A stretch of DNA of 64,000 bases, taken from assembly GCF_030028105.1 (NCBI RefSeq), contig NC_092383.1:87129921-87193920 (forward strand). The letters are read 5' to 3'. This DNA is from Mobula birostris. Taxonomy: Eukaryota. Both the position numbers and the translations under genes were made by a program. Positions 1 through 64,000 of the stretch are shown one piece after another; positions within the stretch are counted from its first letter, which is position 1; each line of letters begins with the position of its first letter. The notes under the pieces were generated by a model. That model saw only the letters and a list, made by a program, of their open reading frames with translations. It ran no database searches and had not been told where the DNA came from.

Positions 1-160
1 CCCCTGCTGTGGACACTTTCTGGAGGTCCAAGATCCGTATGCTCCACGACCGCTGGACTAAGTGTGTAAATGTAGGAGGGGACTATGTTGAAAAATAATG
101 TGCTAGGTTTTTGTAAAATTGACTCCTTCTACCTTAGGCCACAAGCTTATCAATCCCTTA
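1..160 (+). mobile_element. Mariner transposon 3' end (transposase C-terminus and TIR region)
   Basis: Frame reads IRMLHDRWTKCVNVGGDYVEK* (stop about 97), the typical mariner C-terminal RW.KC...G.Y.E motif, followed by TIR-like sequence. Confidence 0.7.
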
Positions 161-744
161 TTCACACTCTTTGTCTCTTGTCAGTCAGACAATCTTCTAT
201 CCCTCCCAGAATCTTTCCAGTAATAATGTGGCTTCTTAACTCATTTCACAGCCTCGTGTGTGGCACCTTGTTAAATCCCTTCTAAAAATCCTAGTAAGCA
301 ACATGTACTGACTCTCCTTTGTCTATCCCATCTGATATTTCCTCAAAATTTTCTAACAGATTTACTAGGTAAGATTTTCCCAACTGGAAACCATATTTTA
401 TCATGCACCTCCATGCACCCCAAAACCTCATCCTTTATAATAGACTCCAACATCTTCCCAACCACTGAAGTCAGGCTAACTGGTCCATAATCCCCCTTCA
501 CTTACCTACCTCTTCTTAAAGAGTGGAGTGACATTACCAATTGTTCAGTCCTACAAAACCGTTCCAGAATCTAGTTATTCTTGAAAAATCACTACTGAAA
601 AATCACTACTGAGGACTTCCGGGTCATCAAGGGAATGGCGGCGTAAGGAAAAGTTCTCTCGACAAAAAAGAAGGTAAACTGCCCCAAAATCGAATTTAGA
701 CAAATACTTAATATTGCATAACTATATTAATAAAAGGGGCAAGG

Positions 745-1716
745 ATGATGTCTAAGAACAAGATTAAAAAGTCCGCTCCGAAGGCTGATAAACACAAAGA
801 GACGCAGCAAGGCGACGGGCCTAGCTCCCCCATGACAAGCCAGGACGGAGATAATGAGGGGGAAATAGGTGACTCTGTCTTTGATTCTCAGAGAGATTCG
901 CGAGTTCTGACAAGATAACAGCAAACAGCTGGAAGATATTAAAGGAGAAATAGTAAAAACTAATTCGAGGATAGATGAAGCCGAAGCGAGGATTGTTGGA
1001 ATTGAAGAGAAGCTACAAAACGCCGAGGAAGTGATAGCAGAAATGCTAAAGCTACAAGAGCAGCTCCAGTGGAAGCTAATAGACCAAGAAGGGAAAGTGT
1101 GAGGATCTACGGGGTTCCCGAAGGAACCGAAGGTAAACCTGGGTTGATGATTCCCTTCATGGAGGAGCTGCTTAGAGAGAACCTTGATATACCGGACGCA
1201 AGAGACCTACAGATAGAAAGGGCTCACCGCGCATTGGCACCACAGCCTCCGGCAGGCACCCAGCCCAGATCAATTCTGGTCAGATTTCTCAGTTACAGAA
1301 CGAAGGAAGAGGTGCTTAAACGGGCATTGCAAAAGAAAGGTTTCATGTGGAACAACTGTAAAATCAGCTTAGACCACAATTACGCACCGGGGATCCTTGC
1401 CAGACGAAAGGAATATGCGGAAACAGGGAGAGTCCTGAAGGAAAACATCAGATTTCAGACCCTGTATCCAGCTCGGCTGAGAGTCTTTTACGACGAAGGG
1501 ACAAAAACTTACGCTACGGTGGAGGAGGCAACGTTGGACCTGGCGGACCGGGGACTACCTATTAAAGTTATCACCCAACCGGAGTCGCTACTGGAGAGGA
1601 TTCGGCGGAAGTCGTGGCAGGCAGTGCGGCGAGGACGCTCCACAAGAACCAAAGTGTCAAACTACAAGGAAAAGCTGCAAATATTCAGACGCGAATATAC
1701 AGAGAATACAGATTAA
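745..1716 (+). pseudogene. L1 ORF1 (coiled coil and RNA-binding domain), disrupted
   Basis: ATG at 745, coiled-coil segment, then RIYGVPEG, LQIERAHR, PRSILVRF and LYPARLRV motifs. Frameshifts or stop near 880-1095. Confidence 0.85.
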
Positions 1717-2079
1717 TTAAGAGAAATGACTGAAAAGAGTAAATCGGACTTAAAGGTAAAATGAAAACTGGTAACTGAAAATAAACTAAACGGAATAACT
1801 TGAATGATAGCAATATGGTCGAGACATAAATAGGAGAAAATTCTCTATGATTATTCAAACTGCTGAGGGCCCTCTAACACAGGGTGAAGATAGAGGTTAT
1901 CCCTCTGAACTGAGGCAGGTCGGTGCTCAGGCCTCACTGTGGGAAGTCGGGAAAAATTTTCAAATGTTATACGTTCAAAAATGTCTAGGGTGTGGTTATA
2001 TGTCTTGGTTTACTGTTGAGAAGGGATTGCTTACTGTTTGTTTAGAAAAGGAGAGTGTTTTTTTTCCTACTAGAGAAAG

Positions 2080-5000
2080 ATGCAAACTGAATTGGTAAAA
2101 ATAATTTCCTATAATGTTAATGGGGTTTTGAATCCAATTAAAAGAAATAAGATTATGTCTAAATTGAAAAAAAGAGAGGGCACAAATAGCTTTCCTCCAG
2201 GAAACACATATGAGCCAATCTGAACATGGAAAATTAAAAAGAATGGGCTTTAAGCATGTATTTTATACATCATGTAAATTGAGTCAGAAAAGAGGGGTAG
2301 TTACTTTAATATCAAGTACTCTTAATTATGAACATATTTCAGAGACTAAAGACAAAGAAGGACGGTTTGTAAAAATTACTGGAAGAATAGAAGGTACAGA
2401 AATAACATTGCTGAATGTTTATGCTCCTCCAGGTTGTGAATGGTCATTTTATAGACACATTTTTGACCTAATGGTCAGTTCTCAAGGGGTAGTAATTTGT
2501 GGAGGGGATTTTAATATTAGATTAAATCCTGTATTAGACTCTTCAAGAATAGTTACTCAGAATAAACCCCTGACTCGGAAAATGAATTTATTGATGGAGG
2601 AGTTGGGAATTATAGATGTGTGGAGGGAATTACACCCCACTAGTAAAGATTATACACATTACTCTTTCTCTCATTCAGCCTATTCAAGGATAGACTATTT
2701 CTTTATCTTTAACACAGACAGACTCAGGATAAAAAACTGTAATATTGCAACAATTGATCTGTCGGATCATAGCCCAGTCTCTATGTCTCTAATCCTGGAA
2801 AGGAAAATGAGGAAAACACTATGGAGGCTAAACTCACATATACTCAATAACCCGAAAGTAATGGAGAGATTAAGGGGAGAAATCAAAGAATATCTAGACC
2901 TTAATGACATGGGAGAAACATCATCAGTGATCTTATGGGATACATTGAAAGCTGTACTGAGAGGGAAAATTATATCCATTACCACTCACATGAAAAAAAT
3001 CAATGCACAAAAATTAGCAGACCTTCAAGGAAAATTAAAGCAACTTCAAGTTGTAGATAGCAACAAAAGTAATTCAAATCTAAAACAGGAAATTAGGAAA
3101 TTGCAAAGTGAAATTGACGATATTTATACATTGGGAACTCAAAGAAATTTTCTTTACCTGAGACAAAAGAATTATGAAGTAGGAGGTAAATCAGCTAGAG
3201 TATTAGCATATAAATTACAAAAACAACAAGCAGACAATACAATTCATAAAATAAAGAATCCAAAGGCAAAGCTTGTGGAGAGTACAACAGGGAAAATTCA
3301 AGAGGTTTTGAAACATATTATCGAGAGCTGTACTCCCAACCCTGGGCGTACAATGAGCCCTATATAGACAGTTTATTGAATTTTTTTAGATCTACCTAAA
3401 CGTACAGATTTACAAAATGAAAGTTTATTAGAACCAGTAACTGTCAAAGAACTGAACGTGGCCACCTCTAGGTTAAAGGCTGGAAAGTCCCCGGGTTCTG
3501 ATGGGTTTACCTCAGAGTGGTACAAATCGCTGAAGTCACAGTTAGCCCCATTACTACTTAACACCTTTAATTGGATCCTGCAGAGAGGAGAAACTCCACC
3601 TTCCTGGAGAGAAGCGATTATTTCAGTTATTCCTAAAGAGGGTAAAGATAAACTAGAATGTGGCAATTATCGGCCAATTAGTGTTCTTAATTTAGATTGC
3701 AAACTATTTACATCTATATTAGCGCGTAGATTGGAAAAGCTTTTACCTGGCCTAATCCATTTAGACCAGACTGGATTTATTCAACAAAGACAAACACAGG
3801 ACAACATAAGGAGAACTCTACACATATTAGAACAGGTTAATAAGAACGAGACAGAGACAATAGTAGTAGGATTGGACGCTGAGAAAGCTTTTGATTCAGT
3901 TAGTTGGGCATTCCTATACAGAGTGTTAGGAAGATTCGGCTTTCAAGAAAAGTTTATTAAAGTAATTCAGACTCTATATGACAGCCCTACAGCCCGAATT
4001 AAGATAAATGGGGACCTCTGTGACTCCTTCATCTTAGAGAGAGGCACTAGACAGGGATGCCCAATTTCTCCTCTCCATTTTGCGCTATGTATTGAACTGC
4101 TTGCCCAACTAATAAGACAGAGCGAAAACGTAAAAGGTATCAAGGTGGCAGGGATTGAACAGAAAGTGGCGTTATTCGCAGATGATGTTTTGGTCTATCT
4201 GAGTGAACCAGAAAAATCATTTATAGGATTGTTTACACTGCTGGATGACTTTGGGAAAATATCAGGTTATAAAATAAATGTAAAGAAAACGCAGGTTATG
4301 TCCCTAAATTATACACCATCCAAAAAATTGCAGGATACATACGATCTTAAGTGGGAAGCTAAATCATTAAAATATTTAGGAATAACCCTACCTAAGGATC
4401 TTTCAACACTGTCACGGGTAAATTATGGGCCACTAATCTCAGAGATAAAAGCAGATATGCATAGATGGAATCTTATCCCCTTTTTAAGTTTAAATTCAAG
4501 GATAAATACTATAAAAATGAATATTCTTCCTCGGTTACTGTATCTTTTCCATACTTTACCTGTGGAGGTGGATGATAATCAATTCAGGGAATGGGACAAA
4601 TGGATTTCCGGCTTCATTTGGCAAGGAAAGAAACCTAGAATTCGATATAACACCTTACAGTTAGGGAAGGAAGGAGGAGGTATGGTTCTTCCTTGCTTGA
4701 GAAATTATTTTTATGCCTCACAGATAACCCCTCTGTTATATTGGTGTAATAGGGAATATAAGGCTAGATGGAAGGAAATAGAATTTGGATTAGTTGACAG
4801 TTTTCCTCTACAGGCCTCAATAGCTGCAAAGGATTGATGGCCCAACTGGAAAAATTTAAAAACAGTTGGATAAATCTTACATTAAAAGTATGGCAGAAGG
4901 TGGTTAATTCGTGTGGAATTAATAACATGTTAAAACACTTCAGTTGGTGTGCATATGACACCGAATTCCTTCCCAACAGAGGAGATAAAAGGTTTGAGCT

Positions 5001-5868
5001 ATGGATAAAGAAAGGTCTTACAACCTACCTCTCATTTATAGGTAAAAGAGTATTACAAAGTTTCCAAGTCCTGCAGGACAAACATGGCCTAGAACACAAT
5101 GACTTTTTTTAGGTACCTTCAAGTACGAAACTAGGTTAACCTGAGTTGTAGATATACAGACCTATCAACAGTAGAATTAGAATTTTTCAAGATTCTGAAT
5201 TCGGCTTGCAGTTCAATACCTAGTAAATAAGTTTCTCGATTATATAATGCACTCACCCATGCAAAAAATGTAAACACATTGTATATTAAAGAGAAGTGGG
5301 AGAAAGAAGCGGGGTTGGTACTTTCAGAGGAGGCTTGGGGGAAAATCTGCAGCTTTCAATGGTCCTCGACTAATTCTTTGACTTGGAGAGAACATTGTTG
5401 GAAAAATATTATAAGATACCTCAAGACCCCATATCAGGAAAAATATAAAGATACAAACGTGACGTGTTGGAGAAGGTGCAGCTCCAAGGAGGCAAATCAT
5501 TTTCATATTTTCTGGGATTGCCCTAAATTAAGTATATATTGGGAAGGTATTCATAGAACATTAGTTAAGGTACTTAGGTCCCAGATACCTCTGAACTTTG
5601 AGACGCTCTATTTGGGGCATGTATTGTTTCTTGAACAGAAGGAAGATATAAAGTTGCTGCAGGCCCTCTTAGCAGCAAGCAAGAAATTAATCACTAGAAA
5701 GTGGCTAAATCCAATACCACCTACATTAGAAGATTGGCACGAAATTATCTTGGAAATACTTAAAATGGAAAAGTTGACTTACTCCCTGAGAATTCAAAAA
5801 GAAAAATTTTATCGAATCTGGAATAAATGGAATGAATATATAACCCAATGCGAGCAGACTTTAGATGA
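2080..5868 (+). pseudogene. L1 ORF2 (endonuclease, RT, zinc knuckle) with several frameshifts and stops
   Basis: MQTELVKIISYNVNG, FLQETH, GGDFN, SRIDY, SDHSP; KSPGSDG, YRPISVLN, LDAEKAFDSV, GTRQGCPISP, LFADD; CWRRC..HIFWDC. Breaks near 2172, 3300-3370, 4834, 5110 and 5230. Confidence 0.92.
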
Positions 5869-6982
5869 CTCTCCTAATGATTTATACTGCTCTTCTCATC
5901 AACACAGTAATATTGCTAACATAAGCACCCCTAGTCTAAATGTCTACTGTTTTTTGTTTTCTTTTGGAAAATAGAGAATTAACACAAGTAAAGGAAAAGA
6001 TTTGGGAAAGGGATAAAAAATGATAAAATTAAGTAAATAAGTACATAGGGATTGGATAATTATGTCTGGGGGCAGGAGCAAGCATGAACAAATTAAGATA
6101 TAAACACCTACAATGGTTGTTACATAGGCTTACATACAACATTTTGGACCAGTAGAAATGGTCCAGAAGAGATATATGGAAACTATTATTACTATTTTTC
6201 TAATCAACTAATACCATTACTTAGCCTAATAGATTAGATTTACCACAGTACATAATTATCTATTTAAGTGTCTAATTTCCTTTTATATCATCTCAATGTG
6301 TACTTAAGAATGTATAAATAATTATAGTTTTATACATATAAAAAAATGGAAAAGGTTATATGTGTGAAAAAAGTGCATGATACTTGTGAATTCCTTATCC
6401 AAATAAAAATAAAATTTAAAAAAAAGAAAAATCACTACTAATGCCTCCACAATCTGTTCAAATACCTCTTTCAGGTGTGTCGTCTATCTGATCTAGGTGA
6501 CTTATCGACCTTCACACCTCTTAGCTGCCCAAGCATCTCACCTTAGTAATAGCAACTACACTCTCTTCTGCCCCCTGACATTGCTGAATTTCTGTCACAC
6601 TGCTTGTGTCTTCTTCAGTGACAAATACTGAATAAGTTTGTCCTACATTTCTTTGTCCCTCATTATTACCTCTTCAGTATCATTACCCAGTGATCTGATA
6701 TCCACTCTTGCTTTCCTTTTACTCTTCATATATCCGAAATTCTTTTGGTCTTCTCCTTTATATTATTAGCCAGTTTTCTTTCATATTTAATTTTTTCTGT
6801 CTTTATGGTTTTTCTTGCTGCCATCTGTTGTTTTTTAAAAGCTTCCTTAACACAAATTAAATTATATGTCCTTCCTTTTGTTTTTATGACAGTGTCACTG
6901 TCTCACAACTCAGCACCCATTCAAGCATCCTCAATGCAGGAGCTAGAAGCATGAATGGAATGCTCTCAATTCCCCTCCAGCG

Positions 6983-7042
6983 AAGGGATCCCTGGAGAGA
7001 CTCACAGGGCATAGACACTGAGCCCCCGAGATATCGAAACAT
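6983..7042 (-). pseudogene. Fragment of a third C2 Ig exon paralog
   Basis: Encodes LGGSVSMPCESLQGSL versus LGGLVLFSCESLQGSF in copy B. GGATCCCTGGAGAGACTCACAGG is shared with about 31222-31244. The left flank (6880-6970) matches 13005-13095. Confidence 0.75.
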
Positions 7043-7480
7043 ACAGCGAAATGCATCTGTTGTGTCAAATCAAATCAGTGAAGACTGTGCTGAGATTAGG
7101 CTGAGTTAAATTGGTGGGTTACTGGGCAGTGTGGCTCATTAGAACTAAAGAAACTGTTTTGTGTGGAATCTCCAAATAAATAAACACTGAGAACACGAGT
7201 TGTGGAGTCCTTGAAAGTGAGCCCTTAGGTTGTGTGTAGTGATCAGTTCAGTGTTGAGTGAGTGAAGTTATCCATGCTGATTCAGGAGCCTGATCTTGAA
7301 ACTACAGTCCGTCAGTTACTGAAACTTGTCACAGTAAAATGTGAATCCTCTCTTCTTCAATGGTGAAAGATATACAACTAAAATAAGCTTAAAACTGGTG
7401 TATAGGTAGTTGAAACTTAAACTTAATCAGTGTTGAAACTTGTGTAATAGTGACCTGCAACATTCATCCATATAAATAGT

Positions 7481-9588
7481 ACATAGAAACATAGAAAATA
7501 GGTGCAGGAGTAGGCCATTCGGCCCTTCGAGCCTGCACCGCCATTCAGTATGATCATGGCTGATCATCCAACTCAGAACCATGTACCAGCCTTCCCCCCA
7601 TACCCCCTGATCCCTTTAGCCACAACGGCCATATCTAACTCCCTCTTAAATATAGCCAATGAAGTGGCCTTAACTGTTTCCTGTGGCAGAGAATTCCACA
7701 GATTCACCACTCTCTGTGTGAAGAAGTTTTTCCTAATCTCGGTCCTAAAAGGCTTCCCCTTTATCTTCAAACTATGACGCCTCGTTCTGGACTTCCCCAA
7801 CATCGGGAACAGTCTTCCTGCATCTAGCCTGTCCAATCCCTTTAGGATTTTATATGTTTCAATAAGATCCCCCCTCAATCTTCTAAATTCCAATGAGTAC
7901 AAGCCCAGTTCATCCAGTCTTTCTTCATATGAAAGTCCTGCCATCCCAGGAATCAATCTGGTGAACCTTCTTTGTACTCCCTCTATGGCAAGGATGTCTT
8001 TCCTCAGATTAGGGGACCAAAACTGCACACAATACTCCAGGTGTGGTCTCACCAAGGCCTTGTGCAACTGCAGTAGTACCTCCCTGCTCCTGTACTCGAA
8101 TCCTCTTGCTATGAACGCCAGCATACCATTCGCCTTTTTCACAGCCTGCTGTACCTGCATGCCCACTTTCAATGACTTGTGTATAATGACACCCAGGTCT
8201 CGTTGCACCTCCCCTTTTCCTAATCGGACACAATTCAGATAATAATCTGTTTTCCTGTTTTTGCCACCAAAGTGGATAACCTCGCATTTATCCACATTAA
8301 ATTGCATCTGCCATGAATTTGCCCACTCACCTAACCTATCCAAGTCACCCTGCATCCTCTTAGCATCCTCCTCACAGCTAACACTGCCGCCCAGCTTCGT
8401 GTCATCCGCAAACTTGGAGATGCTGCATTTAATTCCCTCATCCAAGTCATTAATATATATTGTAAAAAACTGGGGTCGGAACACTGAGCCTTTTGGTACC
8501 CCACTAGTCACTGCCTGCCATTCTGAAAAGGTCCTGTTTATTCCCACTCTTTGCTTCCTGTCTGCCAACCAATTCTCTATCCACATCAATACCTTACCCC
8601 CAATACCGTGTGCTTTAAGTTTGCACACTAATCTCCTGTGTGGGACCTTGTCAAAAGCCTTTTGAAAATCCAAATATACCACATCCACTGGTTCTCCCCT
8701 ATCCACTCTACTAGTTACATCCTCAAAAAATTCTATGAGATTCGTCAGACACGATTTTCCTTTCACAATCCATGCTGACTTTGTCCGATGATTTCACCGC
8801 TTTCCAAATGTGCTGTTATCACATCTTTGATAACTAACTCTAGCATTTTCCCCACCACCGATATAAGGCTAACCGGTCTATAATTCCCCAGTTTCTCTCT
8901 CCCTCCTTTTTTAAAAAGTGGGGTTACATTAGCCACCCTCCAATCCTCAGGAACTAGTCCAGAATCTAAAGAGTTTTGAAAAATTATCACTAATGCATCC
9001 ACTATTTCTTGGGCTACTTCCTTAAGCACTCTTGGATGCAGACCATCTGGCCCTGGGGATTTATCTGCCTTTAATCCCTTCAATTTACCTAACACCACTT
9101 CCCTACTAACATGTATTTCCCTCAGTTCCTCCATCTCACTGGACCCTCTGTCCCCTACTATTTCCGGAAAATTATTTATGTCCTCCTTAGTGAAGACAGA
9201 ACCAAAGTAGTTATTCAATTGGTCTGCCATGTCCTTGCTCCCCGTAATCAATTCACCTGTTTCTGTCTGTAGGGGACCTACATTTGTCTTAACCAATCTT
9301 TTTCTTTTCACATATCTACAAAAGCTTTTACAGTCAGTTTTTATGTTCCCTGCCAGTTTTCTCTCATAATCTTTTTTCCCCTTCCTAATTAAGCCCTTTG
9401 TCCTCTTCTGCTGGACTCTGAATTTCTCCCAGTCCTCAGGTGAGCCATTTTCTCTGGCTAATTTGTACGCTTCTTCTTTGGAATTGATACTATCCTTAAT
9501 TTCCCTTGTCAGCCACGGGTGCATTACCTTCCTTGATTTATTCTTTTTGCCAAACTGGGATGAACAACTGTTGTAGTTCATCCATGCG
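7481..9588 (-). mobile_element. 5'-truncated CR1 LINE (subfamily 1), ORF2 RT and C-terminus with one frameshift near 8765
   Basis: ORFs 8763-9629 and 7573-8766 carry KSPGPDG, YRPVSL, YLDFQKAFDKVPH, KFADDTK and RPHLEYC. 3' tail (TTTCTATGT-type) at 7481-7500. Confidence 0.92.
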
Positions 9589-11925
9589 AACATAGAATAG
9601 TACAGCACAGTACAGACCGTTCGGCCCACAATGTTGTGCCAACCCTCATACCCTGCCTCCCATATAACCCCCCACCTTAAATTCCTCCATATACCTGTCC
9701 AGTAGTCTCTTAAATTTCACTAGTGTATCTGCCTCCACCACTGACTCAGGCAGTGCATTCCACGCACCAACCATGCTCTGAGTGAAAGACCTTCCTCTAA
9801 TATCCCCCTTGAACTTGTCACCCTTTACCTTAAAGCCATGTCCTCTTGTATTGAGCAGTGGTGCCCTGGGGAAGAAGCACTGGCTATCCACTCTATCTAT
9901 CCCCCTTATTATCTTGTATAACTCTATCAAGTCTCCTCTCATCCTCCTTCTCTCTAAAGAGTAAAGCCCTAGCTCCCTTAATCTCTGATCATAATGCATA
10001 CTTTCTAAACCAGGCAGCATCCTGGTAAATCTTCTCTGTACCCATTCCAATGCTTCCACATCCTTCCTATAGAGAGGCGACCAGAACTGGACACAGTACT
10101 CCAAGTGTGGCCGAACCAGAGTTTTATAGAGCTGCATCATTACCTCGCGACTCTCAAACTCTATCCTTTGACTTATAAAAGCTAACATGCCATAAGCTTT
10201 CTTAACTACCCTATCTACCTGTGAGGCAACTTTCAGGGATCTGTGGATATGTACCCCCAGATCCCTCTGCTCCTCCACACTACCAAGTATCCTGCCATTT
10301 ACTTTGTACTCTGCCTTGGATTTTGTCCTTCCAAAGTGTACCACCTCACACTTCTCTGGGTTGAACTCCATCTGCCACTTCTCAGCCCAATTTTGCAACC
10401 TATCAATGTCTCTCTGCAATCTTCTACAATCCTCTACAGTATCTACACCACCACCAACCTTTGTGTCATCTGCAAACTTGCCAACCCACCCTTCTACCCC
10501 CACATCCAGGTCGTTAATAAAAATCACGAAAAGTATATGTCCCAGAACTGATCCTTGTGGAACACCATTAGTCACAACCCTCCAATCAGAATGTATTTCC
10601 TCCACCATGACACTCTGCCTTTTGCAGGCAAGCCAATTCTGAATCCACCTGGCCAAACTTCCCTGGATCCCATGCCTTCTGACTTTCTGAATAAGCATAC
10701 CATCTGGAACCTTGTCAAATGCCTTACTAAAATCCATGTAGATTACATCCACTGCACTACCCTCATCTATCTGCCTGGTCACCTCCTCAAAGAACTCTAT
10801 CAGGCTTATTAGACATGATCTGCCCTTCACAATGCCATGCTGATTTTCCCTGATCAGACCATGATTCTCCAAATGCCCATAGATCCTATCTCTAAGAATC
10901 TTTTCCAACAGTTTTCCCACCACAGACATAAGGCTCACTGGTCTATAATTACCCGGACTATCACTACTAACTTTTTTGAACAAGGGGACAACATTCGCCT
11001 CGCTCCAATCCTCTCGTACCATTCCCGTGGAAAATGAGGACATAACGATCCTAGTCAGAGGCTTAGCAATCTCTTCCCTCGCCTTGTGGAGCAGCCTGGG
11101 GAATATTTTGTCAGATCCCGAGGACTTATCCGTCCTAATGTATTTTAACAACTCCAACACCTCCTCACCCTTAATATCAACATGCTCCAGAACATCAACC
11201 TCACTCATATTGTCCTCATCGTCATCAAGTGCCCTCTTATTGGTGAATACCGAAGAGAAGTATTCATTGAGGACCTCGCTCACTTCCACAGCCTCCAGGC
11301 ACATCTTCCCACCTTTATCTCTAATCGGCCCTACCTTCACTGTTGTCATCCTTTTGTTCTTCACATAATTAAAGAATGCCTTGGGGTTTTCCTTTACCCT
11401 ACTTGCCAAGGCCTTCTCGTGCACCCTTCTTGCTCTTCTCAGCCCCTTCTTAAGCTCCTTTCTTGCTACCCTGTATTCCTCAATAGACCCATCTGATCCT
11501 TGCTTCCTAAGTGTCATGTATGCTGCCTTCTTCCACCTGACTAGATTTTCCACCTCACTTGTCACCCATGGTTCTTTCACCCTACCATTCTTTATTTTCA
11601 TCAATTGGACAAATGTATCTCTAACATGCTGCAGGAGATCCCTAAACATTGACCACATGTCCATAGTATATTTCCCTGCAAAAACATTATCCCAATTCAC
11701 ACGCGCAAGTTCTAGCCTTATAGCCTCATAATTTGCCCTTCCCCAATTAAAAATTTTCCTGTCCTATCTGATTCTATCCTTTTCCATAATAATGCTAAAG
11801 CCCAGGGAGCAGTGGTCACTATCCCCCAGATGCTCACCCACTGAGAGATCTGTGACCTGACCTGGTTCATTACCTAATACTAGATCGAGTATGGCATTTC
11901 CCCTTGTCGGCCTGTCAACATACTG
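9589..11925 (-). mobile_element. 5'-truncated CR1 LINE (subfamily 2) with a 684-aa open ORF2 portion
   Basis: ORF 9646-11700 carries ENPKAFF, NYRPVSL, YMDFSKAFDKVP, GVPQGSVLG and KFADDTK. Tail TATTCTATGTT at about 9589-9599. Confidence 0.92.
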
Positions 11926-13323
11926 GCCTATGGTCTTATTTCTTCTCTCCCTTATCCACTGTATGAAGAAACTTATGTGATATCACAACATTATCTGACT
12001 ACAAAGAATCTTCTAATACTTCTAAAATTCTTATCATGCAGTGATGACTCTCACATTTCCGTATATCTCCCTTCATGTAGCAGCTCTGAGGCTAATTCTA
12101 TATCCACGGGTTACAGTTACATGTCAACTCTGCGAAAAGTAGTAACCTCTATTTGCAGATTCACACCCCGCTGACCATTGCAAACTGCATCAAGGCAATC
12201 ACTCATTTTGTTCAACACCCAACTTTTAATTCCATTGTTCATTCAACTTTAAGGCCTTTGAGTACTGTTTGCAAATATACTCAATTGCAATTAATTCCTA
12301 TTTTATGTTATTTAAATTGTTGCATCATTCTCAGAAGAGAAAATTAAATTTATTATTAAAGAACATATTGCATATGTCACAATATAAGACAATAAGACAA
12401 AGGAACAGAATTAGGCCATCTGGCTCATCGAGTCTACTCCACCATTCAATCATGATTGATCCTTTTTTAAATCTCCTCCTCAACCTCAGTTCTCAGCCTT
12501 CTCCTCGTAACCTTTGATGACATGTCCAATCAAGAACCTATCAGTCTCTGCCTTAAATACACCCAATGACCTGGCCTCCAAAGCTGCATGTGACAACAAC
12601 TTCACCACCCTTTTGATAAAGAAATTTCTCCACATCTCTTTTGAAAGGGCGCTCCTCTATCCTGAGGCTGTGCCCTCTTGTCCTAGACTCAACCACCATG
12701 GGAAACATCTTTTCCTTATCTACTACGGAGTGTTGTCTACAATTTCCCTTCCTTTGCCTCCCTCCCTTCATAAAGTGTGGAGTGGCATTTTCAGAGTCTG
12801 GTTATTTTTTAAAGATAACCACTAATGCCTGTACAATTTCTTCACTTACCTCTTTCAGAAACCTGGGTGTAGTCCATCTGATCCAGGTGACTTATGAGCA
12901 CCCCGAGGACCTTCTCCTTAGTAAAAGTAACCATACTAACTTCTGCCCCCTGACATTGCCGAATTTCTGTCATTCCCACTGATATTTGATATATTTTCCT
13001 TTAGTTTTAATGACAGTGTCAATGTCTCACAACTCAACACCTCTTCTAGGTTTTTCAAAGCTGAAGCCAGAAGTATGAATGAAATGCTCTCAATTTGTCT
13101 GGATGTGCAAGTCCAGCTACGTTTGAGATGCTGCGCATCTTCCAGGAGGAAGTGCCAGACTTAACTGTTCACTACACTTTATTTCTACCCCATGGAGGCT
13201 GCGATATGTAGCTTCTACAAATGCAAAGAAATTCATTACCCTCACTAGAAATGTAAGAGCAGCAGTAACAGAGTAACTAGAATAAATACTTAAATATATC
13301 CCCCCCTTAAAATTAGAACTTAC

Positions 13324-13644
13324 TGTTGCCGTTGATTTCTGTCGCATAACTGCAGATCTCTCCATTGCTGAAGACTGTCAAATTAACCACTGCACTGGAT
13401 CTTGCTCCATGCCAATTTGTGGCGCTGCAGTAATATCGTTGGTGCTGGTGGTTGAAGAATTTACAACATAGAGCCAGTTCATTTGTATCTGAGATCTTTG
13501 TTTGTCCAGATGAGGTTTGTTCATACCATCTGTACTGACTGGGATGCGATCCCTGAAAAGACTCACAGGAAAGTAACACTAAGCCCCTGAGACATGAAAC
13601 ATTTGCTAGTGATGGATATCGAACCACAGGAGCAGACACGGGTT
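13324..13644 (-). pseudogene. Ig C2-type exon, copy A (splice acceptor AG mutated to GG)
   Basis: EPVSAPVV..LSCES.QGS.P..Y.WY..RYYCSATN...S..VNLTV. 321 nt, phase 1/1, donor GTAAGT. Acceptor reads CCGCGG versus CCACAG in copy B. Confidence 0.85.
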
Positions 13645-13695
13645 CCGCGGAAAAGAATTCAACAATCAGAAACTGAATGAACAACTACAAATCAA

Positions 13696-14764
13696 ACTCT
13701 CTTCTGCCACTTTATTAGTTACACCTGTTCACCTGCTTATTAATGCAAATATCTAATTAATCTATCATCTGGCAGCAACACAGTCCATAACAGCATGCAG
13801 ACATAGTCAAGAGGTTCAGTTGCTGTTCAGGTCAATCATCAGAATGGAGAGGAAATGTGATCTTAGTGACTTTGACCATGGAATTATAGTTGGTGCCAGA
13901 AGGGGAGGTTTGAGTATCTCAGAAACTGTTGATGTCCTGGGATTGTCATGTACAACAGTCTCTAGAGTTTACAGAGAATGGTGTGAAAAACAAGAAATAT
14001 GCAGTAATCAGCAATTATGTGAGCAAAACGCCTTGTCAATGAGAGATGTCTGTCAGTACCTCCAGTTGAACTTTCTCTCTTTGTGTGTTTTCCCACTAGC
14101 TGTCAGTCTGTGGTTTTGTATTGCCATGTGCTCTTGTTTGTGTTCATGTCCCATATGCTCCTGCTCTACTCCGGCCCCTGTATTACTGAGTACTCTGCCT
14201 TACACCTGTTTCTCATTATTACCTGTTTTGCTGCCACTTCTGTCTCATTGTGCTCCACCTATCATCTGCCTCTCTGTTCATTGCTCAGTGTATTTCAGCC
14301 CTGCGTTTTCACCAGTTTGTTGCCAGATTGTGCCAGTGAATTTTCCTGAGCCTTTCCAGCATTTGTATCTGTACTCTGTCCATCAGAATATTGACTCTGC
14401 CTGTTTCCTGATTCTGGTTTTTGGATTTCTCTGGATGTGTTGATCTCTGCCTGAACTTTGACACCGACTTTGTTTGCACCTCAGGATTTGTTACTCAATT
14501 AATATCACTGTGCACAGTGCTGGGTCTGCGATTGGATCCCTGCTCCAGTGCCCTGACAAGCTCAGAGGAGAATGGCCAGACTGGTTCAAGCTGACAGAAA
14601 TACAAATAACCACATTTTATGACAGTGGTGTGCAGAAGAGCATCTGGACACACAACACATCAAACCTTGAAAAGAATCTGCCATAGCAGCAGAAGACCAT
14701 AAAGATAATAAAGTGGCCACTTTATTAGGCACAGGAGGTTCCTGATGAAGTGGCCATTGAGTGT
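13696..14764 (+). mobile_element. Non-autonomous Tc1-like element (truncated transposase HTH), interrupted by a solo LTR
   Basis: GCCACTTTATTAG and AAGTGGCCATTGAGTG TIR-like ends. MERKCDLSDFDHGIIVGARRGGLSISETVDVLGLSCTTVSRVYREW is a Tc1 N-terminal HTH. Confidence 0.8.
14051..14558 (+). mobile_element. Solo LTR (Gypsy-like, 508 bp), copy A
   Basis: Ends TGTCAG...CTGACA. The Tc1 sequence resumes on both sides. Shares CCAGTTTGTTG with the LTR at 60385. Confidence 0.7.
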
Positions 14765-15137
14765 TTAGAGACACAACTTGTGAGATATCCGTCACATGTT
14801 TGGAGGCTTTCAGAAGAGAATGAAATTGTAACTGGGTTCAGTGACCTGCTGTATAGAGGGAAACTTTTGACACTGATATTAATGCAGAGATGTTGAGGGA
14901 TGGACAGGGTCTGGACAAAGATCTTGTAATCTGTGCAGAGGCTGAGCAGGAGGAGAAGGAGATCGTTGTTTTTCAGACACATCCACGAGATGGGCATTTC
15001 TCCATTCAACAAGCTTCACCCTGGGATCAGCACATCGTCACTCCCCAGGACATCTAATGCTCTGACCCTTCCCAGAGGAAACATGGATGACACATTTATT
15101 TTACTGAAGGCACAAAGTCAATCACTGAGAAACCTAC

Positions 15138-15457
15138 CATCAGATATTTGTAAATGTACATTAAACATCGAATTGAGATCTGGTGTTGTAATTCCACAGC
15201 TGTACCATCCTGTATCTCCAGTGTGAAGATTCTCCATAGTAACAGTAAATATTCTCTGTTCCGGGTTATCTGTGATTGACACTCGTCCACTCCGTCCGTG
15301 TTGCCATTTGTTTCCACTAAAACTGAACATTGGCGAGTCCATCCATGGCACCAATACTTTGTGTGTGAGCGATACTTTGCTTCGTAGTGAGAATCGATTG
15401 TGATCGCTCTTCCCACAATTCCTTTTACATATTTCTCTGCCCAAAATGCACCAGAAA
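15138..15457 (-). pseudogene. CD300/pIgR-like Ig V exon, copy A (1-bp deletion; B-strand Cys to Ser)
   Basis: 320 nt versus 321 in copy B. AATGGCAAC versus AATGGGCAAC. GAT TCT versus GAT TGT. KYWC..C, RVSITD and DTGWYSC motifs. CAG acceptor and GTAGGT donor. Confidence 0.9.
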
Positions 15458-16818
15458 CTGAAGGAGGCATTTTCAGATTTGAGAGGAAAGGAGCAACTTA
15501 ATGTTTCCCATGACACCACAGCTAATGATTTTGGTCTGAGGTGCAGTCAGTGCTGTTACTGTGTCAGCTGTGTCAGTGCTCTCTCCCCTGTGTCAGTACA
15601 TTGTGGGTTCACTTCCCACTCCAGAGTCCTGAGCAGAAACCCAGGGCTGATCTTCCAGTGCAGTACTGAGGGAGAGCCACAATATTGAATTATAAATTAC
15701 AACAGATCATGCTGGACTTTCAAATGTCCACAAAGATCCCAGGTAATTTATTTGGGATAGATAGAGCTACTGTACATGGAGATTTGTGTGTGTATGTTTC
15801 TTGTATTCCAGGGTTGAGTCGGGGGTTAGTAGGATCATTTGAGATTATGTTTCAATTCTCTGCATGATGGCAATGTCCTGACTTCCTCCGCACTTACAGA
15901 CAAGTTTATAAACTGCAGAAAGAAACCCCTCATGATGTCTGAAACTGAGCCCTCTGGTTCTGATGGAAATTTTATATTTTGTACCTTTCAGGTATTTCTC
16001 TGTGTAGTTAGAAGGTGCTGCAACAGTGGTCATTACCACTTTGGTGTCCAGAAATTCAGGTGTGATTTCATTTTCTTTCGGGATTTATTAAGTGTTTATA
16101 TCTAATTTATTATTTCTGGAATTAAAAACCACATATCCATAATGATAACGATCAACTACCAGATTGTCAAAATCCCATCTGGATCAGAAAGGCCTGTAGA
16201 GACAGAAATCTCACATCCCTCCCAACCCGGGTTACCTTTGACTCCACATCTAGAAATGCTCTTTACTAAATGTCCCACTGAAATGGCCCAGGAAAGACAC
16301 TGATAACAGGAGAATAACATCAATTTTCATATTGATCCAAACAGAGTGAGATCAGATTCCAGTTGACCTGATATTCCTATTTAACAGCCTCTACATTCCA
16401 ACATATGGACATTTTCTTCCCTGACCTGACTCCATACTATTCCCCCTTTCTTCTTTTCTGCTTCCACCTCTCACCCATCTCCAAAGTCCACACCTTTTCC
16501 TCTCCATTCCATTTGCCTGTCGTGCTTCACCCCTCCTCAGTCCCCGACGACCAAGTAGACCCAGTCTTACAACTCCCTCTCTCCTATTTCGACCAACTTC
16601 CTCTCCACTCACACTTGAGTGTCACAGACCAAACTGTAGCCGATTCCCCTCCTCTAACAGAAGCTGCTTGACCCGCTGAGTTCCCCCAGGAGTGCACTCT
16701 GAACTCCAATTACTGATATCTTTTGTGTCTACAGATATTCAAGTACTGTTCTGAAAATGGTATACAACCCCCAGAACAACACTGATTATGCAAATGTACA
16801 GCACAACTTGTCACTTAC

Positions 16819-16855
16819 CAGGTAGGAAGAGAATCAGGAGAATTGAAGCCCACAT
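16819..16855 (-). CDS. Leader exon A1 (MWASILLILFLP, phase 1) of the inactivated copy-A gene
   Basis: 37-nt hydrophobic ATG exon with a GTAAGT donor. G+TT continues into VSGA of the V exon. Confidence 0.85.
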
Positions 16856-16917
16856 TGTTTTATTCACAGAGACGCAGCCAGGACCTGTTTCTCCTCAGAG
16901 AGAAGTAATTGTGAAAT

Positions 16918-16983
16918 AAAAATGAGGAAGGCAGCAGCAGGAATTTGATCAAAAAAACAAGGGTGACAGAGATGGTGTGTGGT
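16918..16983 (-). promoter_or_regulatory. Proximal promoter A1: PU.1/ETS-like box and RUNX motif
   Basis: AAAAATGAGGAAG (16918-16930) and TGTGGT (16978-16983), conserved in paralogs. Factor identity is inferred from motif consensus only. Confidence 0.55.
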
Positions 16984-17719
16984 ACATGACAATCTGGAAA
17001 GCATTTCGGTATATTTAGCAAGAGAGAAGTACTTATACAATTCTGAAAGACTGAACGAAATGGTGAGAAGAGTTGAAGTATTGGACACAAGCAACAGTAG
17101 AGGTTCTAATCTGAACGCACGGTAAATGGCTGGAGGTGTCCTGAAACAGGGGATTCATCTGAAATGTTGACCACTCTGCCTCCACAGATCCCACATGACT
17201 CCCAAGGCTCCCCCAGAAGTTTTATTTTTTGCTTGACTTAAAATATACTCACTGGAGTTTAGAAGAATGAGACGGAATCTAATAGAAACCTATTGAATAT
17301 TGAAAGACCTTGTGTGAGTGGACGTGGAGAGAATATTTCCTGCAGTAAGTGAGTCTACAACCAGATGGCACAGCCTCAGAGTACATGAGGTTGATAGGTT
17401 CTTGATTTGTAAAAGTGACAAAGTTTACGGGGTAAGGCAGGAGAAGGGGGTCGAGAAGGCCTAATTCTGCTGCAATGCCTTTTGGGACTTATGGGCTTCT
17501 AATACAGGCACCAATCTTGTGAATCTCTTCTGCAGCATGAATTCTTGAAAGCTCATTGCTCATTCAATGCCAGAAGCCTTCCTTAACAACTACTTTACCA
17601 TCTCCCTCTGTTCCAAATCTCGGGGAGTTATAGACTTGCACTCCAAGATTTGTACATCTTTCTGGACCTGCCTTGATGATAATTTAATCAAACACGACAC
17701 ACGAAGAAGACATGACATG

Positions 17720-17755
17720 AGTCCTGATGAAGTGTCTCAGCCTGAAAGGTTGATT
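17720..17755 (+). ncRNA. Degenerate minimal hammerhead ribozyme motif in a Penelope tail (copy at 37446-37481)
   Basis: CTGATGA-AGTGTCTCAGCCT-GAAA-GGTT. Core retained, stem II and the ACGT palindrome disrupted. Confidence 0.5.
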
Positions 17756-19299
17756 GTTTATTCTTTTCTATAGATTCTGCCTGGTCGTCTGAGTTCCACA
17801 GCTTTTTGCCTGTGTTGCGATAATTTTTGGGAACTTGCTACTGAAGAGGGACCAAAGTGGAAAGTAAGTGAGATGTAGAAGGGGCTTTTCCTGCAAACTC
17901 TGATTACATACTTGGCTTCATTCTCTCTTCTCTTTGAACCTTGAAAGCTCATCACTTCTGAATTCTATTCCATCTGTCAGTGCAATTTCAAGACCTCTGA
18001 TGGGATTCCACTTTGCTTCAGTTAGATTTGAGGGGAAACCTTCTGAATGGATTTACACATTCACGATGGTGTGAAATCCACATCAGATCCATTCTTAAAG
18101 CAAATCAACTCCATTTGACAGTAAATGATCTGTGTGAGCAGACAACCCCTGCAGTTTCTATTTTCTACAAAATAATAGAGCACTGTAAATGGACAGTTCA
18201 CACTTGTCAAAGGAGAGAACATTTCTATCTTTCCTATCTCACTCCCATAGTCTCCCTGACACCTGAAACTGCACACCTTTGCTCACCTTCTCAGTAGCTA
18301 GCTTCCCAGCATCTTTGTTCACCTTGTTAGATCTTTCAATGTTACTCAAAGTGTGATCTATCCAGATTCATTCTGTGTGATTCCCTGGGGCAGATGAAGT
18401 CTGAGTAGTGCTTCAGTATCGGGGATAACAATTCTGACATGTCACACATATTGGAGAAGTAATGCAGAATCAGGATCAAAATCAGGTTTCATATCACTGG
18501 CATACTGTATGCTGCAAAATTAGCTGAGATGTAAGAAACTTTCACTATCTATTCATTTCCATAGATGCTGCTTGAGCTGCTGAGTTCCTCCAGCATTTTG
18601 TGTGTGTGGCTTTTGATTTCATTGTAGTGTGAGGGTCATGGTGATGCAAGAATGTGTCTCATTTATATTTTCCTGAATTTTACTAGGTGACTTTGCAATT
18701 GTTCATAAACACTTAATTTCACATTGATAAATAGATAAATGATGAAATACTTCAGTATACACAGAGAGCTTTTGTTACTTTGGGTTTGTTTGAGACGTAA
18801 ACTGTACAGTATGTTAGCCTTGAATGTGTATCTGCTTAAATTCTGTACATTTTTACTATGAGTGCTGACTCTTATTTCATCAGTCACTGCTGTCATTGTG
18901 TAATGTTCGCCCTCAGGGAAGGATGTGGTTAGAACTTCTGTCTTCTTTATTTGTCTTACCAAACAGAATTTATGGAAGTACCAATAGATGCTACACATTG
19001 AGAGATCATTGCTGTCACCATGTTCAGATATGGCCCATGTGAGGAGTGAGAGACAATGAAGCGGGTTGATAATTCACAGACCTTTATGCGAACAGTGATA
19101 GAGGAATAAAACAATAAACGCTAAGCCAGACAGGGCTGTTAACTAAAACTCTCAAATGGAAATGAAGACAACACTGCGCTGAAAAGAATAACTATACATA
19201 AAATGAGTACCGCTAGCCTTCAGAGTCAGTTGGCTCGACGGTCCAATTTCTCAGGCCAGGCTGAATGCACACAGGCAATAAAACATTGCTGTCTATAGA

Positions 19300-20330
19300 A
19301 GACCATTCCACAAACTTACTGCTCTTTGGCTAAAAAAAAAATTCTTCCTTACTTCTGTTCTAAAGGGTCACCCCTCAATTTTGAGGCTGTGCCCTCTAGT
19401 TCTGGAACACAGAACATAGAACAGCACAGCACAGTTCAGGCCTTTTGGCCCACAGTGTTGTTCCAATCTATAGTCCATGATGAACCTAATCCTTCCATCC
19501 TGCAAAGCCTGTAACAGTCTGCTTCCATACATAAATGTACGTGCCTATCTAAGAGCCTCTTAATATCCATATTGTATCAGCCTCTACCTCCATGCCAACA
19601 GTGCATCCCAGGAACTCAACAATCTGTGTAAAGAAAATGTACCTCTTATATATCCCCTAAACTTTCCTCCACTTACCTTAAATGGATGTCCTCTGAATTG
19701 GTCATTGTCACCAGAAGAAAGAAGTGCTGGTTGTCCACTCAATCTATGCCTTATACACCTCTTCTACATCATTCTACCAAGTTACCTCTCACTCTCCTTT
19801 GCTCCGAAGAGAAAATCCCTGGCTCGCCTAACACTTGCTTTTCCTCAAAAGACATGTTCTCTGACCCTGGCAGCATCTTGGTGAACCTCCTCTGCACCCT
19901 CCCTACAGCTCTGGCAAGCTTCCAACAATGAGGCAATCAGAACTGAACTAAATTCTCCAAGTGTGATTGAAACAGAGTTTCATAGAGCTATAACATTAGC
20001 TTGCGGCTCTTGAACTCAATCTCTCGACTAGTGAGGTCCAGCACATCATACACATGCTTTAACACTTTTTCAACTTGTGCAGCAACTTTGAGGAATCTAC
20101 AGACTCTGAGACCAATATCCTTCTGTACCTCCATATTGCTACGATTAACCAGCCTTCAAGTTCGATCCTCCAAATTGTATCACTTCACATTTTTCTGAGT
20201 TAAACTCCATCAATCACTTCTCCACCCAGCACGCCATCCTGTCTTAACCCTGTTGTAACTTACAACAAGGCTCTGTACCATCCACAGCACCGATAGCATT
20301 TGCATCACATGCAAACTTATGTACATATGG
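19300..20330 (-). mobile_element. Nested decayed CR1 3' fragments (copy at about 39330-40360)
   Basis: Antisense CR1 C-terminal sequence and tail motifs (AACATAGAACAGCACAGC). Confidence 0.6.
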
Positions 20331-20712
20331 AACTGCGCAGAAGTTGTAGGCGTATGTAAAAATATTCTGTAAAGCCAATTGCTTTCAAAGAAAATGAAAT
20401 GTGAAGTTTCAAAATATCAAACATTTACTGTAAAGAGCAGTAAATAGTAAAAAAAATTAAATCAAATCAATATTTGGTGTGATGATCCTTTCTCCTTAAA
20501 ACTGCATCAATTCTCTTAGATACACTGTTGTGCCATTTTATAAGAAATTATCTGGTAGGTTGCCACAGTTCTCCTCCAGACTTTGGCTGGCACACTTGCT
20601 TCTGATTCTCCAGGTAATCCCAAACATCCGCAGTGATGTTGAGATCATGGCTCTGTGGAGGCCATACCATCTGAAACCATATAAAAACTCTTGTGTGCCT
20701 AAATCTGTACAC
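20330..20712. mobile_element. Tc1-like non-autonomous DNA transposon remnant
   Basis: Tc1-type UTR motifs (AATCAATATTTGGTGTG...CTGCATCAATTCTC) and a TIR-like end GTGCCTAAATCTGTACACTG. Confidence 0.45.
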
Positions 20713-21856
20713 TGGAGTTTTTAAGTAACTTTACGGAGGCTTGTTCATATGTAGAAGTGTCCATCAGTCAGGAATTCATAACCTGGGAATGAACTGCATG
20801 GTCTTTTATCCTACACATTACTCCTCCCATCAGATCTGCTTTGTAAACTGACACTCTTCCACTTTTAACCCAAAGCTGAGCGGGGTTACTGACCTGAAAC
20901 CTAATGAAGTGGCCACTGAGTGTTTAAAGGCAGAAACCTGTGAGATATCCATCACCTGTTTGGTGGCTTTCAGGAGGAAATGAAATTGTGACTGGGTTCA
21001 GTGACTCGCAGAAGCATTTGGCACTGAATTTGGAAAATGTTCTGGTAATCCATGCTGAGGCTGAGTAGGAGGAGAAGGAGTTTGATGTTCTTCAGGCACA
21101 TCCACGAGATGGGCATTTCTACATTCAACGAACTTAACCCAGAGACAAGCAGGTCATCACTCCCCGGGGCATCTAATGCATGGACCTTTCTCAGAGGAAA
21201 CATGGACGAGACAGAAATATCTCATCCCGACCCACCAAGGTTTACCTTTGACTCCAGATCTCATAATATTCTTTCCTAATTGCCCACTGAAATAGCCCAG
21301 GAAAGACTCTAATTTTAAGACAATAACATCGAATATCACAGTGATCCCTTCAGTGTGAGATCAGATTCCAGCAATGGGAGATCTGATGTTTCTGCTTGAT
21401 AGCCTCCAGGAGATATCTCCAGCTGGACGTATTCTTCTGCCCCCACCCCACCCCCCCAGCTAGCTCCACTCTATTACCCTTTTTGTGTTGCTTCCTTCCA
21501 CCAGTCACCAAGCTTCAAACTCCAACACTTTTCCTCCCCATTCCATTTGCTTGCCAAGCTTCACCCATCCTCAGTTTCCAACCACCAAGAGAATTCAGTC
21601 TCAGACCTCTCTTTCTCCTATGTACACTCTCTCACTCTCCACTCTGACTTCATGCAGATTCTTGACCCAAAGCTTGGTCTAGTCCCTCCCCACTGATAGA
21701 CATTTCTTGGCACATTGACTTCCTCCAGAAGTTTGCTCTAAAATCCAGATTCTGCCATCTTCACTGTCTATATTTACTCAAGCACTGCTCTGAAAGCTAT
21801 GCATGACCCCAAACCAACACTGCTTACACAGAAGTCCAGTGTTGTTTGTCACTCAC

Positions 21857-21896
21857 AGGTCAGGACACCAATCAGAACAATCAATGTCCATAACAT
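21857..21896 (-). other. Orphan leader exon A2 (MLWTLIVLIGVLT, phase 1); V exon deleted
   Basis: 40-nt ATG exon with a GTGAGT donor in a region paralogous to leader A1. The downstream intron lacks 1110 bp that contains the V exon. Confidence 0.8.
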
Positions 21897-21956
21897 TTTA
21901 TTGACAGAGACCCAGCCAGGACCTGTCTGTTCTCAGAAATCAATGACTAAAATTAA

Positions 21957-22019
21957 AATGAGGAAGAAGGCAGCAGGATGTTTGATCAAAAAACAACACT
22001 GACCCAAGTGGTGTGTGGT
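21957..22019 (-). promoter_or_regulatory. Proximal promoter A2 with the invariant 20-mer and a RUNX motif
   Basis: AATGAGGAAGAAGGCAGCAG at 21957-21976; TGTGGT at 22014-22019. Confidence 0.55.
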
Positions 22020-23789
22020 ACGTGAATATCTGAAAGGCTTTTAGTTATATTTAGCAAGACAGAAACATTTAAACAATTCCCAAAGTCTAAATGAAATGGT
22101 GAGAGGTGTTAAAATATTGGACACAAGCAACAGTAAATGTTCAAATCTGAAGGAAAAATAAACAGCTGGAGGTGTCCTGATTAATCTGAAATGTTGACCA
22201 CCCTGCCTCCTCAGATCCCGCCTGACTCCTGAAGGCAGGAAAATGGGGTTGGGGGAGAACATAAATCAGCCAGGGGAGTGATGGACTTACACTCCAAGAT
22301 TTGGACATCATTCTGGATCTGCCTTGGAGATAATTCAAGCAAACATGTTCTGGGGAACTTACTGCTGAGAAAGGAGCAAAGTAGAAATAGCTGTCATGCA
22401 GAAGTGCTTTTCATGCAAAGTAACCATGCAGTACATCTATTCATTTCCATAGATTCTGCCAGGCCTTCTCAATTCCTGTAGCATTTTGTGTTGTTGCTTT
22501 TGGTTTTATTATAGTTTGAGGGTTAAGGTGATCCAAGAATGTACATTGTACAGTATGAGTGCTGAGTCTGTACATTGTACAGTATACGTGCTGACTCCAT
22601 TGCATCAGTCACTGTTGTCACCTGTGTAATATTCATCCTCAGTGAAGGATGTGGTCAGAACTTCGGTCTTCTTTACTTGTCTTACCAGAAAGAATATAGA
22701 GAAGTGTCAATGGTTGCTACACACTGACAGCTTGTTCTGGTCTCTTCTGATATTGCCCCATCACTTCTTGGAAAATGTCTCAACAGCCATGGTTCAATAT
22801 GCTGATGAGAACAAAGCAGAGATACAAAACATCTTCAGCAAAGCATTTTGTTTGAGCAACTAGATCACTGACCAACAATAACAATTTGGCCATTTTACCA
22901 TTGTGTTTAAACCTAATAACAGTCGGGCGCACACTTTTAAATACAATGGTGGGATTATAAAACATTTACAACTCTGATGTTGAAAAGTTATCCAAGAACT
23001 ACAGCTTTATAAGTTATTGGTCTGACTGCACTTGAGAATATGGTGAACAGTATTGGGCCCCTTATCTTCGAAAGGGTGTGCTGTAATTGGAAAGGTGTCC
23101 AGAGGAGGTTCCCCAGAACGATCCCAGCGGTGAGAGGGTTAATGTATGAGGAGTGTTTGATGGCTATGGACCTGTACTCACTGGAGTTTAGAAGAATGGT
23201 GGGTGTGGTGGGGGGGGGCAGGGGGGTTCTCATTGAAATCTCTTGTATGGTGAAGGGCCAAGAAGCTAGATGGAGTGTGTGTGGAGAGGATGTTTCCTAT
23301 GGTGGGTGAGTCCCAGACGAGAAGGTGCTGTTCCTTCAGAATTCATTTGACAGACTGCAGTGGAGGACAAATCATTAGATATATTGAAAGTGGAGGTTGA
23401 TATGTTTTTGATTTGTAAAGGTGTTAAAGGTTATGGGGAGAACAGGGTTGAGGGGGATAATAATTCAGCCATAATAGAATGAGGAACAGACTCAATGGGC
23501 TGAATGGACTCAGGTTTAACAGGTCCAGATTCACAAGTGGGATCACTGCATCTGGAATTATCTCCGGCTCATCAACATCCATCAGATAACCCTGAGCTGA
23601 AGATGTAATGAGCTCCAAACAGACTCTGGTGTTACTGCTTCACGTCCTCACAGAGTATGTAAACGATATTATGTGATATTCCTCAGTGTCAGTGAGGCAT
23701 TTCAAAGTTCAAAATTCAAATTAAATTCATTACCAAATATGTGCTTGTCACCATTTATGATCCTGATTAGAAAGGACGTACAACAAACC

Positions 23790-25220
23790 AAAATTAGTGG
23801 GAAGATAGAGGAATGGAAAGCTTTTAAAAACCTACAGAGAACAACTAAAAAATCATTAGAAGGGAAAAGATGAAATATGAGAGCAAGCTAGACATCGGAC
23901 CGCTAGAAAATGAGGCAGGAGAAATAATAACGGGACATGGAGATGGCTGATGAACTAAATAAGTATTTAGCATCAGTCTCCACTGTGGAAAACACTGGCA
24001 GAATGCCTGATTTTGTAGTGTGTGAAGGAAGAGAAGTTGGTGCAGTTACCATCACAAGAGAGAATGTGCTCAAAAAGCTGAAAGACCAAAAGGTACATAA
24101 GTCTTCCAGACCAGATGAACTACACTCTAGGGTTCTGAAGGAGGTAGTGTTAGAGATTGTAGTGGCATTAGAAATGATCTTTCAAAAATCTTTGGACTCT
24201 GGCATGGTGCCAGAGGACTCAAAAATGACAAATGTCACTCCACTCTTTAAGAAAACAGAAAGTCAACAGAAAGGAAATTACAGACCAGTTAGCCTGACCT
24301 CAGTGTTTGGGAAGATGTTAGAGTCAATTGTTAAGGATGAGGTGATGGAGTACTTGGTGACACATGACAAGATAGGACAAAGTCAGCGTGGTTTCCTTCA
24401 GGGAAAATTTTGACTGGCGAACCTGTTGGAATTCTTTGAGGAGATTACATGTTGGATAGATAAAGGGGATGTAGCGGATTTTCAGAAGGCCTTTAACAAG
24501 GTGCCACACATGAGGCTGCTTACCAAGTTTAGAGCCCATGGTATTACAGGAAAGTTACTGGAATGGTTAGAGCATTGGCAGATTGGAAGAGGGCAGCTAG
24601 TGGGAATAAAAGGATCCTTCTCTGGTTGGCTGCCAGTGACTAGTGATCTTCCGCAGGGGTTGGTTTTGGGACCACTTCTTTTTAGGCTTTATATAAATGA
24701 TTTAGATGATGGAATCATTTGTTGCCAAGTTTGCAGATGATACAAAGATTGGTGGAGGAGCAGGTAGTGTTGAGGAAACAGGTAGGATGCAGAAGGACTT
24801 AGACAAATTGGGAGAATGGGCAAGAAAGTGGCAATTGAAATACAATGTTGGAAAATGCATGGTCATGCACTTTGGTGATACAAGTAAATGTGCGGTCTGA
24901 CGATGTTTCCCATGGTGGGAGACTCTAGGACAAGTGGGCACAGCCTCAGGTTAGAGGGTCCCCTTTCAAAACAGGGATGCGGAGAAATTTCTTTAGCCGA
25001 AGGGTGGTGCATTTGTGGAATCTGTTGCCACATGCAGCTGTGGAGGTCAGGTTGTTGGGTGTATTTAAGGAAGAGATCGATAGGTTCTTGATTGGACATG
25101 GCATCAAATGTTACAGGGAAAACTGTGAACATGTTGAAGAGAAAAAATAAGGATCTGATGTGATTGAATGGGGGAGCAGACTCGATGGGTCATATGGCCT
25201 AATTCATTACCTATATTTTA
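23790..25220 (+). mobile_element. Decayed CR1 LINE, copy A
   Basis: MADELNKY, NYRPVSLTSV, DFQKAFNKVPH and AKFADDTK fragments with stops and deletions. Confidence 0.8.
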
Positions 25221-25270
25221 TGCATTATAATGATGATAATGCAGTTCACCTTCTCTCATTTTCAAGACCC

Positions 25271-25308
25271 TTTATTGTACATTCATGGGTTACGGTCACA
25301 GATCAGAA
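25271..25308 (-). other. Candidate terminal exon (TTC TGA, AATAAA at 25276-25271), copy A
   Basis: TTTTCTCAG acceptor, one codon, TGA, then a poly(A) signal. Paralogous to 12124-12129, 29793-29798 and 45571-45601. Confidence 0.4.
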
Positions 25309-25591
25309 CTGAGAAAAGTCACACCTTCCATTTGCAGATTCACACCCTGATGAACAATGCAAGCTGCAATATTTGCAGGTCACTCACTTTAATCAGCACC
25401 CAAGTTTACTCCCATTGTTTGTTCTCTTTTAAGATCTTTGTATCGTGACTGGAAATATTCATGATGTGTCTCTTTCTCACTCAATTTCCACAAAATGTGT
25501 CATAAAAACTCAGCAATCATGCACCTGATTAAATTTGAAAGTACATTCGCTAAATTTGTTATCAAAGTTTGTATATGTCACCATATCCTAC

Positions 25592-25606
25592 CTTGAGATT
25601 CATTTT
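25592..25606 (-). other. Candidate 15-nt cytoplasmic micro-exon (KMNLK), copy A
   Basis: Pyrimidine tract with an AAG acceptor and a GTAGGA donor, phase 0/0. Identical at 45885-45899. Confidence 0.3.
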
Positions 25607-26089
25607 CTTGCAGTAGATCAAAGAAACACAATAGATCAAATACTGATCAAGTAATGGAGACAGGGTTCATACCTGAGAGTCGTCCAAGAGTGAGAAACAA
25701 CCCGAAGTTTGGACCATTTAAGGGCTGGGTCAGAAGAAGAGGTCAGAGTGTCGGGGCTGGAAGCGAGGCGAGGGCAAGTCTGCAGTGATGCTTGGCTTTG
25801 TGATTAGGGTCTTGCACCATTTACTCGGCTTTGGGATGAACTGTGGCAGTTGCCTGCTCCGGCTGCATTGATGTCTGGCTTTGTGTCATTCATAAGCCTC
25901 TGGTTCTGAATGCTATTTGCTTGCTTTTTTTTTGTTTGTGAGGTATGTTCTGTGCATTGGGTGTTGGATGGTCTTATTTTTGGTGGTTTCTTTGTTTTGT
26001 GGCTGCCGGTAAGGTGACGAATCTCAAGGTTGTATAGCGCATACATGCCTCAATAATAAATGTATATTTTTACATTGAATTTGCATATG

Positions 26090-26980
26090 GTTACTATTGG
26101 AATATCCCTGAGCTCTTGGGCATTTGTTCCTTTCGGCAGACCTTCAGGAGTAAAACATGTAGTCCAGGAGTGCTGGTCCCCTTTTTTGAAGGTCTCGACT
26201 GGGATCCCATCAAGACGAATGGCTTCATTGTTTTCCAGGCTTCTGATGGCATCATGCACCTCTTTCATACTGGAAGGTTCCCCCATGTCTGCTTTCACAG
26301 GTCTCTGGAGCATTTGCTTAGTAATTTCTGGTTCAGCAATACAGTCACGGTTCAGCAGTTCTCTCTCCATTGGTCATTGATATCCTTCCATTATTTAGCA
26401 ATTTCTATCCATCCTTCGAGTGCAGGGGTTTTAATCTGAAGTAACTTAGTCTATAGACTGCTTTGGTGGCAATGAAGACGCCCCTCATGTCACTAGAGTC
26501 TGACAGCCTCGGGATTTCCAGGGCTTTCTCAGTTCACCAAGAATTCTTTCACTGCCTCACCTTCTGCTGGGCGTTTGCTTTGGCTCTGGAGTAAGATTCT
26601 CCTTTTGTCTTGCTGCCGATGTCATTCTGCTTGGAACCAAAGGCTTTCCTTTTCTTGGAGATAAGTTGCTCTATCTCCATGTTGTTATCAACAACCGAAT
26701 CCCGATGTTTTCTGGACTTTTCCCAAGGATATTTTTGCAGGTATTGAGGATGCTGGATTTAGTCTTGGCCTGATCTACTTCTTATGAACCCTAGTCTTTT
26801 TCATGAGTCTGAAGGACATCAGAATTTTTCCTGAGTCTGATGATGACCATGGTAGGAAAAACAGTTGAGCTCAGAACATTGGTCAATACCTGGAATAATG
26901 TTTTTGCAGCCATTATTGAGACTGGGGTAGGACTGTCAACTCAATATTCTGGAGTTCCATTGTTTTAGACCCTTCAGATC
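26090..26980 (-). mobile_element. RTE-clade LINE fragment, copy A
   Basis: ELLNRD..EPEIT.QMLQRPV..MGEP.SMKEVHDAIRSL.NNEA..LDGIP.E.FKKG resembles the RTE/BovB pre-RT segment. Confidence 0.7.
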
Positions 26981-27564
26981 AGGAGGGATTAAAGGAGAAG
27001 GTGTGGCATCACATGTCAAGGAAAATGTCACAGCAGTCCTAACAAAGACCAAATGAGAGATGATGCGGTATTTGATCTGCTGTTAGGGAATGATTCAGGG
27101 CAGTGGATAACAATAGATGTAGGGGAATACTTTGCACCTAGTGATGACAATGCCATTAGTTTCAAAGTAAATATACAAAGAAATAGGTCTGGTATGCAGA
27201 TTGAGTTTCTGAATCCGAGAAAGGCCATTTTTGTTGGTATCATAATCATCTGGCAAGTGTGGATTGGGGCAGAGTGTATTCTGGGAAAGGTGACTTGGTA
27301 AGTGGAGGCCTTCAAAAGTGAAATTCTGAGAGTACAAAGATTGCATGTGAATGTCAGATTAAAAGGTATAGATAACAGGCATGGAGAACCTTGGATTTCA
27401 AGAGATATTGAAGCTGTGGTTAAGAAAAACAGGCTGTGCTTAGCAGGTAGAGGCAGGTAGGAAAGATAAGAAATGAAAGCAAGTACTTAAGAAAGAAATC
27501 AGAAGGGCTAAATAAAGGCACAACTGACAAGATGAAGGAGAATCCTAAGGTATTCTGCAGATAT

Positions 27565-28448
27565 TGTTACATACCTCGAGATCTTGTGAATTTTTTTTTG
27601 TGAGAATGATATAATGGTCTTTTGGAGGTCACCTGATGTAATTTTCCTGCCGATGTGAGGTCACGTGATGACATGTGCACCACGGATATATAAGGGAAGA
27701 CCTCAGATGACGCAGTTAGTTTTTTAGTTTTTAGTTTTCCAGCTGGAACGTTAATGTGTCTCCGTTTCTGTTGCGTATTTGTTTTTATGACGCAGTTTCA
27801 TTTTTAAAATGGAGTATAACGTTCTGTTGCAAGGTACAATAGTGCTGGACTGGAAATTTTTGCTAGATGTGTTGATGTACCTTATTCCAGCAGTAGTACG
27901 GGAGAGTGAGGACTTTATCAAAGTACAGGACCCGAAGGATTGAGAAAAGTCGGTATCGTTTGGCAGTTTAACAAAGGATCGACCTTATTGAGTCTTCGTT
28001 GAAGGAGTAGCGACCTACAATCGAAGATAACTGTTGCCAAAAGAGCAAAGAGTTCATGCAATGTGCTCTCTAGAATTTAAGGTCAGTTGTTTTAAACTGT
28101 TTATTTCCTGCAACATGAATTGTTTGGACAGAACCAACAGGAAAGTCGCGTCTATGAAGAAATCCTTCTCCAGAGAAGTCTCTCCCAATTGAACGTGTAA
28201 ATCTGTTGGACTTTCGAATTTACCATTTTTAGAACTATATCTGACTTAACCGCTTTAAGAACTGTTTTCGCATTTAACGCTTTAAGAACCAGTGCCGAGT
28301 GACGATTTGTTGAACGGCTGCATAGCGGTTAACCTCCAGTTAAGGTTTATGTTTGTTTTTTTTAATTGTTTATCCATGTTTAATAAATGTTTGGTTGTTT
28401 TTATATAACCTGTCTTGATTGATATTCATTGCTGCCGGTTACGTAACA
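27565..28448 (+). mobile_element. Solo LTR (884 bp) with 4-bp TSD ATAT, inside a CR1 fragment, copy A
   Basis: TGTTACAT...ACGTAACA termini. ATAT at 27561-27564 and 28449-28452. TATA-like GATATATAAGG and AATAAA inside. Confidence 0.85.
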
Positions 28449-29234
28449 ATATGATAAGAACAAAATGATTGCAAGGGACAAAATCAGTTCTGTTGATGAT
28501 CAGAATGGTACACCCATGCATGGAGCCAGATGAAGTGGGGAGGTGTCACACCAGCAGGGTCAGAAACAGTTATTACCCTTCAAACATCAGGCTCGTAAAC
28601 CAGCGTAGATAACTTCACTCATTTCAACACAAAACCGATTCCACAACCAACAGGCTCACTTTCAAGGAATCGAAAAACTTATGTTCTCACTATTATTTTT
28701 TTACTATTTAATAATTTGTTTCTTTTATATTTGCACAATTTGTCTTCTTTGCAACATTGGTTGTTTGTACATTTTTGATTGTGTGGAGTTTTGCATTAAT
28801 TCTGTTTTATTTATTTGCATCTACTGTGAATGCCTGCAAGAAAATGGATCTCAGGGTAATATGTGGTGACACATATGTAACTTCATAAAAACTTTACTTT
28901 GAACTTTGAAGTGGATTACCTTAGAAGTCTATGTTAATTAACAGCCAGAAATATTACCAGATGAGACACCCAGCCAGTGAGAGCAGATCAGAGGCAGGAG
29001 ACACTGTGGTGGATAACTCCTGTTTGAACTGCTGTGCTGAAAGGCTTTTCATTCTCTGAAAGGTGGTGACAACATACACTCCATGCTCCTGAGTGAAGTT
29101 CCAACAACACAATATTCAGCATGCACCCGTCATGCAGTTTTATTTTAAGCATGTCGTACTAGACATTCAGCCATTCTTGTCTGGCACATGGTGTCAGGAT
29201 TAATCAGGTCACGTTATGAACGTTCCTGACTTGA

Positions 29235-29375
29235 CACTTGTATTTTTTACGAGGCCAAGTGGCCAGCTCGACACTCAACTCAGCACGGGTGGAAAGCGTG
29301 CTCAGGGGTGGCCCGGCCTGGATTCGAACTCGGGAACCTTCGCTTCGGAGTCCAGTGTGTTCCATTGACCATCAT
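29235..29375 (-). mobile_element. tRNA-derived SINE in the spacer between the duplication copies
   Basis: A-box-like TGGTCAATGG and B-box GAGTTCGAATCC, followed by a non-tRNA body ending CCTCGTAAAAAA. Confidence 0.7.
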
Positions 29376-31004
29376 AAAGAATCAAACCTTGCACCATTTA
29401 TCCATGCTGTTGACTTCAATCACATTTCTGCAGATACTGACACTGTTGGAGATGGATACATTGACCACTTCACTGGACTTCTCTCCCTTTTCCCCCAGGT
29501 GCTCACCCAATGAGAGATCTGTCACCTGACCCGGTTCGTTTCCTAATACTAGATCGAGTATGGCATTCCCCCTCATCGGCCTGTCAACATACTGGCCTTT
29601 GGTCTTACTTCTTCTCTCCCTCATCCACTGTATGAAGAAATTTATGCGATATCACATCATCATCTGACTACAAAGAATCTTCTAATATTTCTAACTTTCT
29701 TATCATGCAGTGATGACTCTTCCATTCCCAAATAGCTTACATCATGTAGCAGCTCCGAGGCTAATTGTACATTCACGGGTTACAGTTACTTGTCAAGTCT
29801 GAGAAAAGCAGCAATTTCCATTTGCAGATTCACACCCGATTTATGAATGCAAACTGCATCAAGCTGTAATCACTCATTTTGTTCAACACCCAAAGTTTAA
29901 TTCCATTGTTCATTCAACTTTAAGGTCTTTGAGTATTGTTTGCAAATATACTCAATTTCAATTAATTCTTATTTTATGTTCATTAAATTTTTGCATCATT
30001 CTCAGAAGAGAAAATTAACTTTATTATTAAAGAACATATTGTATATGTCACAATATAAGACCATAAGACAAAGGAACAGAATTAGGCCATCTGGCTCATT
30101 GGTCTCCTCCACCATTCAATCATGGCTGATCCTTTTTTTTAATCTCCTCCTCAACCCCAGTTCCCAGCCTTCTCCCCGTAACCTTTGATGCCATGTCCAA
30201 TCAAGAACCTATCAATCTCTTCCTTAAATACATCCAATGACCTGGCCTCCAAAGCTGTATGTGGCAACAAATTCCACAAGTATACCACCCTTTGGATAAA
30301 GAAATTTCTCCACATCTCTGTTTTGAAAGGGCGCTCCTCTATCCTGAGGCTGTGCCCTCTTGTCCTAGACTCTCCCACCATGGAAAACATCTTTTCCTCA
30401 TCTACTCTGGAGTGTTGTCTACAATTTCCCTTCCTTTGCCTCCCTCCCTTCTTAAAGTGTGGAGTGGCACTTCCAGAGTCTGGTTATTTTTCAAAGATAA
30501 CCACTAATGCTTGCACAATCTCTTCACTTACCTCTTTCAGAAACCTGGGTGTGGTCCATCTGATCCAGGTGACTTATCGACCACCTCGAGCACCTTCTCC
30601 TCAGTAAAAGTAACCACACTCACTTCTGCCCCCTGACATTGCCAAATTTCTGTCATTCCCACTGATATTTAGTATATTTTCCTTTTGTTTTTATGACAGT
30701 GTCAATGTCTCACAACTCAACACCTCTTCTAGCTTTTTCAAAGCTGAAGCAAGAAGTATGAATGAAATGCTCTCAATTTGTCTGGATGTGCAAGTCCAAC
30801 TATGTTTGGGATGCTGCACATCTTCCAGGAGGAAGTGACAGACTTAACTGTTCACTGCACTTTATTTCTACCCCATGGAGGCTGCAATTTGTGGCTTCTA
30901 CAAATGCAAAGAAATTCCTTACCCTCACTAGATGTATAAGAGCAGCAGTACACAGTAACAGCAATAAATATTGAAATGTATACCCCCTTGAAATTAGAAC
31001 TTAC

Positions 31005-31319
31005 TGTTGCCGTCGATTTCTGTCGTATAACTGCAGGTCTCTCCTTTGCTGAAGACTGTCAAATTAACCATTGCACTGGATCTCGCTCCATGCCAATTTA
31101 AGGCACTGCAGTAATATCGTTGGTGCTGGAGGTTGAAGGATTTACAACATAGAGCCAGTTCATTTGTATCTGAGATCTGTGTATGTCCAGATTGTTCATA
31201 CCATTTGTACTGAATGGGAAAGGATCCCTGGAGAGACTCACAGGAAAATAACACTAAGCCCCCAAGACGTGAAACATTTGCTGGTGATGGATATCGAACC
31301 ACAGGAGCAGACACGGGTT
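31005..31319 (-). CDS. Ig C2-type (FCRL-like) exon of the intact copy-B receptor gene
   Basis: 315 nt, phase 1/1, TTTTCCACAG acceptor, GTAAGT donor. EPVSAPVV..FSCESLQGSFPIQYKWY..RYYCSALN..VNLTV. Confidence 0.88.
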
Positions 31320-31732
31320 CTGTGGAAAAGAATTCAACAATCAGACACTGAATGAACAACTGCAAATCAAACTCTCTTCTGCCACTTTATTAGGTACACC
31401 TGTGCACCTACTTGTTAATGCAAATATCTAATTAATCTATTATCTGGCAGCAACACTGTCCATAAAAGCATGCAGACGTAATCAAAAGGTTCAGTTGTTG
31501 TTCAGGCCAAACATCAGAATGGGGAGGAAATGTGATCTTAGTGACTTTGACCATCGGATGATAGTTGGTGCCAGAAGGGGAGGTTTGAGTGTCTCAAAAA
31601 CTGTTAACTGTTGATGTCCTGAGATCTTCATGCACAACAGTCACTAGAGTTTACAGAGAATGGTGTAAAAAAACAAGAAATATCCAGTGATCAGCTATTA
31701 TGTGAGCAAAATGCCTTGTCAATGAGAGATGT

Positions 31733-33786
31733 GTGGACTGCAATGTTCTGACAAGAACTGTCCCTTGTTTTTAAAATAACAAGCCATGGGTGACAAAAGA
31801 CATTAAGGACATCCTGAACGCTAAAAAGAGGGCGTTTAGAGATGGAAGTAGGGAGGAGCTGAGGGCAATACAGAGTGACCTGAAAGCCAGGATCAGGGAG
31901 GCTAATGACAGGTACAGGAGGAAGCTTGAGTGGAAACTCCAGCAGAACAACATGAGAGAGATCTGGAGGGGGATGAGGACCATCACTGGGTTCCGGCAAA
32001 CTAGCAACAGAGGAGCAGAAGGCAGTGTGGACAGGGCCAATGAACTTAACCTGTTCTTTAACAGATTTGACAGTGTGGCCCCTGTCCATCCTGCACAGGA
32101 GACATCTGTTGTCGGCCCCCAACCAACACATATTCCACTCTCCCCTCCTACCCCTCCTCACAGTCCCCCACCCTGCTCTCATGACTATACCCCTTCCCCA
32201 CACGAAACCACCACGGTGGGCTTCACAGCTCTACAGGTGAGAAGACAGCTGAAACGTCTCAACCCAAGCAAGGCTGCAGGACCGGATGGTGTCAGTACCA
32301 GGGTGCTCAAACCCTGTGCCCCTCAGCTATGTGGAGTACATCGCCATGTATTCAACCTGAGCCTGAGGCTCTGGAGGGTTCCTGTATTGTGAAAGATGTC
32401 CTGCCTCGTCCCTGTGCCGAAGATGCCGTGCCCCAGCAGCCTCAATGACTACAGACCAGTGGCATTGACCTCCCACATCATGACCCTGGAGAGACTTGTT
32501 CTGGAGCTGCTCCGGCCTATGCTCAGGCCACACTTAGATCCCCTGCAGTTCGCCTACCAGCCTCGACTAGGAGTTGAGGATGCCATTGTCTTCCTGCTGA
32601 ACCGTGTCTACACCCACCTGGACAAGCCAGCGAGCACTGCGAGGGTCATGTTTTTTGACTTCTCCAGTGCGTTCAACACCATCCGCCCTGCTCTGCTGCG
32701 GGAGAAGCTGACAGTGATGTAGGTGGATGCTTCCCTGGTATCATGGATTCTTGATTACCTGACTGGCAGACCACAGTATGTGTGCTTGCAACACGGTGTG
32801 TCCGACAGAGTGATCAGCAGCACTGGGGCTCCACAGGGGACTGTCTTGTCTCCCTTTCTCTTCACCATTTACATCTCGGACTTCAACTACTGCACAGAGT
32901 CTTGTCATCTTCAGAAGTTTTCAGATGACTCTGCCATAGTTGGATGCATCAGCAAGGGAGATGAGGCTGAGTACAGGGCTACGGTAGGAAACTTTGTCAC
33001 ATGGTGTGAGCAGAATTATCTGCAGCTTAATGTGAAAAAGACTAAGGAGCTGGTGGTAGACCTGAGGAGAGCTAAGGTACCGGTGACCCCTGTTTCCATC
33101 CAGGGGGTCAGTCTGGACATGGTGGAGGATTACAAATACCTGGGAATACAAATTGACAATAAACTGGACTGGTCAAAGAACACTGAGGCTGTCTACAAGA
33201 AGGGTCAGAGCCGTCTCTATTTCCTGAGGAGACTGAGGTTTTTTAACATCTGCCGGACGATGCTGAGTTTATTCTACGAGTCTGTGGTGGCCAGTGCTAT
33301 CGTGTATGCCGTTGTGTGCTGGGGCAGCAGGCTGAGGGTGGCAGTCACCAACAGAATCAACAAACTCATTCGTAAGGCCAGTGATGTTGTGGGGATGGAA
33401 CTGGACTCTCTCACGGTGGTGTCTGAAAAGAGGATGCTGTCTAAGTTGCATGCCATCTTGGTCAATGTCTCTCATCCACTACATAATGTACTGGGTGGGC
33501 ACAGGAGTACATTCAGCCAGAGACTCATTCCACTGAGATGCAGCACTGAGCGTCATAGGAAGTCATTCCTGCCTGTGGCCATCAAACTTTACAACTCCTC
33601 CCCTGGAGGGTCAGACATCCTGAGCCAATAGGCTGGTCCTGGACTTATTTCATAATTTACTGGCATAACTTACATATTACTATTTAACTATTTATGGTTG
33701 CATTACTATTTATTATTTATGGAGCAACTGTAACGAAAACAATTTCCCCCCGGATTAATAAAGTATGACTATGACTATGACTATGT
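31733..33786 (+). mobile_element. 5'-truncated Rex1/Babar-type LINE (RT with in-frame stops), private to copy B
   Basis: KAAGPDG, DYRPVALTS, LQFAYQP..GVEDAI, FFDFSSAFNTI, GAPQGTVLSP, KFSDD. (ATGACT)n tail. ATGT duplicated at 31729-31732 and 33783-33786. Absent from copy A. Confidence 0.88.
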
Positions 33787-33787
33787 C

Positions 33788-34307
33788 TGTCAGTACTTCC
33801 AGTTGAACTTTGCCTCTTTATGTGTTTTGCCACCAGCTGTCAGTCTGTGGTTTTGTATTGCCATGTGCTCTTGTTTGTGTTCATGCCCATATTCTCCTGT
33901 CCCTGCTCCTGCTCTACTCCGGCCCCTGTATTACTGAGTACTCTGTCTTAGACCAGTTTCTCGTTATTACCTGTTTTGCTGCCACTTTTGTCTCATTGTG
34001 TTCCACCTATCATCTGCCTCTCTGTTTATTCTCAGTGTGTTTTAGCCCTCCATTTTTACCTGTTTGTTGCCAGATTCTGCCAGTGAATTTTCCTGAGCCT
34101 TTCCAGCATTTGTATCTGTACTCTGTCCGTCAGAATATCGACTCTGCCTGTTTCCCAGTTCTGGTTTTTGGATTTCTCTGGATGTGTTGATCTCTGCCTG
34201 AACTTTGACACCGACTTCGTTTGCACCTCAGGATTTGTTACTCAATTAATATCACTGTGTGCACAGTGCTGGGTCTGCGATTGGATCCCTGCTCCAGTGC
34301 CCTGACA
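33788..34307 (+). mobile_element. Solo LTR, copy B
   Basis: Paralog of 14051-14558; TGTCAG...CTGACA. Confidence 0.7.
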
Positions 34308-34882
34308 AGCTCAGAGGAGAATGGCCAGACTGGTTCAAACTGACAGAAATACAAATAACCACATTTTATGACAGTGGTGTGCAGAAGAGCATCTGGACAC
34401 ACAACACATCAAACCTTGAAAAGAATCTGCCATAACAGCAGAAGACCATACAGATAAACTCAGTGGCCACTTTGTTAGGCATAGGAGGTTCCTGATGAAG
34501 TGGCCATTGAGTGTTTAGAGACACAACTTGTGAGATATCCATCACATGTTTGGAAGCTTTCAGGAGAGAATGAAATTGTAACTGGGTTCAGTGACCTGCT
34601 GTATAGAGGGAAACTTTTGACACTGATATTAATGCAGAGATTTTGAGGGATGGACAGGGTCTGGACAAAGATCTTGTAATCTGTGCAGAGGCTGAACAGG
34701 AGGAGGAGGAGATTACTGTTCTTCAGACACATCCACGAGATGGGTATTTCTCCATTCAACAAGCTTCACCCTGGGATCAGCACATCGTCACTCCCCAGGA
34801 CATCTAATGCTCTGACCCTTCCCAGAGGAAACATGGATGACACATTTATTTTACTGAAGGCACAAATCACTGAGAAACCTAC

Positions 34883-35203
34883 CATCAGATACTTGTAAAT
34901 ATACATCAAACATCAGATCGGGACCTGGTGTTGTAATTACACAGCTGTACCATCCTGTATCTCCAGAGCGAAGATTCTCCATAGTAACAGTAAATATTCT
35001 CTGTTCTGGGTTATCTGTGATTGACACTCGTCCACTCCGTCCATGTTGCCCATTTGTTTCCACTAAAACTGAACATTGGCGAGTCCATCCATGGCACCAA
35101 TACTTTGTGTGTGAGCGGTACTTTGCTTCATAGTGACAATCGATTGTGATCGCTCTTCCCACAACTCCTCTTACAGGTTTCTCTGCCCACAATGCACCTG
35201 AAA
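34883..35203 (-). CDS. CD300/pIgR-like Ig V exon of the intact copy-B receptor gene
   Basis: 321 nt, phase 1/1, open frame: VSGALWAEKPVRGVVGRAITIDCHY..KYWCHGWTRQC..RVSITDNPEQRIFTVTMENLRSGDTGWYSC. The extra Cys pair after the C-strand Trp is typical of CD300/pIgR/TREM V domains. Confidence 0.92.
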
Positions 35204-36548
35204 CTGAAGGAGGCATTTTCAGATTTGAGAGGAAAGGAACAACTTAATATTTCCCATGAAACCACAGCCAATGGTTTTGGTGTGAAGTGCAGTCAGTGCT
35301 GTTACTGTGTCAGCTGTGTCAGTGCTCTCTCCCCTGTGTCAGTACATTGTGGGTTCACTTCCCACTCCAGAGTCCTGAGCAGAAACCCAGGGCTGATCTT
35401 CCAGTGCGGTACTGAGGGAGAGCCGCAATATTGAATTATAAATTACAACAGATCATGCTGGACCTCCAAGTGTCCACAAAGATCCCAGGTAATTTATTTG
35501 GGATAGATAGAGCTACTGTACATGGAGATTTGTGTGTGTATGTTTCTTGTGTTCCAGGGTTGAATCGGGGGTCAGTGGGATCATTTGAGATTATGTTTCA
35601 ATTCTCTCCATAATGACAATGTCCTGACTTCCTCCGCACTTACAGACAAGTTTATAAACTGCAGTAAGAAACTCCTCATGATGTCTGAAACTGAGCCCTC
35701 TGGCTCTGATGGAAATTTTATATTCTGTACCTGTCAGGTATTTCTCTGTGTAGTTAGAAGGTGCTGCAACAGTGGTCATTACCACTTTGGTGTCCAGAAA
35801 TCCAGGTGTGATTTCATTTCCTTTAGGGACTTATTTAGTGTTTATATCTAATTTCTGGAATTAAAAACCACATATCCATAATGACAATGATCAACTACCA
35901 GATTGTCAAAATCCCATCTGGATCAGAAAGGCCTTTAGGGACAGAAATCTCTCATCCCTCCCCACCCAGGTTATCTTTGACTCCACATCTAGAAATATTC
36001 TTTACTAAACGCCCCACTGAAATGGCCCAGGAAAGACACTGATAACAGGAGAATAACATCAATTTTCATAGTGATCCCAACAGAGTGAGATCAGATTCCA
36101 GTTGACATGATATTCCCGTTTAACAGCCTCTAGATTCCATCAGCTGGACATATTCTTCCCTCACCTGACTCCACACTATTCCCCTTTTCTTCTTGTCTGC
36201 TTCCACCTCTCACCAATCTCCAAAGTCTACCCCTTTTCCTTCCCTTTCCATTTGCCTGTCGTGCTTCACCCCTCCTAAGTCCCCGACGACCTAGTAGACC
36301 CAGTCTTACACCTCCCCTCTCATATTTCGACCATCTCCCTCTCCACTCACACTTGAGTGTCACAGACCAAATTGTAGGCGATTCCCTTCCCCTAACAGAA
36401 GCTGCTGAGTTCCCCCAGGAGTGCACTCTGAACTCCAATTTCTGATATCTTTAGTGTCTACAGATATTCAAGTACTGTTCCGCGAATGGTGTATGACCCC
36501 CCAAACCAACACTGCTTATGCAAACGTCCAGCACAATTTGTCACTTAC

Positions 36549-36585
36549 CAGGTAGGGAAACAATCAGGAGAATTGAAGCCCACAT
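36549..36585 (-). CDS. Leader exon B1 (MWASILLIVSLP, phase 1)
   Basis: 37-nt ATG exon with a GTAAGT donor; in frame with the V exon. Confidence 0.87.
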
Positions 36586-36647
36586 TGTTTTATTCACAGA
36601 GACGCAGCCAGGACCTGTCTGTCCTCAGAGAGAAGTAATTGTGAAAT

Positions 36648-36714
36648 AAAAATGAGGAAGAAGGCAGCAGGAAGTTGGATCAAAAAACCAAGGGTGACAC
36701 AGATGGTGTGTGGT
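36648..36714 (-). promoter_or_regulatory. Proximal promoter B1: invariant 20-mer, ETS core, RUNX motif
   Basis: AATGAGGAAGAAGGCAGCAG at 36651-36670, CAGGAAGT at about 36668, TGTGGT at 36709-36714. Confidence 0.55.
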
Positions 36715-38248
36715 ACATGACAATCTGGAAAGCATTTCGGTATATTTAGCAAGAGAGAAGTACTTATACAATTCTGAAAGACTGAACGAAATGGTGAGAA
36801 GAGTTGAAGTATTGGACACAAGCAACAGTAGATGTTCTAATCTGAACGCACGGTAAATGGCTGGAGGTGTCCTGAAACAGGGGATTCATCTGAAATATTG
36901 ACCACTCTACCTTCTCAGACCTCACATGACTCCCAAAGCTCCCCCAGAAGTTTTATTTTTTGCTTGACTTAAAATACTCACTGGAGTTTAGAAGAAAGAC
37001 GGAATCTCATAGAAACCTATTGAATATTGAAAGGCCTTGTGTGAGTGGATGTGGAGAGAATATTTCCTGCAGTAAGTGAGTCTACAAACAGATGACACAG
37101 CCTCAGAGTACATGAGGTTGATAGATTCTTGATTTGTAAAGGCGTTAAAGGTTACAGGGTAAGGCAGGAGAATGGGGTTGAGAAGGTCAAATTCTGCTCC
37201 AACGCCTTTGGGGCTTATGGGCTTCTAATACAGGCACCAATCTTGTGAATCTCTTCTGCAGCATGAATTCTTGAATGCTCATTGCTCATTCAATGCCAGA
37301 AGCCTTCCTTAACAACTACTTTACCATCTCCCTCTGTTCCAAATCTCGGGGAGTTATGGACTTGCACTCCAAGATTTGTACATCTTTCTGGACCTGCCCT
37401 GATGGTAATTCAATCAAACACAACACATGAGGAAGAAATGACATGAGTTCTGATGAAGCGCCTCAGCCTGAAAGGTTGATTGTTTACTCTTTTCTATAGA
37501 TTCTGCCTGGTCATCAGAGTTCCACCAGCTTTTTCCCTGTGTTGCCATAATTTTTGGGAACTTGCTACTGAGGAGGGAGCAAAGTGGGAAATAAGTGAGA
37601 TGTAGAAGGGGCTTTTCCTGCAAACTCTGATTACATACTTGGCTTCATTCTTTCTTCTCTTTGAGCCTTGAAAGCTCATCTCCTCTGAATTCTATTCCAT
37701 CTGTCAGTGCAATTTCAAGACCTCTGATGGGATTCCACTTTGCTTCAGTTAGATTTGAGAGGAAACCTTCAGAATGGATTTACACATTCACGATGGTGTG
37801 AAATCCACATCAGATCCATTCTTAAAGCAAATCAACTCCATTTGACAGTAAATGATCTGTGTGAGTAGACAACCCCTGTAGTTTCTATTTCCCACAGAAT
37901 AATAGAGCACAGTAAATGGCAGTTCACACTTGTCAAAGGAGAGAACATTTCTATCTTTCCTATCCCACTCCCATAGTCTCCCTGACACCTGAAACTGCAC
38001 ACCTTTGCTCACCTTCTCAGTGGCTAGCTTCCCAGCATCTTTGTTCACCTTGTTAGTTCTCTCAATGTTACTCTATCCAGATTCATACTGTGCGATTCCC
38101 TGGGGCAGCTGAAGTCTGAGTAGTGCTTCAGTATCGGGGATAACAATTCTCACCAGTCACACGTATTGGAGAAGTAATACAGAATCAGGATCAAAATCAG
38201 GTTTCATATCACTGGCATACTGTATGCTGCAAAATTAGCTGTAGATGT

Positions 38249-38563
38249 GTGGGCACGTGGCGAAGTGGTTAAGGCATTGGACTAGCAACCTGAAGGTCAT
38301 GAGTTTGAGCCCCAGCCGAGGGAACGTGCTGTGTCCTTGACCAAGGCACTTAATCACACATTGCTCTGTGACAACACTGGTGCCAAGCTGTATGGGTCCT
38401 AACGCCCTTCCCTTGGACAACATTGGTGTCGCGGAGAGGGGAGACTTGCAGCATTAGCAACTGCTGCTCTTCCATACAACCTTGCCCAGGCCTGCGCCCT
38501 GGAGAGTGAAGACTTTCCAGGCACAGATCCTTGGTCTCGCAAGACTAACGGATGCCTTTACTT
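38249..38563 (+). mobile_element. tRNA-headed SINE with 14-bp TSD, private to copy B
   Basis: A-box TGGCGAAGTGG and B-box GAGTTTGAGCC. TSD TTAGCTG(T/C)AGATGT at 38235-38248 and 38564-38577. Empty site in copy A near 18520-18532. Confidence 0.85.
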
Positions 38564-40388
38564 TTAGCTGCAGATGTATGAAACCCTGACTATCTATTCA
38601 TTTCCATTGATGCTGCTTGAGCTGCTGAGTTCCTCCAGCATTTTGTGTGTGTTGCTTTTGATTTCATTGTGGTGTGAGGGTCGTGGTGATGCAAGAATGT
38701 GGCTGATTTATATTTTCCTGAATTTTACTTACTGACTTTGCAATTGTTTATAAACACTCAATTTCGTATTGATAAGTAGATAAATGATAAATAAATTCTG
38801 TATACACGGAGAGCTTTTGTTACTTTGGGTTTGTTTGAGATGTAACTGTACAGTATATTAGCCTTGAATGTGTATCTGCTTAAATTCTGTATATTGTTAC
38901 TATGAGTGCTGACTCTATTCCATCAGTCACTGCTGTCATTGTGTAATGTTCGCCCTTAGCAAAGGATGTGGTTAGAACTTCTGTCTTCTTTATTTGTCTT
39001 ACCAAACAGAATTTATGGAAGTACCAATAGATGCTACACATTGAGAGATCATTGCTGTCACCATGTTCAGATATGGCCCATGTGAGGATTGAGAGACAGT
39101 GAAGTGGATTTATAGTTCACAGACTTTTAAGTGAACAGAGATAGAGGAATAAATCAATAAACGCTAAGCCAAACAGGGCTGTTAACTAAAACTCTCAAAA
39201 GGAAATGAAGACAGCACTACGCTGAAAGGAATAACTATGTATAAAATGAATACCGCTAGTCTTCAGAGTCAGTTGGCTCAACAGTCCAATTTCTCTGGCT
39301 ATGCTGAATGCACGCAGGCAATAAAACATTGCTGTCTATAGAAGACCATTCCACAAATTTACTGCTCTTTGGCTAAAAAAAAATTCTTCCTTACTTCTGT
39401 TCTAAAGGGTCACCCCTCAATTTTGAGGCTGTGCCCTCTAGTTCTGGAACACAGAACATAGAACAGCACAGCACATTTCAGGCCCTTTGGCCCACAGTTT
39501 TGTTCCAATCTATAGTCCATGATGAACCTAATCCTTCCATCCTGCAAAGCCTGTAACAGTCTGTTTCCATACATAAATGTACGTGCCTATCTAAGAGCCT
39601 CTAAATGTCCATATTGTATCAGCCTCTACCTCCATGCCAGCAGTGCGTCCCAGGAACTCATCAATCTATGTAAAAAAAACTTACCTCTTACATCTCCCCT
39701 AAACTTTCCCCCCACTCACCTTAAATGAATGTCCTCTGAATTGGTCATTGTCACCATGAGAAAGAAGTGCTGGCTGTCCACTCAATCTATGCCTTATACA
39801 CCTCTTCTACATCACTCCACCAAGTTACCTCTCACCCTCCTTTGCTCCAAAGAGAAAATCCCTGGCTCGCTCAACACTTACTGTTTCCTCAAAAGTCATG
39901 TTTTCTGATCCAGGCAGCATTTTGGTAAACCTCCTCTGCACCCTCTCTACAGCTTTGGCAAGCTTCCAACAATGAGGCAATCAGAACTGAACTAAATTCT
40001 CCAAGTGTGATTGAAACAGAGTTTTATGGAGTTGTAACATTAGCTTGTGGCTCTTGAACTCAATCTCTCGACTAGTGAGGTCCAGCACATCATACACATG
40101 CTTTAACACCTTTTCAACTTGTGCAGCAACTGTGAGGAATCTACAGACTCTGAGACTAATATGCTTCTGTACCTCAATATTGCTACGATTAACCAGCCTT
40201 CAAGTTCGATCCTCCAAATTTATCACTTCACATTTTTCTGAGTTAAACTTCATCAATCACTTCTCCACCCAGCACGCCATCCTGTCTTAACCCTGTTGTA
40301 ACTTACAACAAGGCTCTGTACCATCCACAGCACCGATAATATTTGCGTCACATGCAAACTTATGTACATATGGAACTGCGCAGAAGTT

Positions 40389-40838
40389 GCTTTCAAAGAA
40401 AAAGATCTGTGAAGTTTTGAAATACCAAATATTTACTATAAAGAGCAGTAAATAGTAAAAAAAAATAAATCAAATCAATATTTGGTGTGATGATCCTTTC
40501 TCTTTAAAACTGCATCAATTCTGTCAGACAAAGAAAGCCAAGGTGCTTTCAAAGAAAATGAACTGTGAAGTTTTGAAATACCAAATATTTACTATAAAGA
40601 GCAGTAAATAGTAAAAAAAATAAATCAAATCAATATTTGGTGTGATGATCCTTTCTCTTTAAAACTGCATCAATTCTGTCAGACAAAGAAAGCCAAGGTG
40701 CTTTCAAAGAAAATGAACTGTGAAGTTTTGAAATACCAAATATTTACTATAAAGAGCAGTAAATAGTAAAAAAAAATAAATCAAATCAATATTTGGTGTG
40801 ATGATCCTTTCTCTTTAAAACTGCATCAATTCTCTCAG
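40389..40838. repeat. Tandem triplication of a 155-156 bp unit
   Basis: Units start at 40389, 40545 and 40700. Single copy in A at about 20381-20527. Confidence 0.9.
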
Positions 40839-42174
40839 ATACACTGTTGTGCCGTTTTATAAGAAATTGTCTGGTAGGTTGCCATAGTTCTTCTCCAGAC
40901 TTTGGCTGCCACACTTGCTTCTGATTCTCCAGGTAATCCCAGACAGCCTCAGTGATGTTGAGATCATGGCTCTGTGGAGGCCATACCATCTGAAACCATA
41001 TAAAAACTCTTGTGTGCCTAAATCTGTACACTGGAGTTTTTAAGTAATATTACGAAGCTTGTTCATACGTAGAAGTGTCCATCAGTCAGGAATTCATAAC
41101 CCGGGAATGAACTGCATGGTCTTTTATCCTACACATCACTCCTCCCACCAGATCTGCTTTGTAAACTGACACTCTTCCACTTTTAACCCAGATCTGAGCA
41201 GAGTTACTGACGTAAAACCTAATGAAGTGGCCACTGAGTTTTTAAAGGCCGAAACCTGTGAGATATCCATCACCTCTTTGGTGGCTTTCAGGAAGAAATG
41301 AAATTGTGACTGGGTTCAGTGACTTGCAGAAGCATTTGGCACTGAATTTGGAAAAAGTTCTGGTAATCTACGCTGAGGCTGAGTAAGAGGAGAAGGAGTT
41401 TGATGTTCTTCAGGCATATCAACGAGATGGGCATTTCTACATTCAGCAAACTTAACCCAGAGACAAGCATGTCATCACTCCCGGGACATCTAATGCATGG
41501 ACCTTTCTCAGAGGAGACATGGATGAGACAGAAATCTCTCATCCCTACCCGCCAAGGTTTACCTTTGACTCCAGATCTCATAATATTCTTTCTTAATTGC
41601 ACACTGAAATGGCCCAGGAAAGACACTGATTTCAAGACAATAACATCGAATATCACAGTGATCCCTGCAGTGTGAGATCAGATTCCAGCAATGGGAGACC
41701 TGATGATTCTGCTTAACAGCCTCCAGGAGATATCTCCAGCTGGACATATTCTCTCCACCCCCCCCCCACCCCCCCAGCTGGCTCCACTCTATTACCCTTT
41801 TCGTGTTGTCTTCTTCCATCAGTCACCAAGCTCCAAACTCCAATACTTTTCCTCCCCATTCCATCTGCTTGCCATGCTTCACCCATCCTCAGTTTCCAAC
41901 CACCAAGAGAATTCAGTCTCAGACCTCTCTTTCTCCTATTTACATTCTCTCACTCTCCACTCTGACTTCATGCAGATTCTTGACCCAAAACCTGGTCTAG
42001 TCCCTCCACACTGACAGACATTTCTTGGCACATTGACTTCCTCCGGAAGTCTGCTCTAAAATCCAGATTCCAACATCTTCACTGTCTACACTTACTCAAG
42101 CACTGCTCTGTAAACTATGCATGACCCCAAACCAACACTGCTTACACAGAAGTCTAGTGTTGTTTGTCACTCAC

Positions 42175-42214
42175 AGGTCAGGAAACCAATCAGAAGAATC
42201 AAAGTCCATAACAT
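42175..42214 (-). other. Orphan leader exon B2 (MLWTLILLIGFLT, phase 1); V exon deleted
   Basis: 40-nt ATG exon with a GTGAGT donor. Invariant 20-mer at 42275-42294. Same deletion junction as A2 (after 41526). Confidence 0.8.
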
Positions 42215-44099
42215 TTTATCGACAGAGACCCAGCCAGGACCTGTCTGTTCTCAGAAATCAATGACTAAAATTAAAATGAGGAAGAAGGCAGCAGGATGTT
42301 TGGTCAAAAAACAACAGTGACCCAGGTGGTTTGTGGTACGTGACTATCTGAAAGGCTTTTAGTTATATTTAGCAAGACAGGAACATTTAAACAATTCCCA
42401 AAGTCTAAATGAAGTGGTGAGAAGTGTTAAAGTATTGGACACAAGCACCATTAAATGTGCAAATCTGAAGGAAAAATAAACAGCTGGAGGTGTTCTGATT
42501 AATCTGAAATGTTGACCACTCTGTCTCCGCAGATCCCGCCTGACTCCTGAAGGCAGGAGAATGGGGTTGAGAGAGAAAATAAATCAGCCAGGGGAGTGAT
42601 GGACTTACACTCCAAGATTTGGACATCGTTCTGGATCTGCCTTGGAGATAATTCAAACAAACATGTTCTGGGGAACTTGCTGCTGAGAAAGGAGCAAAGT
42701 AGGAAAGAGCTGTCATGCAGAAGGGCTTTTCATGCAAAGTAACCATGCAGTACATCCATTCATTTCCATAGATTCTGCCAGGCCTTCTGAATTCCTCCAG
42801 CATTTTGTGTTGTTGCTTTTGGTTTTATTATAGTCGAGGGTTAAGGTGATCCAAGAATGTACATTGTACAGTATGAGTGCTGACAGTCTGTACATTGTAC
42901 AGTATGTGTGCTGATTCCATTGCATCAGTCACTGTTGTCATCTGTGTAATGTTCACCCTCAGTGAAGGATGTGGTCAGAACTTCCGTATTCTTTACTTGT
43001 CTTACCAGAAAGAATATAGAGAAGTGTCAATGGTTGCTACACACTGACAGCTTGTTCTGGTCTCTTCCGATATTGCCCCATCACTTCTTGGAAAACGTCT
43101 CAACAGCCATGGTTCAATATGCTGATGAGAACAAATGCAGAGATACAAAAAATCTTCAGCAAAGCATTTTGTTTGAGCAACTATATCACTGACCAACAAT
43201 AACAATTTGGCTATTTTACCATTGTGTTTAAATCTAATAATGGTTGTATGCACACTTTTAAATACAATGGTGGGATTATAAAACATTTACAACTCTGAAG
43301 TTGAAAAGTTATCCAAGAACTACAGCTTTGTAAGTTATTGGTCCGACTGCACTTGAGAATATGGTGAACAGTATTGGGCCCCTTATCTTCGAAAGGGTGT
43401 GCTGTAATTGGAAAGGTGTCCAGAGGAGGTTCCCCAGAACGATCCCAGCGGTGAGAGGGTTAATGTATGAGGAGCGTTTGATGGCTATGGACCTGTACTC
43501 ACTGGAGTTTAGAAGAATGGTGGGTGTGGTGGGGGTGGGCGGGGTTCTCAATAAAATCTCTTGTATTGTGAAGGGCCAAGAAGCTAGATGGAGTGTATGT
43601 GGAGAGGATGTTTCCTATGGTGGGTGAGTCCCAGATGAGAAGGTGCTGTTCCTTCAGAATTCATTTGACAGACTGCAGTGGAGGACAAATCATTAGATAT
43701 ATTGAAAGTGGAGGTTGATATGTTTTTGATTTGTAAAGGTGTTAAAGGTTATGGGGAGAATAAGGTTGAGGGGGATAATAATTCAGCCATAATAGAATGA
43801 GGAACAGACTCAATGGGCTGAATGGACTCAGTTTTAACAGGTCCAGATTCACAAGTGGGATCACTGCATCTGGAATTATCTCCGGCTCATCAACATCCAT
43901 CAGATAACCCTGAGCTGAAGATGTAATGAGCTCCAAACAGACTCTGGTGTTACTGCTTCACGTCCTCACAGAGTATGTAAACGATATTATGTGATATTCC
44001 TCAGTGTCAGTGAGGCGTTTCAAGGTTCAAAATTCAAATTAAATTTATTACCAAATATGTGCTTGTCACCATTTATGATCCTGATTAGAAAGGACGTAC

Positions 44100-45510
44100 A
44101 ACAAACCAAAATTAATGGGAAGATAGAGGATTGGAAAGCTTTTAAAAACTTACAGAGAACAACTAAAAAATCATTAGAAGGGAAAAGATGAAATATGAGA
44201 GCAAGCTAGACATCGGACCGCTAGAAAATGAGGCAGGAGAAATAATAACGGGACATGGAGATGGCTGATGAAATAAATAAGTATTTAGCATCAGTCTCCA
44301 CTGTGGAAAACACTGGCAGAATGCCTGATTTTGTAGTGCATGAAGGAAGAGAAGTTGGTGCAGGTACTATTACAAGAGAGAATGTGCTCAAAAAGCTGAA
44401 AGACCAAAAGGTACATAAGTCTTCCAGACTAAATGAACTACACTCTAGGTTCTGAAGGAGGTAGTGTTAGAGATTGTAGTGGCATTAGAAATGATCTTTC
44501 AAAAATCTTTGGACTCTGGCATGGTGCCAGAAGACTCGAAAATGACAAATGTCACTCCACTCTTTAAGAACGGAGAAAGTCAACAGAAAGGAAATTACAG
44601 ACCAGTTAGCCTGACCTCAGTGTTTGGGAAGATGTTAGAGTGAATTGTTAAGGATGAGGTGATGGAGTACTTGGTGACACATGACAAGATAGGACAAAGT
44701 CAGCATGGTTTCCTTCAGGGAAAATCTTGACTGGCGAACCTGTTGGAATTCTTTGAGGAGATTACATGTAGGATAGATAAAGAGGATGCAGTGGATTTTC
44801 AGAAGGCCTTTAATAAGGTGCCACACATGAGGCTGCTTACCAAGTTAAGAGCCCATGGTATTACAGGAAAGTTACTGGAATGGTATTGGAAGCGGGCAGC
44901 GAGTGGGAATAAAAGGATCCTTGTCTGGTTGGCTGCCAGTGACTAGTGGTGTTCCGCAGGGGTTGGTTTTGGGACCACTTCTTTCTAGGCTTTATATAAA
45001 TGATTTAGATGATAGAATCATTTGTTGCCAAGTTTGCAGATGATACAAAGATTGGTGGAGGGGCAGGTGGTGTTGAGGAAATAGGTAGGATGCAGAAGGA
45101 CTTAGACAGATTGGGAGAAAGGGCAAGAAAGTGGCAATTGAAATACAATGTTGGAAAATGCATGGTCATGCACTTTGGTGATACAAGTAAATGTGCAGTC
45201 TGACGATGTTTCCCATGGTGGGAGACTCTAGGACAACTGGGCACAGCCTCAGGTTAGAGGGTCCCCTTTCAAAACAGGGATGTGGAGAAATTTCTTTAGC
45301 CGAAGGGTGGTGCATTTGTGGAATCTGTCGCCACATGCAGCTGTGGAGGTCAGGTTGTTGGGTGTATTTAAGGAAGAGATTGATAGGTTCTTGATTGGAC
45401 ATGGCATCAAATGTTACAGGGAAAACTGTGTTGAGGAAGAGAAAAAATAAGGATCAGCTATGATTGAATGGGGGAGCAGACTCGATGGGCCAGATGGCCT
45501 TATTCTTTAC
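44100..45510 (+). mobile_element. Decayed CR1 LINE, copy B
   Basis: Paralog of 23790-25220. Confidence 0.8.
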
Positions 45511-45570
45511 CTATATTTTATGCATTATAATGATGATAATGCAGTTCACTTTCTCTCATTTTCAAGACCC

Positions 45571-45601
45571 TTTATTGTACATTCATGGGTTACAGTCAGT
45601 T
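45571..45601 (-). other. Candidate terminal exon (AAC TGA, AATAAA at 45576-45571), copy B
   Basis: TTTTCTCAG acceptor, one codon, TGA and a poly(A) signal. Confidence 0.4.
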
Positions 45602-45884
45602 CTGAGAAAATTCACACCTTCCATTTGCAGATTCACACCCTGATGAGCAATGCAAGCTGCAATATTTGCAGCTCACTCATTTTATTCAGCACCCAAGTTT
45701 ACTCCCATTGTTTGTTCTCTTTTAAGATCTTTGTATAGTGACTGGAAATATTCATCATGTGTCTCTTTCTCCCTCCATTTCCACAAAATGTGTCATAAAA
45801 ACTCAGCAATCATGCACCTTATCAAATTTGAAAGTACATTCGCTAAATTTGTTATCAAAGTTTGTATATGTCACCATATCCTAC

Positions 45885-45899
45885 CTTGAGATTCATTTT
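45885..45899 (-). other. Candidate 15-nt cytoplasmic micro-exon (KMNLK), copy B
   Basis: Phase 0/0, compatible with the phase-0 donor of the TM exon at 52831. Confidence 0.3.
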
Positions 45900-46379
45900 C
45901 TTGCAGTAGATCAAAGAAATACAATAGATCAAATACTGATCAAGTAATGGAGACAGGGTTCATACCTGAGAGTGGTCCGAGAGTGAGAAACAACCCGAAG
46001 TTTGGACAATTTAAGGGCTGGGTCAGAAGAAGAGGTCAGAGTGTCGGGGCTGGAAGCGAGGCGAGGGCAAGTCTGCAGTGATGCTTGGCTTTGTGATTAG
46101 GGTCTTGCACCATTTACTCGGCTTTGGGATGAACTGTGGCAGTTACCTGCTCCGGCTGCATTAATGTCTGGCTTTGTGTCGTTCGTAAGCCTCTGGTCTG
46201 AATGCTATTTGCTTGCTTTTTTTTCTTTGTGAGATATGTTCTGTGCATTGGGTGTTTGATGGTCTTGTTTTTGGTGGTTTCTTTGTTTTGTGGCTGCCGG
46301 TAAGGTGACGAATCTCAAGGTTGTATAGCGTATATATGTCTCGATAATAAATGTATATTTTTACATTGAATTTGCATAT

Positions 46380-47250
46380 GGTTACTATTAGAATATCCCT
46401 GATCTCTCGGGCATTTGTTCCTTTCAGCAGACCTTCAGGAGCAATGCATGTAGTCCAGGAGTGCTGTTCCCCTTTTTTGAAGATCTCGACTGGGATCCCA
46501 TCAAGACGAATGGCTTCATTGCTTTTCAGGCTTCTGATGGCATCGTGCACCTCTTTCCTACTGGAAGGTTCCCCCATGTCTTCTTTCTCAGATCTCTGGA
46601 GGATTTGCTTAGTAATTTCTGGTTCAGCAGTACTGTCGCAGTTCAGAAGTTCTCTCTCCATTAGTCATTGATATCCTTCCATTGTTTTAGCAATTTCTAT
46701 CCATCCTTCGAGCGCAGGGGTTTTAATCTGCAGTAACTTAGTCTATAGACTGCTTTGGTGGCAATAAAGATGCCTCTCGTTTCACTAGAGTCTGACAGCC
46801 TCAGGATTTCCAGGGCTTCCTCAGTCCACCAAAAATTCTTTCACTCCCTCACCTTGTGCTGGACATTTGCTTTCGAGTAAGCTTCTCCTTTTGTCTTGCT
46901 GCCAATGTCATTCTGCTTGGCACAAAAGGCTTTCCTTTTCTTGGAGATAAGTTGCTCTATCTCTATGTTGTTATCAACAACTGAATCCCGATGTTTTCTG
47001 GACATCTCCCAAGGATATTTTTGCAGATATTGAGGATGCTGGATTTAGTCTTGGCCTAATCTACTTCTTATGAAACCTAATCTTTTTCATGAGTCCGAAG
47101 GACATCAGAATTTTTCATGAGTCTGATGATGACCATGGTACGAAAAACAGTTGAGCTCAGAACATTGGTCAACAACTGGAATAATGTTTTTGCAGCCATT
47201 AGTGAGACTGGGGTAGGACTGTCAACTCAATATTCTGGAGTTCCATTGTT
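46380..47250 (-). mobile_element. RTE-clade LINE fragment, copy B
   Basis: Paralog of 26090-26980. Confidence 0.7.
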
Positions 47251-47853
47251 TCAGACCCTTCAGAGCAGGAGGGATTAAAGGAGGAGGTGTGGCATTACAT
47301 GTCAAGGAAAATGTCACAGCAGTCCTAACAAAGTCCAAACGAGAGATGATGCGGTATTTGATCTGCTGTTAGGGAATGATGCAGGGCAGTGGATAACAAT
47401 AGATGTAGGGGAATACTTTGCATCTGGTGATAACAATGCCATTGGTTTCAAAGTAAATATACAAAGAAATAGGTCTGGTATGCAGATTGAGTTTCTGAAT
47501 CAGAGAAAGGTCATTTTTGTTGGTATCAGAGAGGATCTGGCAAGTGTGGATTGGGGCAGAGTGTTTTCTGGGAAAGGAGACTTGATAAGAGGGAGGCCTT
47601 CAAAAGTGAAATTCTGAGAATACAAAGATTGTATGTGACTGTCAGATTAAAAGGTATAGATAACAGGCCTACAGAACCTTGGTTTTCCAGAGATATTGAA
47701 GCCATGGTTAAGTAAAAAAAGGCTGTGCTTAGCAGGTAGAGGGAGGTAGGAAAGATAAGAAATGAAAGCGAGTACTTAAGAAAGAAATCAAGAGGGCTAA
47801 ATAAAGGCACAACTGACAAGATGAAGGAGAAGCCTAAGGTATTCTGCAGATAT

Positions 47854-48714
47854 TGTTACATACCTCGAGAGCTTGTGATTTATTTTTTTGTGAGAATGAT
47901 GTAATGGTCTTTAGGAGGTCACCTGATGTAATTTTCCTGCCGATGTGAGGTCACGTGATGACATGTGCACCACGGATATATAAGGGAAGACCTCAGATGA
48001 CGCAGTTAGTTTTTTAGTTTTTAGTTTTCCAGCTGGAATGTTAATGTGTCTCCGTTTCTGTTGCGTATTTGTTTTTATGATGCAGTCTCATTTTTAAAAC
48101 GGAGTGTTACGTTCTGTTGCAAAGTACAACAGTGCTGGACTGGAAATTTTTGCTAGATGTGTTGATGTACCTTATTCCAGCAGTAGTACGGGAGAGTGAA
48201 GACTTTATCGAAGTACAGGTCCCGAAGGATTGAGAGAAGTCGGCATCGTTCGGCTGTTTAACAAAGGATCGACCTTATTGAGTCTTTGTTGAAGGAGTAG
48301 CGACCTGCATCGAAGATAACTCTTGCCAAAAGAGAAAAGAGTTCATGCAAGGTGCTCTCTAGAATTTAAGGTCAGTTGTTTTAAATTGTTTATTTCCTGC
48401 ATTGTGAATCCTTTGGACAGAACCAACAGGAAAGTCGCGTCTATGAAGAAATCCTTCTCCAGAGAACTCTCTCCCAATTGAACGTATAAATCTGTTGGAC
48501 TTTCAAATTTACCGTTTTAAGAACTATACCTGACTTTACCGCTTTAAGAACTGTTTTCACATTTGACACTTTAAGAACCAGTGGCGAGTGCGGTTAAATT
48601 ACAGTTAAGGTTTTTGTTTGTTTTTTTCTATTGTTTATCTGTGTTTAATAAATGTTTGGTTGTTTTTATATAACCTGTCTTGATTTGATATTCATTGTTG
48701 CTGGTTACGTAACA
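47854..48714 (+). mobile_element. Solo LTR with ATAT TSD, copy B
   Basis: TGTTAC...GTAACA; ATAT at 47850-47853 and 48715-48718. Confidence 0.85.
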
Positions 48715-49995
48715 ATATGATAAGAACAAAATGATTGCAAGGGACAAAATCAGTTCTCTGGATGATCAGAATGGTACACCCATGCATGGAGGCAGATGAA
48801 ATGGGGGGGGGGGGATCTCAGATGCATTTTTTCCCTCAGCATTTACTCAGGAGACAGGCGCAGAGCTTATAGCAGTCACACAAATTGGCATCAATGTCAT
48901 TGACTCTGTACAAATTACAAAGGAGGAGGTGGTTGCTGTCTTGAAGTAAATTAGGGTGGACAAATCCCCAGGGTCTGAGAAAGTGTTCCCTCAGACCCTG
49001 CCAGAAGCAAGTGCAGAAATTGCTGGGTCCCTTGCAGAGATAATTAAGTCTTCCTTAGCAATAGGTGAGGTCCCAGAGGATTTGAGGATAGCCAATGTTG
49101 TTAGGATATTTAAAAAATGCTCTAAAAATAATCCAAGAAATTATAGGTCAATGATCCTGACATCAATAGTGGGAAAGTAATTAGAAGATATGCTAAAGAG
49201 CTAGAAGCATGAGTATTTGGATAGATATGGACTGATTAGATTTAGTTAGCATGGCCTTGTGCATGGTAGGTCATGTCTAACCAATCTTATCGAATTTTGC
49301 TAGGAAGTTACCAGGAAAATGGATGAAGGCAAGGCAGTCGATGTTGCTACATGGACTTTAGCAAAGCATTTGACAAGGTCCCACATGGGAAGTTCATCAA
49401 GAAGATTCATTCCATCAGCATTCAAGATGAGGTAGTAAATTGTATCAGTCCTTGGCTTTGGGGGAGAAGCCAGGGAGTGGCAGTAGATGGTTGCATCTCC
49501 GACTGAAGGTCCGTGACTATTGGAACGGCATAGTATCAGTGCTGGGTGGTTGATGTTCGTCATTTATGTCAAAAATCTGGATGACAGTGTGGTTCACTGG
49601 ATCAGCAAATTTGCGGATGACACCAAGATTGGGGGGGGGGGCGGGTAGTGGATACCTAGGAAGACTATAATGGCTTGTAGCAGGTTCTGAACCAGCTGGA
49701 TAAATAGGTTGAAAAATGGAAGATGGAATTTAATGCAGACAAGTGAGAGGTGTTGCGCTTCAGTAGGACCAACCAGAGTAGGTCTTACACAGTGAACGGT
49801 AGAGCACTGAGGAGTGTGGTAGAACAAAATGATCTGAGAGTAAAGGTCTATAATTAATTGAAAATGCCATCACAGTTTGATAGGGTCATAATAAAGCTTT
49901 CGGCACATTGGCCATTATAAGTTAAAGAAAAATCAAAATATTGAGTACAGGAGATGGGATGTTATGTTGAAGTTGTATAAGAAATTGGTAAGGCC
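48715..49995 (+). mobile_element. Decayed CR1 LINE continuing past the duplication end
   Basis: DKSPG.EK.FP.TL.EAS.EIAG, FADDTK and VRPNLEYC remnants. Confidence 0.75.
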
Positions 49996-51479
49996 TAATT
50001 TGGAGTATTGTGTGCTCGTGATGATGAGATTGTGCTCAGCACATTTGATGAATTGTTGTCCATTTGATATTATTCAGTACCTGATATTACTTTCCATTGG
50101 TCAGTGTCCTTTGTACAGTAACAGCAAATGTGCTCAAAGTGAATAACATTGAGGTATTTCTCTGAGTAATAATATTCCTGAATATAAAAGGAAAAATATG
50201 TATCTATCTGAAATGAATTCTGTAATTGATAGAAATATTCAACAGGTCAGCCAGTACAAGGAGAATAACAAAGCTAATAATTTGGGTCAACATTTTTCAA
50301 TAAAATCATTCCATTGGGATGTCTTGATCTGGAGATTATTTGATTCCTTCTCCAAAAAATTTCCAGCTATTGACACCTTAAGGAGAATCTAGGGCCCTGA
50401 ACTCATGAATAAAGTAATATTCTAAACAGAAGGAATGGATGAATTTTTCATTGAAAACTGAACTTTATGAAGAGCTTTCATTAATATGTTTATAATTGTT
50501 TATTGAAATAACCAACTGTGAAGATAATAATTTGAATCTAACTGAACAGATTTTAACATGAAAAAGGATCTACTGTTTTCCTGGTGTATATGACAAATAA
50601 ACTTTAATCGGGCTTCAAGCGGGCACACGTATTGATTATAACCAACGCTTTGATGACAAAATCTGTCATCTTCTTCAGAGATGTTGGTTAGAATCAATTC
50701 CAGTACCTGAACGGGAGCCCGAAAAGAGATGTCAACATGGTAAAAGAATTTTGAGCAATTCATGATTATAAAAAGGTTAAAAATTGATGCTGGGTTTATG
50801 CAAGGTAACGAGAGAAGATGTTATAATATTAAGATCAGTGTGGGTGAAGGGTTGCAAGTGGATTTCTATTAAACAAAGCCAGTATCTTGAAGCTTGACAA
50901 GATTATTTTGTTTGATATCAATTTCATTGTCAATGTTTTAATGACAAGATATTAATTCTGTATGAAAGTTCTACAAAGGATGATGAACAATGACACCTAA
51001 TCTTGGTGCAAAACTCCCCCAAGGTCGGTGTAATCTGGGTTCATTCTCTTTTTATCTCATGGACCAAACTGTGAGGATCTGATTGATCACATCTCTGTAA
51101 AAGCAAAAGTGAAATTATCAGATTGATTGACACAGGGAACCATGCAATACTGTATGATTCTATGCACCTGTGATGTTGAACTCATTGCACTGATGTATAC
51201 ACACGCTTGTGCATTGGGCAATAAAGTGGATGTTGACTTTGATTTACATTTCATGCAGGCATCTCGCAGCAGAGTTCTGTCTGACACACAGTGTCCAATA
51301 TATTTTCTTGTCGAACACTTGAGTTCATTCTACATATGGAGGAAGTGTGAAAACCTACTTGCAGTCTATCATCTTCATGCAACTATGGTTGGACAAAAGG
51401 TTAAAAGTTCATTTGTGATCTTTTTTTCCTTTAAATAGCCAGCATATTGGAATGAATTTGGAGTGAAGGAGGATGGCAA

Positions 51480-52100
51480 GTACTTTACCTTGATAGAAGT
51501 GCACAAGATAAGAGACATTGATCGTGTGGATAGTCAGAGGCTTTTTCCCAAGGCTGAAATAGCTAACATGAGAGGGCACAGTTTTAAGGTGCTTGGATGT
51601 AGGTACAGAGAAGATGTCAGGGTTACATTTTTTACGCAGAAAGTGGTGAGTGCATGGAATGGGCTGCCGGCAACAGTGGTGGAGGTGGATATGATAGGGT
51701 CTTTTAAGAGACTTTTGGATTAGTTCATGGAGCTTAGGAAAATAGAGGGCTATGGGTAACCCTACGTGATTTCTAAAGTAAGTACATGTTCAGCACAGCA
51801 TTGTGGGCCAAAGGGCCTGTATTGTGCTGTAGTTTTTCTATGTCTGAGACATTTTTGAAGGGCAGAAATGTCTAATATGAAGGGTCATAATTTAAGGTGG
51901 TTGGAGAAATGGATCGAGGGAATGTCAGAGGTAAGTTTTTTACACAGAGAGCTGTGGGTGCATGCTACCTACTACCGGGGGGGTGGTGGAAGCAGATACA
52001 TTCTCGGCATTTAAGATTAATCTTAGAGTGGGTTAAGAGGTCAGCACAATATCATGGGCCGAAGGACATGTACGGTGCTGTACAGTTGGATGTTTGATGT
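51480..52100 (+). mobile_element. Two CR1 3'-end fragments
   Basis: LIEVHKI..IDRVDSQRLFP..RGHSFKV..FFTQ.VV..WN motifs and tails. Confidence 0.7.
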
Positions 52101-52139
52101 TCTGATTCATGGAAGCCATTCGGAAGCATCTACTGACCA

Positions 52140-52815
52140 AGGCTACACACACAAAATGCTGGAGGAACTCAGTAGGCTAGGCAGCATCTATGGGAAAGAG
52201 TGCAGTTGAAGGTTCGGGCCGAGACCCTTCACCAAGACTGGAGAAGAACAGATGAGGAGTAAAATTAAAAGTTTGGGGAAGGGAGGGAGAAACACCAGGT
52301 GATATGTGAAAAAGGGTGGGAAGTTGATTGGTGAAAGAGATACAGTGCAGGAGATTCCACCTTCTCCAGACCTGAATCTTTCAATAATCAACTTCCCAGC
52401 TCTTTCCTTCACCTCTCCTTTCCCAGGTTCTCCTATTACCTTGTGTTTTTCAAACAAGAGAGTATCTGCAGGTGCTGGAAATCCCAGCAACACACATAAA
52501 ATACTGGAGGAGATCAGCGGGCTAGGACTTTGAAGGGTCTCGGCCCGAAACGTCACTTTACTTTTTTCCATTGATGTGGCCTGCTCTGCTGAGTTCCTCC
52601 GGCATTGTGTGTGTGTTTCCTTGTGTTTCTCCCTCCCCTCCACTGACCCTTTAACTCTACTCCTTGTGTATTTTTCTCCTCTCCTGCTGAGGGTCTCGGC
52701 CTGAAGTTTTGAATGTACTCACTTCCATAGATGCTGCCTGGCCTGCTGAGTTCATCCAGCAGTTTGTGTGTGCTGCTTGCATTTCCAGTACCTGCAGATT
52801 TTCCTTTGTTTGTTA
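52140..52815. repeat. Cluster of Penelope-type tail repeats in both orientations with decayed hammerhead motifs
   Basis: GAAGGGTCTCGGCCCGAAACGTC at about 52532-52554, a reverse copy at about 52203-52239, and another at about 52683-52810, with GATGCTGCCTGGCCTGCTGAGTT bodies. Confidence 0.7.
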
Positions 52816-52830
52816 CTGACCTAGACTTAC

Positions 52831-52921
52831 CTTTCTGTCTCTCATGAACCATGTGACAGCGATAGTGCAGATCCCCAGCAGAGCAAAGAACAGCCAGCGC
52901 CTCACTTTCCATATCATGTAA
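52831..52921 (-). CDS. Transmembrane exon of an immune-type receptor (YMIWKVRRWLFFALLGICTIAVTWFMRDRK)
   Basis: Acceptor TCTCTTCCACTTTGTTCAG, donor AAG|GTAAGT, 91 nt, phase 2/0. 18-residue hydrophobic run followed by a basic stop-transfer segment. Confidence 0.8.
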
Positions 52922-52990
52922 CTGAACAAAGTGGAAGAGATACAGAATCAGTGGAAGGAGAGGAGACAGCTTTGTATTTGAAATATTTAC

Positions 52991-53002
52991 CTCCTGGTTC
53001 CT
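52991..53002 (-). CDS. Candidate 12-nt stalk micro-exon upstream of the TM exon
   Basis: CTAATTTCACAG|AGGAACCAGGAG|GTAAAT. Phase 2/2 gives G-T-R-S into the TM exon. 69-nt intron. Confidence 0.45.
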
Positions 53003-53667
53003 CTGTGAAATTAGTGAAGTGGAGCAATAAAAGCAGCAAGGCCAGCGAAGTTCAGCTGGGAGATTAATCTCATGCTGGACTGAGGGAGGGAAGATAACCT
53101 ATGATCATCATTTGGAGACATAATTGCTGAAACATGACTGCCGATACTGTATGTCACGACAGTGGATAATGGAGATAGATTTAGAAGTGGCAGGGAAGAA
53201 AATAATGAGGTTGGGTAACGTCCAGTTTGAGGATAATGCAATGTCATTGACATGGTCAGTAGAACATGCTGATACATCAGAATGGTAGTGAAGGTGACGG
53301 AAGGCTGCAGCAGAGAAGGTCCACAGATAGCTTGCACCCCATGCCACAGGACGCTGACACTGATCTGTCAAGGACTTTCTCCATCAGCTTCCCCATGTTA
53401 AACAAAGTTATGCACAGGCATTTTTCCATAAAGGGAATAAGGAGTGCATCATATTTGACTGGAGTGATAGTACTTTTATCACAACCACCACTGACTTCCC
53501 AGTCAGGCTGTTATTAATAGTTTTGCTGACAGTAACTAATCTTCACCATTCCCATCAGACAATGAAAATTTGTTTCGATTTGACCAGCCAGCTCAACTGA
53601 GAGGGACTCAGATTCCAAGGCAGCAGACTGCAGTGTCCAGCTCACTGTGATTTCACAACTGAGTCTT

Positions 53668-53687
53668 CTGCTGCCTTCTTCCTCATT
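53668..53687 (+). promoter_or_regulatory. Invariant 20-bp promoter element, opposite orientation
   Basis: CTGCTGCCTTCTTCCTCATT is the exact reverse complement of 36651-36670, 21957-21976 and 42275-42294. Confidence 0.65.
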
Positions 53688-53785
53688 CAACTTTCACGTC
53701 CTTTTTGTCGTTGTCAGCTATTTAGATATTCGAGCTGCGAACTAAGCGATAGACTAGTGCTAACAAGCTCACTACAGGTTGAACG

Positions 53786-53822
53786 ATGCGGATTCTGGTT
53801 CTCTTCATCTGTTCACTGCCCG
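53786..53822 (+). CDS. Plus-strand leader exon (MRILVLFICSLP, phase 1) of a further paralog
   Basis: 37-nt ATG exon ending LP-G|GTGAGTGAC, the same size, phase and donor context as A1 and B1. Lies 98 nt after the shared 20-mer. Confidence 0.8.
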
Positions 53823-54971
53823 GTGAGTGACCACCAGCGCGGGACGTTACACTGACTGGTAAATGCAGGAAATACTCAGAAGGTCGGGCTGTACCCGTGG
53901 AAAAGGAAACAGTGAAAGTTTCAGACCCAAGACCTTTTGACCCTATTTCACTTCCCAGAGATTCAGCCTGACATAAGCAGTATTTCCAGTATGTTATGTT
54001 TTTGTCTCAAATTTCCAGCATCTACAGTTTACTTGTTCATTCGAATGATCAGTGTTAATTTGGGTCTAGTGCACTGTTTCTGTAGCAGAGATGGTAAAGT
54101 ATGTGCAGATATGTAGAGACAGAAAATGCTCCATAAATAAGTTCAACAGTATTGGGGTGTGGAACCACAGACACAATGCTGGAAGAATTGTATGGGTCCA
54201 GCAGCATCTATAGAGGCAAAAGGTGTTCCAGTTGGAGACCTTGTATCGGGGCTGGGGGGCGGTGGGATGGGAGAAGAAAGAAACAAAACCCAACCTGCAG
54301 TTGTGAGTGCGCAGGGAGGAGAGAAGGGAGCTGAGGACACATCTTGGTCTCTGGCACCAGTGTTTTGAATAACCTTGGCAGAGAATGTTGCTGCCCAGGG
54401 AACATTAATTTGCAAAAATTTGCAGATGTAAGTACAAAGGCATCCTTTCCATCCATGAAACATCATTTTCATGCTGCCTTGTACTCACAAAAATCAGCAT
54501 AGGAAATATACGTGAAAAGTAAGTTGCCTCTGATAGACAGCTGTTCCTGTTATTGAAATGTCTTGTTCTTCAGTTCTGTGTGGGTTGAGGGCTAATCTTG
54601 CACTCAGAATCCATTTCCTTCCCATTCTATTCCTCGAACTGCGAACATTTATTTTACTCATCAGCATCCAGTATTATTGGAAATAATTTAGAAAATGTTT
54701 AGCACGCTTGCAGAAGAGACGAGATAGAATAAGAGATCTCTCATCACTGCCTTCCAACATGGACTGAACGCAGGGGTCCAGCAGAACATCGTGACAAGCA
54801 GAACAGTCTGGATAACCTGATTAATTTGGCTATTTGAGTTGATGACCCGGTAACCGAGTGGCGCAGGGAAGAAAATGTCTCAAGCTTCTTACAGTCTGAT
54901 CACTCTCTTTCCTCACCCTCTCCCTCATCATCCACAGTCTCTTACAATGAAAGAACATTTATCATACACAG

Positions 54972-56259
54972 TGTCGCAGAATAAGTCTGCTTGATTCAGG
55001 TCACCGAGAAACAATGAACACGTTCACAAGCACAGAATCAGTTGGTCAAACTTTAATTGATAGCTGGACAAGCTGATGAAATTGACCAATCCCGTGATGT
55101 CTCATGACAAACCAATAAACAGTAACTCAGTAGATAGGACACCTCCCCACCTGTAAGTTTTTTAGGGGAAATCAGCTTGATAATATTTCACTGGTTTTCT
55201 GGTCCGTTCTGATCAAAGTAATCCAGAAACTCCAGGATTGAGTATTGGTCCAGATTCGGTGCTTTTAAATGGAAATTCCACTTTGATAGGTTGTGGGGTT
55301 AACCTGTTGGGGCTAACTGGTCTTGTTCGGCAACAAGGGATATACTTTCTGTTTCCTGATGTGGTCTAGATGTCGATGGCATACACTACCATCCTCAAGC
55401 GCTGAAGTAACCTACTGGCTCTCTTTCACCACAACTTCTCCTTTCATCCACATTCAGCTCTCAGGATTTGGGCGAACATAAACTGGCTCTCTCGCCTCAA
55501 AGTTCCAATGTTCTGTTTTTGAATCGTACCGCACTTTCATTCTGTTGTCTGTGCCTTACTTGGTTTTCCGGCTGAAGGCGCAGTAAATCCAATTGGGAAC
55601 GCAACCTGCGGCCCATCAATAGCTCAGATGAAACCTCTGGTGGTTTCTGGAGTTATCATGTACCTGAAAAAAACTGTTGATCCTGGTGTGTATGTCCTCA
55701 TTCAACTTTTGTATCCCCTGCTTGACAGTCTGAACAGCTCTCTCAGCCATACCGTTTGATGATGGGTGACGGGGGGGGGGGCTCGAATGTTGAAATCAAA
55801 TTCCATTGTCCTGTAAAAAATGGTTTGAATTCCTCACTTGTAAATGTGGGACCATTATCATAGACCACAGTATCGAGGATTCTATGTGTACCTAATAGTA
55901 AGCATAAAATGTTTATTGTTGTGCCTGATCCATGTCATCACCGTTTTGGCACCATTCCATTTAGAATGCGCATCAACGTCTACCGATAGCATCCGACTAT
56001 CCAATGGACCTGTGCAGTCTACATATAAGCATGTCCAGGGTTTGGTGGGCCTTGCTTGAGAAAGTGGAGTATTCAGTTGACTGATGCTGGAGACAAGCAA
56101 TATTCGTTTTATATTTAGATATTCCTTTCAGCCGCAGAGTTGGCACCTTATTTTCCTTTTGAGAGTTTCAGTAAATGGCACTGCTTGGCCTCATGTTTAT
56201 TGTTTTCATTTCCCTTCAAATCCTGTTTGCGTTGAAGTCTGTGAACTATCAACCTGCTT

Positions 56260-56294
<35 letters not shown>

Positions 56295-56300
56295 CTTCGG
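54972..56300 (-). mobile_element. Internally deleted Gypsy remnant (integrase core, PPT and a short 3' LTR candidate at 54972-55141)
   Basis: KPWTCLYVDCTGP...VDVDAHSKW integrase motif at 55882-56100. GGTGGGGAGG PPT abuts TG at 55141. Confidence 0.55.
56263..56290. repeat. (TC)14 microsatellite
   Basis: Direct reading. Confidence 0.9.
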
Positions 56301-56999
56301 CCATATCCAAACATCGTGACAGCAAGTCTCGGACCACCGAAGTGAGACCCAGCAGAGAGTAAAAACAGCTGATCTTGGCCCTGAGCTTCATTGGTCAGGC
56401 AGGGGACAAGCAATGAGGCAGATAAACTCTCGACGCACTTCAGTGACTCTCTCTATCTCTCTCTGTCCCTCTCTCTCCACACTTATGCAGTCACACCCCA
56501 GCCAGAGTTTGTCTGACTGGTGTCAGTGGTTGCATAATCAGGATTTATGATATGCTCCAGCTGCTGATATGACCATCTACCACCTTCTCCCATGGCTTCA
56601 CGTGACCCTGACTGAGGGTTGCTAAGCAGGTGCTACACCTTGCCCAAGGGTGACCTCCACAGGGTACCAGAGGTAAGGAGCTTCTTACACTTCCTTTGGT
56701 GGAGAGGTATCTCAATCCCACCACCAGTGTATTAATGGATAAGCAAATACAAGGATATTGAGGAATGTGAGGATCATGGGGACCATGTTGAGTTTGATCA
56801 CTGATCATTGAGTGTGACTTAATATGTAGATAAGGTGACTAGAAAGGTAGACAAAACAGCTTCCTTGATTTGTAGATTCCAAGGATATAGGGGCAGTGTG
56901 GTTACGCCCATGGCTTGAACACTGCGGTTATTTGTGGTCACCACATGATCAGAAAGACAAGAATGCATTGGGAAGAGTCTCCATTTGGCAGTGCATGGA

Positions 57000-59900
57000 G
57001 TAAGATGTTTTTTTTTGTCTCAGCTCCATCTTTCACAATTTACATTCCACTGCTAGATCCGTTTCAAATTTGAAGATTTATTATATTTGTTGAAGGATTT
57101 TACGATTTAATTACAATGACTGGAACCGAATAACGGGGTGGCAAAACTCTTCCTGAGCCTCAACAAACAGAGAAATCAGAGGAAGTTTCTACTTCAGAAA
57201 GAATGCTCTCTTTAATCGAAGCTAGTAATGTGAAGATTGGTACGCTGGATACGAAAATGGATAAATTGGTGAAAGCTAAAGAATTGTTTGAAAAAAACCA
57301 CTATCGCTATTTAGGAGTTTTTGAAGAATTTGGAAGACCGATATCAGATGCTTAAGCAGAGTACTCACAGAATTGAAATGGAATTTGAATTAATGGATCA
57401 ATTTATCAAGGAACAGGATTTGAAGATGTCTTTTATGGAAAAGAAAATTAATGAGAATACTTCGGAATTATCAAGAATTAAGAAGAAAACAATTGATTTG
57501 GAAAGCAGAAATCGCAGGATGAATCTACGTATATTGGGTTTGCCTAAAAAATATGGACACCGGTGAACCACTAAAGTTTTTTTCGAACATGTTATATTCA
57601 CTTTTTAGTGACATTTTCGAAGCCTGTCCGATATTGGGCAGAACCCACCGAATTCGGCCTTTTAAATCACCAGCCGATTTAAACCACGTCCTGTAATTTT
57701 CTGTTTGCATTATTTTACAACCGAAGAAGCTATTCTTTTGAATGCAAGGAAAAGGGATAAGCTAATCTATAATTAAGTTCAGATTCATATAGTGGAAGAT
57801 TTTGCCCCAGAGATTTTTGCCAAAAGAATTAAATATCGGGAAGTAATGGCAGAATTATTTAAAATGAGCTGTCGCCCATCACTGCATTACCCAGCACGTC
57901 TGATGATTACTCCACACAATGCTCATCCAAAATGGATTGAATCTCCAGAAAATGTTGGAAATTTATAAAAGAGTTTAAGTCCACATCGTCAGCAATTTGA
58001 AAAGTTGATACTTAGCTGGGAGTGGTTTCTAACGCCATTGGTGAAAATCCGCTCTTCGTTTCATCAATATTCAGATACAGACTTGGTTAACTTACTTAGA
58101 TCTGTTGTTGTTTGCTTTAACAGTTAATGTAGTTCTGAATTTCACACATATTTAATTATTTTTTCTTTAAATTGTAAGTCTTTAATATTATTTGTAGTAT
58201 ATATTAGTTGTCGGATTTATCCTTTTTTTAATACATGGCTGCGAATATTAAATGGATTTAAGATGGCCGTTGTTAATTCGGTCTTAACTACTGTTAGATA
58301 TAATATGAAAATATTTGGAATTTATTTACTTCTTTATGTATTCTTTGTTATGTCTTTTTGGTGGTGGTAACTTTTTATAAATGGAGCTGCCAACTGGAGA
58401 CGGTTTAAGGGTCAATAGGTTAGCATGTCGTTCGCCTATTGGACGATTTCTGGGCTTTTGGGGGAGGTGGGTGGGTTTAATAGGTTAGGGTTTTTTTGAC
58501 TGGGCAGTCCTGAGGGATTTTTCTTTGTCAATCATCTTGCTTTTCTTTCTGATCGAGTCAAGCTTCGTCCTTTCTTCCAATTTAGGCTGCGACTGCGTGT
58601 TAGATTACTTTATAAAATTTTTTAATTAAGTTCTAAACATGGATCTTAATAAAATCAACATAATATCTTGGAATTTAAATGGTATAAACCATCCTATTAA
58701 GCGCAGAAAGATTTTTAAGAAATTTAAAACACTTCATGCAGATACCATTTCTGCGCAGGAGACATATCCGTAGACCAAAGCGTTGAGAGTAAACGCATGA
58801 TTTACTGTAAACATCGTTCATTTGTAAATGAACAGAGTCAACGCAAAATTTTTATTGTTAATAACTGTATTGAATAAGGACTCACAGTCAACGAATGGTT
58901 TTCTTTTCCTGTATGTAATTATTTTTATTTTGTAATATTTCTGAATAAAGTATTTTTGGGAAAAAAAAATATCCGTAGACAAGATGAAAATCGTTTTTTT
59001 AAATTTTGGAAGGGACACTTATTTCATTCTTTATCAGGGTATCTATTTTTTATTAATTCTAAAATCCCTTTTGTTCATTTTAATACTGTTACTGATTTAA
59101 TTGGAAGATATTTAATTGTTACTGGTTTGTTGTGTGGTCAAAAGGTGGCTCTGGTATGTGTATATGTACCTAATATAGACAGCCCTGATTTTTTTTTTAA
59201 AAAGAAGCTACTTTCTGTATTGCCGAATTTAAATGAAAATAAGTTGATTATGGGCGGTGACCTTAAATGTTGTCTTAACCCGTTGATTGACAGATCATCC
59301 ACCAATCTGTCACTTCCTAATAAAGCTGCGACTTGTATTAATTATTTTTTATTAGAATACGGTTTGGTCGACATTTGGAGATTCAAATTTTCTAAAGAAA
59401 AAGATTTTTCTTTTTTTCCCCGCATGTACACCATGTACATTCAAGAATTGATTATTTTTTCTTGGCTACACGATTCGTGCCCTCTGTTCTTGTGTGTGCC
59501 TGTGATGTGATTGCGTTGTCAGATCACACCTATGAAACTAACTTTGGAATTCTCTGCTAATATTAATAATGTGAATATACCTAAAATCTCTATTCAAGAT
59601 ATGAATACATTAGATGCACCTATTAAACAAGAGGAAATAGCAAAGGCTATATCCTCTCTTCAATCAGCTAAGGCTCCGGGAGCGGATGGATATACAGTGG
59701 AATTTTATAAGACTTTTACTGATATACTGATACCTTATTTATGTCAAATTTCACTAACTCTGTATCCTCTGGGACTCTCCCGAAAACTTTCTATGAAGCG
59801 TTAATCTCTCTAATTCCTAAAAAAGATAAAGATGTATCAGAATGCGCCTCTTATAGACCAATTTCTCGATTGAATGTGATTTTTAAAATTCTCTAAGATT

Positions 59901-60384
59901 TTGGCTAATAGACTTGAGAATATTTTACCTATTGTTATTTCTAATGACCAAACTGGATTTATTAAAAATAAATACTCACATTTTAATAGTCGAAGATTAT
60001 TAAATATTATTCACTCTTCTCCAGCTAAAGAATCTGAATGTGTTGTTTCTCTTGATGCAGAGAAAGCTTTTGATAGGGTGGAGTGGTCTTACTTATTTGG
60101 TCCGGGATTCAGTTCCTAGGTCAAATTGATTTATCATGCTCCTATGACTGCTGTTATAACTAATAATCAAAAATCTTCCTATTTTAGATTACATTGGGGC
60201 ACTCAACAGGGATGCCGTCTTATCCCTTTATTATTTAACCTGGCCTTAGAACCCCTTGCTATTGCTGTTAGAGATTCTAACACTGTTCAGGGTATTAAGA
60301 GAGGGGACAAAGTACACAAGGTCTCGTTATATGGAGATGACCTGTTAGTTTATATTTCGGATCCTAGGAGATCTGTTCCTTCTA
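57000..60384 (+). mobile_element. Heavily decayed L1-clade LINE (ORF1 and ORF2 to the RT YGDD region), 3' part missing
   Basis: LESRNRRMNLRILGLP, IISWNLNG, MGGD, KAPGADG, SLDAEKAFDRVEW, QQGCRL.P, LYGDDLL; many frameshifts. Confidence 0.85.
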
Positions 60385-60624
60385 TGTCGCCAGTTTGTTG
60401 GTCTATTCTTGTGTGATACTTTGTTCTCTCCTCCGCTTAGAACCGTTAGTTCTAAGTTTAGTTCCAAGTTCTGCTCTAGTTTCAAGATAGTCCCTGTAGA
60501 TCCCATCTCCTTGTCAAGATTCCTCCGGTTTGCCGTTCTACGTTCACGTCTATGCCAGCATCCCCAACTCAGTCGACGTACCGGTGTCCTGCACTTGGGT
60601 TCTCCTCAGCCGCCCTGTGCAACA
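60385..60624 (+). mobile_element. 5' LTR (or R-U5 part) of a Tf1/sushi-like Gypsy element
   Basis: TGTCGC...GCAACA, followed by a non-tRNA PBS GAACAGACTGGCCA and the gag ATG at 60641. Confidence 0.7.
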
Positions 60625-60640
60625 GAACAGACTGGCCAAC

Positions 60641-61815
60641 ATGAACCCAGCAGACACGAATCCTCTGCAACAAGCCCTCGCCAGCCAGGGCTCCCTACTG
60701 GGCTTGCACAATCGGCTGCTCCAGGAAGTCATGGAAAACCTCCGTTGCCTGTCAGTAGACGTAAGAAAGGTCAGTGAACAGGTCGACCGAGTATCCACCC
60801 ATCTTACCCCGTCGACTCCCGGAACTCCGTCTGACCAGACCAGACAGTCTGTGGTGGCGACGCCCGAGGGTGTCAACAACACGTCGCTAAGAGAGTCACA
60901 CGTCCCTGAACCAGAAACCTACGCCGGAGATCTGAGGAAGTGCTGGGCTTTTCTGCTACAATGCTACCTGGTGCTCGAGCAGCAGCCATCCACGTACGCC
61001 ACGGACAGATCTAAAATGGCTTATATTATCGGGTTGTTAAACGAGGAAATGCCTTAGCGTGGGTCACCGCGATTTGGGATAATCAGCCAGAGACCTGCAC
61101 CTCCTTCCCCACCTTCATCGCAGAAATAAGGAAGATTTTTGACCATCCTGTCAGCAGTAAAGATGCCGCTAAGCGGCTACTCACCCTCCATCAAGGCTCA
61201 CGGAGTGTTGGAGAATAGTCGGTGGAGTTCCGGACGCTAGCGGCCGACTCGGGCTGGAATGATGAAGCACTCCAGGAGGTATTCCGGCAAGNNNNNNNNN
61301 NNNNNNNNNNNNNNNNNNNNNNNNNNNNNNNNNNNNNNNNNNNNNNNNNNNNNNNNNNNNNNNNNNNNNNNNNNNNNNNNNNNNNNNNNNNNNNNNNNNN
61401 NNNNNNNNNNNNNNNNNNNNNNNNNNNNNNNNNNNNNNNNNNNNNNNNNNNNNNNNNNNNNNNNNNNNNNNNNNNNNNNNNNNNNNNNNNNNNNNNNNNN
61501 NNNNNNNNNNNNNNNNNNNNNNNNNNNNNNNNNNNNNNNNNNNCTTTGGCCACCCCACGGCACGCTTTACCATTTACTCCCAGCCCTAACCTCTCTCCTC
61601 CTCCCACTCCCAAAATAGCATCCGGCCCGGCCGTTTCCACCACCTCGGGAGAGGAAACAATAGAGCTGGGACGGAGCCGTCTTTCTCTCTCCAAGCAGCT
61701 CCGGAGATTAAGCGCAGGGGATTGTTTCTATTGCGGTCAGTCTGGCCATTTTTGTGACACCTGTCCCCTTCGGCCAAAAGGGAGGGCTCACCAGCAGAAA
61801 GGGGGATCCTGGTGA
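60641..61815 (+). pseudogene. Gypsy gag (sushi/PEG10-like) with CCHC knuckle, disrupted and spanning the gap
   Basis: PEPETYAGD..C.AFLLQC, SK.AYII.LL, QGSRSV..Y..EFRTLAADSGWN, CFYCGQSGHFCDTC. Confidence 0.85.
61292..61543. other. Assembly gap (252 N)
   Basis: N run. Confidence 1.
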
Positions 61816-62432
61816 GTCAGACCACATTCCCTTCTGTCCCCCAATCCCGGATGCAAATCTAAGCCACTGTAAGCTACAACCAACAGTCCCTGTCCTTGTC
61901 GGTCTTGATAGACTCCAGTGCTGAGGGGAATCTGTTGGATGAAGATAGAGCTTCCCAGGCCGGAATTCCTCGGGAGCCGTTGAGCACCCCTCTGGAAGCC
62001 CGAGCACTGGACGGAAGACTTCTGGCCCGAGTCACTCACTGTACCTCACCACTGCCTTTGATTCTCTCTGGGAACCATCGGGAACAGGTACAATTTAACT
62101 TGATCTCCTCTCCTCAAGCTCCAATAGTTCTTGGGTAACCCTGGTTAAGCCGCCATAACCTTTACATTGATTAGTCCACCGGGAAGATAACCAGCTGGAG
62201 TCCGTTTTGTCACGCCACTTGTCTGCAGTCGGCCCTTTCCCCTGTAAAAGCCACCTCGATCTCACCTGCCGTTGAACCCCCTGACTTGTCTAGGGTTCCA
62301 GCGGAGTACCACGACCTGGGACACGTCTTTAGTAAACAACGCGCCTTTTCCCTGCCTCCACACCGACCATACGATTGTGCTATTGACCTTCTCCCCGGAG
62401 CTCCTCTACCCACCAGTCGGCTGTATAACTTG

Positions 62433-62563
62433 AACAACAGGAATACTTCAGATGCTGGAAATTCAAGCAACACATGAAAGTTGCTGGTGAACGCAGCAGG
62501 CCAGGCAGCATCTCTAGGAAGAGGTACAGTCGACGTTTCAGGCCGAGACCCTTCGTCAGGACC
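62433..62563 (-). mobile_element. 131-bp Penelope-tail insertion that frameshifts Gypsy pol
   Basis: Interrupts PTSRLYNL|SRTERVAME; the sequence matches the repeats at 52140-52815. Confidence 0.85.
62529..62562 (-). ncRNA. Minimal type I hammerhead ribozyme, catalytic core intact
   Basis: GTC-CTGACGA-AGG GTCTCGG CCT-GAAA-CGTC-GAC: stem I GUC/GAC, stem II AGG/CCU, palindromic ACGU stem III, GUC cleavage triplet (62534-62532). Confidence 0.75.
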
Positions 62564-64000
62564 TCCCGGACAGAGAGGGTAGCAATGGAGTGTTACATCA
62601 GTGAATCTCTCGTGGTGGGCATCATCCGACCCTTATCCTCCCCGGTGGGCGCAGGGTTCTTCTTCGTGGGGAAGAAGGATGGGTCACTGCGTCCCTGCAT
62701 AGACTACCGAGGCCTAAATCATATAACCATAAAGAACAAGTACCCACTGCCTCTGATAAGTTCTGCGTTCGAACCACTTCACAGAGCCGCCATCTTCTTG
62801 AAGTTGGACCTACGAACAGCCTACCATCTCGTCCGAATAAGTGAGTGGGACGACTGGAAGACGGCATTCAATACCCCTTTAGGCCACTTCGAGTACTTGG
62901 TCATGCCTTTTGGCCTCACCAATGCCTCCGCAGTTTTTCAAGCCTTGATTAACGATGTACTAAGAGACTTTATTAACCGCTTTGTGTTTGTCTATCTGGA
63001 TGATATCCTAATCTTTTCCAGCAGACCCCAGCAACACATTCATCATGTCCGTCAAGTCCTGCAGAGGCTGGGGGAGAATAAATTATCCGTAAAGGCGGAG
63101 AAGTGCGAATTCCAGGTCCCCTCGGTCAGCTTCCTAGGTTATAATCATCGAGAGCGGACAGTTGAAAGCTAATCCCGAGAAGATCCGGGCTGTGGCGGAG
63201 TGGCCCAAACCCACGGACCGCAAGCAACTCCAACGGTTCCTGGGGTTTGCGAACTTCTATCGCAGGTTCATCAGAAACTACAGTCAGGTGGCGGCTCCCC
63301 TGACCCGACTTTCCTCACCTGCCATACCTTTCCTTTGGAACTCCGAGGCGGACTCAGCATTCGTGGAACTAAAGAGGCGTTTCACGTCTGCTCCCGTCCT
63401 GATTCAATCCGACCCCTCCTGTCAATTCATTCTGGAGGTTGACGCCTTCGACTCCGGGGTGGGAGCGGTACTGTCCCAATGTTCAGGCCCGGATCAGAAA
63501 CTACATCCCTGTGCCGCCTTCTCTCGCCGACTGTCTCCCTCTGAACGAAATTACGACGTGGGGAACCGGGAGCTACTGGCGGTCAAACTGACGGTGGAAG
63601 AATGGAGACACTGGTTGGAGGGGGCGTAACACCCGTTCATCGTCTGGACAGACCATAAGAACCTTGAATATATTCAGACCGCCAAACGCCTGAGTTCTCG
63701 CCAGGCCCGTTTGGCATTAATTTTTGGCCGGTTCAGGTTTACCCTCACCTATCGTCCGGGGTCCAAGAACGGGAAGCCCGATGCTCTCTCCTGTCAAAAC
63801 GTTTCCGAGGAGGGCCTTCCCAACCCTGAGACCATCCTTCCATCATCCTGTGTAGTGGCTGCCCTCACCTGGGAGATCGAGTCCAGAGTCAGAGGCCCAA
63901 CGGATTCAACCTGACCCAAGCATCGGGCCTCCCAATCGCCTCTTTGTACCTGATTCTGTCCGATCACAGGTTCTCACGTGGGGCCACACTTCTCGTTTCG

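Follow-up and report, generated by a model that had tools for sequence, protein, structure and literature searches.

MDIRs (modular domain immune-type receptors) of cartilaginous fish are one of the oldest known groups of paired activating and inhibitory immunoglobulin (Ig) receptors, and they combine CD300/pIgR and FCRL domain types, which in mammals belong to separate families. Cannon et al. (2006, Immunogenetics 58:362, as cited in PMC3031540) first reported it as a family. On the definition used here, drawn in part from PMC3031540 and database names, its features are an N-terminal CD300/pIgR/TREM-type V domain that contains a second pair of Cys, one or more C2 domains on separate phase-1 exons that are modular with the V exons, organization as a clustered multigene family, and a transmembrane (TM) segment that is either followed by an ITIM tail (inhibitory) or charged and followed by a short tail (activating). 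Clearnose skate MDIR2 (P0227, 416 aa) has the order leader-V-C2, then a stalk, a TM segment and a long tail whose tyrosines are ITIM-like. Carp SITR (soluble immune-type receptor; PMC3031540) sets a precedent for soluble members of such families: of its two Ig domains one is a CD300/MDIR-like V domain, and it has neither a TM segment nor a signalling motif. Here we describe a minus-strand gene, copy A, within a window (the whole stretch of DNA analysed, 64,000 nucleotides) of the genome of Mobula birostris, a ray of the stingray/manta order. With a probability of about 0.8, it is best explained as a transcribed, TM-less MDIR gene that forms the upper half of a tandem duplication and whose product, as encoded, would not be a membrane receptor.

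Gene structure and the two Ig domains

Read directly from the sequence, copy A (the gene of unit A) consists of three exons with AG/GT borders, phase 1 throughout, which together encode 224 stop-free aa:

36549..36585, minus strand: exon 1, coding part (37 nt; ATG and 12 signal-peptide codons, MWASILLIVSLP)
35204..36548, minus strand: intron 1 (1345 nt; joint 35203->36549, ends CT..AC)
34883..35203, minus strand: exon 2, V-set Ig domain of CD300/pIgR type (321 nt)
31320..34882, minus strand: intron 2 (3563 nt; joint 31319->34883, ends CT..AC)
31005..31319, minus strand: exon 3, C2-set Ig domain of MDIR/FCRL type (315 nt)

Exon 1, preceded by a 5′UTR reaching at least to about 36618, ends in the phase-1 donor GTAAGT; exon 2 is bordered by the acceptor ..CCTTCAG and the donor GTAGGT, exon 3 by the acceptor ..TCCACAG and the phase-1 donor GTAAGT. 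Contigs were assembled from four public runs that are RNA-like in behaviour, their RNA nature being a guess, and since these are assembled contigs of such origin, isoform proportions and transcript ends are unreadable from them. The joint 31319->34883 is present in contigs of all four runs and the joint 35203->36549 in those of three, both exact, and the unique bins within introns, including 36060-36459 of intron 1, show no depth at all. The first-pass annotation had predicted three co-spliced exons with canonical splice sites, matching phases and about 224 aa, all of which is borne out, and the motifs it quoted are present. Intron 2 also houses a decayed plus-strand LINE reverse transcriptase (approximately 31790-33631, RVT_1 matches on stop-broken pieces).

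The V and C2 exons were searched and folded one by one rather than as the spliced 224-aa protein. Exon 2 matches the Pfam V-set (E 2e-13) and, among solved chains, pIgR (6.6e-50) and CD300 (1.8e-19), domain 1 of pIgR giving the best single-domain sequence score. Its AF2 model (pLDDT 93.9) has CD300lf as best fold match (TM 0.90-0.94), so that sequence and predicted structure alike uphold the proposed CD300/pIgR type. Mammalian CD300 proteins (CD300lf/CLM-1, CD300a) and domain 1 of pIgR have this V fold and second disulfide too, identity to CD300lf being 38-40%. The extra Cys pair is spaced CX6C (KYWC-HGWTRQ-C) against CX7C in CD300 and pIgR; the spacing first singled out as unusual is thus real, but it is no peculiarity of this gene, since 67 of the 76 V domains of the family share it and CX6C is the family norm.

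The domain encoded by exon 3 has four family Cys (26, 58, 70 and 95), an extra Cys57 and two N-glycosylation sites. FCRL5 is its closest solved chain (E 6e-34), JAM/CAR reaching only E 0.06-0.4. In a library of 1.8 billion proteins the nearest sequences outside the cartilaginous-fish family are mammalian FCRL5/FCRL3, at only about 30% identity, and teleost multi-Ig proteins. The repeated membrane-proximal domains of FCRL5 align with the C2 exon from end to end (PVS-P-V, C-E--GS-PI-Y, YYC), FCRL ectodomains differing in the lack of a V domain and of the extra Cys58-Cys95 pair; the FCRL type proposed for this domain therefore holds. The C2 model, when searched by fold, returned generic C2 matches only, led with weak E-values by JAM-A D2 and CD22 domains, and does not separate families. 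These matches are what speaks for assigning the domains to an unrelated Ig family (CTX/JAM or CD22/Siglec) with merely superficial MDIR likeness. The gap between FCRL5 and JAM/CAR scores given above runs against such an assignment, as do the close homology of skate MDIRs and the trees described below, which put both domains within the MDIR clade; we regard it as very improbable and, at the sequence level, already refuted. Neither of the outcomes named beforehand as refuting the first-pass annotation has come about: by sequence the domains do not cluster with CTX/JAM, and the exons are spliced together. The three-exon V-C2 coding structure itself is confirmed, the V-set, pIgR, CD300 and FCRL5 E-values lying far beyond chance.

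Place within the MDIR family

A family search with the domains of copy A returns proteins named MDIR2, MDIR3 and MDIR5 of clearnose skate. In the C2 tree copy A, its twin unit B and the stingray proteins P0208/P0210 form a group (support 97) nested in the elasmobranch clade to which MDIR2/3/5 belong (support 96). The V tree, from which outgroups outside the family are absent, agrees in placing the copy A domain within the MDIR clade. As both domains fall inside the clade of MDIR2, MDIR3 and MDIR5, copy A is, judged by sequence, an MDIR gene of cartilaginous fish proper and not just an MDIR-like one, a firmer link than had been claimed at first.

The family features are largely recovered. Copy A begins with a V domain of the CD300/pIgR/TREM kind with the second Cys pair, its C2 domain occupies a separate phase-1 exon, it clusters with the named skate proteins, and it belongs to a clustered multigene family, the window also containing its tandem twin, additional leader cassettes and the TM and tail exons of a neighbour gene. 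A TM segment, with either an ITIM tail or charged residues and a short tail, is lacking in its unit. Three neighbouring classes were considered and set aside: CD300/CMRF35-like proteins have a single V domain, no C2, then stalk and TM, whereas the V exon here is spliced to a C2 exon; pIgR consists of two to five V-type domains without C2, whereas the second domain here is of C2/FCRL type; FCRL proteins have FcR-type C2 domains only, whereas the N-terminal domain here is a CD300-type V.

Clearnose skate MDIR2 is homologous to copy A across both domains, in the same leader-V-C2 order, with an identical KYWCHGWTRQC motif in V and a C2 domain that shows GS-PI-Y-WY and the extra Cys pair; its stalk, TM segment and ITIM-like tail have no counterpart in the unit of copy A. 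The nearest C2 relatives (75-77% identity, V about 82%) are P0208/P0210 of Hemitrygon akajei ("uncharacterized") and P0209 of Hypanus sabinus ("CMRF35-like molecule 7 isoform X2"), which share with copy A the rare double Cys (LCCKSF). From these stingray proteins copy A is set apart by a two-codon deletion after WYEQ and by substitutions of its own. P0208/P0210 have the layout L-V-C2-TM-ITIM, with a TM segment and three ITIM-like motifs lacking in copy A, and P0209, of only 248 aa, is an L-V-C2 form that lacks a normal TM segment. Among relatives the layouts L-V-C2, L-V-C2-C2 and (V-C2)n occur, short TM-less forms included; since such relatives exist, the missing TM lowers the standing of copy A as a receptor, not its membership in the family. 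Of the initial designation "MDIR-like receptor" the MDIR part accordingly stands, and the receptor part is unsupported because stalk, TM and tail exons are absent downstream in its unit.

A model of copy A was sought among relatives of 136-737 aa, where the best identities were only 88% (V) and 77% (C2), and the C2 exon gave no match among proteins of 58-182 aa in a set of 5.8 billion. On these sequence comparisons the gene may well be unannotated, as the first-pass annotation had called it: near-identical proteins are missing from the searched length ranges, and a longer or shorter model may exist.

The tandem duplication and the 3′ end of copy A

Copy A lies in the upper half of a tandem duplication of 18-20 kb, in which the blocks 11822-28543 and 29491-48809 are 90-94% identical, and its lower twin, unit B, is disabled. 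The elements of unit B and of the surroundings are the following:

16819..16893, minus strand: unit B leader exon (two acceptors, exon starts 16893 and 16884)
15138..15457, minus strand: unit B V exon (1-bp deletion causing a frameshift; canonical Cys changed to Ser)
13324..13644, minus strand: unit B C2 exon (acceptor AG changed to GG)
29403..29489, minus strand: relic of a second C2 exon, 3′ end, 29 codons (97% identity to P0004 over the corresponding part)
25395..25478, minus strand: duplicated copy of a last cytoplasmic exon (original at 45691-45774, in the upstream activating-type gene)
42179..42238, minus strand: older leader-only cassette upstream of copy A (twin at 21861-21920)
52825..52938, minus strand: Lys/Arg-bearing TM exon of activating type in the upstream neighbour gene (sole family TM exon in the window)

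The duplication took along the exons for leader, V and C2, whereas those for stalk, TM and tail were left out of it. The relic, which sits at the lower boundary of the duplicated block, is without an acceptor, lacks the GT where its relatives splice, and is flanked on its upstream side by sequence that by eye looks LINE-derived. The TM exon lies upstream of copy A and hence is not part of its gene; the duplicated cytoplasmic exon was considered as a 3′ exon of copy A and rejected, since its frame does not fit exon 3 and no joint supports it. The leader-only cassette may represent a putative alternative first exon. A Mobula birostris protein exactly matches 30 residues of unit B.

When the stalk, TM and tail parts of ten relatives were searched by tblastn under loose thresholds, only noise came back between 31005 and 21900, and an intact second C2 or stalk exon was not found anywhere in 1-31000. 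Two elements follow exon 3:

30994..31004, minus strand: read-through tail after the unused exon 3 donor (Ser-Lys-Phe-stop; total 227 aa)
30861..30866, minus strand: AATAAA, approximately 130 nt past the SKF stop

A contig of run X3 crosses the exon 3 donor (30817-31033). Contigs continue beyond AATAAA to 30660 and further, so that it is no more than a candidate polyadenylation signal. Exon contigs differ from the window by 0-2%, but contigs that cover the intron following exon 3 by 3-4.5%, so that some of the latter may derive from another copy.

In three runs the exon 3 donor is joined in frame to a leader-type exon. In the contigs of X2 and X4 the first letters after exon 3 (GAGAAACAGG) are those of the unit B leader and not of the unit A leader; in X1 the donor is joined to 36612-36614, an acceptor common to both leaders, and the contig continues into the start of a V exon for which no differences from copy A are listed. 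The X1 joint, with its contig entering a copy A-like V exon, may be taken for a back-splice from the exon 3 donor to an acceptor inside exon 1 of the same gene, which would yield a circular RNA of exons 1-3. We hold this improbable, given that the junction letters of X2 and X4 belong to unit B and that forward splicing into the next unit makes a special mechanism unnecessary; moreover, the two leaders have 57 identical bases in common, more than the assembler's word, and the onward contig sequence is therefore unassignable to either unit.

Another possibility is that copy A forms a full activating-type receptor, exon 3 being spliced over more than 30 kb, across unit B, to stalk, TM and tail exons lying before the window. 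The phase-1 end and strong donor of exon 3 resemble those of C2 exons in full-length relatives, and the 3′ exons that the gene had before it was duplicated are expected downstream of unit B. Such a splice is, however, missing from the joints and loose ends listed, among the listed joints 31005 goes only to the leader-type exon, and the search of 1-31000 gave no intact second C2 or stalk exon; we consider a complete receptor of this kind unlikely.

Product and fate of the gene

For the preferred reading, a transcribed TM-less MDIR gene whose non-membrane product we infer from the exons encoded, two outcomes can be conceived. Read-through of the exon 3 donor would give a 227-aa protein of two domains that is secreted and might bind the family ligand in solution or serve as a decoy for it; alternatively, an aberrant read-through message would be spliced into the unit B leader exon and would end in a junk tail. 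As to the ligand, analogy with CD300-like V domains suggests lipid as a first guess and polymeric Ig as a second. Carp SITR differs from copy A in that it is a teleost protein with reversed domain order (V/C2-type first, V second) and represents a dedicated soluble multigene family, copy A being a truncated duplicate.

It is quite possible, although somewhat short of probable, that copy A is a transcribed but functionless remnant, its open frames explained by the youth of the duplication and its messages aberrant and degraded. Besides the missing TM exon and the failure to find a near-identical protein model on record, the splice into the unit B leader shifts the frame and leaves a junk tail that soon meets a stop. 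Since the duplication, the C2 domain has accumulated 8 amino-acid changes and a two-codon deletion in copy A, against 6 changes in unit B; derived changes in copy A as numerous as in the dead twin fit relaxed constraint rather than maintained function. Over equal time, on the other hand, the twin gained three disabling lesions while copy A stayed intact, retaining the start codon, the splice sites, the frames of the three exons and all six family Cys, and TM-less short V-C2 forms are modelled in two stingray species (P0209 and P0215).

A further, tentative and rather unlikely proposal is that copy A has been kept as a source of secreted V-C2 MDIR, serving as decoy or opsonin, and that the leader acceptors allow head-to-tail splicing between units. 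If this were true, in-frame leader acceptors would offer the family a way of assembling its multi-module (V-C2)n receptors.

Copy A is an ordinary additional member of the MDIR family, known in cartilaginous fish since 2006, and leaves existing knowledge of the family unchanged. It is of use for annotating the genomes of rays, in which members of the family carry names as varied as pIgR-like, FCRL5 and CMRF35-like. The locus shows the turnover of the family, with a recent duplication, unit B decaying and copy A intact, expressed and without a membrane anchor, and it hints at a possible soluble form of MDIR.

Exon structure, transcription and splicing

The gene under study lies on the minus strand, and direct reading confirmed what the first-pass annotation had proposed, namely a frame of about 224 amino acids carried by three exons with canonical splice sites and matching phases. 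Phase 1 is kept at every one of the three junctions, the joined exons encode 224 aa without a stop, and every V and C2 motif quoted at that stage was found in their translation.

Exons of the intact upper gene (unit A, or copy A)
36585..36549, minus: exon 1, ATG plus 12 hydrophobic leader codons and one base, then GTAAGT
35203..34883, minus: exon 2 (V), 321 nt, pyrimidine tract and CAG before, GTAGGT after
31319..31005, minus: exon 3 (C2), 315 nt, TCCACAG before, GTAAGT after

The frame 5′ of the leader ATG is also open (..PGCVSVNKT-M..; 36586-36623 and, in the lower twin, 16856-16893, both minus), with two acceptors 9 nt apart inside; this stretch, likewise translated in stingray gene models P0016 and P0215, is either spliced 5′UTR only or a usable internal exon.

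Public runs were searched for the V exon, and assembled contigs of the four best, X1-X4, all small (~100 million letters each) and from one study and one organism, were placed on 30660-36650. The joint 31319->34883 (skipping 3563 nt, CT..AC, that is GT..AG on the minus strand) was present in all four runs and 35203->36549 (skipping 1345 nt, CT..AC) in three of them, so that the suggested co-splicing of V and C2 exons is borne out by exact joints. Since exon joints are present and depth is zero in the unique intron bins 34660-34859 and 36060-36459 (exon bins ~100-770), the runs behave as RNA, their records being silent on that. The gene is thereby shown to be expressed, with exons 1-3 correctly spliced. 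Exon 3 contigs are identical to the window in one run and 1.6-2% divergent in the others. Intron 2 harbours a decayed LINE reverse transcriptase (31790-33631, plus strand; RVT_1 matches on stop-separated pieces) under very high contig depth, as expected of a high-copy repeat present in RNA.

Domain types and kinship with MDIRs

The V exon passes the Pfam V-set model (E 2e-13). Among solved chains it matches pIgR at 6.6e-50 overall, with D1 as the best single domain (54 bits), and CD300 members at 1.8e-19, NKp44, TLT-1, TIM and TREM2 being far weaker. The AlphaFold model built from 76 family sequences (pLDDT 93.9) superimposes on mouse CD300lf with TM 0.90-0.94 and 38-40% identity, followed by CD300a, teleost and human pIgR D1, and TREM2. 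Both scores and predicted fold thus uphold the CD300/pIgR-type assignment. The CX6C spacing, initially flagged as unusual, is real; its peculiarity is not, being the family rule in 67 of the 76 V domains, including that of MDIR2 with identical KYWCHGWTRQC.

The C2 exon falls narrowly below Pfam cut-offs (Ig_C17orf99 24 bits, Ig_2 23 bits), and its single clear solved relative is FCRL5 (6e-34 when summed, 31 bits for the best repeat), aligned end to end from PVS-P-V through the final strand; scores then fall off steeply to titin (1.6e-4) and CAR/JAM (0.06-0.4), in agreement with the proposed FCRL type. The predicted structure is a C2 sandwich of the ordinary sort (pLDDT 84.8), and its generic fold matches, JAM-A D2 and CD22 first, are of no help in telling families apart. 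Exhaustive HMMER searching of 1.8 billion representatives gave 627 C2 relatives, cartilaginous-fish proteins being the closest, then mammalian FCRL5/FCRL3 and teleost multi-Ig proteins under automatic names, e.g. CD22-like or hemicentin-like. FCRL5 lacks the extra Cys pair (positions 58 and 95) characteristic of the C2 type of the MDIR family (modular domain immune-type receptors); a further Cys at position 57 is found in copy A and its nearest relatives.

A search with the full-length Mobula hypostoma relative P0005 returned 119 proteins of rays, sawfish, skates, sharks and one chimaera, named in RefSeq as 'polymeric immunoglobulin receptor-like', 'Fc receptor-like protein 5', 'CMRF35-like molecule' or 'uncharacterized'; three of the 119, all from clearnose skate, bear the names Modular domain immune-type receptor 2, 3 and 5. 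Comparison of relatives demonstrates modular layouts.

Layouts in the family (L, leader)
L-V-C2-TM-ITIM tail: MDIR2, P0208, P0210 (the latter two Hemitrygon akajei)
L-V-C2-C2, TM with Lys/Arg, short tail: P0005
(V-C2)2-3, either tail kind: P0007, P0002, MDIR5
Short, without TM: P0209 (Hypanus sabinus), P0215

In the C2 tree, the domains of copy A and its tandem twin, unit B, group with P0208, P0210 and P0209 (support 97), nested in an elasmobranch clade with MDIR2/3/5 (support 96); chimaera sequences adjoin this clade, and the cartilaginous-fish group as a whole has the mammalian FCRL5/3 domains as its sister. In the V tree, restricted to family members, the window domain falls among stingray/manta N-terminal V domains (support 88), skate ones being adjacent. 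Because the family search and both trees place the domains with MDIR2/3/5, the gene is, judged by sequence, an MDIR gene, and the kinship put forward earlier holds. Knowledge of the family dates from 2006 (Cannon et al., as cited in PMC3031540), and many shark and ray genomes already contain models of its members, though misleadingly named. In the lengths searched, the best protein on record is only 88% (V) and 77% (C2) identical, so the window copy may well be unannotated; novelty is limited to one more copy of a known family.

Tandem twin and family fragments

The window contains a tandem duplication, 11822-28543 versus 29491-48809 (90-94% identity), whose block comprises, in minus-strand order, the final exon of an activating-type gene lying upstream, an old leader-only cassette, and leader, V and C2 exons, stopping ~1.5 kb past the C2 exon. 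Unit B (13324-16893, minus), the twin of copy A at ~93% DNA identity, is dead through three lesions; copy A is intact. Over 30 residues, unit B agrees exactly with a Mobula birostris protein.

Unit B and family fragments
16893-16819, minus: unit B leader
15457-15138, minus: unit B V exon, 1-bp deletion, canonical V Cys to Ser
13644-13324, minus: unit B C2 exon, acceptor AG to GG
52938-52825, minus: TM exon (Lys/Arg-bearing), upstream activating-type member
about 51000-51097, minus: cytoplasmic exon, same member
45691-45774, minus: last exon, same member
42179-42238 and 21861-21920, minus: leader-only cassettes (blocks 41218-42547 and 20900-22229), ~72% identical to the leader region
29489-29403, minus: 29-codon relic of a second C2 exon, truncated by seemingly LINE-derived sequence (by eye)
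25478-25395, minus: duplicated last exon, out of frame with exon 3
6983-7030, minus: 16-codon piece of another C2 exon (LGGSVSMPCESLQGSL), nothing recognisable nearby

V or C2 exons of the activating-type member were not found upstream of its TM exon in the window. From the cassettes the V-exon stretch is absent exactly between two homologous flanks; since their donors keep phase 1, they could serve as alternative first exons. A 252-N run at 61292-61543 is an assembly gap or masked stretch.

Fate of the exon 3 donor and the possible product

Several contigs stop exactly at 31004/31005, as expected at branching paths, and the joints listed include two continuations. Read-through is evidenced by an X3 contig crossing the donor (30817-31033) and by others covering 30660-30940 at roughly 1/6-1/3 of exon depth; its frame closes after Ser-Lys-Phe, giving 227 aa, and contigs extend beyond an AATAAA at 30866-30861. 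As these intronic contigs diverge 3-4.5% from the window, some may come from another copy.

Three runs show a joint from the donor to a leader-type exon, mapped as one that goes back. In X2 and X4 the letters past the junction, GAGAAACAGG, are those at 16893, the unit B leader, unlike GACAGACAGG at the matching site of unit A. The X1 junction uses the second acceptor, 9 nt further in and common to both leaders, unit A's own included, which would also suit a back-splice yielding circular RNA. The simplest reading of the leader joints is that transcription reads through from unit A and the exon 3 donor is spliced into the unit B leader exon, whose acceptor is natural, stingray models P0016 and P0215 also entering the leader exon from upstream in the same frame. 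With either acceptor the frame is kept through the leader ATG; the two leaders are then identical over 57 bases, exceeding the assembler's word, so the remainder of such a contig is ambiguous between A and B. The read-through message would then meet the frameshifted unit B V exon and acquire a junk tail (366-369 aa in total).

Copy A encodes a signal peptide and two intact Ig domains, the anchor being absent: stalk, TM and tail portions of ten relatives, used as tblastn queries, detected no corresponding exon in unit A. Between exon 3 and the next leader cassette (21900) there are two family fragments only, the C2 relic and the duplicated last exon; the latter is ruled out as a 3′ exon of copy A by frame mismatch. 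Splicing to TM exons beyond the window appears improbable. We infer that the sole sensible protein from copy A is a secreted V-C2 molecule, with precedents in the short V-C2 forms modelled for two species of stingray and in the soluble SITR family of carp (PMC3031540). Polarised with six relatives, C2 changes since duplication amount to 8 amino acids plus a two-codon deletion in copy A versus 6 in dead unit B; changes at least as numerous as in a dead copy speak against maintained function, and a transcribed remnant is our tentative first choice, held at well under even odds. A soluble form with a role is given a probability of about 0.3. Such a secreted molecule could compete for, or tag, the ligand of membrane MDIRs, which, by analogy and as a guess, might be lipid as in CD300 or Ig as in pIgR.
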